IMG/VR virus record: IMGVR_UViG_3300049801_000015
Origin: a virus
DNA: 36,844 nt
Reading direction: 5' to 3' (one strand)
Position 1 is the first letter of the stretch. The number at the start of each line of letters is the position of its first letter. The translations under genes and the position numbers were made by a program. The notes beneath the pieces are model-generated. The model was not told where the DNA came from. It did no database searches and was given only the letters and a program-made list of their open reading frames with translations. Positions 1-36,844 of this stretch are shown piece by piece.

Positions 1-123
1 GATTCTCTTGACCTCGCACGGTAGAACGGGGAAGGCATGACACCGGAAAGCCGCAACAACGCTAGGGAGTGGCTCATCATCATGGGGCTTGCCGTATCCG
101 TTGGCCTAAGCGTGTTCGCGTCC
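1..123. repeat. Direct terminal repeat, left copy (identical to 36722..36844)
   Basis: Bases 1-123 (gattctcttgacctcgcacggtag...gcgtgttcgcgtcc) recur exactly at 36722-36844. The repeat cuts through coding sequence, which is typical of a circular-assembly overlap or terminal redundancy. Confidence 0.95.
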
Positions 124-264
124 GCAAAGGACACGCCGACGCGGACGGAGATGGAATCAAAGGACGCGGCGATCGAGGTGCGCGTTGACCGGCAGTACAC
201 CGACATGATCCGGCGTCTGGAGCGCATTGAGGCGATCCTGCTTGAGCAAGGGGGGCAGCGGTGA
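37..264 (+). CDS. Small type-II membrane protein with a coiled-coil tail (Rz-like i-spanin or holin/antiholin candidate)
   Basis: 75 aa. ATG is preceded by GGGGAAGG. One N-terminal TM helix (WLIIMGLAVSVGLSVFA) is followed by a charged helical tail (DRQYTDMIRRLERIEAILLEQ). The stop overlaps the lysozyme start (GTGA). Family not recognised. Confidence 0.6.
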   Translation: MTPESRNNAREWLIIMGLAVSVGLSVFASAKDTPTRTEMESKDAAIEVRVDRQYTDMIRRLERIEAILLEQGGQR

Positions 265-671
265 GACTGGACGTTCTACTCTCCGATCTCAAGCGCGACG
301 AAGGACTACGCCTCAAGCCGTACCTCTGCACGGCGGGGCGCACGACTATCGGCGTCGGTCGCAATCTGGACGATGTTGGGATCACCGAGGCCGAAGCGCT
401 CTACCTCTTGGAGAACGACATCGGCGCCGCGATCCGCGTGTGCCGCCGCCTGTTCCCGACGTGGGACTCCATGACGGATGCGCGGCAAGAGGCGCTCGCA
501 AACATGGCGTTCAACTTGGGGGAAGCGGGCCTATCCAAGTTCAAGCAGATGCGGGCGGCAATCGAGGCGGGCGACTGGAACACCGCCGCCCAAGCCGTCC
601 TCGCATCCAAGTACGCCTACCAAGTGGGGGACAGGGCGAAGCGGATCGCCGCCGCCCTTCTGAACGGATGA
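261..671 (+). CDS. Endolysin, T4-type lysozyme (glycoside hydrolase family 24)
   Basis: 136 aa. LKRDEGLRLKPYLCTAGRTTIGVGRN aligns almost residue for residue with the T4 lysozyme N-terminus ([23 protein letters not shown]), with the catalytic Glu and the TIG Thr retained. The downstream RQEALANMAFNLG segment is also typical of this family. Confidence 0.9.
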   Translation: MRLDVLLSDLKRDEGLRLKPYLCTAGRTTIGVGRNLDDVGITEAEALYLLENDIGAAIRVCRRLFPTWDSMTDARQEALANMAFNLGEAGLSKFKQMRAAIEAGDWNTAAQAVLASKYAYQVGDRAKRIAAALLNG

Positions 672-779
672 TCCGCGCGGGCGCTGTGAGGCATGGCCGT
701 GGTGAGGGCTTCACCCCCTGCCGCTCATCTGACGAAGATCCTGCCCCTCGCCCGCGCCTTTTCTGAAAGGGGGTCGTGA

Positions 780-1466
780 ATGAATCTCATCCAGGGCGTG
801 AATAGGCTCATCCAATCGTGGATCGGCGGTGACGCCGGCAAGTGGTGGGGCGAGCAAGCCCTGGACGGGTATCCGCTGTTCCGCCCGTGCGACGTGGGGT
901 TCTCGCGCTACCACGGGACCATCGGTGCGCTCATCGCCTTCTTCTCCGGGCGCGGGTGGAGTCACCAATTCACACTCGTGAGCGGGTCGGAGATCGCGGA
1001 AGCTACAACGCCGGTTGGTCGCGTCACCAACTTGCGGGTCTACATGGACCGGAAACATTCGATGGTTGTGTACCGCTTCCCGGGTTCCGTGGTGTCGCCT
1101 CACTACAAGAGCCTGCTAGTCGGCCACGCGCGGGGCGTCGTGGGCAGGCCCTACGATTATACGAACATCGCCCGGCACCTCTTCGACTCCATCGCCAACT
1201 TCCTGTTTGGCGTGCGCCCGCTGGCCCAGTATGTGAAGGACGCGGACGGCGCGGGGAAGAACGTCTGTAGCGAATGGTGGGGCTGGGTTTGGTTCTTCGT
1301 CACCGGCTGGCCCTTCAATCCCGGCGCTCCCATCTCCAAGCTGCCCAAAGTCAAACAGGGCCAGGAGACCCCGGCCCAAAACTACGGGCGCACCATCGAG
1401 CTAGGCGCGGTCAAGGTATTCGAGATGCGGCGGGGTAAGATCGTCTACATCGCGGAGGACTTCTAA
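780..1466 (+). CDS. Permuted papain-like (NlpC/P60, YaeF/YiiX-type) amidase, second muralytic enzyme candidate
   Basis: 228 aa. The motif order is His before Cys: DVGFSRYHGTIGALIAF..GWSHQFTLV, then GRPYDYTNI and KNVCSEWWGWV. This resembles circularly permuted NlpC/P60 peptidases. It sits next to the lysozyme and holin. Confidence 0.55.
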   Translation: MNLIQGVNRLIQSWIGGDAGKWWGEQALDGYPLFRPCDVGFSRYHGTIGALIAFFSGRGWSHQFTLVSGSEIAEATTPVGRVTNLRVYMDRKHSMVVYRFPGSVVSPHYKSLLVGHARGVVGRPYDYTNIARHLFDSIANFLFGVRPLAQYVKDADGAGKNVCSEWWGWVWFFVTGWPFNPGAPISKLPKVKQGQETPAQNYGRTIELGAVKVFEMRRGKIVYIAEDF

Positions 1467-1546
1467 TGGCATGGTGGAACCGCATCACGCTCAAGGGCGC
1501 AATCAAGGCCGTCGTGGCCTACATCCTCTCGAAAGTGAGACGCTGA
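1466..1546 (+). CDS. 26-aa micro-ORF between the amidase and the holin-like gene (speculative)
   Basis: MAWWNRITLKGAIKAVVAYILSKVRR. The ATG overlaps the upstream stop (TAATG), and the ORF ends 1 nt before the next ATG, so it exactly fills the gap. It is too short for statistical support. Confidence 0.25.
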   Translation: MAWWNRITLKGAIKAVVAYILSKVRR

Positions 1547-1547
1547 C

Positions 1548-1835
1548 ATGGACCCCGCACTTCTACCGATTGACCCCCGATTCCTCAACGCCGCCGCCGT
1601 GCCGCTCACGGTACTGGTAGTCAAGATCCTGTCGGCACAACTCGCGCTCACCAAGGCGGGGAAGATCGCTGCCGTTGTCCTCGTCCCGGCTTTGATCGTC
1701 TGCGCCCTTGAGCTTGCGGGCTACGGGCTCGGCTGGCAGTTTGCCCCGCTCGTGTACATCGTCGCCACGCTTTCCAGCGTCGGTGCATGGAGCCTCGGTA
1801 AGAACGTCGGCGAGGCGAGCCGGGGCGGATCGTAA
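1548..1835 (+). CDS. Holin-like membrane protein (three predicted TM helices)
   Basis: 95 aa. Hydrophobic segments are AAAVPLTVLVVKILSAQLAL, IAAVVLVPALIVCALELAGYGL and FAPLVYIVATLSSVGAWSL, followed by a short charged C-terminus. It lies in the lysis cassette. Confidence 0.55.
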   Translation: MDPALLPIDPRFLNAAAVPLTVLVVKILSAQLALTKAGKIAAVVLVPALIVCALELAGYGLGWQFAPLVYIVATLSSVGAWSLGKNVGEASRGGS

Positions 1836-1864
1836 ATCCGATTGCCAATCTGCAAGGGGGAAAC

Positions 1865-2149
1865 ATGGCCGCGAAGAACTCGAAAGGGGACGGAAAGCGT
1901 CCCGATCCGACATCGCTAGCACGCGCCGCCGTCGATGGCTACCGAATGCCCCGCAAGAAGTGCTACTCCTGCCACCTGCCACCCGATGCCGCCGCCTGCC
2001 TTGCCGAGTTTGTAGCGCTCAAGCTCGCCGGGCAGACGGTCCCGGTGCCCCTCGTGTACCGGGTGCTGCATGACAACTACGGATTCAGCGAGACGGAATC
2101 GGCGCTCCGCAATCACCTGAAGGACCACGTTCCGGGTTGGCGCGCGTGA
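1865..2149 (+). CDS. Hypothetical basic protein with CxxC and HxxxH residues
   Basis: 94 aa. ATG is preceded by AAGGGGGAAAC. It has a Lys/Arg-rich N-terminus, a CYSC motif and a C-terminal HLKDH motif. No family recognised. Confidence 0.55.
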   Translation: MAAKNSKGDGKRPDPTSLARAAVDGYRMPRKKCYSCHLPPDAAACLAEFVALKLAGQTVPVPLVYRVLHDNYGFSETESALRNHLKDHVPGWRA

Positions 2150-3102
2150 CCGACCCGAAAGCCGTGGCGCGGGCGGCGGTGGAGGACTGGACGGCGAAAC
2201 TCCAAGGACCGGCGCTCAGGTTCCCCCACCTTCCCGACAAGGAACTTCCCGTCAATGTGCTGCTAGACCATGCGGAGAAAGTACAGTGCCAGCGGGAAGA
2301 GGCGGCCGAAGCCCGGAAGCTCATCCCCATCGGCATTGCCGTCCCCGGCCCTGTCGGGGTGCATGTGTTCGGGGATCCCCACATTGACGACCCCGACTGC
2401 GACATTCGCCAACTCCGGGCGGACGTTGCCCTAGTCCGCCGCACCGAGGGGCTTTACGCGCTCTGCATCGGCGACGATCGCAACAATTGGGTGGGCAGGC
2501 TCGGTGCCCTGTATGCGAATCAATCCACCTCTGCGGCCAACGCCCGGCGCCTTGTCGAATGGTTCGTTCGGTCGCTCAACGGCCGGTGGCTCGCCATGAT
2601 CGGCGGGAATCACGACCTGTGGAGCGGGGCGGACGATCCGCTCGATTGGCTGGCCTCGCAAGCCGGGACCGCCTATGAACCGTGGGAGGCGCGACTGGAA
2701 CTCCAGTTTCCGTTCGGCAACTCCATTCGCATCTGCGCTCAGCACAAGTGGGCGGGGAACTCCATGTGGAACACGGCGCACGGGATCACCCGGGGCGTGA
2801 TGACCGGGATGAGGGATCACGTCGCGCTCGGTGGGCACACTCACGTCTCCGGACGGGGCGTCCTGCGCGACCCGCTCACCGGAATGCTGTCGCAGATCGT
2901 TCAGGTTGCGAGCTACAAGGGGAGGGATGATTTCGCCAAGAAGATCGGGGCGCGGGACAACCACGTCTCCTGTAGCGCGACACTCATCATCGACCCTGAG
3001 AACCCGTCGCCCGATGCCGTCGTTACCGTGCTGGACAACGCGGCCGAGGGCGCCGAATACCTCACCTGGAAGCGGGCGCGGTGGCGCAAGAGGCGGAAGT
3101 GA
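2137..3102 (+). CDS. Calcineurin-like metallophosphoesterase (cytoplasmic)
   Basis: 321 aa. All canonical metallophosphoesterase motifs occur in order: GDPHID (DxH), CIGDDRNNW (GDxxDR), GGNHDLW (GNHD), a central His region (AQHKW) and GGHTHVSG (GHxH). No signal peptide. The start may instead be the GTG at 2146, which overlaps the upstream stop (GTGA). Confidence 0.85.
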   Translation: MARVTDPKAVARAAVEDWTAKLQGPALRFPHLPDKELPVNVLLDHAEKVQCQREEAAEARKLIPIGIAVPGPVGVHVFGDPHIDDPDCDIRQLRADVALVRRTEGLYALCIGDDRNNWVGRLGALYANQSTSAANARRLVEWFVRSLNGRWLAMIGGNHDLWSGADDPLDWLASQAGTAYEPWEARLELQFPFGNSIRICAQHKWAGNSMWNTAHGITRGVMTGMRDHVALGGHTHVSGRGVLRDPLTGMLSQIVQVASYKGRDDFAKKIGARDNHVSCSATLIIDPENPSPDAVVTVLDNAAEGAEYLTWKRARWRKRRK

Positions 3103-3467
3103 GCGCCCACCGCCTATTCCGCGCCTCATCCCTGACCGGGATGGAGCGCATCATGGCGGACGTGTGCATCGCCGGGATCAATTCCCTCGCTGAGGGACTG
3201 CCGCCGCCCAAGGTCATTGAGCCCCGGTTCTACCGCACGCCCCCCGAGGATCGCATGGTCGGCTACATCATGGAGCGGCGCGGCCGGCTGGTTCTGGCCC
3301 TGCAACTCCTTGACTGCCAACAGTGCATGGCGGTCAACCTCCGGCACGAGTACGCCCACGTTCTGGACTACTACACCGCCAAGGCGTCCGGGGAGCTCCA
3401 CGGCGACGGGTTCTACCAGTGCCTTGGGCAGGTGGACGCCTACGGGGATTCCTGCGGGACTAGCTGA
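3081..3467 (+). CDS. SprT-like zinc metallopeptidase-fold protein (HExxH)
   Basis: RHEYAHVLDYYTAKASGELHGDGFYQCL carries HExxH followed by an HGxxF element, as in SprT/Spartan-like domains. The start is uncertain: the ORF opens at GTG 3081, but the ATG at 3153 has GGAG 6 nt upstream and ATG 3141 is also possible. Confidence 0.55.
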   Translation: MAQEAEVSAHRLFRASSLTGMERIMADVCIAGINSLAEGLPPPKVIEPRFYRTPPEDRMVGYIMERRGRLVLALQLLDCQQCMAVNLRHEYAHVLDYYTAKASGELHGDGFYQCLGQVDAYGDSCGTS

Positions 3468-3592
3468 TTCGCCCGCCAACTGGTAAGAAACTTGCCGATA
3501 ACTGCGCGAAGGGGCATACGGGGCGCTTGACGGAGACTACGGGGCAGGTCCACAATGGCCCTGTGCGTTCATTAGAAGCCCCAGGAGGCGTT

Positions 3593-4156
3593 GTGACCCC
3601 ACAAGACGAACCGGACTTGACGGACGCCGGATATCGCGTGAACCGCGTCCGCGAAAACGAAATCGCTCCTCAATGTGTCATGCTGGGGGTGGGCAGGGAA
3701 ACGCTCCTCCAAACCATTTGTTGGGGGTGCGGGGAGAAGAGTCTAGATCCCGGACTGCCAGCCCTCTGCGCGGAGTGCGTCTGTGATGAGGACGTGATCG
3801 AGCGGGTGGCCGTAGAGATCCCCGACCGGGCGTTTACCCCCGGCCTAGTGGCAATCGTGATCGGATTCCAGCAACGGTTCGAGGCGTCCATTAAGCGGAC
3901 ACCGCTCCCGGTTCGCAAGGTGTTGGAGCGTGACAACTTGACCTGCCAATATTGCGGGGACAACCCGAGAGAGACCGCCGGGTTAGAGCTGCACATCGAT
4001 CACGTCAAACCCTTCAGCCACGGCGGGTCGAACCGTCCCGACAACCTTGTCGTGGCCTGCAAACGCTGTAACTTGTTAGTTAGCAACCTAGTATTCGACT
4101 CCTTCTGGGACAAGCGCCAGTACATTCGCCAGCAAGTCGGACTCATAACCGTCTAG
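3593..4156 (+). CDS. HNH endonuclease with an N-terminal Cys-rich (zinc-ribbon-like) region
   Basis: CQYCGDNPRETAGLELHIDHVKPFSHGGSNRPDNLVVACKRCN is a textbook HNH motif. CWGCG...CAECVC lies upstream of it. The ORF opens at TTG 3527, but the GTG at 3593 follows AGGAGG by 4 nt. Codon usage is visibly richer in A/T-ending codons (tta, gtt, cta, gta, ata) than neighbouring genes. Confidence 0.85.
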   Translation: MTPQDEPDLTDAGYRVNRVRENEIAPQCVMLGVGRETLLQTICWGCGEKSLDPGLPALCAECVCDEDVIERVAVEIPDRAFTPGLVAIVIGFQQRFEASIKRTPLPVRKVLERDNLTCQYCGDNPRETAGLELHIDHVKPFSHGGSNRPDNLVVACKRCNLLVSNLVFDSFWDKRQYIRQQVGLITV

Positions 4157-4200
4157 CCAACCCGAGATCGCCCGTCCTGGGGCCTCTAATGCGTTCGGCC

Positions 4201-4229
4201 TTGATAAGACTTGGGGCCTAACTTTTAAC
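4201..4229 (+). promoter_or_regulatory. Sigma70-like promoter candidate (TTGATA-17 nt-TTTAAC)
   Basis: TTGATA at 4201-4206 and TTTAAC at 4224-4229, inside the 227-nt AT-rich gap. The -35 region belongs to a ~20-nt motif repeated at 16865-16883. A TGGGGCCT direct repeat lies at 4178-4185 and 4212-4219. Confidence 0.3.
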
Positions 4230-4330
4230 AGGGCCGTGATAGTCAACCTCCCCGGCTGGCATTGTAAACCCGTCGAATCGACCGGGATTCTCGGGTCGAC
4301 GGCCCCGACTATCTGTTTCATGGAATTGGA

Positions 4331-4339
4331 TTATCCACA
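4331..4339 (+). promoter_or_regulatory. Perfect DnaA-box consensus TTATCCACA
   Basis: Exact 9/9 match to the E. coli-type DnaA box. It is embedded in the palindrome TGGATTATCCA (4327-4337) within the AT-rich intergenic region. The match is seen directly; function is not shown. Confidence 0.35.
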
Positions 4340-4348
4340 AAATAAGGG

Positions 4349-4377
4349 TTACAAGTGTATTACATCGGGCCGATAAT
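4349..4377 (+). promoter_or_regulatory. Promoter candidate (TTACAA-17 nt-GATAAT) positioned for a leaderless HTH-regulator mRNA
   Basis: The -10 element GATAAT (4372-4377) ends 7 nt before the ATG at 4384. No Shine-Dalgarno sequence precedes that ATG, although most other genes here have GGAGG-like sites. Related half-sites GGATTATCC (4328-4336) and CGATAATCC (4371-4379) flank it in inverted orientation. Confidence 0.4.
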
Positions 4378-4383
4378 CCTTGC

Positions 4384-4668
4384 ATGAACACAACGGGCCG
4401 TCGCCTCAAGCGCATCCGCAAGCTCCATGGCTGTACTTCAACCGCCGAACTAGCCGCCCTGTGCGGCGTCTCCACCGTCACGCTCTGGCGATGGGTCTCC
4501 GGCGAGTCGGTCCCGAGTCGGTTCGCGGCGGCCAGACTTTCAGAGCTTGAGGCGACCGGGCCGACCGAGGGCATCGGCTCTGCCTCATCCGGGCGGGCGA
4601 CGGCGGGAGCGGCTCAGGCTGCGCCGCCCGTTGACCCGCCCAACAATTCCAAAAGGAGGATTTCATGA
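4384..4668 (+). CDS. XRE/Cro-CI-type helix-turn-helix transcriptional regulator
   Basis: 94 aa. RLKRIRKLHGCTSTAELAALCGVSTVTLWRWVSGESVP is a typical XRE-family HTH. The C-terminus is a low-complexity Ala/Gly/Pro tail. It is the first gene after the main control region. Confidence 0.8.
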   Translation: MNTTGRRLKRIRKLHGCTSTAELAALCGVSTVTLWRWVSGESVPSRFAAARLSELEATGPTEGIGSASSGRATAGAAQAAPPVDPPNNSKRRIS

Positions 4669-4991
4669 GACTGCTCATCACGTTTGGCTATCAGTCGGTG
4701 TTGTTTGGTCCCGAAACAAACACGGGACCAATCATCGCCGCCTTGAGCGATGCCGTGCTTGTCGAGGAAGAGGGGCCGTGGGATCACCGTGTCTATGCGG
4801 CCAAGGACAAGACGGAGATCGGGGTGAAGTTGATTGGCGACGGCGACGTGCGCTTGCCGGATGTTCCGCGCGCAGTGGACCTCGATAAGCTCCTCGCCAT
4901 CGCCAAGGAGCGCGACGAGTTGAAGACGAAGGTCTACACGCTGGAGCAGCAGTTGAAGAAGATCACCGAGACGGTGACGCCCAAGGCTTGA
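4665..4991 (+). CDS. Hypothetical protein with a C-terminal coiled coil
   Basis: 108 aa. ATGA overlap with the upstream gene. The C-terminus DKLLAIAKERDELKTKVYTLEQQLKKITE is heptad-like. No family recognised. Confidence 0.6.
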   Translation: MRLLITFGYQSVLFGPETNTGPIIAALSDAVLVEEEGPWDHRVYAAKDKTEIGVKLIGDGDVRLPDVPRAVDLDKLLAIAKERDELKTKVYTLEQQLKKITETVTPKA

Positions 4992-5001
4992 TGCGGCATC
5001 G

Positions 5002-5064
5002 GAAGCCCGCGCGCTCTACTGGCCGGGGGGTTGCGCGCGCCGCTTCACCCTCCGCCCCCCGGCC
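5002..5064 (+). promoter_or_regulatory. Two interleaved GC-rich helices (pseudoknot topology) just upstream of an RBS
   Basis: Helix A pairs 5002-5014 with 5033-5046 (5 bp plus 7 bp around a small internal loop). Helix B pairs GGCCGGGGGG at 5021-5030 with CCCCCCGGCC at 5055-5064 (10 bp, perfect). The arms interleave as A5', B5', A3', B3'. The RBS GAGGAGGA lies at 5069-5076. Confidence 0.35.
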
Positions 5065-5083
5065 CATCGAGGAGGAGTGAACC

Positions 5084-5314
5084 ATGAACGCGCTAACCAT
5101 CACCAAGGCGCGCATCTTGATCGAGCGCGATGAGAACGGGTCGCGCGCCATCGGTGCCGCGATGAGGCACGTCCCCACCCGTGAAGAGCGGTTTACTTCC
5201 GAGATCATCGACCCGCCCGATTTCGGGCAGATCAAGCGCGTCTCCACGATCCACGGCGTCTCCGTGTTCGTCCAGCGCACCGCGTGGGACGAGTACCGCT
5301 ATTGGGAGGTGTAA
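5084..5314 (+). CDS. Hypothetical protein
   Basis: 76 aa. Strong RBS (GAGGAGGA) 7 nt upstream. No motif recognised. Confidence 0.6.
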   Translation: MNALTITKARILIERDENGSRAIGAAMRHVPTREERFTSEIIDPPDFGQIKRVSTIHGVSVFVQRTAWDEYRYWEV

Positions 5315-5316
5315 CC

Positions 5317-5430
5317 ATGTGGCAATGGATCGGATCGGGCGAGCGCCTTCCCCAACTGACCCGCGATGACTGGCACACGATCGGCGTACTCATGCTCGCG
5401 CTCGCCGTCGCGTGGTGCATCTTCCAGTGA
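5317..5430 (+). CDS. 37-aa single-pass membrane micro-protein (below the ORF-track cutoff)
   Basis: MWQWIGSGERLPQLTRDDWHTIGVLMLALAVAWCIFQ. GGGAGG lies 7 nt upstream of the ATG. A C-terminal TM helix is present, and the ORF fills the gap exactly. Confidence 0.5.
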   Translation: MWQWIGSGERLPQLTRDDWHTIGVLMLALAVAWCIFQ

Positions 5431-5537
5431 GACGCCTTGACCCCGTGTGCATCGCCGCGTGGCTGGCCGGGGTCGCGCTGTCGGCGCTCGTGTACTACGC
5501 GATCTGCCACGGGCTCATGACATGGGCCGGGAGGTAA
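5427..5537 (+). CDS. 36-aa single-pass membrane micro-protein (below the ORF-track cutoff)
   Basis: The GTG start overlaps the upstream stop (GTGA). Sequence VRRLDPVCIAAWLAGVALSALVYYAICHGLMTWAGR has a central TM helix. It ends 2 nt before the next start. Confidence 0.45.
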   Translation: MRRLDPVCIAAWLAGVALSALVYYAICHGLMTWAGR

Positions 5538-5539
5538 CT

Positions 5540-5734
5540 GTGAGCAAGGAACGTAAGACTCTATTCAACGCATGGTGCTGGACCATCGGCCTCATGCTGT
5601 GGGTTGCCAACATCATCATGGCAATCCTGAACGACGCGAGCGCGTTGCGCCTTGTCGTTCTGGGCGTGATTGTGCTGGTTTGGTTGGTGGTCGCCGCTTA
5701 TCACTGGACTCAGTGGGCGGAGGGTGGGCTGTGA
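5540..5734 (+). CDS. 64-aa two-pass membrane protein
   Basis: GTG at 5540 is preceded by GGGAGG with a 5-nt spacer. The TM helices are WCWTIGLMLWVANIIMAIL and LVVLGVIVLVWLVVAAYHW. The longer track ORF from 5447 would overlap the two micro-ORFs and has an Arg/Gly-rich, non-protein-like N-terminus. Confidence 0.6.
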   Translation: MSKERKTLFNAWCWTIGLMLWVANIIMAILNDASALRLVVLGVIVLVWLVVAAYHWTQWAEGGL

Positions 5735-6231
5735 AGCGCAAGCATGGATACATCGACCTGAAAGAGTGGGAGTGCGACGCCTGCGGGAAGGTGGTGCATT
5801 ACGACTACATCGACGGGCTCCCCGGCGCCTGCCCAAACTGCGAGGCCCAAATCCTTGGGTGCGAAGGATCGTGTTGCACGCTGGCCACAACGCGGATCGT
5901 GGACACTGGCGACGGCAATAGGGTTGGGCTCTGCGACAAGTGCGCCGACGATCATATCGTTTGTTCCAAGTGCGGAACGGCCGAACCCAAGCGGCTCGCG
6001 TGGGGCACCGTCTGCCGATCGTGTTTTAGTGCCGCCCCGGCGCGTGATCGGTTCGCGCTCCAAATGGCGGACTTGTTGCACGGGAGGCCCGACATCGGCG
6101 AGGCGCTTCGCTCCGACATCCTGCGCCACCTTGACGACGTGTGCGCCCATTACGAATCGCTCCTGTCGCCTGCCGTGCCGGTGCGCCGGGTGCCCGAGAA
6201 CGTCGGCGGTGACTGGCGGGCAGCGGTATGA
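5731..6231 (+). CDS. Multi-zinc-ribbon protein (several CxxC pairs)
   Basis: GTG 5731 overlaps the upstream stop (GTGA). The CxxC pairs are CDAC, CPNC, CDKC, CSKC and CRSC, plus a CC pair, followed by a helical acidic C-terminal half. Function unknown. It sits immediately upstream of the exonuclease/RecT pair. Confidence 0.6.
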   Translation: MKRKHGYIDLKEWECDACGKVVHYDYIDGLPGACPNCEAQILGCEGSCCTLATTRIVDTGDGNRVGLCDKCADDHIVCSKCGTAEPKRLAWGTVCRSCFSAAPARDRFALQMADLLHGRPDIGEALRSDILRHLDDVCAHYESLLSPAVPVRRVPENVGGDWRAAV

Positions 6232-7061
6232 AGCCCGCCCCCGGCCTTCATCCCGACATTCCAGCGCCGGACTACCACGCATGGGAGGCGGTGTCTCAGT
6301 CGCGGCTTTGGACGATGCGGAAGTCATCCCCGGCCCATGCCCTCTACGCCATGACGCACCCGACCGAGGCGACCCCGGCCATGCTTCTGGGGCAGGCGGT
6401 CCATTGTGCCGTACTTGAGCCGGAACGGTTCGGGCGGGAGTACATCCGGGCGATCGACGGCGACGGGCGGACGGCGGCGGTCAAGGCCGCTCGCGCCGCT
6501 CAGCTTGCCGAGAACCCGCTGGCAACGCTCCTGACCTCCACCGATTTCGACAAGTGCCTCGCGATCCGCGAAGCCTGCGCCGCCAACAAGTTCGCCCGGA
6601 TGCTCTTGGACGGTGACCACGAGGCGTCGTTCGCGTGGCAGGACGAGGCGACAGGCTTGACGTGCAAGGGCCGTGCTGACGTTCTCGGCAAGAAAACCGG
6701 GAGCGTGGTGGACCTCAAGACAACGCGCTCCGCCGCCCGCAACGCCTTCGAGCGGTCCCTGTACCAGTACGGCTACCACGTCCAGGCCGCGCACTACTTG
6801 GCCGGGGTCCGCGCGTGCGGGATCGACGCCCAACACTTCGTCATCGTCGCCGTCGAGCCGTTCCCGCCCTACGCGATCGCGGTTTATCGGCTGCTCGATG
6901 CCGTGGTCGGTTGGGGCGAGGAGGAGCGGGCGCAACTGCTAGCGACCTGGGCCGCGTGCGAGGCGTCCGGCACCTGGCCCGGCTACCCTTGCGAGATTCA
7001 GGACTTGAGCCTGCCCCCGTGGGCAACCCGTGAAATCATGGAGGTGACAGGAGATGAGTGA
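6228..7061 (+). CDS. PD-(D/E)XK (RecB-family) exonuclease, RecE/exonuclease VIII-like partner of RecT
   Basis: 277 aa. GRADVLGKKTGSVVDLKTT supplies the D...D-x-K nuclease core, and YHVQAAHY supplies the RecB-family QxxxY motif. It is translationally coupled to the RecT-like gene. Confidence 0.65.
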   Translation: MKPAPGLHPDIPAPDYHAWEAVSQSRLWTMRKSSPAHALYAMTHPTEATPAMLLGQAVHCAVLEPERFGREYIRAIDGDGRTAAVKAARAAQLAENPLATLLTSTDFDKCLAIREACAANKFARMLLDGDHEASFAWQDEATGLTCKGRADVLGKKTGSVVDLKTTRSAARNAFERSLYQYGYHVQAAHYLAGVRACGIDAQHFVIVAVEPFPPYAIAVYRLLDAVVGWGEEERAQLLATWAACEASGTWPGYPCEIQDLSLPPWATREIMEVTGDE

Positions 7062-7842
7062 GAACGCTGTAACGATTCGGCCGGAGGCGCTACCAACTGC
7101 GCCCGATCCCGTCAGCGGCTTCGTCGCCACCCTTGGCGAGCGGTGGCGACTGGCCCAGATGATCGTCCAGAGCGGCATGGCCCCCAAGGGCATGAGCCCC
7201 CAGGGCGTCATGGCCGTGATGCTCCGGGCGCACGAGCTAGGCATCGGCCCGATGCAGGCGCTTTCGACCGTCTACTGGTTCGACGGGCGGTTCTGCCTCG
7301 CGGCGGCGCTGATGGACGGGCTGGCCGTGGATCGGTGCGGCGTGGTCAAGCAGCTCGTGAGCCTGACCGACGCCGGATGCTCCATGAAGTTCATGCGCGC
7401 CGGCTGGCCGGATCTGGACGTGAGCTACACGAAGGACGAGGCGGCAGCCGCCGGCCTCACCGGCAAGGACAACTGGCGCAAGAACCCCCGCGCCATGCTC
7501 CTCGCCCGTTGCACCGCGCGCGGCATCCGGCTCATCGCCCCGGACTACTTCGCCGGGACGTACAGCATCGAGGAGTTCGGATTCGACACGGACAGGACGC
7601 CTCCCCCGCCGATGGACACCACGGCAGCGGCGGGCCTGACAGCACAGCTTGAGGCGGCGGCGGGTGCCGAGAAGCCTGATGGGGATGGCGGAAAGGAAAC
7701 CTCGCCCGTCGCCGCCCAAGATCATCCCGTCAAGGGCCACAAGGACAAGGCCGGGGCAACCGTCAAGTGGACGTGTCCTTGCGGATTCGTGACCGACGAC
7801 GCCGACAAGGCGGACGCCCACCGCGACGGGCTCGACTCGTAA
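7054..7842 (+). CDS. recT: RecT-family single-strand annealing protein
   Basis: 262 aa. The N-terminal AQMIVQSGMAPKGMSPQGVMAVMLRAHELGIGPMQALSTVYWFDGR and the later WRKNPRAMLLARCTARGIRLIAPD match the conserved RecT pattern (W..xPxxMLxxRaxxxaxRxxxP). The C-terminus is low complexity and ends in WTCPCGF. Confidence 0.7.
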   Translation: MSENAVTIRPEALPTAPDPVSGFVATLGERWRLAQMIVQSGMAPKGMSPQGVMAVMLRAHELGIGPMQALSTVYWFDGRFCLAAALMDGLAVDRCGVVKQLVSLTDAGCSMKFMRAGWPDLDVSYTKDEAAAAGLTGKDNWRKNPRAMLLARCTARGIRLIAPDYFAGTYSIEEFGFDTDRTPPPPMDTTAAAGLTAQLEAAAGAEKPDGDGGKETSPVAAQDHPVKGHKDKAGATVKWTCPCGFVTDDADKADAHRDGLDS

Positions 7843-7884
7843 CCCGATTCCGGGCGGTCCCAAAACCGAAAGGAGGCGCACGAA

Positions 7885-8229
7885 ATGCATCGACATAACC
7901 GGACCATTGACGGAAGCGACCTTTTCGACGGGACCGCCCGGAGCTATTCCGGTGGCCCTCCCTGCGTGGCGCACAGCGTCACCAGCACGCTGGCCGCAGA
8001 CTCCGTGAGGCATACGAGAGAGGGCGGGCGCGCCATCTTGCTTCGCGTCCTATTGGAGTACGGCACGGACGGGTTGACGGACGAGGAGATGCAAGCCAAG
8101 ACCGGCATGAACCCGAGTACCCAGCGCCCGCGTCGGTGCGAGCTTGTCGAGATGGGCAAGGTCCGCGACTCCGGCAGCACCCGCCGCACCAAGTCCGGGC
8201 GCAAGGCCGTCGTGTGGGTGATCGCGTGA
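7885..8229 (+). CDS. Winged-helix DNA-binding protein
   Basis: 114 aa. RBS AAGGAGG. RAILLRVLLEYGTDGLTDEEMQAKTGMNPSTQRPRRCELVEMGKVRDSG..KSGRKAVVWV fits a MarR-like wHTH with a beta wing. Confidence 0.6.
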   Translation: MHRHNRTIDGSDLFDGTARSYSGGPPCVAHSVTSTLAADSVRHTREGGRAILLRVLLEYGTDGLTDEEMQAKTGMNPSTQRPRRCELVEMGKVRDSGSTRRTKSGRKAVVWVIA

Positions 8230-8315
8230 AGCTCTGCGCCGGTATCTTCTTCGCGATCCTGATTCCCGCCGCGCTCTGGTACGTCCGCGCGATCTTCGGG
8301 CGGTGGCCGAAATGA
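8226..8315 (+). CDS. 29-aa membrane micro-protein (below the ORF-track cutoff)
   Basis: GTGA overlap upstream and ATGA overlap downstream. Sequence VKLCAGIFFAILIPAALWYVRAIFGRWPK is one TM helix. Confidence 0.4.
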   Translation: MKLCAGIFFAILIPAALWYVRAIFGRWPK

Positions 8316-8923
8316 GTCTCCACTTCGCGAGTGGACACCTTGACGAAGCGCGCAACTTGGTTCTGCGCTTCCACTATTCGGCGCGTGTTCCGTCGAATAT
8401 CCAGGCGGTCTATACATGGCACGAAGACGGCGGGCTCTTTGGTGACTTGGGGCCAGCGGTTGCGGCCATCTTCTTTTCAATCCCGCCTACGCGCTGGTCC
8501 GAAGAAGTGTTGGAATTGTCGCGGTTAGTGCGGAGGCCGGGATGTAGTGAACCACTGACCGGACTAATCGCTCGGGCCGTACGAGCGTTGGATAGGAAAT
8601 GGGACTTGCTAGTTTCCTTCGCAGACTTCACGCAGTCCCATCACGGCGGCATTTATCAGGCTGCATCATGGTGCTTTGACGGCAAGCGGGAACGGCGCAT
8701 GGATGGCGTGTTTGTGCTTGGGTCATTCGTCCCTGGACGTTCTGCCAATTCCGCGTGGGGAACGAGTTCCCCACGCCTACTTGCGGAACGCGGCGTCGAT
8801 GCTACGCCACACTATGACGAAGGAAAGTTTCTCTACTGGCGCTCCCGCTCCCGATCTGGCAAAGCCAAGGCCGAACGCCTGGGGCTCAAGTCTCTACCCT
8901 ATCCTAAGCCGGGGCCGAAATGA
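8312..8923 (+). CDS. Mom-like / GNAT-fold protein, DNA-modification (adenine methylcarbamoylation family) candidate
   Basis: 203 aa. The pattern FHYSARVP..., LELSRLV, LLVSFADFTQSHHGGIYQAASW recalls the acyltransferase-fold family that contains phage Mu Mom: an HY dyad, and an Asp followed by a Tyr 10 residues later. By eye, roughly a third of codons end in A/T, against very few in the capsid gene. The assignment is from memory of the family pattern, not a search. Confidence 0.45.
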   Translation: MSLHFASGHLDEARNLVLRFHYSARVPSNIQAVYTWHEDGGLFGDLGPAVAAIFFSIPPTRWSEEVLELSRLVRRPGCSEPLTGLIARAVRALDRKWDLLVSFADFTQSHHGGIYQAASWCFDGKRERRMDGVFVLGSFVPGRSANSAWGTSSPRLLAERGVDATPHYDEGKFLYWRSRSRSGKAKAERLGLKSLPYPKPGPK

Positions 8924-8925
8924 GG

Positions 8926-8955
8926 TTGACAGGATCGGGGGGAGTGTGCTTTGAT
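8926..8955 (+). promoter_or_regulatory. Sigma70-like promoter candidate (TTGACA-18 nt-TTTGAT) for the replication block
   Basis: A consensus -35 TTGACA lies at 8926-8931, 3 nt after the upstream stop. TTTGAT lies at 8950-8955. This is within the 144-nt gap before the replication gene. Confidence 0.4.
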
Positions 8956-8960
8956 CCTCA

Positions 8961-9041
8961 TGCAATGAACCGTACTACCCTGGCTTGCCAAAGGCTCACT
9001 CTCGGGACGCGCGGAATCTGTCCTCCAGACGGTTCATTGCA
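8961..9041. repeat. Perfect 13-bp inverted repeat (TGCAATGAACCGT / ACGGTTCATTGCA) enclosing an iteron-like copy
   Basis: The arms are at 8961-8973 and 9029-9041, separated by 55 nt. The spacer contains GGCTTGCCAA (8982-8991), the same core as the tandem repeats at 9523-9560. Confidence 0.8.
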
Positions 9042-9067
9042 CGCGCCCTCGGGGGTGAGCCTTTCGC

Positions 9068-10015
9068 TTGCCCGGGAGTCGCGCCTTGCGTAACTTCTCC
9101 ATCGTCCGCCCCGCCCTTTGGTCCGGTGGAACCGGGCGCATCCTCCGCGCCTCCGGCCCGGAAGCCCAGCTCGTCGCCGCCTACCTCATCACGAATCAGC
9201 ACGCCAACATGATCGGCCTCTACTACCTGCCCCTTGGGTACATGACCGTCGATCTGGCAAGCCCTCCCGAAGCCCTCCGCAAGGGCTTGGCCGGGTGCGT
9301 CGATGCAGGGTTCTGCCGGTACGATGATCCAACCGGGTACATTTGGGTGGTCAACATGGCCCGAGAGCAAGTCATGGACGAAAAGGGCGTGGTCCACCTC
9401 GGGGACAACCGGGTCCGGGCGGCTGTAAAGATGTTTGAGGCCAGCCCTAAGACGCCATTCCACAAGGCTTTCGCCCTACTCTATGGCCCCATGTTCGGGG
9501 CTCAATGGACCATCACAGATGGAAGGGCTTGCCAAGGGCTTGCCAAGGGCTTGCCAAGGGGTGTAGCGAGGTCTCCCTCTGATACGGATGCTGATGCTGA
9601 TTCGGATACGGACCAGAACAAGGATGGAAAGGCAAAGACTTGTTCGCGCAAGCGCGAACGTGGTGGGTATGCCGAGCCGTTCCTAGCGTTCTGGCAGGCC
9701 TACCCCCGGAAGACCGCCAAGGGCGCAGCAGCCAAAGCATGGGACAAGGCTCGTCCGCCCCTACCGGATGTCCTCAAGGCGCTCGACTGGCAGTGCACCT
9801 CGGAACAGTGGACCAAGGACGGGGGGCAGTTCATCCCGCTCCCGGCGACCTACCTGAATCAGCGCCGCTGGGAGGACGAGCCCCAGGCGCCGGCCGCGCC
9901 GGCCGAGCATCCCGCCATGAAGGTTCTGCGCCAGTCCATCGAGCGGGGCCGCGCCCGTGACGGCATGACCGGGCGGGACGTTACCCCCGACGAAATCAAG
10001 GGGCTGTTGAAATGA
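9068..10015 (+). CDS. Replisome organizer / replication initiator (lambda O or SPP1 G38P-like role)
   Basis: 315 aa. The N-terminal FSIVRPALWSG...AQLVAAYLITNQHANMIGLYYLPLGYMTVDL resembles phage replisome-organizer N-terminal domains. An acidic linker SDTDADADSDTD follows. The C-terminal FLAFWQAYPRKTAKGAAAKAWDKA...FIPLPATYLNQRRWEDE is a motif common in phage replication proteins. The TTG start at 9068 is uncertain. Confidence 0.6.
   Translation: MPGSRALRNFSIVRPALWSGGTGRILRASGPEAQLVAAYLITNQHANMIGLYYLPLGYMTVDLASPPEALRKGLAGCVDAGFCRYDDPTGYIWVVNMAREQVMDEKGVVHLGDNRVRAAVKMFEASPKTPFHKAFALLYGPMFGAQWTITDGRACQGLAKGLPRGVARSPSDTDADADSDTDQNKDGKAKTCSRKRERGGYAEPFLAFWQAYPRKTAKGAAAKAWDKARPPLPDVLKALDWQCTSEQWTKDGGQFIPLPATYLNQRRWEDEPQAPAAPAEHPAMKVLRQSIERGRARDGMTGRDVTPDEIKGLLK
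9523..9560. repeat. 3.5 tandem copies of an 11-bp iteron (AAGGGCTTGCC) inside the replication gene, putative origin
   Basis: Perfect copies lie at 9523-9533, 9534-9544 and 9545-9555, with a partial copy at 9556-9560. The same core recurs at 8982-8991, inverted at 9255-9264 (TGGCAAGCCC), and in degenerate form at 9281-9292. A relatively A/T-richer stretch and the palindrome TTCGCGCAAGCGCGAA (9643-9658) follow. Confidence 0.85.
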
Positions 10016-10560
10016 CACACGAAGAAGCGATCAAGATGGTTCTGACCAAGTGCGCCCTGGGCTACCCCAACTTCGTGCCGACCGAGGGGATTCTGGACGA
10101 GTACGCGGAGGAGTTCGCGGAAACCAACGTTCACGACTTCGCCGTAGCGCTCAAGGCCGCGCGCACCCGCTCCCGGTTCTTCCCCACCATCGCGGACGTG
10201 TGGAAGGAGCTTGGCGCAACCGAACCGAAGCCAAACGCGGGGGAGGGTAGCGCGCACCGCGCCGAGTACATCGCGCAAGATGCGATTGAATCCAGGCGCC
10301 TGCTCGGCGGGCCGGTATCGACCGGAGCGGGCTCGCCGGGCTTCACGCCCGAAGTCCGCGCCGCGCTCGATGCTCTGTACGAGAAGGGCGAACGACTCAA
10401 GGAGGGCAAGGTCGGCGGCAAGTATCGCACGACGCCAGAGGAGCGCGAGGTGATCGAGCTACGGCACAAGATGATCACGGCACAGCTTGAGGACATGGCG
10501 CGGTATGACAGCGACACCGCGAAGGCGAACGCGGCGAAGCTCATGGAGGACATGAAGTGA
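10012..10560 (+). CDS. G39P-like replicative helicase loader candidate
   Basis: 182 aa. EEAIKMVLTKCALGYPNFVPTEGILDEYAEEFAETNVHDFAVALKAARTRSRFFPTIADVWKEL follows the SPP1 G39P-type loader pattern (aaYPxF...W..., then fPsIAei). It lies directly after the organizer gene with an ATGA overlap. No phage helicase gene is present. Confidence 0.55.
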   Translation: MTHEEAIKMVLTKCALGYPNFVPTEGILDEYAEEFAETNVHDFAVALKAARTRSRFFPTIADVWKELGATEPKPNAGEGSAHRAEYIAQDAIESRRLLGGPVSTGAGSPGFTPEVRAALDALYEKGERLKEGKVGGKYRTTPEEREVIELRHKMITAQLEDMARYDSDTAKANAAKLMEDMK

Positions 10561-10585
10561 GAGAAGCCGAAACCCTGGAGGTGAA

Positions 10586-10900
10586 ATGAGCGAGAGCAAG
10601 CCCGCGCCGTGGAAGTGTCCGGCATGCGGTGGATCTGGGTTTACCGAAATCTACGATGGATTCGACAGACACGATGTAGCGATCACACATGACGAACCGT
10701 GCCGACTGTGTGACGCGTACAACGCAGGGAGACGCGCCGCGTTCGAGGAGATGCGTGATCGAATTGCCGAGGAGCATGACGACATGTGCGATCACGATGT
10801 TTCGACCTGCGACTCGTTGGTCTGTGAGATATGCGCGCAGCTTGGCCTGATAGTGGCGCTGGAAGCGTTCATAGGAGCCAAGATGGTGGAGGCAAAATGA
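10586..10900 (+). CDS. Small Cys-rich protein with a DnaJ-type CxxCxGxG zinc-finger motif (paralog family B)
   Basis: 104 aa. KPAPWKCPACGGSGF, CRLC and RRAAFEE are shared with CDS 13189..13437 (KPWGECRVCRGLG...ARRAAFEE) and CDS 13664..13960. Confidence 0.65.
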   Translation: MSESKPAPWKCPACGGSGFTEIYDGFDRHDVAITHDEPCRLCDAYNAGRRAAFEEMRDRIAEEHDDMCDHDVSTCDSLVCEICAQLGLIVALEAFIGAKMVEAK

Positions 10901-11190
10901 GCGAGAAGCCGACGCCGGGACCGTGGAAGATTGTTGGGGAGAACATCCGCAATACGAAGGGCGAATGGATAGCAGATCACGGCGGGCTATCAGATGACCC
11001 CGACGCCGCCTTGATCGTCTCCGCCGTCAACGCCTGCTTCGCCGTCAACCGCGACAACCCGATCAAGGTTGCGGAGGCGTGGCCGGAAGCGATCGCGTGG
11101 ATGCGTGAAGTGGTTGAGCGCGGCGCGGACTGCGAGGAACACTGGCGCTCGGGCCAGCGCATCCTCTCCGCGATGGAGGTGAAGCCGTGA
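10897..11190 (+). CDS. Hypothetical TPGPW-motif protein (paralog family C)
   Basis: ATGA-coupled start. KPTPGPWKI...DAALIVSAVNACF parallels CDS 13957..14349 (KPTPGPWRL...ANAALIVAAVNPCF). The two genes share the 19-nt string ccgacgccgggaccgtgga. Confidence 0.65.
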   Translation: MSEKPTPGPWKIVGENIRNTKGEWIADHGGLSDDPDAALIVSAVNACFAVNRDNPIKVAEAWPEAIAWMREVVERGADCEEHWRSGQRILSAMEVKP

Positions 11191-11396
11191 AGGATGAGGA
11201 GATTGCTGCAAAGGTGGTATTACAGATTGCGAGCAAGTGCGGGAACGACATGCTGCTATCGGCGCCGGTGTACGACGGGGTGCGTGAAGCCATCGCCCTC
11301 ACCCGCGAGGACTGCGCGAAGATCGCGGAAGAGTGGGCCGACACACGCGGCACATCTGAGGCGATTGCCGCCGCCATCCGCGAGCGTGGCAAGTGA
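11187..11396 (+). CDS. Hypothetical protein (paralog family D, VKDEEI N-terminus)
   Basis: GTGA-coupled start. The first 18 nt (gtgaaggatgaggagatt) are identical to the start of CDS 14512..14781, and the C-terminal ..IRERGK parallels ..ISERGKP. Confidence 0.6.
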   Translation: MKDEEIAAKVVLQIASKCGNDMLLSAPVYDGVREAIALTREDCAKIAEEWADTRGTSEAIAAAIRERGK

Positions 11397-11608
11397 GACG
11401 CGGCGACTGGTTCGCTATGTGGCTAGGGTTCACCGTCACGATAGCGACCCTGGGCACAGTGAAGATCACAAACCAACTCAAGGCCAATGCCGCCGCCGTC
11501 CTCACCCAAGCCGCCGCGCTCAACCGCCTCGCCGCAGCACAGGAAGCCGACACCGAACTAACCCGGCGCTACTACCACGCGCTGGAAGACGCAGAGGGGG
11601 AACGATGA
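11393..11608 (+). CDS. Small membrane-anchored coiled-coil protein
   Basis: 71 aa. GTGA-coupled start. The N-terminal TM helix is WFAMWLGFTVTIATLGTV, followed by an Ala-rich helix. Confidence 0.55.
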   Translation: MRRGDWFAMWLGFTVTIATLGTVKITNQLKANAAAVLTQAAALNRLAAAQEADTELTRRYYHALEDAEGER

Positions 11609-11916
11609 GCGATCAAGTGGTTCGTACACGCGAAGAGATCGAGCGCGAAGTGCAACGCGAACTCGACCGCATGAAGGCACAGGCCAAAGCCGAGAACGAA
11701 GACTGGTTGCGCGAAGCCGAGCGCCGCGCGGTAGGCCGCTACCAGCTCGCAAGCCAACCCGTCGTGATGACGAAGGACGGCCCGGTGCAATTCGCTACCG
11801 CGCTCGTTTTCGACACGACAACCGGGACGCTCGCGCATGTGCCGATCCCGGCGCCAGAGGAGCCGAAGATCAGGCCCGCGAAGATCCTCGACCTGCCGAG
11901 CGGGAGGGTGTCGTGA
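11605..11916 (+). CDS. Hypothetical protein with a charged helical N-terminus
   Basis: 103 aa from the ATGA-coupled ATG 11605 (REEIEREVQRELDRMKAQAKAENEDW...). The longer track ORF from 11194 overlaps two better-supported genes and is Arg/Pro/Ser-rich. Confidence 0.6.
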   Translation: MSDQVVRTREEIEREVQRELDRMKAQAKAENEDWLREAERRAVGRYQLASQPVVMTKDGPVQFATALVFDTTTGTLAHVPIPAPEEPKIRPAKILDLPSGRVS

Positions 11917-12215
11917 GCAACGCGCCTATCTTCATCCCGATGCCGTATGAGACCACGCCCGACGTTTGCCCCAAATGCGGAAAGGGCGAGGATGCTCGGG
12001 TTGTGTGCCACCACTGTGGATACGAGTACCCCGAAGACGACATGAGCCTGACCGGTCCAGAGAAGGCCGTGGTGGCCATCATAATCGTCGTCGTGATTTG
12101 GGTTGTACTCACGCTCATCGGCTGGCTAGCCGTGACGATGGCAGATGACGGCGGCACGCTGATGGATGTACTGCGCGGACAGGTGGAGTTCATGAAGCGG
12201 TGGAGGATCAAGTGA
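11913..12215 (+). CDS. Zinc-ribbon plus TM-helix membrane protein
   Basis: 100 aa. CPKCG...CHHCG forms a zinc ribbon, followed by the TM helix AVVAIIIVVVIWVVLTLIGWLAV. GTGA-coupled start. Confidence 0.6.
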   Translation: MSNAPIFIPMPYETTPDVCPKCGKGEDARVVCHHCGYEYPEDDMSLTGPEKAVVAIIIVVVIWVVLTLIGWLAVTMADDGGTLMDVLRGQVEFMKRWRIK

Positions 12216-12559
12216 TCCTCACCATCCCCCGCGCGCTCCCGTCGTGGAATCAGTTCTACGCCGGGGTCCATTGGGCGCAACGGCGCAAGCTCGCCACGCT
12301 CTGGCACGCGCTTGTCGCCGAGCAAGTGCGCGCGGCGGGCAAGTTCCCGGCGTTCGCGAAGCCGGTCAACATCATCGTGACGCGCTACGGCTCTCCGGCA
12401 ATCGACCCGGACAACATCTGCGCGAAGCTCGCTATCGACGGACTCGTGCGCTCGCGCGTGCTGTGGGATGACGGGCCGATGTACGTTGACGGGGTGACGC
12501 TGTACTCGCGCGTGTCGAAGTCGCGCTTCACGCAGATCGAAGTGAGGGAGGTTCAGTGA
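12212..12559 (+). CDS. rusA: RusA-family Holliday junction resolvase
   Basis: LTIPRALPSWNQFY, AIDPDNICAKLAIDGLVRSRVLWDDGPMYV and TQIEVRE align with E. coli RusA ([47 protein letters not shown]). I chose the GTG at 12212 (GTGA overlap, GGAGG 5 nt upstream). The ORF opens at 12200. Confidence 0.8.
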   Translation: MILTIPRALPSWNQFYAGVHWAQRRKLATLWHALVAEQVRAAGKFPAFAKPVNIIVTRYGSPAIDPDNICAKLAIDGLVRSRVLWDDGPMYVDGVTLYSRVSKSRFTQIEVREVQ

Positions 12560-12563
12560 TTTC

Positions 12564-12633
12564 GCCCGCCCGCGAACCCAACTTACAAACGGTAAGTCGT
12601 GGGGAGGAAAGACGCGCGGGCGGGCTTCTCTTG
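12564..12633 (+). terminator. Long GC-rich hairpin followed by TTCTCTT (terminator or structured RNA candidate)
   Basis: An 11-bp perfect stem pairs GCCCGCCCGCG (12564-12574) with CGCGGGCGGGC (12615-12625). It encloses an inner hairpin ACTTAC-aaacg-GTAAGT (12581-12597) and is followed by ttctctt. The enclosed region is unusually large for an intrinsic terminator. Confidence 0.4.
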
Positions 12634-12701
12634 CGGGGGCGGCAAAGCGCCGCGCTTGGGGTAAGCACCAAGCAACCCCGCGATCTTGAGCAGGAGGTGA
12701 G

Positions 12702-12971
12702 ATGAGCGAGAAACGAAACGACGGCGGGCCCGCGTTCCCGGCAACCCGCTATGACAGTCAGGAGATCAAGGGCGAGGGCGGTGAGGTCACGGTCACATTC
12801 GGCGGCATCGAGTACCCCGGCATGACCCTCCGCGACTACTTCGCGGCGAAGGCTACGGATAATGACGTGTCGCGCTGGATTCGCATCATGGGCGAAAACG
12901 GAATGCCGGTCTCGCGTGAGGCGGCCAAGTGGTTGTACGCCGATGAGATGTTGAGGGAGCGTGACCGATGA
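12702..12971 (+). CDS. Hypothetical GGPAFP-motif phage protein
   Basis: 89 aa. Perfect RBS AGGAGG 4 nt upstream. GGPAFP...GMTLRDYFAAKA is a motif pair I recognise from many phage proteins of unknown function. Confidence 0.65.
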   Translation: MSEKRNDGGPAFPATRYDSQEIKGEGGEVTVTFGGIEYPGMTLRDYFAAKATDNDVSRWIRIMGENGMPVSREAAKWLYADEMLRERDR

Positions 12972-13192
12972 GCGACAAACCGCCGAAGCCGACGGATGGA
13001 GATGTTGAATTGGCCCGCGTCCATGATGGCGCTTTCAACAACCCGCCGTGCTCAGACGCCGTATGCGCCGTCCGCCGCCGCGCCGAGTGGGAGAACAAGA
13101 TCATGCGGGAGGCGATTAACGAGACGCTGTTGAGGCGTGACCATGAGGCTCCAGCCATTCTGCGCGCTACCCTAGAGGAGATCGACCGATGA
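12968..13192 (+). CDS. Hypothetical protein, paralog family A copy 1
   Basis: 74 aa. CAVRRRAEWENKIMREA...LEEIDR parallels CDS 13434..13667. There is a 47-nt exact identity between 13068-13114 and 13543-13589. Confidence 0.65.
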   Translation: MSDKPPKPTDGDVELARVHDGAFNNPPCSDAVCAVRRRAEWENKIMREAINETLLRRDHEAPAILRATLEEIDR

Positions 13193-13437
13193 CCGCGAAG
13201 CCGTGGGGGGAGTGCCGTGTCTGTCGTGGCCTGGGTGAGATGGTCGATGGGTTCAAGGCCCATAGCTCGACAGGCCAGCCCGTGATGGTTGAGTGTCCCT
13301 GCATCGAAGCCCGCCGCGCCGCGTTCGAGGAGGCGATGGAGGCCGTCAGTAACGCCAAGTCCGGCAAGTGTATCCATTGCGGCACACAGCGAGCGATTGA
13401 TCTGGCGGCCATCCGCGCCAAGATGGAGGGGGAATGA
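13189..13437 (+). CDS. CxxCxGxG zinc-finger protein, paralog family B copy 1
   Basis: 82 aa. MTAKPWGECRVCRGLG...CPC...ARRAAFEEAMEA...CIHCG...AAIRAKMEGE. The N- and C-termini are nearly identical to CDS 13664..13960. Confidence 0.65.
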   Translation: MTAKPWGECRVCRGLGEMVDGFKAHSSTGQPVMVECPCIEARRAAFEEAMEAVSNAKSGKCIHCGTQRAIDLAAIRAKMEGE

Positions 13438-13667
13438 GCGAACCGATGAAGCCGACGGAAGACGAATTGCGCGATGCGCGCCGTCATGACGGGTGGATTG
13501 GTGATGCTTTTGTTGATCTCAAATGTGGGCACCCAGCATGCACCGTCCGCCGCCGCGCCGAGTGGGAGAACAAGATCATGCGGGAGGCGCTTGAGAAACT
13601 CACAGAGGGCGGCGACCAGGAGTGGGTTGACGTGGCCAGTGACACCCTAGAGAAGATCGACCGATGA
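13434..13667 (+). CDS. Hypothetical protein, paralog family A copy 2
   Basis: 77 aa. CTVRRRAEWENKIMREA...LEKIDR. See copy 1. Confidence 0.65.
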   Translation: MSEPMKPTEDELRDARRHDGWIGDAFVDLKCGHPACTVRRRAEWENKIMREALEKLTEGGDQEWVDVASDTLEKIDR

Positions 13668-13960
13668 CCGCGAAGCCGTGGGGGGGCGCTCTTGAATTGT
13701 GGGGTCAGTACGCAAGCCCCGCAATCGACAGCATCGGAGACGCGAACGAGATTGAGGTGGTGACGAAGGCCGACTTCGTGGCCGCTGTCACAGAAGCCCG
13801 CCGCGCCGCGTTCGAGGAGGCGTGCAAAGCCGAGTGTCTTTACTGTCGTGAGAACGCACCGATTCTTGTTGGGTTGGATGGTGCATGGCATCGGGACGGG
13901 CTAGGTGAAATCAAGCAATGCCACGCTGCGGCCATCCGCGCCAAGGTGGAGGGGGAATGA
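13664..13960 (+). CDS. Paralog family B copy 2 (CxxCxGxG motif lost)
   Basis: 98 aa. MTAKPWGG...ARRAAFEEACKAECLYCRE...AAIRAKVEGE. It shares the 32-nt junction string agatcgaccgatgaccgcgaagccgtgggggg with copy 1. Confidence 0.65.
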   Translation: MTAKPWGGALELWGQYASPAIDSIGDANEIEVVTKADFVAAVTEARRAAFEEACKAECLYCRENAPILVGLDGAWHRDGLGEIKQCHAAAIRAKVEGE

Positions 13961-14349
13961 AACCGACGCCGGGACCGTGGAGACTCGCAACGGAATGGTC
14001 GGACGAACACGGCATGAGGCACGACTGTGCCGCCGTCGATGCAGACACGGGGAACGTCACGGACTGTCTGCGCATGTACTCGCCACTTGCGGAGGATCAA
14101 GCCAACGCCGCCCTGATAGTCGCCGCCGTGAACCCGTGCTTCGCATCGGAGCGCCCGCTTGACTTCGCCGCGCAGATCCCGGCGATGGTGGAGAGGGCAA
14201 AGGATCAGGCTGGCCGTGAGTGCGCCAATATCTCTGTAGTCGATGAGGACTGCGGGTATCTGTACCACGACAAGCCGCATCGTTGGTGCGAACCGTGCCA
14301 TTCCCGCGCCCTCCTCGCCTCGGCGGGGATCGAGTGGAGGGAGACGTGA
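13957..14349 (+). CDS. Hypothetical TPGPW-motif protein (paralog family C copy 2)
   Basis: 130 aa from the ATGA-coupled ATG. MKPTPGPWRL...ANAALIVAAVNPCF, plus a Cys-containing C-terminal extension (CGYLYHDKPHRWCEPCH). Confidence 0.65.
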   Translation: MKPTPGPWRLATEWSDEHGMRHDCAAVDADTGNVTDCLRMYSPLAEDQANAALIVAAVNPCFASERPLDFAAQIPAMVERAKDQAGRECANISVVDEDCGYLYHDKPHRWCEPCHSRALLASAGIEWRET

Positions 14350-14522
14350 TCCGGCTCATGCGATGGCACGAAGGGAGACGGGCCGTGTTCGCACGCGGGA
14401 ACGTCTTTGAGAACGCGATCCTGTGGATGCGCGGATACAGGCCGCACGACACGCTATTCGGGTTTGTCATGGCTAAGTGGGCCAGAGCCGCCGACGCGGC
14501 GGGAGGTGGACGTGAAGGATGA
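14346..14522 (+). CDS. Hypothetical small protein
   Basis: 58 aa from the GTGA-coupled GTG 14346 (VIRLMRWHEGRRAVFARGNVFENAILWMRGY...). It overlaps the next start by 11 nt. No motif recognised. Confidence 0.4.
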   Translation: MIRLMRWHEGRRAVFARGNVFENAILWMRGYRPHDTLFGFVMAKWARAADAAGGGREG

Positions 14523-14781
14523 GGAGATTCGTCGCAAGGCCCTGATGGTGGACATCAAAGCTGGCGCGTCCGAGATCGCCACTATCATCGACGCCGCCAT
14601 CCGCCTCGCGCGGGAGGATGAGAGGGAGGCCCTTACCAAGTGGCACCAAGAGGGGTACGCGGAGGCAAATAGGAAATCAATCGAATCGGTGGACGTGCAG
14701 TACCTCTACCATCGCAACAAGGGCCGCATGGACGCGCACTCCGACGCCGTTGACTTCATTTCAGAGAGGGGGAAACCGTGA
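14512..14781 (+). CDS. Hypothetical protein (paralog family D copy 2)
   Basis: GTG 14512 is preceded by GGGAGG with a 5-nt spacer. The VKDEEI start is identical in DNA to CDS 11187..11396. Confidence 0.6.
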   Translation: MKDEEIRRKALMVDIKAGASEIATIIDAAIRLAREDEREALTKWHQEGYAEANRKSIESVDVQYLYHRNKGRMDAHSDAVDFISERGKP

Positions 14782-15113
14782 GCATCTTCACCACGCTACG
14801 AGACGCCGTTCTCGGCACCACGCCGCAGGCCGTAGTCGCCAAGCGCCTACAGCGCATCGAGTCCATCGAAGCCGACTGGCAGAAGATCGCGGACACGCTC
14901 AGGCCGCTCGCAATCCCGCCGCCCTTCGTCAACGACACGACGGGGAATCCGGCGTTCGAGGCAAAGCGATGCATCGATGGGTTGATCGTGATGCACAGCC
15001 TTGCTGTTGGGCAAGTCGATGCTGGTCACGAGGCAGCCGCTAAGGGCAGCGGGTCAAGCGCGGGGAGTTTCGAGTTCGAGGCCCGCTGCCGGATCAAGGA
15101 GGTGAGGTGGTGA
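14778..15113 (+). CDS. Hypothetical protein
   Basis: 111 aa. GTGA-coupled start. No motif recognised. Confidence 0.55.
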   Translation: MSIFTTLRDAVLGTTPQAVVAKRLQRIESIEADWQKIADTLRPLAIPPPFVNDTTGNPAFEAKRCIDGLIVMHSLAVGQVDAGHEAAAKGSGSSAGSFEFEARCRIKEVRW

Positions 15114-15655
15114 CCCGCGCCGCCCTCGCCCTCGCGCTCCGCCCCTGGCTGTGGTGGAAGGAACGACTCCGCCGGGAATACTGGCGCGGGTTCGATCACG
15201 CCGCGGCCTTCTATCGCGGCGACACGGTGGCCGGATCATACGTCCAGTATTTGGCCAGTCGCTACAGCGCGCCGCGTGAAACCGTGGTCACCGTCCAGCG
15301 ATTCGGGCCCGGCGTTAGCGCTGCGGTAGTCGAGGCGGCGGAGCACAAGCCGTGGATCAAGTGTACCAACTGCCGCGGAGATGGACACTTCTTGGCGCGA
15401 GAAGAAGATCCGTGTATCCGCAGACAGACGGTTCATTGCACGTGCGGACCCGCGTACCACGCGGGGTTCTCCGACGGGTGGGCCGCGTCAAAAGAAGACG
15501 CCGCAAGGTGGCATGGTGCGCGGGGACACAGGCTAGCGTATGCGCCCAAGACAGACGTGGCGGAACGTGAAGTCAAACAGCTGCTATTCAACGAACACCT
15601 AAAGTCCGCAGATCATCACCGATCACTCAAGAACAAGCCGGAGGTACAACCATGA
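15107..15655 (+). CDS. Hypothetical protein with a DnaJ-type CxxCxGxG motif
   Basis: 182 aa. CTNCRGDGHF is followed by CIRRQTVHCTCG. The N-terminus is hydrophobic and Trp-rich. GTG 15110 (GTGA overlap) is an alternative start. Confidence 0.55.
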   Translation: MVTRAALALALRPWLWWKERLRREYWRGFDHAAAFYRGDTVAGSYVQYLASRYSAPRETVVTVQRFGPGVSAAVVEAAEHKPWIKCTNCRGDGHFLAREEDPCIRRQTVHCTCGPAYHAGFSDGWAASKEDAARWHGARGHRLAYAPKTDVAEREVKQLLFNEHLKSADHHRSLKNKPEVQP

Positions 15656-15918
15656 AGCGCCTGCTATTCGCGCTCCTCCTCCTCGCCGGGTGTGGAAGTC
15701 CCAACCCGAGAGCCGACTGCGACCGCTGGCGTCCCGTGTTCTATCGTGAGGAACTACCGCGCAGGGTAACGTACCCCGGCATTGTCATTCCGGTGTCGCC
15801 TCGTAGCGGCATGGCATTTCCACCGTGTTGGGCAGTCAACCCCGCGAACGGTATAGGCGAATCGTGCGCCTTGTGGGTCTACGGACACGGCGACACGGTT
15901 TGGATGGTGTGCGAATGA
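15652..15918 (+). CDS. Lipoprotein (lipobox LLAGC)
   Basis: 88 aa. MKRLLFALLLLAGCGSP has a basic n-region, a hydrophobic core and an L-A-G-C lipobox. The mature part has four further Cys residues. Confidence 0.7.
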   Translation: MKRLLFALLLLAGCGSPNPRADCDRWRPVFYREELPRRVTYPGIVIPVSPRSGMAFPPCWAVNPANGIGESCALWVYGHGDTVWMVCE

Positions 15919-16346
15919 GACTCACCATCCTCGCCGCCTTGCTCCTCCTCGCCGCGCCGTGCGAGGCCCGCAGACCCGTCTACACCTTTGCTGGTCGAAT
16001 CTCGCCGTTCTGCATCAACCCGCAGACGTGCGAGGCCGACACCGTGCGCTTCACCGGCCCTGGGTGGACCGAGGGCTGGGTCATCTGGAATCCGCTGCCC
16101 GGACCCGCGCCCGAGCCGCCCGACACGTTCATGGTGTGCGGGCCGTTCGACTTCACGGCGCCCGACACGTCCTACCACGCGTACAGCTTCACGCCGATGC
16201 GATCCGGCATCTACCGATGCGCCGTGGACGTGGTAGTACCAAGGGCGGGCAGACTCTCGGACTGGTGCCCGCTGCAATGGGGCGATCCGGATACCGTGAT
16301 CCTGCCGCCTCAATCCGAAGTGTGGATGCTGAACCTGCCGAAGTGA
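15915..16346 (+). CDS. Secreted protein (cleavable signal peptide)
   Basis: 143 aa from the ATGA-coupled ATG. MRLTILAALLLLAAPCEA-RRP looks like a Sec signal with an AxA-like site. The mature part is Pro/Trp/Cys-rich. Confidence 0.6.
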   Translation: MRLTILAALLLLAAPCEARRPVYTFAGRISPFCINPQTCEADTVRFTGPGWTEGWVIWNPLPGPAPEPPDTFMVCGPFDFTAPDTSYHAYSFTPMRSGIYRCAVDVVVPRAGRLSDWCPLQWGDPDTVILPPQSEVWMLNLPK

Positions 16347-16361
16347 CCACGGGGAGGACGA

Positions 16362-16874
16362 TTGAGAACCGCCGAGATCCTGCCGCCTCGCTTCCGGTCC
16401 CACTCCAAAGCAAACTACCAGTCTCAGGTCGGCAAACGCATAGACCCTGAACGGGCTACGTCGCTGTTCGCGTTCAGCAAGCACGCCAACCTGATCGCAA
16501 CCGAGATCTGGTCGCACGCCATCGACCGCGAAGATCCCTATGCGTGGCTTATGATGTGTGTGATCCATCGGGCAATGGAGGATCTCGGGCGCGTCAAATG
16601 GCCAAGCAAAGACCGGCATCACGACACCCATGAAGGACTCAACGCAGCCGAGTTTATCAGCTCCCCGGACTTCGCCGCCGTGACCGAACCGCTTGGGCTT
16701 GACCCCGCATGGGTGCGGGGCGTGATCCGCAGATGGACCGAATACGAAGGGGTGAATGTCCAGTGGGGCGTGACGATCATCCGGGCCCCGATCCGAGTCG
16801 CGCCGCCGCCTACGCCGGCCAGCGTCTACAAACTCAACCGGAGAAAGTGCGGACCTCACAAGATTTCGGCTTGA
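16362..16874 (+). CDS. Hypothetical protein, possible late-gene regulator by position
   Basis: 170 aa. TTG start with GGGAGG upstream. It is the last gene before the terminase block. WLMMCVIHRAMEDLG...FAAVTEPLGLDPAWVRGVIRRW looks like an HTH or sigma region-4-like segment. The functional call rests on position and a weak motif only. Confidence 0.5.
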   Translation: MRTAEILPPRFRSHSKANYQSQVGKRIDPERATSLFAFSKHANLIATEIWSHAIDREDPYAWLMMCVIHRAMEDLGRVKWPSKDRHHDTHEGLNAAEFISSPDFAAVTEPLGLDPAWVRGVIRRWTEYEGVNVQWGVTIIRAPIRVAPPPTPASVYKLNRRKCGPHKISA

Positions 16875-16900
16875 CAAGACTTGCTCCGTTGTGCATGTTC
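16865..16900 (+). promoter_or_regulatory. Promoter/regulatory candidate sharing a ~20-nt motif with 4194-4213
   Basis: TTCGGCTTGACAAGACTTG (16865-16883) matches TTCGGCCTTGATAAGACTTG (4194-4213) apart from one indel and one substitution. It contains a consensus -35 TTGACA. The hexamer 17 nt downstream (CATGTT) is a poor -10. Confidence 0.3.
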
Positions 16901-17357
16901 CACGCATGACGTTTCGGCGCGGGGCAGAACCCAATCATCTACAGCGCGCTCGTACCTCCCGAGCGATCCGCTCCATCACCGGGCGAACCCCGCGCCTATC
17001 ATCCGCAGAGGAAACGTGTTGAGGCGCGACGCCATAGACTTCCTGCCGCAAGGCTGCGCCATCATCGACGCCGTTTCCGAGATTCAACACGAGTACGTCG
17101 TGAAGAGCCGTTCACCGGGTTACGTACCAGCACCACCGGCTAACCCCACGATGAGTCAATGCGGGCCAGTCCGCACGACTACGGGTTACTGGGGCGCGCC
17201 CCCAATACCGCCTGACCGCGTGTATTACGAGGGCGACCCCGGCGACCTAGACGACGAAGAGACCCCCAACCGCGTGCCAACCATTACCGGCGCGCAAGGA
17301 GCGGCCGCGATCTGTCCTGGTGGACTGCGCGACCGTGCGGGATTTGGCGAAGGCTAA
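16881..17357 (+). CDS. Uncertain ORF upstream of the small terminase
   Basis: It is the only + strand ORF in the 445-nt interval. Third-position GC looks coding-like from about GTG 17016 onward (GNVLRRDAIDFLPQGCAIIDAVSEIQHEYVV...) and is weaker before that. It would overlap the TerS start. The interval could instead be non-coding (a pac or cos region). Confidence 0.3.
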   Translation: MLRCACSTHDVSARGRTQSSTARSYLPSDPLHHRANPAPIIRRGNVLRRDAIDFLPQGCAIIDAVSEIQHEYVVKSRSPGYVPAPPANPTMSQCGPVRTTTGYWGAPPIPPDRVYYEGDPGDLDDEETPNRVPTITGAQGAAAICPGGLRDRAGFGEG

Positions 17358-17856
17358 AGCACCGCGTCCTACCGGGCGCCCAAGCACTTACACCGAAGAG
17401 GCCGCCCAGGCCATCATCGCCGAACTTGACTTCGGCATGTCCTGGCCCGACTCCTGTGCGCTGGCAGGAATCCCCGAATCCACTGCACGCCTTTGGACTA
17501 CCGAGCACGAGGACTTTCTGCGGGGGATAAAGTCCGCCCGCGCCAACGCTCACCGGCGCGCCCTCGCCCGAATCCAAGAGGCCGGGGACCGCTGGCAGTC
17601 CGCCGCGTGGTTCCTCGAGCGCCACGACTTCCAGAACTGGGGCGCGCGTCAGGCCGTCGAAATGTCCGGCCCGAACGGCGGCCCGATCTCCACCGAGGCC
17701 ATCACCCCCGTCGAGGCCGTCCTTCGCCAGCGTCAACTGCTCGGCGTAGCCGGACTTGGGTCCATCGACTACCAAGTCGACCCCCATGCCGCCGCGGTGA
17801 GCGTGGCTGGCAACGGGAACGGCAAGCCCAAGAACGGCAACGGTCATGGGGCTTGA
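17320..17856 (+). CDS. terS: Terminase small subunit
   Basis: 178 aa. The N-terminal GRPSTYTEEAAQAIIAELDFGMSWPDSCALAGIPESTARLWTTEHEDFLRGIKSARA is the HTH pattern common to small terminases. It lies directly upstream of TerL and overlaps it. The exact start is uncertain (GTG 17320, GTG 17335 or TTG 17344). Confidence 0.7.
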   Translation: MDCATVRDLAKAKAPRPTGRPSTYTEEAAQAIIAELDFGMSWPDSCALAGIPESTARLWTTEHEDFLRGIKSARANAHRRALARIQEAGDRWQSAAWFLERHDFQNWGARQAVEMSGPNGGPISTEAITPVEAVLRQRQLLGVAGLGSIDYQVDPHAAAVSVAGNGNGKPKNGNGHGA

Positions 17857-19537
17857 GGCGCTCACGCTCATGATCGCACTCGCCGGCGGCATCAACCCCT
17901 GGGCGCTCAACGACGCCACCTACAAGGCGCTCGTCCAGAACGAGATCGCCGCGTTCGGTCAGAACGAGGAGTGGGTAGCCGCAGAGCGGGTCCGGTGCTT
18001 TGCGCCCACCGTGACCGACCGGGAGATCGGCTTCCAGTACTGGGCCGCTCGCTACTGGAACCTCGTCAACAAGCGGGGCGAGATCGTCCTACTCCGCCCC
18101 AACGCGCTCCAGCGCTCCTACCTCGCCAACCGCTCCGCCGAGAACGTCATCCTCAAGTACCGCAAGGGCGGCGCATCGAGCGTGGTCGACGCGATGTACT
18201 ACTGGCGCTGTCGCCGCTCCCCGTACCAGCACGCCTACATCATGGCGCACGTTGCCGACTCCACCGACGAGCTCTACCAGCGCGTGCTCTTCGCTCACGA
18301 CCGTATGCCGGGCTACCTGGCCGCGCCGATCCGCCGTAGCAACAAGACCGTGCTGCACTTCGCCGACAACGACTCCTACCTCCGACTCATGACTGCCGGG
18401 GGCAAGGGCTCAGGCCGCGCCGCGGACGCCGACGCGATCCACCTCTCCGAGGCAGCGCACTACCCCGACCTGGACGGCACTCTCGCCGCGGTGGGGGAGG
18501 CCAAGCGCTCGGACGCATGGCTCGACATCGAGTCGACCCCCAACGGTTTCGACCGCTTCCGCTCCGAGTTCAAGGACGCCAAGGCCGGAAAGACCACGCG
18601 CACGGCGCAGTTCTTCCCGTGGTACTTCGACCCGGCCAACAGCACCACACTCGAGCGCGGCGAGCGCGTCACCCCAACCGCTTCCGAGCGCCCGCTGGTT
18701 GCCGCATGGCACCTCAAGCCTGAGCAGTTGAAGTGGCGGCGCGCCAAGATCGCCGACCTGAAAGACCTCTTCGCCCAAGAGCATCCCGAGGACGACGAGT
18801 CGTGCTTCCTCATCGGCGGTGTGCCCAAGTTTGACAATTCGATCCTGGGCAAGCTCGTTGCCGTGGTCGAGGCCCGCGTGCTCCCGCTCAACGAGTCGGA
18901 GCTGCGTGCCGCTGGCGACCCGTACCGCGGCTCCGGCGACAACGGGCGCTGGGTTGTCTGGCGTCGCCCGATCAAAGGGCACCGCTACGTGATCGGGGCG
19001 GACGTTGCCGAGGGCCTTCCGGGTCGTGCGAACTCCGCCGCTGGCGTTCTCGACGTAACCGGCGCCCAGGCCGAACAGGTCGCCGAGTGGTGTGGCCACG
19101 TCTCCCCGGGCGACTACGCGCACGTCCTCGCCAAGATCGGCGGCTGGTACAACGGCGCACTGGTAGCCGCCGAGCGCAACAACCACGGGCACGCGACGCT
19201 GCGCGCCCTGCGAAACGAAGTCGGCTACGCGCACATCTACAAGCACCGTCACTACGACCAGCGTGCAGGAGGCGCGATCAAGCGCCCCGGCTGGCCGACT
19301 GACGGCAAGACCCGCCCGATCATGTTCACCGACCTCCGCGACTGTCTCGACAAGGGCTGGATGATCGTCCGCTCTGCCGAGTTCCTCAAGGAGTGCATGG
19401 CGATGCAGGCGGGCGACGAGGACTTGGACAGTGACGACGACAGGCCGTCGCACTCGAAAGTCCTGCGGGATCGGATCTTCGCGTGGGGCATCGCGTGGCA
19501 GGTGCGCGGCGTAGCAACGGCAGGAGCGGTGGCATGA
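17846..19537 (+). CDS. terL: Terminase large subunit
   Basis: 563 aa. It has a Walker-A-like VILKYRKGGASS, a Walker-B/coupling element AIHLSEAAHY and ESTPNG, plus a C-terminal nuclease half with acidic motifs (VIGADVAEG, ERNNHG). The position before the portal gene fits. Confidence 0.9.
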   Translation: MGLEALTLMIALAGGINPWALNDATYKALVQNEIAAFGQNEEWVAAERVRCFAPTVTDREIGFQYWAARYWNLVNKRGEIVLLRPNALQRSYLANRSAENVILKYRKGGASSVVDAMYYWRCRRSPYQHAYIMAHVADSTDELYQRVLFAHDRMPGYLAAPIRRSNKTVLHFADNDSYLRLMTAGGKGSGRAADADAIHLSEAAHYPDLDGTLAAVGEAKRSDAWLDIESTPNGFDRFRSEFKDAKAGKTTRTAQFFPWYFDPANSTTLERGERVTPTASERPLVAAWHLKPEQLKWRRAKIADLKDLFAQEHPEDDESCFLIGGVPKFDNSILGKLVAVVEARVLPLNESELRAAGDPYRGSGDNGRWVVWRRPIKGHRYVIGADVAEGLPGRANSAAGVLDVTGAQAEQVAEWCGHVSPGDYAHVLAKIGGWYNGALVAAERNNHGHATLRALRNEVGYAHIYKHRHYDQRAGGAIKRPGWPTDGKTRPIMFTDLRDCLDKGWMIVRSAEFLKECMAMQAGDEDLDSDDDRPSHSKVLRDRIFAWGIAWQVRGVATAGAVA

Positions 19538-21753
19538 ACGAGTTGAACATCGGTAAGCTACGCATCTCCTGGGGCACCGCCAAGGCCGGATCGCTCGGGC
19601 TGACGATTGGTGACGCCGGGTCCGGCCAGGTCGTCAACCGCGACCTGTACGAGGACTACTCCAAGTCTAAGCTCTATACCGTGCTCCCCACCTTCTACGC
19701 GGGCGTGTACGCGATTGCATCAAGCATGGCGTCGGTTCCGTTCCGCGTGTACCGCAGACGCAACGGGAAGGAAGTCGAGGCACCGGACCACGAACTCCAG
19801 ACGTTGCTCGACACCTGGAACGGGTGGAAGTCCACCTACGACGAGCGCGAGGAGTCGCAGTCATTCCTCGAGCTGACCGGCTCGGCGTATCTGCTGTGTG
19901 GCGGCGCGAACGTCGACAAGGGCGGGAAGCCGCTCACGCTCACCAATCTCCGACCGTTCCGCGTGAAGGTCATCAAGGACGCGACGATGGGCGTCGCTGG
20001 CTACGTCTACGAAGTGGACAGCAAGCGGCAGACGTTCTCGGCAAACGAGATCGTGCCCATGCACTACTTCAACCCGACCGATGACCACTACGGGCTCGGT
20101 GCGGTTGACCCTGCATCGCTCGCCGCGATCTGCGACCTCTACGCAATAGCCCTCCAGAAGAACTTCTTCAAGCACGACGCGCAGTTGGGCGTTGTCCTTG
20201 AGTACCCCGAGGACACCGGGCAGGACGTACTCGACCGCGCGATCCTGGCGTTCAACGAGAAGCACCAGGGCGTGGACAAGGCGTGGCGGGCGCGCGCGGT
20301 GGCCGGGGCGAAGGTATCGAAGACCTCTGCGGACTTGGCCGACATGCTCTTCCCCGATCTGCGCCGGTTCAACCGCGAAGAGATTCTGATGGCATTGGGC
20401 GTGCCGCCCGTCATGGTGACGTTGCTGGATGGCGCGACCTACGCGAACGCGAAGGAGCAGAAGCGGCAGTTCTGGGAACTGACCATCATCCCGAAGCTCA
20501 AGAAGTGGGAAGGCGCGTTCAACCTCCACCTTGCGCCGCGATACGGCAACGACATCACGGTGCGCGCGGACCTGGCCGGAATCGAAGCTCTGCGACCTGA
20601 CCGCGTGGCGATGGTCTCAGCGATCACCCAGGCGCTGCCGCTGTTGCGTCGTGACGAGGCGCGGGCGTGGCTCAACGACGGCGAGCTTCCGTCGCTCAAG
20701 CCGCTAGGCGGGGAGCTTGGCAACGAGGTGTTGCAGTCGTTCTCGCTCATCCCGGCATCGGCCCTGAGCGTGTCGGAGCAGAAGCCAGCCGGAGCCGCCG
20801 CCAATGCTGACTTATCCATCGAGCGACTCCTGAACGCCGTCAACGAGAAGGCCGCGCACGTCCTATCCGACGAGCAGACCGAGGCGCGCAAGGTGGGCAA
20901 GTGGCGCGCGTTCGACAAGCGGTCCCGCATGATGGCCCGCGTGTTCGAGAAGACCGCGCGCTCCATGTTCAAGGAGCAGGAGTCGGCGGTACTCGACGGG
21001 CTCGAATCTGCGATCAACGCGGGCGCATCGACTCCGGTTGTCCGCGTGATGCTCGATGGGAAACTGACCTCGATCAGTTCTCCCGAGACGAAGAGCGTTG
21101 CCGAAGTCTCGTTGATCCTCGACCGGCTCCAGAACGGCAACATCGAGCGCTTCCGTGGCGTGTACGCAGAGGCGGTGAACCGTGCCGGGACCAACGCGCT
21201 TGAGGATTTGGGACTCACGGAGTTGCAGTTCTCTCTTCTCCAGCCTTCCGTCGTGTCCTATCTGGACAAAGCGGGAGCGCAACTGGTCAAGGGCGTTGAC
21301 TCCACCACGAAGGATCGCCTCGCGACGACGCTCGCGGAAGGCGTCCAGAGCGGCGAGAACATGCTCCAACTCTCGGACCGGGTGAAGACTGTATTCGACG
21401 CCTCACGCGCACGCGCGAACGCGATCGCCGTCACCGAGTCGGGCGCGGCATACAACGCCGGAACACTTGAGGCGTGGACTCAGACGGGCGGACTCGTCGA
21501 GAAGAAGGTCTGGCTCTCTTCGCGTGATGACCGCGTGCGCGACTCGCACGCCGAAGCCGAAGGGCAAGAAGTGCCGCTGTCAGGCGTCTTCCAGGTCGGC
21601 GACGCCACGCTCGCATTCCCTGGCGACGGCTCATCCCAAGACCCCGGAGAGACCGTCAACTGCCGCTGCACCATCGAGGCCGTATTGAGCGGCGAGCAGG
21701 AATCCTACCGCGCTCGCAGGAACGGAAACGGAACCCATGCACACACGAAATAA
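19534..21753 (+). CDS. Portal protein (HK97-type) fused to a C-terminal MuF/SPP1 gp7-like head-morphogenesis domain
   Basis: 739 aa from the ATGA-coupled ATG. The N-terminal two thirds have the portal pattern (YAIASSMASVPFRVYRR..., FLELTGSAYLL, MALGVPPVMV). The C-terminus AIAVTESGAAYNAG...WLSSRDDRVRDSHAEAEGQEVPLSGVF...PGETVNCRCT is the MuF-family signature (D-RVR--H...NCRC). Confidence 0.85.
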   Translation: MNELNIGKLRISWGTAKAGSLGLTIGDAGSGQVVNRDLYEDYSKSKLYTVLPTFYAGVYAIASSMASVPFRVYRRRNGKEVEAPDHELQTLLDTWNGWKSTYDEREESQSFLELTGSAYLLCGGANVDKGGKPLTLTNLRPFRVKVIKDATMGVAGYVYEVDSKRQTFSANEIVPMHYFNPTDDHYGLGAVDPASLAAICDLYAIALQKNFFKHDAQLGVVLEYPEDTGQDVLDRAILAFNEKHQGVDKAWRARAVAGAKVSKTSADLADMLFPDLRRFNREEILMALGVPPVMVTLLDGATYANAKEQKRQFWELTIIPKLKKWEGAFNLHLAPRYGNDITVRADLAGIEALRPDRVAMVSAITQALPLLRRDEARAWLNDGELPSLKPLGGELGNEVLQSFSLIPASALSVSEQKPAGAAANADLSIERLLNAVNEKAAHVLSDEQTEARKVGKWRAFDKRSRMMARVFEKTARSMFKEQESAVLDGLESAINAGASTPVVRVMLDGKLTSISSPETKSVAEVSLILDRLQNGNIERFRGVYAEAVNRAGTNALEDLGLTELQFSLLQPSVVSYLDKAGAQLVKGVDSTTKDRLATTLAEGVQSGENMLQLSDRVKTVFDASRARANAIAVTESGAAYNAGTLEAWTQTGGLVEKKVWLSSRDDRVRDSHAEAEGQEVPLSGVFQVGDATLAFPGDGSSQDPGETVNCRCTIEAVLSGEQESYRARRNGNGTHAHTK

Positions 21754-22570
21754 CGAGGCGCTCGCGCATCGGCTCGATACCGGCGAAGACGTAAAGCTCA
21801 TCGGGCGCGGCGTCTCCGGTTCGGTGGTCAAGGAAATCGACGCCGAGAAGCACACCGCGATCTACCGGATCACCGATGCCACAGTGGACAGCTATGGCGA
21901 CGTGGTGGAGCCGAGCGGAATGGTGAACACGCGCTTCCGCTCCAACCCCGTCGTGTTCTTCGCCCACCGCTCCTACGACTTCCCCGTGGGGCGCTCGCTT
22001 TGGGAGCGCATCGAGAGCGACGAGGTGCGCGCCGAGACCGAGTACGCAGTCGGCCTCAACCCGATTGCCGACACTACCTGGGCGATGGTGAATGCCGGGT
22101 TCATGCCCGGCGTCTCCATCGGATTCGCGCCGAAGTCCTACGAGAAGATCATGCGTGACAGCGATACCGGTCCCGAGTGGACCGGCGGCTTCCGCTTCAA
22201 GGAGTGGGAGCTGCTCGAATACTCGCCGGTCGGTATCCCCGCGAACCCCAACGCGCTCCAGGTCGCCGCGAAGGGCCTGCTCGGCATGGCCGCAGCGATG
22301 GGCATGGCTACCGACCAGCCCGACGACGAGCTGAGTCAGATCCTTGCGGGCGCGGCGCTCGTGAAGCGCTACCCCGAGTTGATGCACCCAGGCGGACTCG
22401 ACGCCGCGGTGCGCAAGACCTTCGCCGGCCTCGGAATCGATGCCGACGAACTTTCCCGCGCCGTTAGCGCGACGCGGATTGATGCCAGGCGGGAAGCCCA
22501 CGAGGCGGCCGACCTGGAGGAAGCGGGAGAACTCATAAGGGAGTTTGTCCTGCAACTACAGCGGGCCTAA
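21737..22570 (+). CDS. Prohead serine protease (HK97 gp4 family)
   Basis: 277 aa. DATVDSYGDVVEP, NPVVFFAHRSYDFPVGRS, VSIGFAPK and ELLEYSPVGIPANPNA match the conserved blocks of HK97-type prohead proteases. It lies between the portal and capsid genes. Confidence 0.85.
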   Translation: MHTRNNEALAHRLDTGEDVKLIGRGVSGSVVKEIDAEKHTAIYRITDATVDSYGDVVEPSGMVNTRFRSNPVVFFAHRSYDFPVGRSLWERIESDEVRAETEYAVGLNPIADTTWAMVNAGFMPGVSIGFAPKSYEKIMRDSDTGPEWTGGFRFKEWELLEYSPVGIPANPNALQVAAKGLLGMAAAMGMATDQPDDELSQILAGAALVKRYPELMHPGGLDAAVRKTFAGLGIDADELSRAVSATRIDARREAHEAADLEEAGELIREFVLQLQRA

Positions 22571-22613
22571 GTCCCGCCAGGCGCTCCGCATGGCGCGGAG
22601 AAGGAGTACGAAG

Positions 22614-24050
22614 ATGGCAGACGAAAAGGTCACGATGACCCCGAGCGAGGACCTCAAGAAGTCCCTCGCTGACCTGAACAGCACGATCACCGAGAAGGTC
22701 ACCCCGCTCGCCGAGCGGATGGAGAAGGCCGAGCGCATCATCGCCGACGTGCAGGCCGAGCAGAAGCGGTCACCGAAGCAGGCGATCTTCCCCGAGATGG
22801 ACCCGCGCCTCCTGCGCTTCGACGGCTCGCCGGAGTCGTTCACGAAGCTCATGGGCTCGCGCGTTCCGGTCTCCGCCGGATCGAGCAAGGCCCTCGTCGA
22901 GGAACTCCAGCGGCGCAACGACGCCGTGATCATCGGTCAGGCGATCCTATCCGGCCTCAAGGCCAAGGGGCAGTCGGTTCCCGACATCACCCAGACGCGC
23001 ATTTGGTCCGAGTTCGCGCAGCTCCGCGACGAGCTGGCGAAGGCGATGGACACGACCACGACCGGCCAGGGGTCGCAGTGGATCCCGACCGGAACCTCGC
23101 AGCAGATTCACGAGCTCATCATGCTCCAGCTCAAGGTTCGGGCGCTCTTCAACGAGTTCCCCATGCCGACCAATCCGTTCACGTGGCCCTTCGCCGCGGC
23201 GCGCGGTGTGGCTCAGGTGGTCTCGCAGTCGACGACCGTCACCACGGCGTACACCCTGACCGACGCCTCCCGCGCGTTCTACGGCCTCACGGCGACGGGT
23301 CTCGCGACCTTCACCGCCAAGAAGCTCCGCGCACTCGAAGTGGCGACCCGCGAGTGGTCCGACGACGCGGTCGGTGCGGCCATGCCGTGGCTCGTGGCGC
23401 AGATGGCGCAGGCGATCGCGGACGGGTGGGAAGACGGCATCCAGAACGGCGATACGGACGCGACGCACATCGACTCCGACATCACCGAACTGGCCGGCGG
23501 CGGAACCTCGCCCAAGGTGTTCGTGGACGGTCTCCGCGAGTACGCCCTGGGCATCGGCTCCAGCGTGTGCATCGACGGCGGCGCGCTCTCCAGCACGACC
23601 GACCGCGCAGCGCTCGCCGCGATGGGAGTGTACGCGGGCCAGCCTTCGCGCCTCGCGCGAATCTTCAACTGGCACTCGTACATGGCCTTCATCGAGGCCC
23701 GCAAGGCCGACGTGGTGACCATCGACAAGTTCGGGCCGAACGCGACGGTGCTGAACGGGCAGCTGTCCCAGACGGACGGCATCCCGAACATCATCAGCGA
23801 GTTCTCCCGCGCGGACCTCGACTCGACCGGCGTGAACTCGAACACCACGGACGTGCTGACCCAGTACCTCATCGTCAACCGTGACGCTTGGATGATCGGC
23901 ACCCGGCCCGGCCTCGGTGTCGAGCGCGAGCGCCTGACCCCGGTGGACGCCGAGCTCCTGGTGTTCTTCGACCGCGGCGACTTCCAGTCGCTGGCGCCGA
24001 GCTCCGCGACCTCCGTCGCCTACGTCTACAACATCCCGCGCTTGGCCTAA
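22614..24050 (+). CDS. Major capsid protein (HK97 fold) with an N-terminal scaffold-like delta domain
   Basis: 478 aa from the ATG with AAGGAG 7 nt upstream. About 100 aa of N-terminal coiled coil precede a core with QGSQWIPTGTSQQIHELIMLQLKVRALFNEFPMP... No separate scaffold gene is present. A/T-ending codons are very rare. Confidence 0.9.
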   Translation: MADEKVTMTPSEDLKKSLADLNSTITEKVTPLAERMEKAERIIADVQAEQKRSPKQAIFPEMDPRLLRFDGSPESFTKLMGSRVPVSAGSSKALVEELQRRNDAVIIGQAILSGLKAKGQSVPDITQTRIWSEFAQLRDELAKAMDTTTTGQGSQWIPTGTSQQIHELIMLQLKVRALFNEFPMPTNPFTWPFAAARGVAQVVSQSTTVTTAYTLTDASRAFYGLTATGLATFTAKKLRALEVATREWSDDAVGAAMPWLVAQMAQAIADGWEDGIQNGDTDATHIDSDITELAGGGTSPKVFVDGLREYALGIGSSVCIDGGALSSTTDRAALAAMGVYAGQPSRLARIFNWHSYMAFIEARKADVVTIDKFGPNATVLNGQLSQTDGIPNIISEFSRADLDSTGVNSNTTDVLTQYLIVNRDAWMIGTRPGLGVERERLTPVDAELLVFFDRGDFQSLAPSSATSVAYVYNIPRLA

Positions 24051-24059
24051 GACGTGATC

Positions 24060-24090
24060 GGGGGCGGGTCGGGTGATCCGGCCCGCTCCC
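24060..24090 (+). terminator. Strong GC hairpin immediately after the capsid gene (terminator or attenuator candidate)
   Basis: Bases 24060-24073 pair with 24077-24090 (about 13-14 bp including G-U pairs, with a 3-nt loop). The downstream tract tcccatcc is not U-rich, so termination efficiency is unclear. Confidence 0.45.
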
Positions 24091-24115
24091 ATCCGTAGAA
24101 AGAAGGAACAGACAC

Positions 24116-24595
24116 ATGCTCAAGAAGATCGCGCTCTTGGCCCTTGTCGGGATGCTGCTTGCCACTCCCGTGATGGCCGCTTCCGTTTCCGTGTCGAGTC
24201 ACGTCATCAACAACGGCTTCGGCCGGGTGCTGGTGTACGCGGACTCGTGCAAGGCATCGACGCTCGTCACGTCTCCGACGATTCAGTTGAAGAACCCGAA
24301 CTGGACGCAGTGGGCGTACACCGGCGCCGTGACTCCGTTCGTGTATCTGCCCATCACCATCACCGCATACTCGACGACCGGCTCGGACTCCATCCATGTC
24401 GGCATCGAGACCAGCGAAGACGACCTGAATTGGTACTCGTTCTACGCGCACACGCTTCAGGTGTCGGTGACTGCCCAGGGGACGCCGCGCATCCACTACC
24501 TGCTGCTTCCACAGCGGTACATGCGCGTGAAGCTCTACGCCCTGACGACCGCTTCCTACGGCGAGAAGGTCTACATCACCTACCCGACCAAGTAG
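24116..24595 (+). CDS. Signal-peptide-bearing beta-rich protein embedded in the head module
   Basis: 159 aa. MLKKIALLALVGMLLATPVMA-ASV is a canonical Sec signal (KK n-region, hydrophobic core, VMA-A site). The rest is Ser/Thr/Val/Tyr-rich. No family recognised. Confidence 0.65.
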   Translation: MLKKIALLALVGMLLATPVMAASVSVSSHVINNGFGRVLVYADSCKASTLVTSPTIQLKNPNWTQWAYTGAVTPFVYLPITITAYSTTGSDSIHVGIETSEDDLNWYSFYAHTLQVSVTAQGTPRIHYLLLPQRYMRVKLYALTTASYGEKVYITYPTK

Positions 24596-24699
24596 TGAGC
24601 GGCGGCGAGGCGAGAGCACTCAAGGAAGGACTCCAGAGGCGGGTTGGGCTGACGGTCAACGCGGGGCGCGTGACCTCAGCCAACCCCCCGGAGGAAGTC

Positions 24700-24960
24700 A
24701 TGCAGAAAGTCAAGTTCAAGACGAGCGTGGATGCCGGGTGGTGTCGCGCTGTTGCGGGCGACGAACGCGAGTTGACGGAGCGCGAGGTCGGGATGCTGCT
24801 GGCCGCGCACCCCGGATGCCTCAGCGTGCTCGCGGCGCCGAAGGTGGACGCGGTGCCGGACGAGACCGAGATCACGGAACGCGGCGACGATGACGTGCCC
24901 GGCGCCCCGCCGATGGATCGCCAGCACTCGCGTCGGCGCACGGTGAGGAAGCGCAAGTGA
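24700..24960 (+). CDS. Hypothetical head-module protein
   Basis: 86 aa from the ATG preceded by GGAGGAAGTC. The frame is open from GTG 24595 (TAGTG overlap), so a 121-aa version is possible. Confidence 0.5.
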   Translation: MQKVKFKTSVDAGWCRAVAGDERELTEREVGMLLAAHPGCLSVLAAPKVDAVPDETEITERGDDDVPGAPPMDRQHSRRRTVRKRK

Positions 24961-25568
24961 GCCTCCTAGCCCATGTGATCGTGACCAAGGCCGAAGCGTG
25001 GCGCTTCCTGAAACTGCCCGACCTGGGCGACGACGGAAGCGATGCCGACCTGACAATGGAAGCGCTCATCAACGGTGCGACAACGCACATCGAGAGCTTC
25101 CTGGGCCGCGCCGTGGTGTCGCGCTCGTTCACCGAGACCTACGACGGCACGGATGAGTGCTGGTTGCAGCTTCGTCAGTGGCCGCTCGTGTCGCTCACAT
25201 CCGTTGAGGAGGTCGATCCGTACACCGGGACCACGCTTCAGTCTCTGGCCGGGTCGCTATTCCGCGTGGATGAGCGGCTCGGGCGGATCGCGCGGGCGTC
25301 GTCCGGCTACGCATTCAGCGCCGGTGCGCAGCGATGGACCGTCACCTACGAGGCCGGGTACAGCGACAACGACGGAGAGGTGCCCGAAGACCTGAAGCTC
25401 GCGGCGCTCATCCTCATCTCGCGCCAGTATCGGGACTACACGCACGAGCGGGACGACATCCAGAGCGTTTCGATTCAAGGCCAGTCCATCTCCTACGTCC
25501 GCGACCCGCTCCCGGCCCGCGTGCAGTCGTTGCTCAAGCCTTGGCGCGTGTCGAGGAGCGCGGCCTGA
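24957..25568 (+). CDS. Head-tail connector/adaptor (gp6-like)
   Basis: 203 aa. AEAWRFLKL...LTMEALINGATTHIESFLGRAVVSRSFTETYDG follows the gp6-like head-tail connector pattern. The position after the capsid gene fits. Confidence 0.6.
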   Translation: MSLLAHVIVTKAEAWRFLKLPDLGDDGSDADLTMEALINGATTHIESFLGRAVVSRSFTETYDGTDECWLQLRQWPLVSLTSVEEVDPYTGTTLQSLAGSLFRVDERLGRIARASSGYAFSAGAQRWTVTYEAGYSDNDGEVPEDLKLAALILISRQYRDYTHERDDIQSVSIQGQSISYVRDPLPARVQSLLKPWRVSRSAA

Positions 25569-26137
25569 TGGCTGAGACCACGATCCGCGTCATCGGCTAC
25601 AACGAGGCGTCGGAGCGCATCCGAGCGACGGCTCGCGGCATCTCGAAAGAGAAGTTCGACGGCGTGCGGAAAGCAACGCTCATCATGGAACGGGCGGTCA
25701 AGCGCGAGTTGACGGGCGGTGCGCTCAACGTCGGGCGCGGGATGCTTCGGCGCTCATTCACCTCCGGCACGTTCGCTGTTGGCGATGACGTTCAGGGGGT
25801 TGTCGGGTCTCCGGCCCGGTACGCGGCGATCCACGAGACCGGAGGCGAGATCCGGCCGAAAGGCCGAGCGCTCGCGATCCCGCTGCACCCTTCCGCGAAG
25901 TATGCCAAGCCGCGGGACTTCTCGGACCTGTTCATTGTGAAGACTGCTGGCAAGATCTTCCTGGCCCGCAACGCTGGCGGGAAGCGCTCATCCCGCGTCG
26001 ACTTCATGTACCTCTTGGTTCCTCGCGTGCGGATGCCCGCGCGACGGTATCTCACCAAGGCGCAGGAATCCTCGCAGAGTGAGGTTGTGGCGGCAGTCGG
26101 TGGACAGATCGCCAGCGCGATTGCGAGGCCGCAATGA
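25568..26137 (+). CDS. HK97 gp10-like tail/neck component
   Basis: 189 aa. TGATG overlap. GSPARYAAIHETGGEIRPK is the signature (YA--hE-G) of HK97 gp10-family proteins. Confidence 0.6.
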   Translation: MAETTIRVIGYNEASERIRATARGISKEKFDGVRKATLIMERAVKRELTGGALNVGRGMLRRSFTSGTFAVGDDVQGVVGSPARYAAIHETGGEIRPKGRALAIPLHPSAKYAKPRDFSDLFIVKTAGKIFLARNAGGKRSSRVDFMYLLVPRVRMPARRYLTKAQESSQSEVVAAVGGQIASAIARPQ

Positions 26138-26604
26138 CCGTCGCCGTGAACCACCGCCAGCTCATCATCGACGACTTCATCGACCGCTTCGAGGCCATGC
26201 AGACGGGCGTCGAGGGCGTCGACCGCAACTACAACCTCGTCACCGTCTGCCAAGACTTGAAGCTCGTCGAGCAGGTCGACGCTTCCAAGTGCCCGTGGGT
26301 GTCGGTGATTGGAAGCGACGGCACCGGCACGCCGCAGCTCGGCAACAGCGAGCAGGACACGATGGACGTGATTGTCCTCGTGTACGTCAAGCCGGATGCC
26401 GCGCGGTTCCCGAGTCAGACGGCCCCGCAACTTCTCGAAGCGGTCATGTGCGACCTGGAGGCGGCATTCAACGCGGACCCGTCATGCGGCGGGCGCGTGT
26501 TCCGGTCGACGATCAACCGCGAAGTGGATCACGACATGGAGGGCCGCTACTCGCTGGCCGCCCTCACGTTTTCGCTCTCCTACAACGTGAAGAGGACAGC
26601 ATGA
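26134..26604 (+). CDS. Tail terminator / tail completion protein candidate
   Basis: 156 aa. ATGA-coupled start. The call is mainly positional (between the gp10-like protein and the tail tube) and from size. Confidence 0.45.
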   Translation: MTVAVNHRQLIIDDFIDRFEAMQTGVEGVDRNYNLVTVCQDLKLVEQVDASKCPWVSVIGSDGTGTPQLGNSEQDTMDVIVLVYVKPDAARFPSQTAPQLLEAVMCDLEAAFNADPSCGGRVFRSTINREVDHDMEGRYSLAALTFSLSYNVKRTA

Positions 26605-26774
26605 GACTCAACTACGTGGGGACCGATGAGGGCGTGGTAGTGCCCACGCCGAAGGGTCCGGTGTTCTTGAAGCGCGGCGGGCTTGCGCAAGACGTGCCCG
26701 ATGAGGTTGCGGCTCGGCTCCTGGCCGTCAACCCCGAATCCTTTCAGGAAGCCGACAGGGAGAATGACCTATGA
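26601..26774 (+). CDS. Small hypothetical protein
   Basis: 57 aa. ATGA-coupled at both ends (MRLNYVGTDEGVVVPTPKGPVFLKRGG...). Confidence 0.45.
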   Translation: MRLNYVGTDEGVVVPTPKGPVFLKRGGLAQDVPDEVAARLLAVNPESFQEADRENDL

Positions 26775-27754
26775 GCGCAGGACGCGGCCTCAATTCCTTC
26801 ATCGGGTTCATCACCGAATCCGCCTTCGGGACCGACCCCGGCAGCGGGTACAAGTACGTGCGGGTCGCCTCGATGGACCCATGCAAGCCGACCGCCGATC
26901 GCACCGAGGGCAACCGTGGCCTGGGTCGCATCGCGCGGACCAACGTCAAGAAGCGGCTCAAGCGCGGAACCTTCGGCGGCGAGATCGACTGTCAGTACGG
27001 CGGCAACGAGGTGTTGCTGCTGCACTTCTTGGGCGGGTACGCCTTCGACGACAACGCGCCGGTTGCGAACGTGAACACTCACGTCTTCACCCCGTCGCTG
27101 ACGCGCCAGGTCGGGCTCACGCTTCACTCGAACCTCGACATCCTGGCGCTCAACGTGACCGGGGGGAAGCTCAACCGCCTGTCGTTCGAGTGCTCCAACG
27201 AGATCCTGCGCATGGGCTACGGCGGCGTCGGCAAGGCCCCGGTGCAGGCGTCGGTCGACACCGCGTCCTACTCCGCGACCCCGGACGTGCTCGGCCTGGA
27301 AGGAACCGGCGGCGCGACGGGCGTGATCTTCAAGCTGGCCGGCACCGCGGCGAACATCCGCAAGGTGACGTTCAACCTCGAATGGCCCGTCACCGAAGAC
27401 CGCGAGTACATGGGTTACAACACCATGCAGGAAGCCATCCAGAACGGCGACCTGAAGATCACCGGAACGATCACCCGCGAGTTCGAGGACGACGACTACC
27501 TGGATCACTGGGACGCGGACACCGCCGATCTCACGCTCGAGGTGAACTACAAGAGCGTGTCCTACGTCACGGGGACCACGCCCTACGAGTTCAAGATCAA
27601 GGCGTTCGCGGTGGACCTCGATACGGCGGGGCCGGCTCGCGTGGATGGCCCCGGCGTGTTGGTCGAGGACATCCCGTTCGTCGCCAACGTCGCCGCCAAC
27701 GGCACCGACATCTTCTCGGTGACGATCATCAACGCGGTCGCGACGGTTACCTAG
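26771..27754 (+). CDS. Major tail (tube) protein
   Basis: 327 aa. The composition is beta-rich. It lies immediately upstream of the chaperone pair and tape measure, and no sheath-sized gene is present, so the layout is siphovirus-type. The call is positional. Confidence 0.6.
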   Translation: MSAGRGLNSFIGFITESAFGTDPGSGYKYVRVASMDPCKPTADRTEGNRGLGRIARTNVKKRLKRGTFGGEIDCQYGGNEVLLLHFLGGYAFDDNAPVANVNTHVFTPSLTRQVGLTLHSNLDILALNVTGGKLNRLSFECSNEILRMGYGGVGKAPVQASVDTASYSATPDVLGLEGTGGATGVIFKLAGTAANIRKVTFNLEWPVTEDREYMGYNTMQEAIQNGDLKITGTITREFEDDDYLDHWDADTADLTLEVNYKSVSYVTGTTPYEFKIKAFAVDLDTAGPARVDGPGVLVEDIPFVANVAANGTDIFSVTIINAVATVT

Positions 27755-27773
27755 TCTCGCAGAGGGGGAGAAC

Positions 27774-28298
27774 GTGAGCACGAAGGACGAAACGCGGGCG
27801 GCGTGGTTCCGCCGCTCGATGGATCGCAGGCCAACGGTGACGCTCCAGTTCGGGGACGGCGGGAGCGTTGTCGTGCGACTGCCCGGCATCGTCGAGCTTT
27901 CCAGCATGGGGTTCGACCCGGCACTCCTCAACCCGAAGACGCCGGAGTCGTTGAGGACTCAGCGGGCGCAGGACTTCGCGGAAGACATCCCGAAGATGCT
28001 GGAGTTCGCGCGCAAGCTCCTTGGCGTCGTCATGGTGGACCCCAAGCTCTGGACGGGCGCGGAAGACCAATGCCCCGATGACTCCGTGACGATGGCCGTG
28101 CTCGGTGACGATGCGCTCGCGATCATGACGGCGGTGCTCGGTGCGATGGGCGAACCGGCGGCACGGGAGGCGGCTGAGAAAGCCGAGACCTTTCGTGGAG
28201 AGCCCAACGGGGCGGCTGGTAAACCGGGCGGCGCAGATGTACCAGATGGACCCCAGGGAGATCGTGAGGGCGGGCTCGACCCCCGAGGGGTGGCCTGA
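27774..28298 (+). CDS. Tail assembly chaperone (gpG-like)
   Basis: 174 aa. It lies directly before the tape measure, has an acidic/Gly/Pro-rich C-terminus, and overlaps an alternative-frame ORF that runs up to the TMP start. Confidence 0.65.
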   Translation: MSTKDETRAAWFRRSMDRRPTVTLQFGDGGSVVVRLPGIVELSSMGFDPALLNPKTPESLRTQRAQDFAEDIPKMLEFARKLLGVVMVDPKLWTGAEDQCPDDSVTMAVLGDDALAIMTAVLGAMGEPAAREAAEKAETFRGEPNGAAGKPGGADVPDGPQGDREGGLDPRGVA

Positions 28299-28443
28299 TT
28301 TCGTGACGCTGATGCACTTCGCCGCGGCGGCTGAACGGCAGAACGGAGAGGCGTTGAGCGAGATGATCGGGCGGGCATCCAAGGACGACATGGGGCCGGG
28401 CATCGCTTCCGCCGTTGCCGTTGGCGTGAGGGCTGGTAAGTGA
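28141..28443 (+). other. gpT-like frameshift extension frame of the tail chaperone (+1 relative to G)
   Basis: This frame is open from 28141 and overlaps the last 158 nt of the G gene. It ends in a TGA that overlaps the TMP start (GTGA). It has no RBS of its own. The encoded tail (..DPREIVRAGSTPEGWPDFVTLMHFAAAAERQNGEALSEMIGRAS..) looks protein-like. Confidence 0.5.
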
Positions 28444-30479
28444 GCACGCAGAAGAACCTCATTGAGATCCTCATCAACCTGATCGACAAGTCCGCGCCGG
28501 GCATGGCGCAGGCGTCGAAGCGGTTGAAGAACTTCGGTGAGGAGTCCGAGAAGCTCGGCAAGTCGATGATGAAGGCCGGTGGCATCGTGTCGGGTGCGAT
28601 GCTCGGCATGGTCAAGGTCGCCGCCAACGCTGGCGACGAGCTGCGGGATCTATCCATCCGCACGGGCGTCTCGATTGAAACCCTCTCCGGGCTCAAGTAC
28701 GCGGCGGAGCAGAGCGGGGCGGGTCTTCAGGACGTGGCAATCGGGATGCGCACGCTGGCCGGTAACCTCCAGAACGCGAGCGACAAGGGCGGTGACGCGG
28801 CCAAGGCGTTCGCCTCGATTGGCGTGGCGACTACCCAGCCGAACGGCCAGCTTCGCAAGCTCGATGACGTGTTGCTGGAAGTGGCGGACAGGCTCAAGGG
28901 CATGACCGACCGGACGCGGGCGGCGGCGCTGGCTCAGGATCTGTTTGGGCGTGGCGGGCAGGCGTTGCTCCCGATGCTGAACGAGGGCAGCGCGGGGATC
29001 AAGACCCTCACCGAGGAGGCCCGCAAGCTCGGCATCGTGTGGTCGATGCAGGATGCGAATGCCGCCGATGCGTTCAACGACTCGCTGAACCGGCTGAAGA
29101 ACTCCACCGTAGGGCTTGGCCGTGAACTCCTCACGACGCTTGGCCCAACGCTCACGGCGTTTGCCGACAAGGTGTCCACCGAAGTCCTGCCGAAGCTGCG
29201 GGCGTGGATCGACGAGAACCCCAAGCTGGCGCAGAGCGTGCTAGGCGTGTCGGTGGCCCTGCTTGGTGCGGGCGGATTGATTGTCGGTGTCGGGAAGCTG
29301 GCCCTTGGCCTGACCTCGATCATCAACCTCGCCCCCAAGGTCGTGTCGGCGTTCGCGGCGATGAAGGCCGCGGCGGTTGCGGCTGGCATCACCGGGCTCG
29401 GTAGCGCGTTCGGCGCGGCTGTGACCGTGGCTGCGCCCCTCGTGGCCGGTAGCGTTCTGGCCAATCAAAGCGTGGGCAAGGGCACTCGGAACTATGCGCT
29501 CTCGCCGGTTGGGGCAGAGGGCATCGGCCCGCTCATCATGAACGCGATCTTCGATCTGGCTCGGCGCTCTGCTGACAAGATCAAAGGCACGTCGCTCTCC
29601 GGGCTCGAATCGCTCCCGTCCTTCATGGGCATTGCCGGTCAGTACGTCACCGAGAAGGTGACGGCGGCGGGCGAGGCCGTGAAGCAGTGGGCCTCCGACC
29701 TCGAGCTCGCCGTCGGCAAGCTGGCGATCATCGGGGATCCTCAGCTCAAGGACTTCGGTCTGGAAGGGATCTTCGCGGGCGGGAAGTTCGACGAGGCGCT
29801 CGCCAAGATCGTCGAGAACGCCGACCCGTTCAAGCGCTCCACCGTCTCCGGCGCCGGTATGCAGGTCGGCCCCGAAGTCCCGTCACAGTACGAGTCCGAG
29901 TGGCGCAACCAGCAGAAGCGCGACGGGCGGGGCCAGCCCGCGGACTGGCAGACGCAGCTCACCGCCCGCATGACCGAGGCGAAGACCGGCATCCAGACGT
30001 GGCTCGACACGATTCAGGGCGCGGTGGAGAACGTAGGCAACCGGATCGGGAACGTCTTCGGCGACGCCTTCATGAGCGGGAAGCTCAGCCTCAAGGACTT
30101 CGGCTCAGCGTTCAAGGCGACAATGGCCGACGTGATCGCTCAGATCGTCGCTGCCAGCGTCAAGATGGCCGCGTTCAACCTCATCATCAAGTTGGCCGGT
30201 GGCGGCTCGCCCCTGAGCTTCTCTGACGCGCTCAAGGGCAACAGCGCGAGCGTGGACAAGAGCCTCATCAAAGATGTAGCGCGAGGCCCATCGCTGCGCC
30301 AGAACACCGACAGCACGACGGCGCTCAAGGCCGGCCTCGACAACCTGGCCAGCAAGTTCGACAACCTGGCGTCGGTGGTCGTGTCGATCCCTGGCGCTCC
30401 GGTGCTGATCGACGGGCGTGCAGCCGGTCGCACGCTGTATCCGTACATGGTCGAAGCCGCAGCGAGGGGGCAATCGTGA
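28440..30479 (+). CDS. Tail tape measure protein
   Basis: 679 aa. The N-terminal region (KLGKSMMKAGGIVSGAM..., LSIRTGVSIETLSGLKYAAEQSGAGLQDVAIGMRTLAGNL, DRTRAAALAQDLFGRGGQALLPML) is the conserved TMP domain pattern. A central Ala/Gly hydrophobic stretch follows. At about 1.5 Angstrom per residue the length implies a tail of about 100 nm. Confidence 0.9.
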   Translation: MSTQKNLIEILINLIDKSAPGMAQASKRLKNFGEESEKLGKSMMKAGGIVSGAMLGMVKVAANAGDELRDLSIRTGVSIETLSGLKYAAEQSGAGLQDVAIGMRTLAGNLQNASDKGGDAAKAFASIGVATTQPNGQLRKLDDVLLEVADRLKGMTDRTRAAALAQDLFGRGGQALLPMLNEGSAGIKTLTEEARKLGIVWSMQDANAADAFNDSLNRLKNSTVGLGRELLTTLGPTLTAFADKVSTEVLPKLRAWIDENPKLAQSVLGVSVALLGAGGLIVGVGKLALGLTSIINLAPKVVSAFAAMKAAAVAAGITGLGSAFGAAVTVAAPLVAGSVLANQSVGKGTRNYALSPVGAEGIGPLIMNAIFDLARRSADKIKGTSLSGLESLPSFMGIAGQYVTEKVTAAGEAVKQWASDLELAVGKLAIIGDPQLKDFGLEGIFAGGKFDEALAKIVENADPFKRSTVSGAGMQVGPEVPSQYESEWRNQQKRDGRGQPADWQTQLTARMTEAKTGIQTWLDTIQGAVENVGNRIGNVFGDAFMSGKLSLKDFGSAFKATMADVIAQIVAASVKMAAFNLIIKLAGGGSPLSFSDALKGNSASVDKSLIKDVARGPSLRQNTDSTTALKAGLDNLASKFDNLASVVVSIPGAPVLIDGRAAGRTLYPYMVEAAARGQS

Positions 30480-31294
30480 ACCACTGGCGCCTGATGCTGG
30501 CCCACCACGTCGCGCACCTCAACCCGACGCTGACCACGGGCACCGCCGTTGCCGGGTATCCGGTGGGGTCGATCCGCACGCTGAACCCGAACGAGCGCGG
30601 GCGCATCGTGGAGGCCACGAACCGCGTGGACCTCGACTGGAATCGCGGAGCATCGGCGGCCAAGAATCCGGTGGACTGCCTGCTCATGGTCGGAGCGAAG
30701 TACCAGCCTACGGCGGCGGTGCAAGTGCTGGACTCGACAGCGGTCGACTTCGGGGCCGGCACGTTCACGGAGCTCGTGGACGACGCGACGAACGTGCTCG
30801 ACTCCTATGTGCCGACGCTCCGATGCTTCACCGCGTTTGCTACATCGACTCTGCGATATTTGCGGTACAGCATCGTCTACGCTGGATCTGTCACGTTCGA
30901 GTTCGGGACCGTGTCGCTCGGCAAGCAGTATTCCCTCGGGACCGACCTGTACGCGGGCGCGTCGGAGTCCGCCGACACTCCTCCCATGGCTATCGGCTCG
31001 GGCGGGCAGATCATCTCTCGGTCGTTCGACACCGTGACCGACGCTGATGCTGCCGCGATGCTGGCCGCGTGGCGCGCCGACTCGATCATGACCACGGACA
31101 ACGCAACGCTTGACGGGTGGGGCCAGCGCTCCGGCCAGCGGTACGGGGTGCTGGCTAAGTTCGCATCCTCAACCGATCTCATCAGCAGCGCGTGCTACTA
31201 CGGCAACATCAACCTGACCGTCGAGCCGAAGTATGAAGGCAAGTCTCAGGTCAACGTCTCGGTGCGCTGTGTGCCGCTGGGCCCCCTCCATTGA
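30476..31294 (+). CDS. Minor tail protein (distal tail protein candidate)
   Basis: 272 aa. GTGA-coupled to the TMP. Its position and size are typical for Dit. No motif recognised. Confidence 0.45.
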   Translation: MNHWRLMLAHHVAHLNPTLTTGTAVAGYPVGSIRTLNPNERGRIVEATNRVDLDWNRGASAAKNPVDCLLMVGAKYQPTAAVQVLDSTAVDFGAGTFTELVDDATNVLDSYVPTLRCFTAFATSTLRYLRYSIVYAGSVTFEFGTVSLGKQYSLGTDLYAGASESADTPPMAIGSGGQIISRSFDTVTDADAAAMLAAWRADSIMTTDNATLDGWGQRSGQRYGVLAKFASSTDLISSACYYGNINLTVEPKYEGKSQVNVSVRCVPLGPLH

Positions 31295-32943
31295 GCAACT
31301 ACGCTTCCGCCAAGGCGGCGAGCGAGGTCGCGGGCGGTCACTACCGCATCGGCGCGACGATCACGCCGCTTGACCCCGACTCGCACGCGCCTACGAACGT
31401 GACGCTGCGCGGACCCGGCTCGAATGTGCTGGCGGTGACTGACGGCGAGGCGTGGCCGTACGACTCGTCCGACGTGAAGTTCTGGTTCGAGCCGCTTGTG
31501 GAGTCGTTCGGGGACATCTCCTGCGCGGCACAGATCCACGAGGCGTTCCCGACGCTCGCCGATCCGCGCTTGGTCCTGAAGGACGTTCGCATCAACGGCA
31601 TCCTCGACAACGGGCAACTGACCTTTGCGAGCGGTAGCCCGGCAGAGTCGCCCGCGCTGACCGGCGACGAAGTGCGGCTCTCGCAGTTGCTTCAATACTA
31701 CGTCTGGCAGGGCGCGGCGGTGGAGTACAAGGTCTACTACTTCGCAGGCACGACGGACGATCCGACAACCTACAAGACCCAGACGATCTTCAAGGGGATC
31801 GTGCAGTCGGTGGACCTGCCTCAAGGCCAGATCGTGTTCAACCTGACGCAGCCCACCAAGGCCGAGGACACGCTGATACCTCGCCGCAAGGTAACAGATC
31901 CACCGGACCCCAATGCGAAGGGCCAGTTCATTCCGCTCGTGTACGGGCAATTCAAGCCGGCCGCAGCTCCGGCTGGACTGTCGTGGTCCGATGCGGCAGT
32001 TGCAGGATTCCATCCGGCCCTTGCTCCGGTGATTTCACAGGCGCGATTGACATCCTATCTGTACCTGGCCACCAACGACTGCTACGGAGTTAACACTGGC
32101 TGGCTTGGTCAAGATCCGTTCGCGTCCAACCTAGCGTCCGATGCCGCCGATGGACTTGTCATGTATTACCCCGAGGCGGATGCGTGGGGGATCATTGAGG
32201 AGGGAAGCGGCGACGGCGACAGCGCGATCTACAGTGACGAGGTGGCGCTAGGAGACTCGTTCGGCATTACCGTCAAGGTCAACCAGTACCAGACCGCCCT
32301 CGTGTATGTCCCGTGCAACGGTATCTTCACCGATGCCGACTCGATTGTTGACAACCCGGCGGCGCTTCTTGCGCGTGATCCGTTCCAGTACGCCAATGTC
32401 ACCTGCGACGACGGGGCACTGAACAAGGTCGTCCAGTTCACCATCTCGCCTATCTCGATCATGGGCGAGATCCCGCTAGAGACTGACTGCATCGGCGCAT
32501 ATCTGGTCATTGGTGCCCGTGCGGCATTTGTTGGAACTCCCGGCGTGCGCTTTGGGATCTACTCGATTCCTTCCGCCGACTGGGTCGGGTACTACGACGG
32601 CGCCGTCTATGGTGTCATGTCCGCTACCGACCTCAGAACGGCGAACCTATACACGCAGAAGTCCAAGAACAGCGTCGCCGTCCCGACAACCGCTTACGTA
32701 CAGGCCAGCGGAGCCCAACAGCCTATCATGCGGATGGACTGGCGCTATGTGAAGAACGCAAGCGGCGGTCCAGAGGGCGAGTGCGTGGTGCGCGTTCTCA
32801 TCAGTGCGGCTGGCGGGTCCGGCGACACGTTCAAGCTGATTGCGTGCGGTGCTGTGTGCAAGGTGAAGCTGAAGACTGGCGGGGCGGTCATCACCAAAAC
32901 GAGCCCGGTGGTAGACATCACTGGGCGGATCGTGAGGCGATGA
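31291..32943 (+). CDS. Minor tail / baseplate hub-like protein
   Basis: 550 aa. TTGA-coupled start. It is the second gene after the TMP. The call is positional only. Confidence 0.45.
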   Translation: MSNYASAKAASEVAGGHYRIGATITPLDPDSHAPTNVTLRGPGSNVLAVTDGEAWPYDSSDVKFWFEPLVESFGDISCAAQIHEAFPTLADPRLVLKDVRINGILDNGQLTFASGSPAESPALTGDEVRLSQLLQYYVWQGAAVEYKVYYFAGTTDDPTTYKTQTIFKGIVQSVDLPQGQIVFNLTQPTKAEDTLIPRRKVTDPPDPNAKGQFIPLVYGQFKPAAAPAGLSWSDAAVAGFHPALAPVISQARLTSYLYLATNDCYGVNTGWLGQDPFASNLASDAADGLVMYYPEADAWGIIEEGSGDGDSAIYSDEVALGDSFGITVKVNQYQTALVYVPCNGIFTDADSIVDNPAALLARDPFQYANVTCDDGALNKVVQFTISPISIMGEIPLETDCIGAYLVIGARAAFVGTPGVRFGIYSIPSADWVGYYDGAVYGVMSATDLRTANLYTQKSKNSVAVPTTAYVQASGAQQPIMRMDWRYVKNASGGPEGECVVRVLISAAGGSGDTFKLIACGAVCKVKLKTGGAVITKTSPVVDITGRIVRR

Positions 32944-34229
32944 TGCTTCCACCGGCATGGATGCTCAAGCCCAACCCCGGCCTTGGCCCCGCGTGGCTCT
33001 GGGCCTATGCGATCGGCACTTCGTTCAACGTGGCGAAGGGGCTCTTTGGCCCGCAGTCGCCCGTCATGTATCCCCGCGTCTCGCGCCCCGGCGCCTACCC
33101 CACATTTCAGCGCATCGGCACAACGTCCGCGCTCACACCGTACTTCGTCCAGAACTACATGAACGCGCTCAAGTGGTCGCTGGACAACGACGCCGGGGAC
33201 GTGAGCGGATCGCATGACATTAACATGGTCAACAACGCCCACATCGCAAGCCACTTATTGCACAAGTGGGGCACCGGCGTTGCGGCAACGGACATACTCT
33301 CCGCATCCAGCCAGTTCGGCAGCATCATCGACGCGCACAGCGCGCTTGACAGTTGGGCTCTGGACATCAATAACACCAACGAGTGGCGATCCAATCTAAT
33401 CGTCACCGACGAAACGCCGATCAAGAACGTCATCGCCAATCTGTGCAGTCAGGCGCCGATGTTCGTAGCAAAACTGCCTGAGGGTGGCATATATGCCGGG
33501 GTCTATCCCGAGGCGGCAGCAGACGCGGACCACAACTACTACAAGGACAGCGACGGCAACCGCGTCAAGATCCATCCCAACTCGATGCACCCCGGCGCGG
33601 CTGACTTAGGCAAGCCGTACGCGGTGTCAGGATTCCAGGCCGCGTTCACGCCAGACGACGAAATCTTTAACCGCTTCACGGTCAAATACAGGCGCTTTCT
33701 CCCGACCGGATCGCTTGAATCCTCGCAGATTGTCACGGAGACGGACGGCGACTGCAAGTTGTGGTACAGCGGGCTCGGCGACGAAGATCCGCCAAGCGGT
33801 GACGCGACCGATCTAGCCGGAGACATCACCGACAATCTGGCGACGGTATGCGCGTCGTCTCAGGCGCGCTACGGCGTGCGTAAGATGCCGGACATAAATC
33901 TCGACTTGGTGTACGAGCACGTTGTGGCTACCGCGTTCCTGTTCTACTTGGTCAAGCGCTACACCAACCCGCGCATCGTGTTCTCGTGTCAGGGCGGCAT
34001 CGAGTTCTCGGACTTGAGGCCCGGTCACATCATCCAGGTGTCCAACGACATGAACTACGAGGCGACCCGACCGGACTACATCAATCAGCCCGCGAAGCTG
34101 GCCGGGTGGAACACGACGGGGGCGACGGGGGTTGCCGACTACCTTGTGAACCGAGTGCGCCTGCTACCGGCGAGCGGTGCATTCGGGGTTGAGTTCAGCG
34201 CCGAGCAGATCATCTATACACCATGCTAG
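32940..34229 (+). CDS. Tail fibre / host-recognition protein candidate
   Basis: 429 aa from the ATGA-coupled ATG 32940. It is the third gene after the TMP. The call is positional only. Confidence 0.4.
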   Translation: MMLPPAWMLKPNPGLGPAWLWAYAIGTSFNVAKGLFGPQSPVMYPRVSRPGAYPTFQRIGTTSALTPYFVQNYMNALKWSLDNDAGDVSGSHDINMVNNAHIASHLLHKWGTGVAATDILSASSQFGSIIDAHSALDSWALDINNTNEWRSNLIVTDETPIKNVIANLCSQAPMFVAKLPEGGIYAGVYPEAAADADHNYYKDSDGNRVKIHPNSMHPGAADLGKPYAVSGFQAAFTPDDEIFNRFTVKYRRFLPTGSLESSQIVTETDGDCKLWYSGLGDEDPPSGDATDLAGDITDNLATVCASSQARYGVRKMPDINLDLVYEHVVATAFLFYLVKRYTNPRIVFSCQGGIEFSDLRPGHIIQVSNDMNYEATRPDYINQPAKLAGWNTTGATGVADYLVNRVRLLPASGAFGVEFSAEQIIYTPC

Positions 34230-34246
34230 AGAAAGGACACGCCACG

Positions 34247-34735
34247 ATGAGACTCAATCGGTGGGCGCTCGGTCTTGGGATCGTGGCGCTCCTGTTCGCC
34301 CTTCCGGCTTCCGCGCAGATGTGGGACGCGAAGCTCTACTCGCCGCATTCGGTGGCGGCGTATGACACGTCGCTGACCGTCACTTCTTCCACGCTCGACA
34401 CCCTCGCCCTTGGCGGGGTTGCCGCTCAGTGGACGATTTGGTCCACTAGCGCGAGCGCGACCGTGACCTACGTGGGGTGCATCCCGGCGACGGTGGCGAG
34501 CAATCCCAAGCTCCGCGCCGTTCCCGGCTACGGCCATTTCCTCGTCGGCGGCGGGAAGATCGGCACGACCACCTCCGACGGCTCGCGCTACTGGGCGCAG
34601 GCGTTCCCGTGCGCGAAGTGGGACACGCTGCTCGGCGGCGAGGTCCATTCGTGGGAAGACCCCGTGACTCACATCCTCGTGGACGGCGGCGGGAACGGCA
34701 CGGTCTACGTCCACGCACTCGTCCGCAGACGATAA
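34247..34735 (+). CDS. Secreted protein (signal peptide), function unknown
   Basis: MRLNRWALGLGIVALLFALPASA-QMW is a canonical Sec signal with an ASA site. The mature part is about 140 aa and beta-rich. An upstream in-frame ATG at 34223 is an alternative start. Confidence 0.6.
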   Translation: MRLNRWALGLGIVALLFALPASAQMWDAKLYSPHSVAAYDTSLTVTSSTLDTLALGGVAAQWTIWSTSASATVTYVGCIPATVASNPKLRAVPGYGHFLVGGGKIGTTTSDGSRYWAQAFPCAKWDTLLGGEVHSWEDPVTHILVDGGGNGTVYVHALVRRR

Positions 34736-34747
34736 GGGGGCGGCTCA

Positions 34748-35587
34748 ATGCGAATCATGAAATGGATCATGGTGCTGGCGTTGCTGTGCATCGCCTCGCC
34801 GTCGTTCGCGGGAACCGAGACATGGCCCGAGGGCACGGTGACAGTGACATTCCAACAGGGCGCGTCGGGGTTCACGGGTTGGGACGACACCTACTTGACC
34901 GAGGCGACCCCGACAACGGCGAACGGTGGCAACGCCAACGCGGTCAAGCTGTGGGTGAGCGCCTCGGTCGGCTCGCGACTTCACCCCTTGCTCAAGTGCA
35001 ACATCTCTAGCATCCCGGCGACGGCTGGAATTCTCGATGCGACGCTGACGCTGACGCACAGCGCTGCCACCACCACATCGGACGCACGGTTCCCACTATT
35101 CCTGTATCGACTCATGAAAGACTGGGGCGACAGCACGGCTACATGGGACACGACGGGCAAGGCGATAGATTGGTCGGTGAGCGGCGGGGACTCTGCGGCC
35201 TCCGATTGGTTCAACGGCGCGGGACTCGACACGATGCTATCGAGCGCACTCTATGATCGCGGCGCGAAACCCAAGAGCGCAATCTGCTACATGGGCAACG
35301 CGGCATCTGGCAATACCGTCACATTCAACGTGACCGAGGCTGTGAGGCGCATCCATGCCGGGTTGTGGACAAACTACGGATGGGAATTGCAGACCGAGTA
35401 CACGGCAAACCCGGACTTTTGGTTGTCGGCGATATACAAGTTCCACTCCTCCGAGGCCGCAACCGCCGGCAACCGCCCGCTGCTCACGGTCCACTACCTG
35501 CCCCGTGCGGCGGTGACCGACACCGTGACGGTCTCCACCGGCACAGGGAGGGTCCGCGTCGGCCCCGGACGGGTGGGACCGCAGTAG
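34748..35587 (+). CDS. Secreted DNRLRE-domain (carbohydrate-binding-like) protein
   Basis: 279 aa. The signal peptide is MRIMKWIMVLALLCIASPSFA-GTE. WDDTYLTEATPTTANGGNANAVKLWV...RLHPLLKCNISSIPATAGILDATLTL...LMKDWGDSTATW...FHSSEAATAGNRPLLTVHY follows the DNRLRE-domain pattern (D-Y, N-G, L-FD-S-IP, A-L-L, W-E--TW, F-SrE-----P-L-V). Confidence 0.65.
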   Translation: MRIMKWIMVLALLCIASPSFAGTETWPEGTVTVTFQQGASGFTGWDDTYLTEATPTTANGGNANAVKLWVSASVGSRLHPLLKCNISSIPATAGILDATLTLTHSAATTTSDARFPLFLYRLMKDWGDSTATWDTTGKAIDWSVSGGDSAASDWFNGAGLDTMLSSALYDRGAKPKSAICYMGNAASGNTVTFNVTEAVRRIHAGLWTNYGWELQTEYTANPDFWLSAIYKFHSSEAATAGNRPLLTVHYLPRAAVTDTVTVSTGTGRVRVGPGRVGPQ

Positions 35588-36745
35588 ATGCGCCTGCGTA
35601 CTCTCGCCCTTGCCTTGCTGTGCCTCGCCCTGACGGGTGGAGTGCGCACCAATCCCGCCGCCACGATCACGAGCGGGTTCAACGTCTACTACATCTCCGA
35701 CCTTCACGCGGCTACGGCGCTAGGCGGGGGCGAGAATGGACGCCTCCGCTTGTCCAAGCTCGTGACGGAGATCAATGCGGACCCGAACGCGGCGGCGCTC
35801 ATCGTCGGCGGCGACTTCACATGGGAGAGCGCCGACAGCGCCCAACACGCGCTTGAAATCTGGGCGCTGGAGCTGTTCCGCGATTCGCTCGGCGTGGACT
35901 GCCTGCCGGAAGTCGGCAACCACGAAGTCCGCGTGTTGGCCGTGACCGATTCGGCCTCGCGCTACAACGACTGGGCGGCCGGTTGGGGCGCGTTCTTCCG
36001 GCCCTACGCCTCGCAGGCCGATCAAGGCAGCACATGGTACACGCACCGGGTCCGCCTGGGTGGCGTGCCGACAAACGTGCTGTTCATGGCGCTCAACAAC
36101 ATCGCCGCCGATTCCGTTGACGGATACCGCGCCTATTGGGAGAACAACGGCGTCGGCGGGGTGAACTCCGACGACTACCCCGGCATCCTTGACGCGGCAT
36201 CGGTACAGCGCACCGACTTGGCCGAGCTTCTCGCGCGGGTTGGCTCTACCGAATGGGCGATCATCGGGCAGCACCGGGCGTTGGAAACCGGGGTGGACAC
36301 GACCGGGGCAATGGAATCGAGCGCACGGACCCCGATCACCGCCGCGCTCTCTGCCGGCGGCTACGTCGCGCAGATCGACAGCGCCTTGACCGGCAAATGG
36401 ATCGCGCTCCAGTCGGACATGCACGAAACGCTGGCCCTCACCCGCGCGCAGCACTACATCTTCGCAAGCTCCGCTGCGCTTCGGGCAAAGTACCAGCCGA
36501 GCATCGTGGCGTTTGGGGATTCGGCGAAGTGGTTCGCCTACTACGATACCTTGCAGACTTCCACCGGAGACGGCGAGGCGTTGCTTGGCGATACGTGCGC
36601 CGACTGCTACACGCTGGCGTCGCCCATCGTCACCTTCTGCACCAAGATCACGTTTCTTTCAGCGTCAACGGCGCGGGCGTACTTGCTCGCCATCCGCAAC
36701 GGGTCCGCAACGGCGACCCTCGATTCTCTTGACCTCGCACGGTAG
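35588..36745 (+). CDS. Exported calcineurin-like metallophosphoesterase
   Basis: 385 aa. The hydrophobic N-terminus MRLRTLALALLCLALTGG is followed by YYISDLH (DxH), VGGDFTW (GDxx), EVGNHEV (GNHE), IIGQHRAL and QSDMHET. The 3' end lies in the terminal repeat. Confidence 0.65.
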   Translation: MRLRTLALALLCLALTGGVRTNPAATITSGFNVYYISDLHAATALGGGENGRLRLSKLVTEINADPNAAALIVGGDFTWESADSAQHALEIWALELFRDSLGVDCLPEVGNHEVRVLAVTDSASRYNDWAAGWGAFFRPYASQADQGSTWYTHRVRLGGVPTNVLFMALNNIAADSVDGYRAYWENNGVGGVNSDDYPGILDAASVQRTDLAELLARVGSTEWAIIGQHRALETGVDTTGAMESSARTPITAALSAGGYVAQIDSALTGKWIALQSDMHETLALTRAQHYIFASSAALRAKYQPSIVAFGDSAKWFAYYDTLQTSTGDGEALLGDTCADCYTLASPIVTFCTKITFLSASTARAYLLAIRNGSATATLDSLDLAR

Positions 36746-36844
36746 AACGGGGAAGGCATGACACCGGAAAGCCGCAACAACGCTAGGGAGTGGCTCATCA
36801 TCATGGGGCTTGCCGTATCCGTTGGCCTAAGCGTGTTCGCGTCC
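36722..36844. repeat. Direct terminal repeat, right copy (identical to 1..123)
   Basis: Exact 123-nt identity with the first 123 bases of the window. Confidence 0.95.
36758..36844 (+). CDS. Truncated duplicate of the 5' end of CDS 37..264 (terminal-repeat artefact)
   Basis: Identical to 37-123 and runs off the window end. Confidence 0.5.
   Translation, partial: MTPESRNNAREWLIIMGLAVSVGLSVFAS

Follow-up and report, generated by a model that had tools for sequence, protein, structure and literature searches.

A nin-like accessory region of a phage, probably built from old dispersed paralogues and a younger tandem duplication and reshuffled at short conserved DNA blocks

In phage lambda, rap lies within the nin region, where this Holliday-junction resolvase gene is found among many small ORFs, between the replication genes and the late/packaging genes and on the same strand. 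Two published studies (PMC2327257; PMC3945230) describe how Red and RecET recombine short or diverged homologies and how some modules are exchanged through short conserved sequences that flank them. The DNA analysed here (the window, 36,844 nucleotides, IMG/VR record IMGVR_UViG_3300049801_000015) contains a region that is best read as equivalent to the nin region of lambdoid phages, a group of small accessory genes among the early/middle genes of a temperate-type phage. It shares with nin its position and single strandedness of coding, a resolvase (RusA-like here) amid small ORFs, and the tight packing and patchy occurrence of these ORFs, which are moved, missing, truncated, doubled or inserted when the window is compared with its relatives L001 and L038. 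The phage also encodes its own exonuclease (a RecE-like exonuclease VIII; phrog_412, E=7e-80) and annealing protein (RecT-like; phrog_561, E=1e-18). A further likeness would lie in exchanged cassettes flanked by short conserved sequences (PMC2327257). The region differs from nin in that its genes do not resemble lambda nin genes in sequence, its conserved blocks are found within coding sequence and not only at junctions, and a single genome carries the same families in two to four copies. The term accessory is an assumption, made from position and patchy distribution. The main features are the following.

9068-10015, + strand: DnaD-like replication initiator gene
10586..10900, + strand: B1, 104 aa, Zn knuckle CPACGGSG...CRLC, two long helices, second Cys cluster
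10897..11190, + strand: C1, 97-aa TPGPW protein of a phrog_1273-type family
11187..11396, + strand: D1, 69 aa, MKDEEI...ALTREDCAK...IRERGK, always followed by a g11393 homologue
12200-12559, + strand: RusA-like resolvase gene (phrog_1682, E=3e-8)
12968..13192, + strand: A1, 74 aa, opens tandem unit 1
13189..13437, + strand: B2, 82 aa, CRVCRGLG...CPC, RRAAFEEA and AAIRAKMEGE, the central member joining B1 and B3
13434..13667, + strand: A2, 77 aa, opens tandem unit 2
13664..13960, + strand: B3, 98 aa, lacks the N-terminal Zn knuckle; RRAAFEEA, a CxxxCxxC...C cluster and AAIRAKVEGE kept
13957..14349, + strand: C2, 130-aa TPGPW protein with a Cys/His-rich insert ahead of the last helix
14346..14522, + strand: x, 58-aa ORF between C2 and D2, called inconsistently by gene callers
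14512..14781, + strand: D2, 89 aa (91 aa if the start is 14506), with a g14778 homologue downstream
15347..15514, + strand: B-like Zn-knuckle segment (KPWIKCTNCRGDG...) within the 182-aa g15107 (15107-15655)
17320-17853, + strand: small terminase gene

Every gene between the replication initiator and the small terminase is on the + strand, in a tightly packed run. At 14 of the 19 gene junctions of the region, neighbouring genes overlap by 4 nt (ATGA or GTGA), and the Shine-Dalgarno sequence falls within the final codons of the preceding gene. Across 8800-17900, no promoter-like sites are seen and terminator-like sites are not in excess (4 vs 6.5 expected from shuffled sequence); the small-gene region is probably a single operon. 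The ORFs of 15.1-17.3 kb have no informative family matches, and no Q-type antiterminator was identified. The genome has a G+C content of 63% and both strands carry many long non-coding ORFs, a setting in which small ORFs could be spurious and their similarity due to chance. The chance of this is close to nil, since the six module ORFs, all present at the coordinates given in the sequence-only reading, show GC3 above GC1 and GC2, as expected of coding sequence, and do so on the + strand only, their paralogy is significant, homologues are kept in other phages, and AF2 models C1 with confidence.

The sequence-only reading described B, C and D as present twice in the same order, and this is borne out: the two sets are diverged paralogues (Smith-Waterman scores against 2000 shuffles: C1/C2, z=13.5; D1/D2, z=5.7). 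The pairing of 10586-10900 with 13664-13960 stands only indirectly. The direct similarity of B1 and B3 is marginal (z=2.2, with 81 of 2000 shuffles equally good), and the relationship holds through B2 (13189-13437), which matches B1 at z=11.2 and B3 at z=10.6 in the same test. Three exact DNA strings are also found, namely CGCGCCGCGTTCGAGGAG three times in the window (10733, 13315 and 13802), CCGACGCCGGGACCGTGGA twice (10909 and 13963) and GTGAAGGATGAGGAGATT twice (11187 and 14512), where shuffles give a chance expectation of none. These strings are short conserved patches within old, diverged copies. Over the whole genes, codons agree no more than codon bias predicts in B1/B2, C1/C2 and D1/D2 (z=-0.2, 1.4 and 0.5). 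This old layer, B1-C1-D1 against B-C2-x-D2, is older than the split of the three related phages, with codon sharing at background.

A second layer, a fourth family A within a tandem duplication, had been overlooked. A1 and A2 are 48% identical (E=6e-20, z=28), and [A1-B2][A2-B3] at 12968-13960 forms a tandem duplication with a 475-nt period. The two units share four blocks of 34-55 nt (169 columns, 95% identical), while the DNA between them (418 columns) is 46% identical, which is background.

13063..13117, + strand, partner 13538-13592: block inside A (VRRRAEWENKIMREA), 53/55 nt identical, also kept in L001 and L038
13169..13212, + strand, partner 13644-13686: A/B junction block, 42/44 nt identical
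13305..13338, + strand, partner 13792-13824: block inside B (ARRAAFEEA), with a shorter copy in B1 at 10733-10750
13402..13437, + strand, partner 13926-13960: B-end junction block, 34/36 nt identical

The A/B junction block contains the end of A (...LEEIDR), a stop codon overlapping the next ATG, and MTAKPWG, with a Shine-Dalgarno sequence and an ATGA overlap; the B-end block contains AAIRAKMEGE and a stop codon overlapping the next ATG, with GGAGGGGG as its Shine-Dalgarno sequence. Synonymous choices are also shared within the duplication: 30 of 35 codons are common to A1 and A2 vs 18 expected (z=4.3), and 28 of 34 to B2 and B3 (z=4.3). This 475-bp [A-B][A-B] layer is younger than the dispersed copies, or continually homogenised. 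The same blocks recur in L001 and L038, and in L038 the 15-nt core of the A/B junction, GAGATCGACCGATGA, is present in three copies, on both sides of an inserted phrog_419 gene.

Gene order in the relatives was compared in three or four related phages, all metagenomic. The module-1 genes run B-C-D in the window and C-D-g11393-B in L001, and L038 has only D there. In L001, B1 has been relocated and C1 is preceded by a non-Cys protein; L038 lacks B1 and C1 and has a truncated C2, a doubled D and, in place of the RusA-like gene, one for a DUF1064 protein. D members are confined to the lineage of the window (10 proteins among 5.8 billion). The g11393 homologue follows D1 in the window, L001 and L038. 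The g14778 homologue is the immediate downstream neighbour of D2 in the window, and in L038 a second D-like gene comes between the two; the D2 position of L001 holds a weak D2-like gene only. D is tied to its downstream neighbour rather than to C. Gene callers place the start of D2 at 14506, not 14512, on other contigs. The ORF x is probably a remnant or swapped cassette, because only its C-terminal AADAAGGG tail is common to the different-sized genes found at the same position in L001 and L038. No recombinant was seen directly; the only candidate is formed by the first 16 nt of contig L046, possibly an assembly artefact.

We consider it probable that this is a nin-like accessory region made of old dispersed paralogues and a tandem duplication of later date, and that homologous recombination at short conserved blocks has reshuffled it. 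The RecE, RecT and RusA proteins of the phage would recombine the copies, and co-infecting relatives, at these blocks, and would thereby duplicate, delete, insert and swap variable cassettes, the junction blocks probably being kept for translational coupling as well. Block recombination is read here from the sequence pattern only, and the L038 arrangement, in which a foreign gene lies exactly between two copies of the 15-nt A/B junction, resembles its product. That arrangement, and the presence of RecET, also count against the rather unlikely alternative in which the blocks are held not by recombination or gene conversion but by selection on nucleotides (translational coupling, mRNA structure or a binding site). 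Such selection could account for the two blocks that span junctions, where Shine-Dalgarno and start context would maintain identity without recombination, and it agrees with the conservation of the blocks across three phages; the internal blocks (VRRRAEWENKIMREA and RRAAFEEA), far from start codons, are less well explained by it. In a diversity-generating retroelement, a template and a variable repeat differ mainly at adenines and a reverse transcriptase accompanies them. Such an element was rejected as an explanation here, the inter-block segments being unalignable (46% identity, with indels) and not A-mutated copies; no reverse transcriptase is found among the subset of ORFs scanned. A more far-reaching reading, which we regard as very unlikely, takes A, B and C for binders made of a scaffold and variable loops. 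Defence proteins or other variable host factors would then drive diversifying selection on the inter-block segments. The invariant blocks of 34-55 nt, whether at a junction or within a gene, would be dedicated recombination joints at which RecET exchanges specificity cassettes, both inside one genome and among co-infecting relatives. If true, the phage would possess a system that diversifies small early proteins by recombination.

The sequence-only reading had instead taken B, C and D for one three-protein system, for example in counter-defence or host takeover, kept in two or three diverged copies for variant host targets and equipped with a DnaJ-like finger. No evidence for or against counter-defence or host takeover was found. 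The repeated order of the families, seen twice in the window and also in L001 and L038, agrees with such a three-protein system, and co-expression is probable because stop and start codons overlap, although overlapping junctions are general to the region and not special to B-C-D. Long variable segments between the blocks could serve as specificity regions, and B-like/C-like fusions occur occasionally (the L009 ORF at 545-976 and P0163; in addition, 3 of 154 C members have an N-terminal extension that contains Cys). The predicted co-occurrence in other phages holds narrowly in the close relatives L001 and L038, where the combination recurs, but not in unrelated genomes: B and D are limited to one lineage, whereas C is widespread and usually present without them, and C phages beyond the lineage have no A, no D and no finger-bearing B. 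In the relatives, module 1 lacks genes or has them in another order, L038 having D without B or C at that position, D keeps its downstream neighbour and not C, the DnaJ tests are negative with B3 lacking the finger, and no module protein has a match in Pfam, NCBIfam, PDB or BFVD. A functional B-C-D trio is not supported and we judge it distinctly improbable. A narrower version, in which only B and C work as a pair (a small Zn-ribbon and a phrog_1273-type protein) with D and A as unrelated neighbours, is possible but doubtful. B immediately precedes C2 and overlaps it at ATGA in four cases, namely the window, L001, L038 and L008, the last being a short contig that looks related and carries a B3-like gene. 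Small CxxC...CxxC ORFs are also found directly upstream of C in L005/L022, L006, L007, L015, L021 and L031, and in-frame fusions are seen in P0163, a B-C fusion, and in the L009 ORF, where CxxCxGTG occurs twice. These upstream ORFs are, however, not homologous to B, Zn-like neighbours are not significantly more frequent upstream (7/22) than downstream (3/15), about 20% of small ORFs in such regions are Cys-rich anyway, fusions are rare (3/154), and the protein ahead of C1 in L001 is non-Cys.

The three CxxCxGxG strings named earlier (CPACGGSG, CRVCRGLG and CTNCRGDG) are all present, the last in g15107, which matches B2 (z=6.7, blastp E=4e-4) and L001_6802 (E=2e-5). A finger protein can be claimed for both modules only by counting B2, since the module-2 member B3 has no CxxCxGxG. 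The central cysteine-rich domain of DnaJ (PF00684) has four CxxCxGxG repeats and two zinc centres. B resembles it in its one knuckle, a second Cys pair 20-25 residues on and probably a beta-hairpin; it differs in having one repeat each in B1, B2 and g15107 and none in B3, and in a helical hairpin after the knuckle that is absent from DnaJ. PF00684 gives 14.0 bits for B1 (E=0.061) vs a gathering threshold of 32.7 bits and no match for other B-family members, the DnaJ cysteine-rich domain 1exk reaches E=0.47 over 25 residues against the B-family profile, and no J-domain or DnaJ C-terminal domain is matched by Pfam in B1, B2, B3 or g15107. Foldseek returns no match for the B model, which is of low confidence (AF2 model of B1, pLDDT 67; beta-hairpin at 19-23 and 33-38, helices 40-67 and 78-102). 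With too few repeats, a sub-threshold PF00684 score and no J-domain, DnaJ membership is rejected, and the proposed DnaJ-type substrate binding is not supported. The model suggests that B is one Zn knuckle plus a helical hairpin, in which the CxxCxGxG knuckle and the second Cys pair probably make one Zn centre. B members number 11 proteins among 5.8 billion, all in this phage lineage (about three related metagenomic phages), and close relatives of B3 are the ORF at L008 4699-5001 and P0162/P0164. The small proteins of the region may be produced early in infection and act as binders, either Zn-binding or helical.

The C family, with at least 1265 cluster representatives in a family profile search, reaches much further. 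The AF2 model of C1 (pLDDT 89, pTM 0.74) is a three-strand meander with three helices, a confidently predicted fold that no solved structure matches. C1 and C2 share with phrog_1273 their size, a (T/K)xGxW N-terminus and an ANAxLIxAAVNAC motif, and differ in their peripheral place and in the Cys/His-rich insert of C2. Matches of phrog_1273 to C1 alone (E=0.026) and C2 alone (E=0.01) are weak, and their membership is transitive, through 49 of 79 aligned C-family homologues (E<=1e-3; best 1.1e-10). This family is uncharacterised, and membership says nothing on the mechanism of C. The Ead/Ea22-like family (PF13935), which was considered as a possible relative of C, matches 0 of the 79 sequences of the C alignment and was rejected. 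One relative, P0005, carries a precomputed PF27050 tag.

The middle region of this phage genome is, on balance, best read as a set of old paralogous accessory genes with a tandem duplication, lying in a nin-type region, where recombination proteins encoded by the phage itself reshuffle them at short conserved blocks. It would then be a clear metagenomic example of phage accessory-region assembly, combining old paralogues, a tandem duplication and the exchange of cassettes at short blocks, in a phage that encodes RecET/RusA recombination genes of its own. On the plus strand, small genes follow one another in one unbroken run from 9068 to about 16 kb. These genes show a coding-like pattern, with GC3 above GC1 and GC2, that the overlapping minus-strand ORFs lack. 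At 14 of the 19 gene junctions there are 4-nt ATGA or GTGA overlaps, and the Shine-Dalgarno sequence lies within the final codons of the preceding gene. Between 8800 and 17900, no promoter-like sites were found and terminator-like sites are not in excess (4 versus 6.5 expected from shuffled sequence). The genes concerned are listed below; A, B (CxxCxGxG finger protein), C (TPGPW protein) and D (VKDEEI protein) are small gene families with numbered copies, x is a 58-aa ORF, and the other genes are named by start coordinate.

Gene order in and around the region
6228-7058, RecE-like exonuclease VIII (phrog_412, E=7e-80; Pfam DUF3799)
7054-7839, RecT-like annealing protein (phrog_561)
9068-10015, plus strand, DnaD-like replication initiator, then g10012
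after g10012, plus strand, B1, C1, D1, g11393, g11605, g11913
12200-12559, plus strand, RusA-like resolvase, then g12702
after g12702, plus strand, A1, B2, A2, B3, C2, x, D2
after D2, plus strand, g14778, g15107, lipoprotein-like ORF
from 17320, small terminase
19483-21753, portal-MuF fusion, a 756-aa ORF (Pfam Phage_portal + Phage_Mu_F)

Given this gene order and the RecE-like and RecT-like genes upstream, the small-gene run sits at the genome position that the nin region has in lambdoid phages. The RecE-like, RecT-like and RusA-like genes make a complete phage recombination set. The fusion of portal and Mu F-like domains in one ORF is also called in the related metagenomic phage L038.

The sequence-only reading had described two paralogous modules, B1-C1-D1 and B3-C2-x-D2. 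Its coordinates and its three exact DNA strings, none of which is expected by chance, are correct, and the observation is real and richer than was described. Smith-Waterman comparison with 2000 shuffles confirms the paralogy of C1/C2 (z=13.5) and D1/D2 (z=5.7); for family B it holds through B2 (B1/B2, z=11.2; B2/B3, z=10.6), the originally proposed pair B1/B3 being unconvincing on its own (z=2.2). Two features had been overlooked: family A, whose copies share 48% identity (z=28), and the arrangement of [A1-B2][A2-B3] as a tandem duplication that repeats after 475 nt. A further B-like knuckle segment, the fourth, lies in g15107 (z=6.7 versus B2). Profile-profile comparison of B with D and of C with B revealed no relationship between families. 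The age of the duplications was approached by counting identical amino acids that use the same codon, relative to the phage's own codon usage.

Codon sharing between paralogous copies
A1/A2 (tandem): same codon at 30 of 35 identical amino acids, expected 18, z=4.3
B2/B3 (tandem): 28 of 34, expected 16, z=4.3
B1/B2 (dispersed): 15 of 29, expected 15.5, z=-0.2
C1/C2 (dispersed): 21 of 36, expected 17.1, z=1.4
D1/D2 (dispersed): 15 of 25, expected 13.9, z=0.5

Since the dispersed copies share codons at background level, they are old. Both dispersed sets are also found in L038 and in a second related metagenomic phage, L001, so that the dispersed duplication predates the split of these phages.

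Alignment of the tandem units (12968-13437 with 13434-13960) shows four blocks, each 34-55 nt long, with 95% identity over 169 columns; in the other 418 columns identity is 46%, the background level for gapped alignments at this G+C content. This alternation is unusually clean and would make a directly testable candidate recombination substrate.

Conserved blocks of the tandem units
Block 1, inside A: VRRRAEWENKIMREA
Block 2, A-B junction: LEEIDR stop / MTAKPWG
Block 3, inside B: RRAAFEEA
Block 4, junction at the end of B: AAIRAKMEGE stop / M

In L001 and L038, the A-B units carry the same four blocks almost base for base, and the segments between them differ, indels included, in every copy of the three phages. 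The 15-nt core of the A-B junction, GAGATCGACCGATGA, occurs three times in L038, where a phrog_419 gene (L038 7715-8004) stands between A and B with a copy of the core on either side. Such a flanked gene would be the expected footprint of cassette insertion via junction recombination. This phrog_419 gene ends in ...EEIDR, as A does. Published reports describe recombination of short or diverged homologies by the Red and RecET systems, as well as the use of short conserved flanking sequences in some phage module exchanges (PMC2327257; PMC3945230). From the sequence arrangement we infer that the block pattern was made by recombination, in which the phage's own system would reshuffle genes at the short conserved blocks. 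Selection that preserves translational coupling would be an alternative for the blocks situated at junctions, but only a partial one, as it leaves the two internal blocks unexplained. Beside this preferred reading of recombination at the blocks, a diversity-generating retroelement was considered and rejected, a template-like repeat being absent and no reverse transcriptase being seen among the ORFs scanned. The start of a 1.4-kb contig (L046 1-164; JGI 3300049784) has 16 A1-specific nucleotides followed by the shared block into A2; this A1/A2 chimera is as expected of unequal crossing-over between tandem units and, lying at a contig end, could equally be an assembly artefact.

The interpretation attached to the modules by the sequence-only reading is mostly unsupported. 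Its B-C-D trio is not supported as a unit, as the arrangements in the three phages illustrate.

Module arrangements in related phages
This phage, module 1: B1-C1-D1-g11393; module 2: [A-B][A-B]-C2-x-D2-g14778
L001, module 1: C-D-g11393-B; module 2: A-B-C2-(x/D2-like)-g14778
L038, module 1: D-g11393 only, sited after module 2
L038, module 2: [A-B][A-insert-B]-C2 without TPGPW-(phrog_24212 gene)-D-D-g14778

From these arrangements, D stays with its downstream neighbour (g11393 or g14778) and not with C, and beyond this lineage C is accompanied by neither A nor D, nor by a B with the finger motif. A pairing of B with C is possible. A B3-like gene lies directly 5′ of C in a short, apparently related contig (L008), and small Cys-rich ORFs occupy this position in several unrelated phages. 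Fusions are rare, Cys-containing N-terminal extensions being present in 3 of 154 C members. A 1.8-kb contig (P0163, ENA) encodes an in-frame fusion of a B3-like N-terminus to a C2-like C-terminal half without TPGPW, and another contig (L009 545-976) an in-frame fusion of two CxxCxGTG repeats to a TPGPW protein, with an internal Shine-Dalgarno sequence and ATG ahead of the C part. Zn-ribbon ORFs are not significantly enriched 5′ of C (7 of 22 upstream versus 3 of 15 downstream neighbours), which leaves the pairing unproven.

Families B and D are tiny, with 11 and 10 proteins among 5.8 billion, limited to this phage, its relatives L001 and L038, and a small number of short contigs. The finger motif, reported for both modules, is present in B1 and B2; B3, the copy in module 2, lacks the CxxCxGxG knuckle. 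The DnaJ cysteine-rich domain comprises four CxxCxGxG repeats, while a single one is present in each of B1, B2 and g15107 and none in B3. The PF00684 score (14 bits) is below the threshold of 32.7, the B profile matches DnaJ structure 1exk at E=0.47, and a Pfam scan of B-family proteins and g15107 found no J-domain. DnaJ membership was rejected, and the suggested chaperone-type substrate binding has no support; the findings have no bearing on chaperone biology. Most probably the motif represents a single Zn knuckle in a small zinc ribbon. Small Zn ribbons are common among small phage proteins, and Cys-rich ORFs make up about 20% of the small ORFs in these regions. The low-confidence B1 model (pLDDT 67) has a knuckle, a beta-hairpin and two long helices; it has no Foldseek match in the PDB at E≤0.001, nor did a PDB sequence search with the B profile give a significant match. 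When scanned against Pfam, PHROGs and NCBIfam, A, B, C, D, x and g15107 gave only weak phrog_1273 and phrog_28080 matches. The results do not demonstrate a new defence or counter-defence system.

Family C is large: a 12-sequence profile searched against 1.84 billion proteins retrieved at least 1265 cluster representatives (clusters at 50% identity) at E≤1e-3, of which 205 reached E≤1e-10. Among 79 aligned members, 49 match phrog_1273, a family of unassigned function; no significant match was found in Pfam (local copy), NCBIfam or PDB sequences. An Ead/Ea22 relationship was considered and dropped after the Pfam scan. Searches of the literature on phrog_1273 and PF27050 found no papers, and cluster look-up gave 'hypothetical protein' only. 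Tblastn of two members against 50,697 phage records found no match, and a motif scan of GTDB species genomes no relative. The confident AF2 model of C1 (pLDDT 89, pTM 0.74) predicts a three-strand meander from TPGPW onward, then three helices; Foldseek found nothing at E≤0.001 in the PDB or BFVD, the weak BFVD matches all being uncharacterised. With its confident predicted fold matching no solved structure, the family is a reasonable structural and functional target.

Blastn of the region against the 50,697 phage records yielded nothing beyond matches of 50-100 nt, located in the replication gene and in g12702. Within the region, g12702 alone has nucleotide similarity to cultured phages. This gene (12702-12971; MSEKRNDGGPAFP...) matches phrog_2201 (E=9e-14) and is 84-88% identical to Burkholderia phages KL4 and DC1 over about 50 nt. 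The ORF at 8303-8920 matches the Pfam Mom family over threshold (53.5 bits, E=3e-14), which suggests a putative Mom-like DNA modification gene directly upstream of the replication genes. Midway through the DnaD-like initiator gene, an 11-bp unit (AAGGGCTTGCC) is perfectly repeated in tandem 3.5 times (9523-9560), followed on the 3′ side by a less G+C-rich stretch with CTGATG repeats (9579-9601), a layout that appears to resemble lambda O, where origin iterons are embedded in the initiator gene. The start regions of B1, C1, g12702 and A2, four genes of different families, are nearly alike (GGAGGnnAAATGAGCGAGA, with Shine-Dalgarno and MSE...; 10577-10595, 10888-10906, 12693-12711 and 13425-13443). 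Translation start regions look stereotyped among genes that are not homologous.

Follow-up and report, generated by a model that had tools for sequence, protein, structure and literature searches.

Three predicted signal-peptide proteins between the tail and lysis genes of a tailed phage: a candidate export cassette with swappable cargo

Tailed-phage virions assemble in the cytoplasm, and phages carry glycan-processing enzymes on their tails as well as occasional exported morons. The genome considered here (IMGVR_UViG_3300049801_000015; the window is the whole stretch of 36,844 nucleotides) raises the question of why three consecutive open reading frames with predicted Sec-type leaders, ORF1, ORF2, and ORF3, occupy the end of a late operon, between the last recognizable virion gene and the lysis genes. 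The phage is small and tailed and belongs to waste- or leachate-type metagenomes; one relative, L011, comes from a landfill leachate well. The answer proposed here, to which we give about an even chance, is that the three proteins form a late-expressed export cassette acting on a glycan of the host surface or envelope. No earlier description was found of a late-operon cartridge system in which a Sec-exported lectin and esterase are combined with a constant partner and a shared tag.

The three genes lie back-to-back where the original prediction had placed them (Table 1), have a coding-type GC3 of 0.80–0.84, and individually possess a Shine–Dalgarno sequence. The intergenic gaps from the tail-tip gene through ORF1–3 to the gene for a transmembrane (TM) protein measure 17, 12, 0, and 12 nt, and the start of ORF3 is coupled stop–start to ORF2 (TAGATG). 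A read-through fusion of ORF2 and ORF3, which share a frame, was rejected because the stop codon varies (TAG here, TAA in relatives) and because ORF3 is equipped with a Shine–Dalgarno sequence and a signal peptide of its own. In the closed genome, the TM-protein and lysozyme genes had been expected to follow the trio directly, and this arrangement is borne out both by the exact 123-nt terminal repeat, in which the final 24 nt of ORF3 are followed by the beginning of the TM-protein gene, and by permuted assemblies of the same phage, in which ORF3 runs straight into the 75-aa TM protein and then the lysozyme, whose start the TM-protein gene overlaps. All predicted genes of the genome are on one strand, no promoter or terminator was found in the cassette interval scanned (34200–36844), and the cassette GC of 0.64–0.65 equals that of the genome.

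The genes on either side are unevenly recognizable. The 428-aa tail-tip protein upstream is 77% identical in the relative L007 and 34% in the relative L008, where it is fused to a 550-aa protein; no other obvious fibre gene follows it. Of the lysis genes previously named downstream, the lysozyme stands, the amidase has weak similarity below the cutoff (PF05708, 21.3 bits against a cutoff of 27; NF008552, 19.8 bits), and the holin is a candidate by topology only.

Table 1. Positions of the cassette and its neighbors in the window
Feature	Position	Strand	Description
Tail-tip protein, 428 aa	32943..34229	+	Immediately upstream of ORF1; last recognizable virion gene; assigned by synteny after the tape measure
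ORF1	34247..34735	+	162 aa; predicted Sec signal peptide, residues 1–23 (ASA|Q); constant cassette member
ORF2	34748..35587	+	279 aa; predicted signal peptide, residues 1–21 (SFA|G); hypervariable cargo
ORF2 DNRLRE/CBM96-type domain	34883–35491	+	Residues 46–248; a linker and then the C-terminal tag follow
C-terminal tag	35549..35584	+	RVRVGPGRVGPQ; last 12 residues of ORF2; also ends the LamG + GDSL cargo of L009 and L011
ORF3	35588..36745	+	385 aa; predicted signal peptide, about residues 1–18; metallophosphoesterase; without tag
Terminal overlap	1..123 = 36722–36844	no strand	Exact repeat; closes the genome
TM protein, 75 aa	37..264	+	Single TM segment at the N-terminus, then a charged helical tail; no family match
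GH24 phage lysozyme (endolysin)	261..671	+	Single-domain; PF00959, 56.3 bits; phrog_7 endolysin
Putative amidase, 228 aa	780..1466	+	Weak YaeF/YiiX C92 permuted papain-like similarity
Holin candidate, 95 aa	1548..1835	+	2–3 TM segments, topology only; no family match

Signal peptides were called by a home-made heuristic combining n-region charge, 10-mer hydrophobicity, an uncharged h-region, and the −3/−1 rule; Sec (SPase I) peptides are characterized by a positive n-region, a 7–15-residue uncharged hydrophobic h-region, and small residues at −3/−1. The heuristic passes 6 of the 51 predicted genes, namely ORF1–3 and those at 15652, 15915, and 24116, exactly the six signal-peptide or lipoprotein genes listed in the original prediction. 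The N-termini of ORF1–3 have the highest hydrophobicity in the genome (H10 of 2.99–3.26), an n-region charge of +2, and h-regions of 14–17 uncharged residues, a length insufficient for a TM helix. Cleavage is predicted at ASA|Q in ORF1 and SFA|G in ORF2, whereas ORF3 has a weaker and less canonical site (LTG|G or TGG|V). The architecture is kept in homologues despite sequence drift, and signal peptides are predicted on ORF1–3 and on all five cargo alleles with unrelated sequences. The lipobox [LVI][ASTVI][GAS]C is absent from ORF1–3, the ALLC of ORF3 being non-canonical, and the sole lipobox ORF of the genome is at 15652–15918; 15107/15652 do not qualify as a spanin pair, since the 182-aa ORF lacks a TM segment. 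Cysteine frequency is about twofold higher in the predicted exported than in the structural proteins of this phage, and the three cassette proteins have even cysteine counts (2, 2, and 4).

Conceivably, these N-termini are chance hydrophobic stretches on ordinary cytoplasmic phage proteins, as the weak ORF3 site and the reliance of the calls on a heuristic would allow. This reading is very improbable: 1.5% of same-composition non-coding ORFs pass, against three consecutive passes here, shuffled proteomes average 0.31 passes per genome (maximum 2), diverged alleles retain the architecture, and mature ORF1 is conserved starting exactly at its predicted cleavage site. ORF1–3 are predicted, from their leader sequences, to leave the cytoplasm. 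In a diderm host, Sec alone delivers no further than the periplasm.

ORF1 is the constant member of the locus. Its mature form, 139 aa with two invariant cysteines, is 93–100% conserved across L007, L008, L009, and L011, with invariance from Q24 directly after the ASA|Q site, and its signal peptide occurs in two sequence types. The dN/dS of 0.12–0.17 indicates purifying selection. Searches of Pfam, NCBIfam, PHROG, and PADLOC assign ORF1 to no family; HMMER, run exhaustively against 1.84 billion representatives, recovered only its own cluster plus a spurious match to a translated tandem repeat, and a metagenome scan returned just the L011 contig again. The AlphaFold model (pLDDT 34) is unusable, as is the AF2 model of ORF3 (pLDDT 33), because only 2–3 homologues exist.

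ORF2 is a predicted carbohydrate-binding, CBM96-like lectin. The DNRLRE assignment made from sequence patterns is upheld by NF033679 (DNRLRE_dom), which scores 71.5 bits against a curated cutoff of 34, and Pfam Disaggr_repeat (PF06848) reaches 28.8 bits, under its gathering threshold of 33.9. The alleles of L007 and L008, although only ~30% identical, also exceed the DNRLRE cutoff (46.9 and 55 bits). DNA homology to relatives is confined to the first ~5 and last ~25 codons, and ORF2 is ~30% identical between phages whose flanking genes are 79–93% identical, the pattern of a host-specificity determinant. Sequence and profile searches of the PDB gave nothing meaningful for ORF2, no relatives were detectable among the isolated phages of INPHARED, and k-mer homology searches with all three cassette proteins returned members of this phage clade only. 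DNRLRE/CBM96 domains occur in secreted or surface carbohydrate-active proteins (PMC9971899, PMC2447325). Whereas CBM96 usually forms part of a larger lyase or S-layer protein, the domain of ORF2 stands alone, accompanied by a signal peptide and a tag, in a phage protein.

In L009 and L011, the place of ORF2 is taken by a single signal-peptide protein in which a LamG domain (37.7–39 bits) is joined to a GDSL esterase (38.7 bits, cutoff 32.9). The GDSL domain has a homologue within a baseplate/receptor-binding protein of a Lactococcus phage (25% identity, E = 1e-7). Because that protein is encoded in the same genomic position, between Tal and holin–lysin, the slot is one that normally serves proteins acting on the host surface. 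The LamG + GDSL cargo also points to envelope or surface polymers.

One short peptide, with the consensus RVR(V/I)GPGRVGP(Q/H), forms the C-terminus of all variable cargo proteins. What is conserved in this tag is the amino acid sequence: between its DNRLRE and LamG versions, 6 of 11 codons differ synonymously and the peptide is kept. It always co-occurs with ORF1. No further copies were found elsewhere in the window or in the loci of relatives, and the 26 matches to the pattern in reference genomes are all chance occurrences that are not C-terminal. The tag may be a phage-private docking tag such that exported cargo, folded with disulfides outside the cytoplasm, is captured by exported ORF1 or, at lysis, by the tail tip of the released virion; we give this a small chance. 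If true, it would describe a plug-and-play design in which a tailed phage matures interchangeable glycan-processing modules in the periplasm and not in the tail in the cytoplasm.

ORF3 lives up to its earlier description as a metallophosphoesterase, scoring 29.3 bits against PF00149 (Metallophos; cutoff 21.5), with residues 32–186 aligned to profile positions 2–132 of 191. Calcineurin-like enzymes are recognized by DxH, GD, and GNH[ED] at ~25–35-residue spacing, and ORF3 has motifs I–III as D38-L-H40, G75-D76, and G110-N111-H112-E113, invariant in three homologues. Periplasmic or secreted calcineurin-like enzymes include the UshA/CpdB-type and purple acid phosphatases, which combine a signal peptide with motifs I–III as ORF3 does. 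The family is further marked by distal metal-ligand histidine motifs (H, GH, and GHxH) and an alpha–beta–beta–alpha sandwich fold. ORF3 differs in atypical, tentatively placed distal histidine motifs and in a C-terminal ~90 aa with no recognized fold; the candidate distal metal ligands H229 and D277/H279 are invariant but unaligned, the Pfam match ending at residue 186. No PDB relative was found by sequence or profile, no NCBIfam or characterized subfamily matched, no relatives were found in isolated phages, and hhalign detected no relationship to the second metallophosphoesterase-like protein of the phage. ORF3 is under purifying selection (dN/dS of 0.14–0.16) and is dispensable in relatives: L009 and L011 lack it except for a 10-codon scar (MKLDSLDLAR*).

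The locus as a whole is a mosaic slot, a structure beyond what the original prediction described, with a constant ORF1, swappable tagged cargo, and transfer of the cassette between backbones. It holds either one of two DNRLRE alleles (~30% identical) together with ORF3, or the LamG + GDSL protein with the ORF3 scar, which is seen in just those loci whose esterase and lectin are fused. The pairing of lectin with esterase is maintained in both configurations. The cassette is also present in L008, a phage whose tail module is unrelated; it has been transferred between unrelated phage backbones and adjoins the lysis genes in all relatives, L008 included. The clade is very small, comprising five cassette versions from a few related metagenomes.

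The cartridge-like swapping among related phages suggests enzymes sent to host surface sugars late in infection. In the proposed mechanism, ORF1–3 would be transcribed with the tail and lysis genes under tight or translational coupling, and a cleavable Sec signal peptide would move each product out of the cytoplasm. ORF2 would then recognize a host polysaccharide, its body being swapped between phages as the glycan varies, and ORF3, as a binuclear-metal phosphoesterase, would hydrolyze a phosphoester, whether a substituent or a linkage, within the glycan or close to it. Sister phages would achieve the same with the single LamG-lectin + GDSL-esterase polypeptide, ORF3 having been deleted. We conjecture that ORF1 would most likely read the C-terminal tag of the cargo as a dock, chaperone, or localizer. 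As to substrates and biological purpose, we infer that the cassette would most likely strip or alter a glycan that serves as receptor or barrier, on dying cells as well as on their debris, allowing progeny to escape without loss to re-adsorption. The original prediction had envisaged an exported module degrading envelope or matrix for phage exit. Predicted export, the late-operon site by the lysis genes, and domains that fit surface polymers all agree with this idea, which is nevertheless supported only in part. It is weakened by the dispensability of ORF3 in relatives and by the nature of both enzyme types, esterases that would more typically remove substituents than depolymerize a matrix.

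The same position could serve lysis itself, with the exported esterases acting from the periplasm to weaken an outer layer (outer membrane/LPS, capsule, S-layer, or matrix) and so complete lysis after holin and endolysin, functionally analogous to LysB or to spanins/disruptin. The cassette is co-transcribed with the TM protein and lysozyme directly downstream, the adjacency persists in all relatives, and in L008 another signal-peptide protein, the homologue of 15915, comes after the lysozyme. The genome has no canonical spanin pair, its lone lipobox ORF lying elsewhere and the ORF upstream of it having no TM segment. Envelope-directed accessories such as LysB, spanins, and secreted or SAR endolysins likewise lie in or beside the lysis cassette, and some are pre-positioned outside the cytoplasm before lysis (PMC6116005). 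However, ORF1–3 have no homology to known lysis families (endolysin, holin, spanin, LysB), ORF3 is missing from L009 and L011, the hypervariability of ORF2 and the lectin domains better suit strain-specific glycan recognition than a generic envelope target, and the dS of the cassette (0.66 vs 1.28 for the adjacent lysozyme) implies a different history. Mycobacteriophage LysB, an esterase that cuts an outer-layer linkage, is not Sec-exported and has no sequence relationship to the cassette, which is hypervariable and would be lectin-guided. Overall, a lysis accessory is unlikely, though far from negligible. Quite unlikely is that the proteins are virion-associated fibres, depolymerases, or accessory enzymes for host recognition, whose N-termini are either not export signals or belong to proteins that reach maturity outside the cytoplasm and attach to the tail through the tag upon lysis. 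Virion-borne receptor-processing esterases exist, as in SGNH O-antigen deacetylase tailspikes, and the cassette sits where siphovirus receptor-binding and baseplate genes reside, after a tip protein with no obvious fibre gene behind it; the anchor-like conserved tag with its swappable body resembles tail-fibre mosaicism, and the GDSL homologue is a baseplate/receptor-binding protein. A close parallel is Lactococcus phage 98203 (KX160217, BppU_N + GDSL), which also pairs carbohydrate recognition with an esterase encoded between Tal and holin/lysin. In contrast, esterases of that type have an N-terminal virion anchor and no signal peptide, while the cassette features a predicted Sec signal peptide, a private tag, and an orphan exported partner. 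Furthermore, the five unrelated N-termini are all tripartite signal peptides with short h-regions, unlike known tail anchors; ORF1–3 have no PHROG tail-family match or N-terminal virion-attachment domain; and assembly in the cytoplasm is at odds with exported components.

The original prediction also allowed for morons of the lysogenic-conversion type. A prophage would express such genes, or others for superinfection exclusion, and thereby alter the surface of its host. Lambda Lom/Bor, T5 Llp, and Cor are phage morons or exclusion proteins with signal peptides. Porphyromonas gingivalis prophages offer a further precedent for signal-peptide cargo in phages (PMC10367356). As predicted for the cassette, such genes encode Sec-dependent envelope proteins, and like the cassette they lie near tail or lysis genes and vary between related phages; presence/absence and allelic polymorphism of cargo among close relatives and movement between backbones are as expected of morons. 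However, those examples are small outer-membrane proteins or lipoproteins that usually have a promoter to themselves or are expressed in lysogens, whereas the cassette encodes a predicted lectin and an enzyme. It has neither transcription signals nor a GC content of its own, its genome has all genes on one strand with no integrase or repressor family found among them, none of at least 10 contigs (assembled as permuted circles) has host flanks, and a portal-protein query of 185k reference genomes found no prophage relative. A moron origin is therefore improbable. A PADLOC search of the cassette proteins for anti-phage defence gave zero matches, and an NCBIfam match to DS9_1 (E = 0.061) reached 12 bits against a cutoff of 420.

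If real, an export cassette acting on host glycans would represent a distinct strategy of virulent phages at the host surface late in infection, be it receptor destruction, escape, or envelope weakening. It would also supply a new pair of short peptide tag and partner, as well as new exported phosphoesterases or esterases for bacterial surface polymers, with possible use as anti-biofilm or typing reagents. For annotators, the locus is a caution against taking every gene between Tal and the lysis cassette for a virion gene.

As for the host, the Bacteroidota Q-rule (PMC10367356) fits ORF1 alone among the cassette proteins and was therefore left out of the assignment. Portal and RecE are at most 40% identical to those of isolated phages, which have mixed hosts. 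The nearest isolates by lysozyme (41–49% identity) are all phages of Gram-negative Proteobacteria.

The three consecutive signal-peptide genes between the tail and lysis genes (ORF1, ORF2, and ORF3, together the cassette) each have a Shine-Dalgarno sequence of their own, and the intergenic gaps around the cassette are 17, 12, 0, and 12 nt. Signal peptides were scored across the proteome by a heuristic combining n-region charge, 10-mer hydrophobicity, an uncharged h-region, and the -3/-1 rule. It is passed by 6 of 51 genes, exactly the six signal-peptide or lipoprotein genes of the original prediction, ORF1–3 included. The N-termini of ORF1–3 are the most hydrophobic in the genome (10-mer 2.99–3.26), and their h-regions, at 14–17 residues, are too short for membrane anchors. 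The leaders of ORF1 homologues fall into two sequence types, both ending in (A/V)SA↓Q, while near-invariance starts exactly at Q24, an evolutionary hallmark of leader cleavage. For ORF3 the predicted cleavage site, LTG↓G or TGG↓V, lies further from the canonical pattern, and ORF3 harbors no lipobox.

Features of the window
Feature	Coordinates	Strand	Size	Remark
ORF1	34247-34735	+	162 aa	real coding ORF
ORF2	34748-35587	+	279 aa	real coding ORF
ORF3	35588-36745	+	385 aa	real coding ORF
Tape measure	28440-30479	+		family search
Three tail-tip proteins			272, 550 and 428 aa	unannotated
Small TM protein	37-264		75 aa	N-terminal TM segment
Second metallophosphoesterase-like protein	2137-3102			apparently cytoplasmic
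Mom-family DNA-modification protein	8303-8923			PF25680, 53.5 bits
Tandem duplication	13056-13437 and 13531-13960		~475 bp	blocks 92-100% identical
ORF 5′ of the lipoprotein gene	15107-15655		182 aa	no TM segment
Pro/Cys-rich lipoprotein	15652-15918			lipobox LLAG↓C
Pro-rich signal-peptide protein	15915-16346			20 Pro, 6 Cys
Portal fused to MuF/head-morphogenesis domain	19483-21753		756 aa
Signal-peptide-like protein of the head module	24116-24595		159 aa	no family match

Both domain assignments of the original prediction are recovered by HMM search. ORF2 matches the DNRLRE_dom model NF033679 (71.5 bits, cutoff 34), falling below threshold for Pfam Disaggr_repeat; the founding CBM96 module, which binds alginate, is a relative of the DNRLRE domain at about 30% sequence identity (PMC9971899). 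ORF3 matches PF00149 Metallophos (29.3 bits, cutoff 21.5), and its motifs I–III (D38xH40, G75D76, and G110NHE113) are invariant in all homologues, while the distal catalytic motifs are assigned tentatively. The window encodes a second metallophosphoesterase-like protein (GDPH..GDDRNNW..GGNHD..GGHTH) that matches phrog_7339 “DNA repair exonuclease” (124.8 bits), has no Pfam match, and shows no relationship to ORF3 by hhalign.

ORF1–3 are near-orphans. Word-based searches of 5.8 billion proteins match this tiny clade of few relatives alone, HMMER, run exhaustively with ORF1, adds nothing from outside the clade, and no relatives of ORF2 or ORF3 occur among isolated phages. In the syntenic sister phage L007, tail genes are 59–93% identical to those of the window, as are ORF1 (86%) and ORF3 (79%), but ORF2 is just 31% identical. 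The tail module of a second relative, L008, is unrelated to that of the window (23–34% identity, no DNA similarity) and its lysozyme is 57% identical, yet ORF1 and ORF3 reach 90% and 87%, and its ORF2 is of the L007 type. Homology at the DNA level extends over ORF1 and ORF3 and, within ORF2, over the first ~5 and last ~25 codons. In the comparison of the window with L008, dS is 0.66 for ORF1 and ORF3 and 1.28 for the adjacent lysozyme; dN/dS is 0.12–0.17. The cassette is under purifying selection and has been transferred between phage backbones. Despite their divergence, the other ORF2 alleles score above the DNRLRE cutoff (46.9 and 55 bits).

Three further relatives (L009, L010, and L011, the last from a landfill leachate well) retain full-length ORF1 at 86–98% identity, but a single 722–735-aa gene replaces the whole interval between the ORF1 stop codon and the final ~25 nt of ORF3. 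Its product combines a signal peptide with a LamG lectin-like domain (PF13385, 37.7–39 bits) and a GDSL/SGNH esterase domain (PF13472, 38.7 bits, cutoff 32.9). A 10-codon mini-ORF, MKLDSLDLAR*, follows it (L009 4388-4420, L011 12659-12696). Because a start codon at ORF3's position relative to the upstream cargo stop is joined to the last eight codons of ORF3, the mini-ORF is the scar of a precise phosphoesterase-gene deletion.

The five variable cargo proteins comprise two unrelated folds, and every one of them terminates in G-T-x-R-(V/R)-R-(V/I)-G-P-G-R-V-G-P-(Q/H)-stop. Between the DNRLRE and LamG versions 6 of 11 tag codons differ synonymously with the peptide unchanged; constraint thus acts on the peptide rather than the DNA. 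No other copy of the tag is present in the window or the loci, and in IMG/VR it occurs on the two contigs of this clade only; 596 Gb of reference genomes yield 26 matches, all of them chance matches that look off-frame and none at a C-terminus. ORF3 does not carry the tag. ORF1 always accompanies it and would probably be its reader.

The locus follows a “lectin + esterase” logic in two configurations. In one, the DNRLRE lectin carries the tag and the phosphoesterase is a protein of its own; in the other, a tagged LamG lectin is fused to a GDSL esterase, the phosphoesterase having been deleted. Four features suggest that the target is a glycan of the host surface: ORF2 is hypervariable beside conserved neighbors, the slot is where siphoviruses encode receptor-binding or baseplate proteins, all products carry predicted signal peptides, and a domain homologous to the GDSL domain of the cargo occurs in a Lactococcus phage baseplate/RBP protein encoded between Tal and holin–lysin. 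On this computational evidence, the favored reading, at roughly even odds, is a Sec-exported, late-expressed, glycan-directed esterase module, which would most likely serve to remove or modify the receptor or barrier glycan of the dying cell and its debris.

The main rival, a lysis-accessory role, is unlikely: the cassette adjoins the lysozyme gene and no recognizable spanin pair is found in the genome, but the cargo is strain-specific in character and ORF3 is dispensable, having been deleted in relatives. Virion association of the cassette proteins is judged improbable. The cassette has no internal transcription signals, its GC content does not depart from that of the genome, and family searches find no integrase or repressor, which argues for late lytic genes over autonomous morons or conversion genes. 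The suggestion of lysogenic-conversion morons is thus not borne out, and prophage-type conversion or exclusion is given little credence. Chance N-terminal hydrophobicity is very improbable; 1.5% of same-composition non-coding ORFs pass the heuristic, and shuffled proteomes average 0.31 passes.

Glycan esterases on virions are well known. Known signal-peptide proteins of phages include lambda Lom and Bor, T5 Llp, and Cor. Further precedents are endolysins of the secreted and SAR kinds (PMC6116005) and, in P. gingivalis phages, cargo proteins with signal peptides (PMC10367356). In the literature, no description was found of exported glycan esterases with a constant orphan partner, cartridge-like cargo exchange, and a private C-terminal tag.

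At about 36.7 kb, the window holds a phage genome in full, with all credible genes on the + strand (GC3 screen) and its ends closed by an exact 123-nt repeat (1-123 = 36722-36844). Family searches recover TerS, TerL, a portal–MuF fusion, prohead protease, major capsid, head–tail adaptor, and tail tube. The same phage is assembled in at least 10 samples as 36–39.5-kb contigs with differing breakpoints and no host flanks, in which ORF3 is followed directly by the genes for a 75-aa TM protein, a GH24 lysozyme (PF00959, 56.3 bits), a protein with weak C92 similarity, and a multi-TM protein of 95 aa. The repeat and the differently broken contigs thus establish the predicted circular closure and gene order. 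Among the predicted lysis genes the lysozyme is solid, while “amidase” (C92-like) and “holin” (multi-TM) stay tentative. The endolysin is a single-domain GH24 whose nearest relatives (41–49% identity) all belong to phages of Gram-negative Proteobacteria, a hint of a diderm host. The resemblances of the portal and RecE are too remote for host inference, and reference genomes hold no prophage relative. In all ORF1 alleles the mature protein is predicted to begin with Gln (ASA↓Q or VSA↓Q), matching the “Q-rule” that describes SPase I substrates in Bacteroidota; this rule was not used for host inference since other predicted exported proteins do not follow it.

The small TM protein 5′ of the lysozyme is non-homologous across phages, with 65 aa and a C-terminal TM segment in relatives (L007 11252-11449, L008 11144-11341, L011 12706-12903), and is another swapped element at the cassette/lysozyme junction. 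In L008, the tail-tip proteins of 550 and 428 aa have one fused 902-aa counterpart (5838-8546). Between the major capsid and head–tail adaptor genes, one protein has a strong signal-peptide-like N-terminus (MLKKIALLALVGMLLATPVMA↓AS), an odd position for a predicted exported protein. The lipoprotein and Pro-rich signal-peptide genes lie just 5′ of terS; a homologue of the latter sits directly 3′ of the lysozyme in L008 (11778-12209). The lipoprotein and the preceding 182-aa ORF were considered as a canonical spanin pair and rejected because the latter has no TM segment. The tandem duplication yields two paralogous small genes, each starting MTAKPWG.
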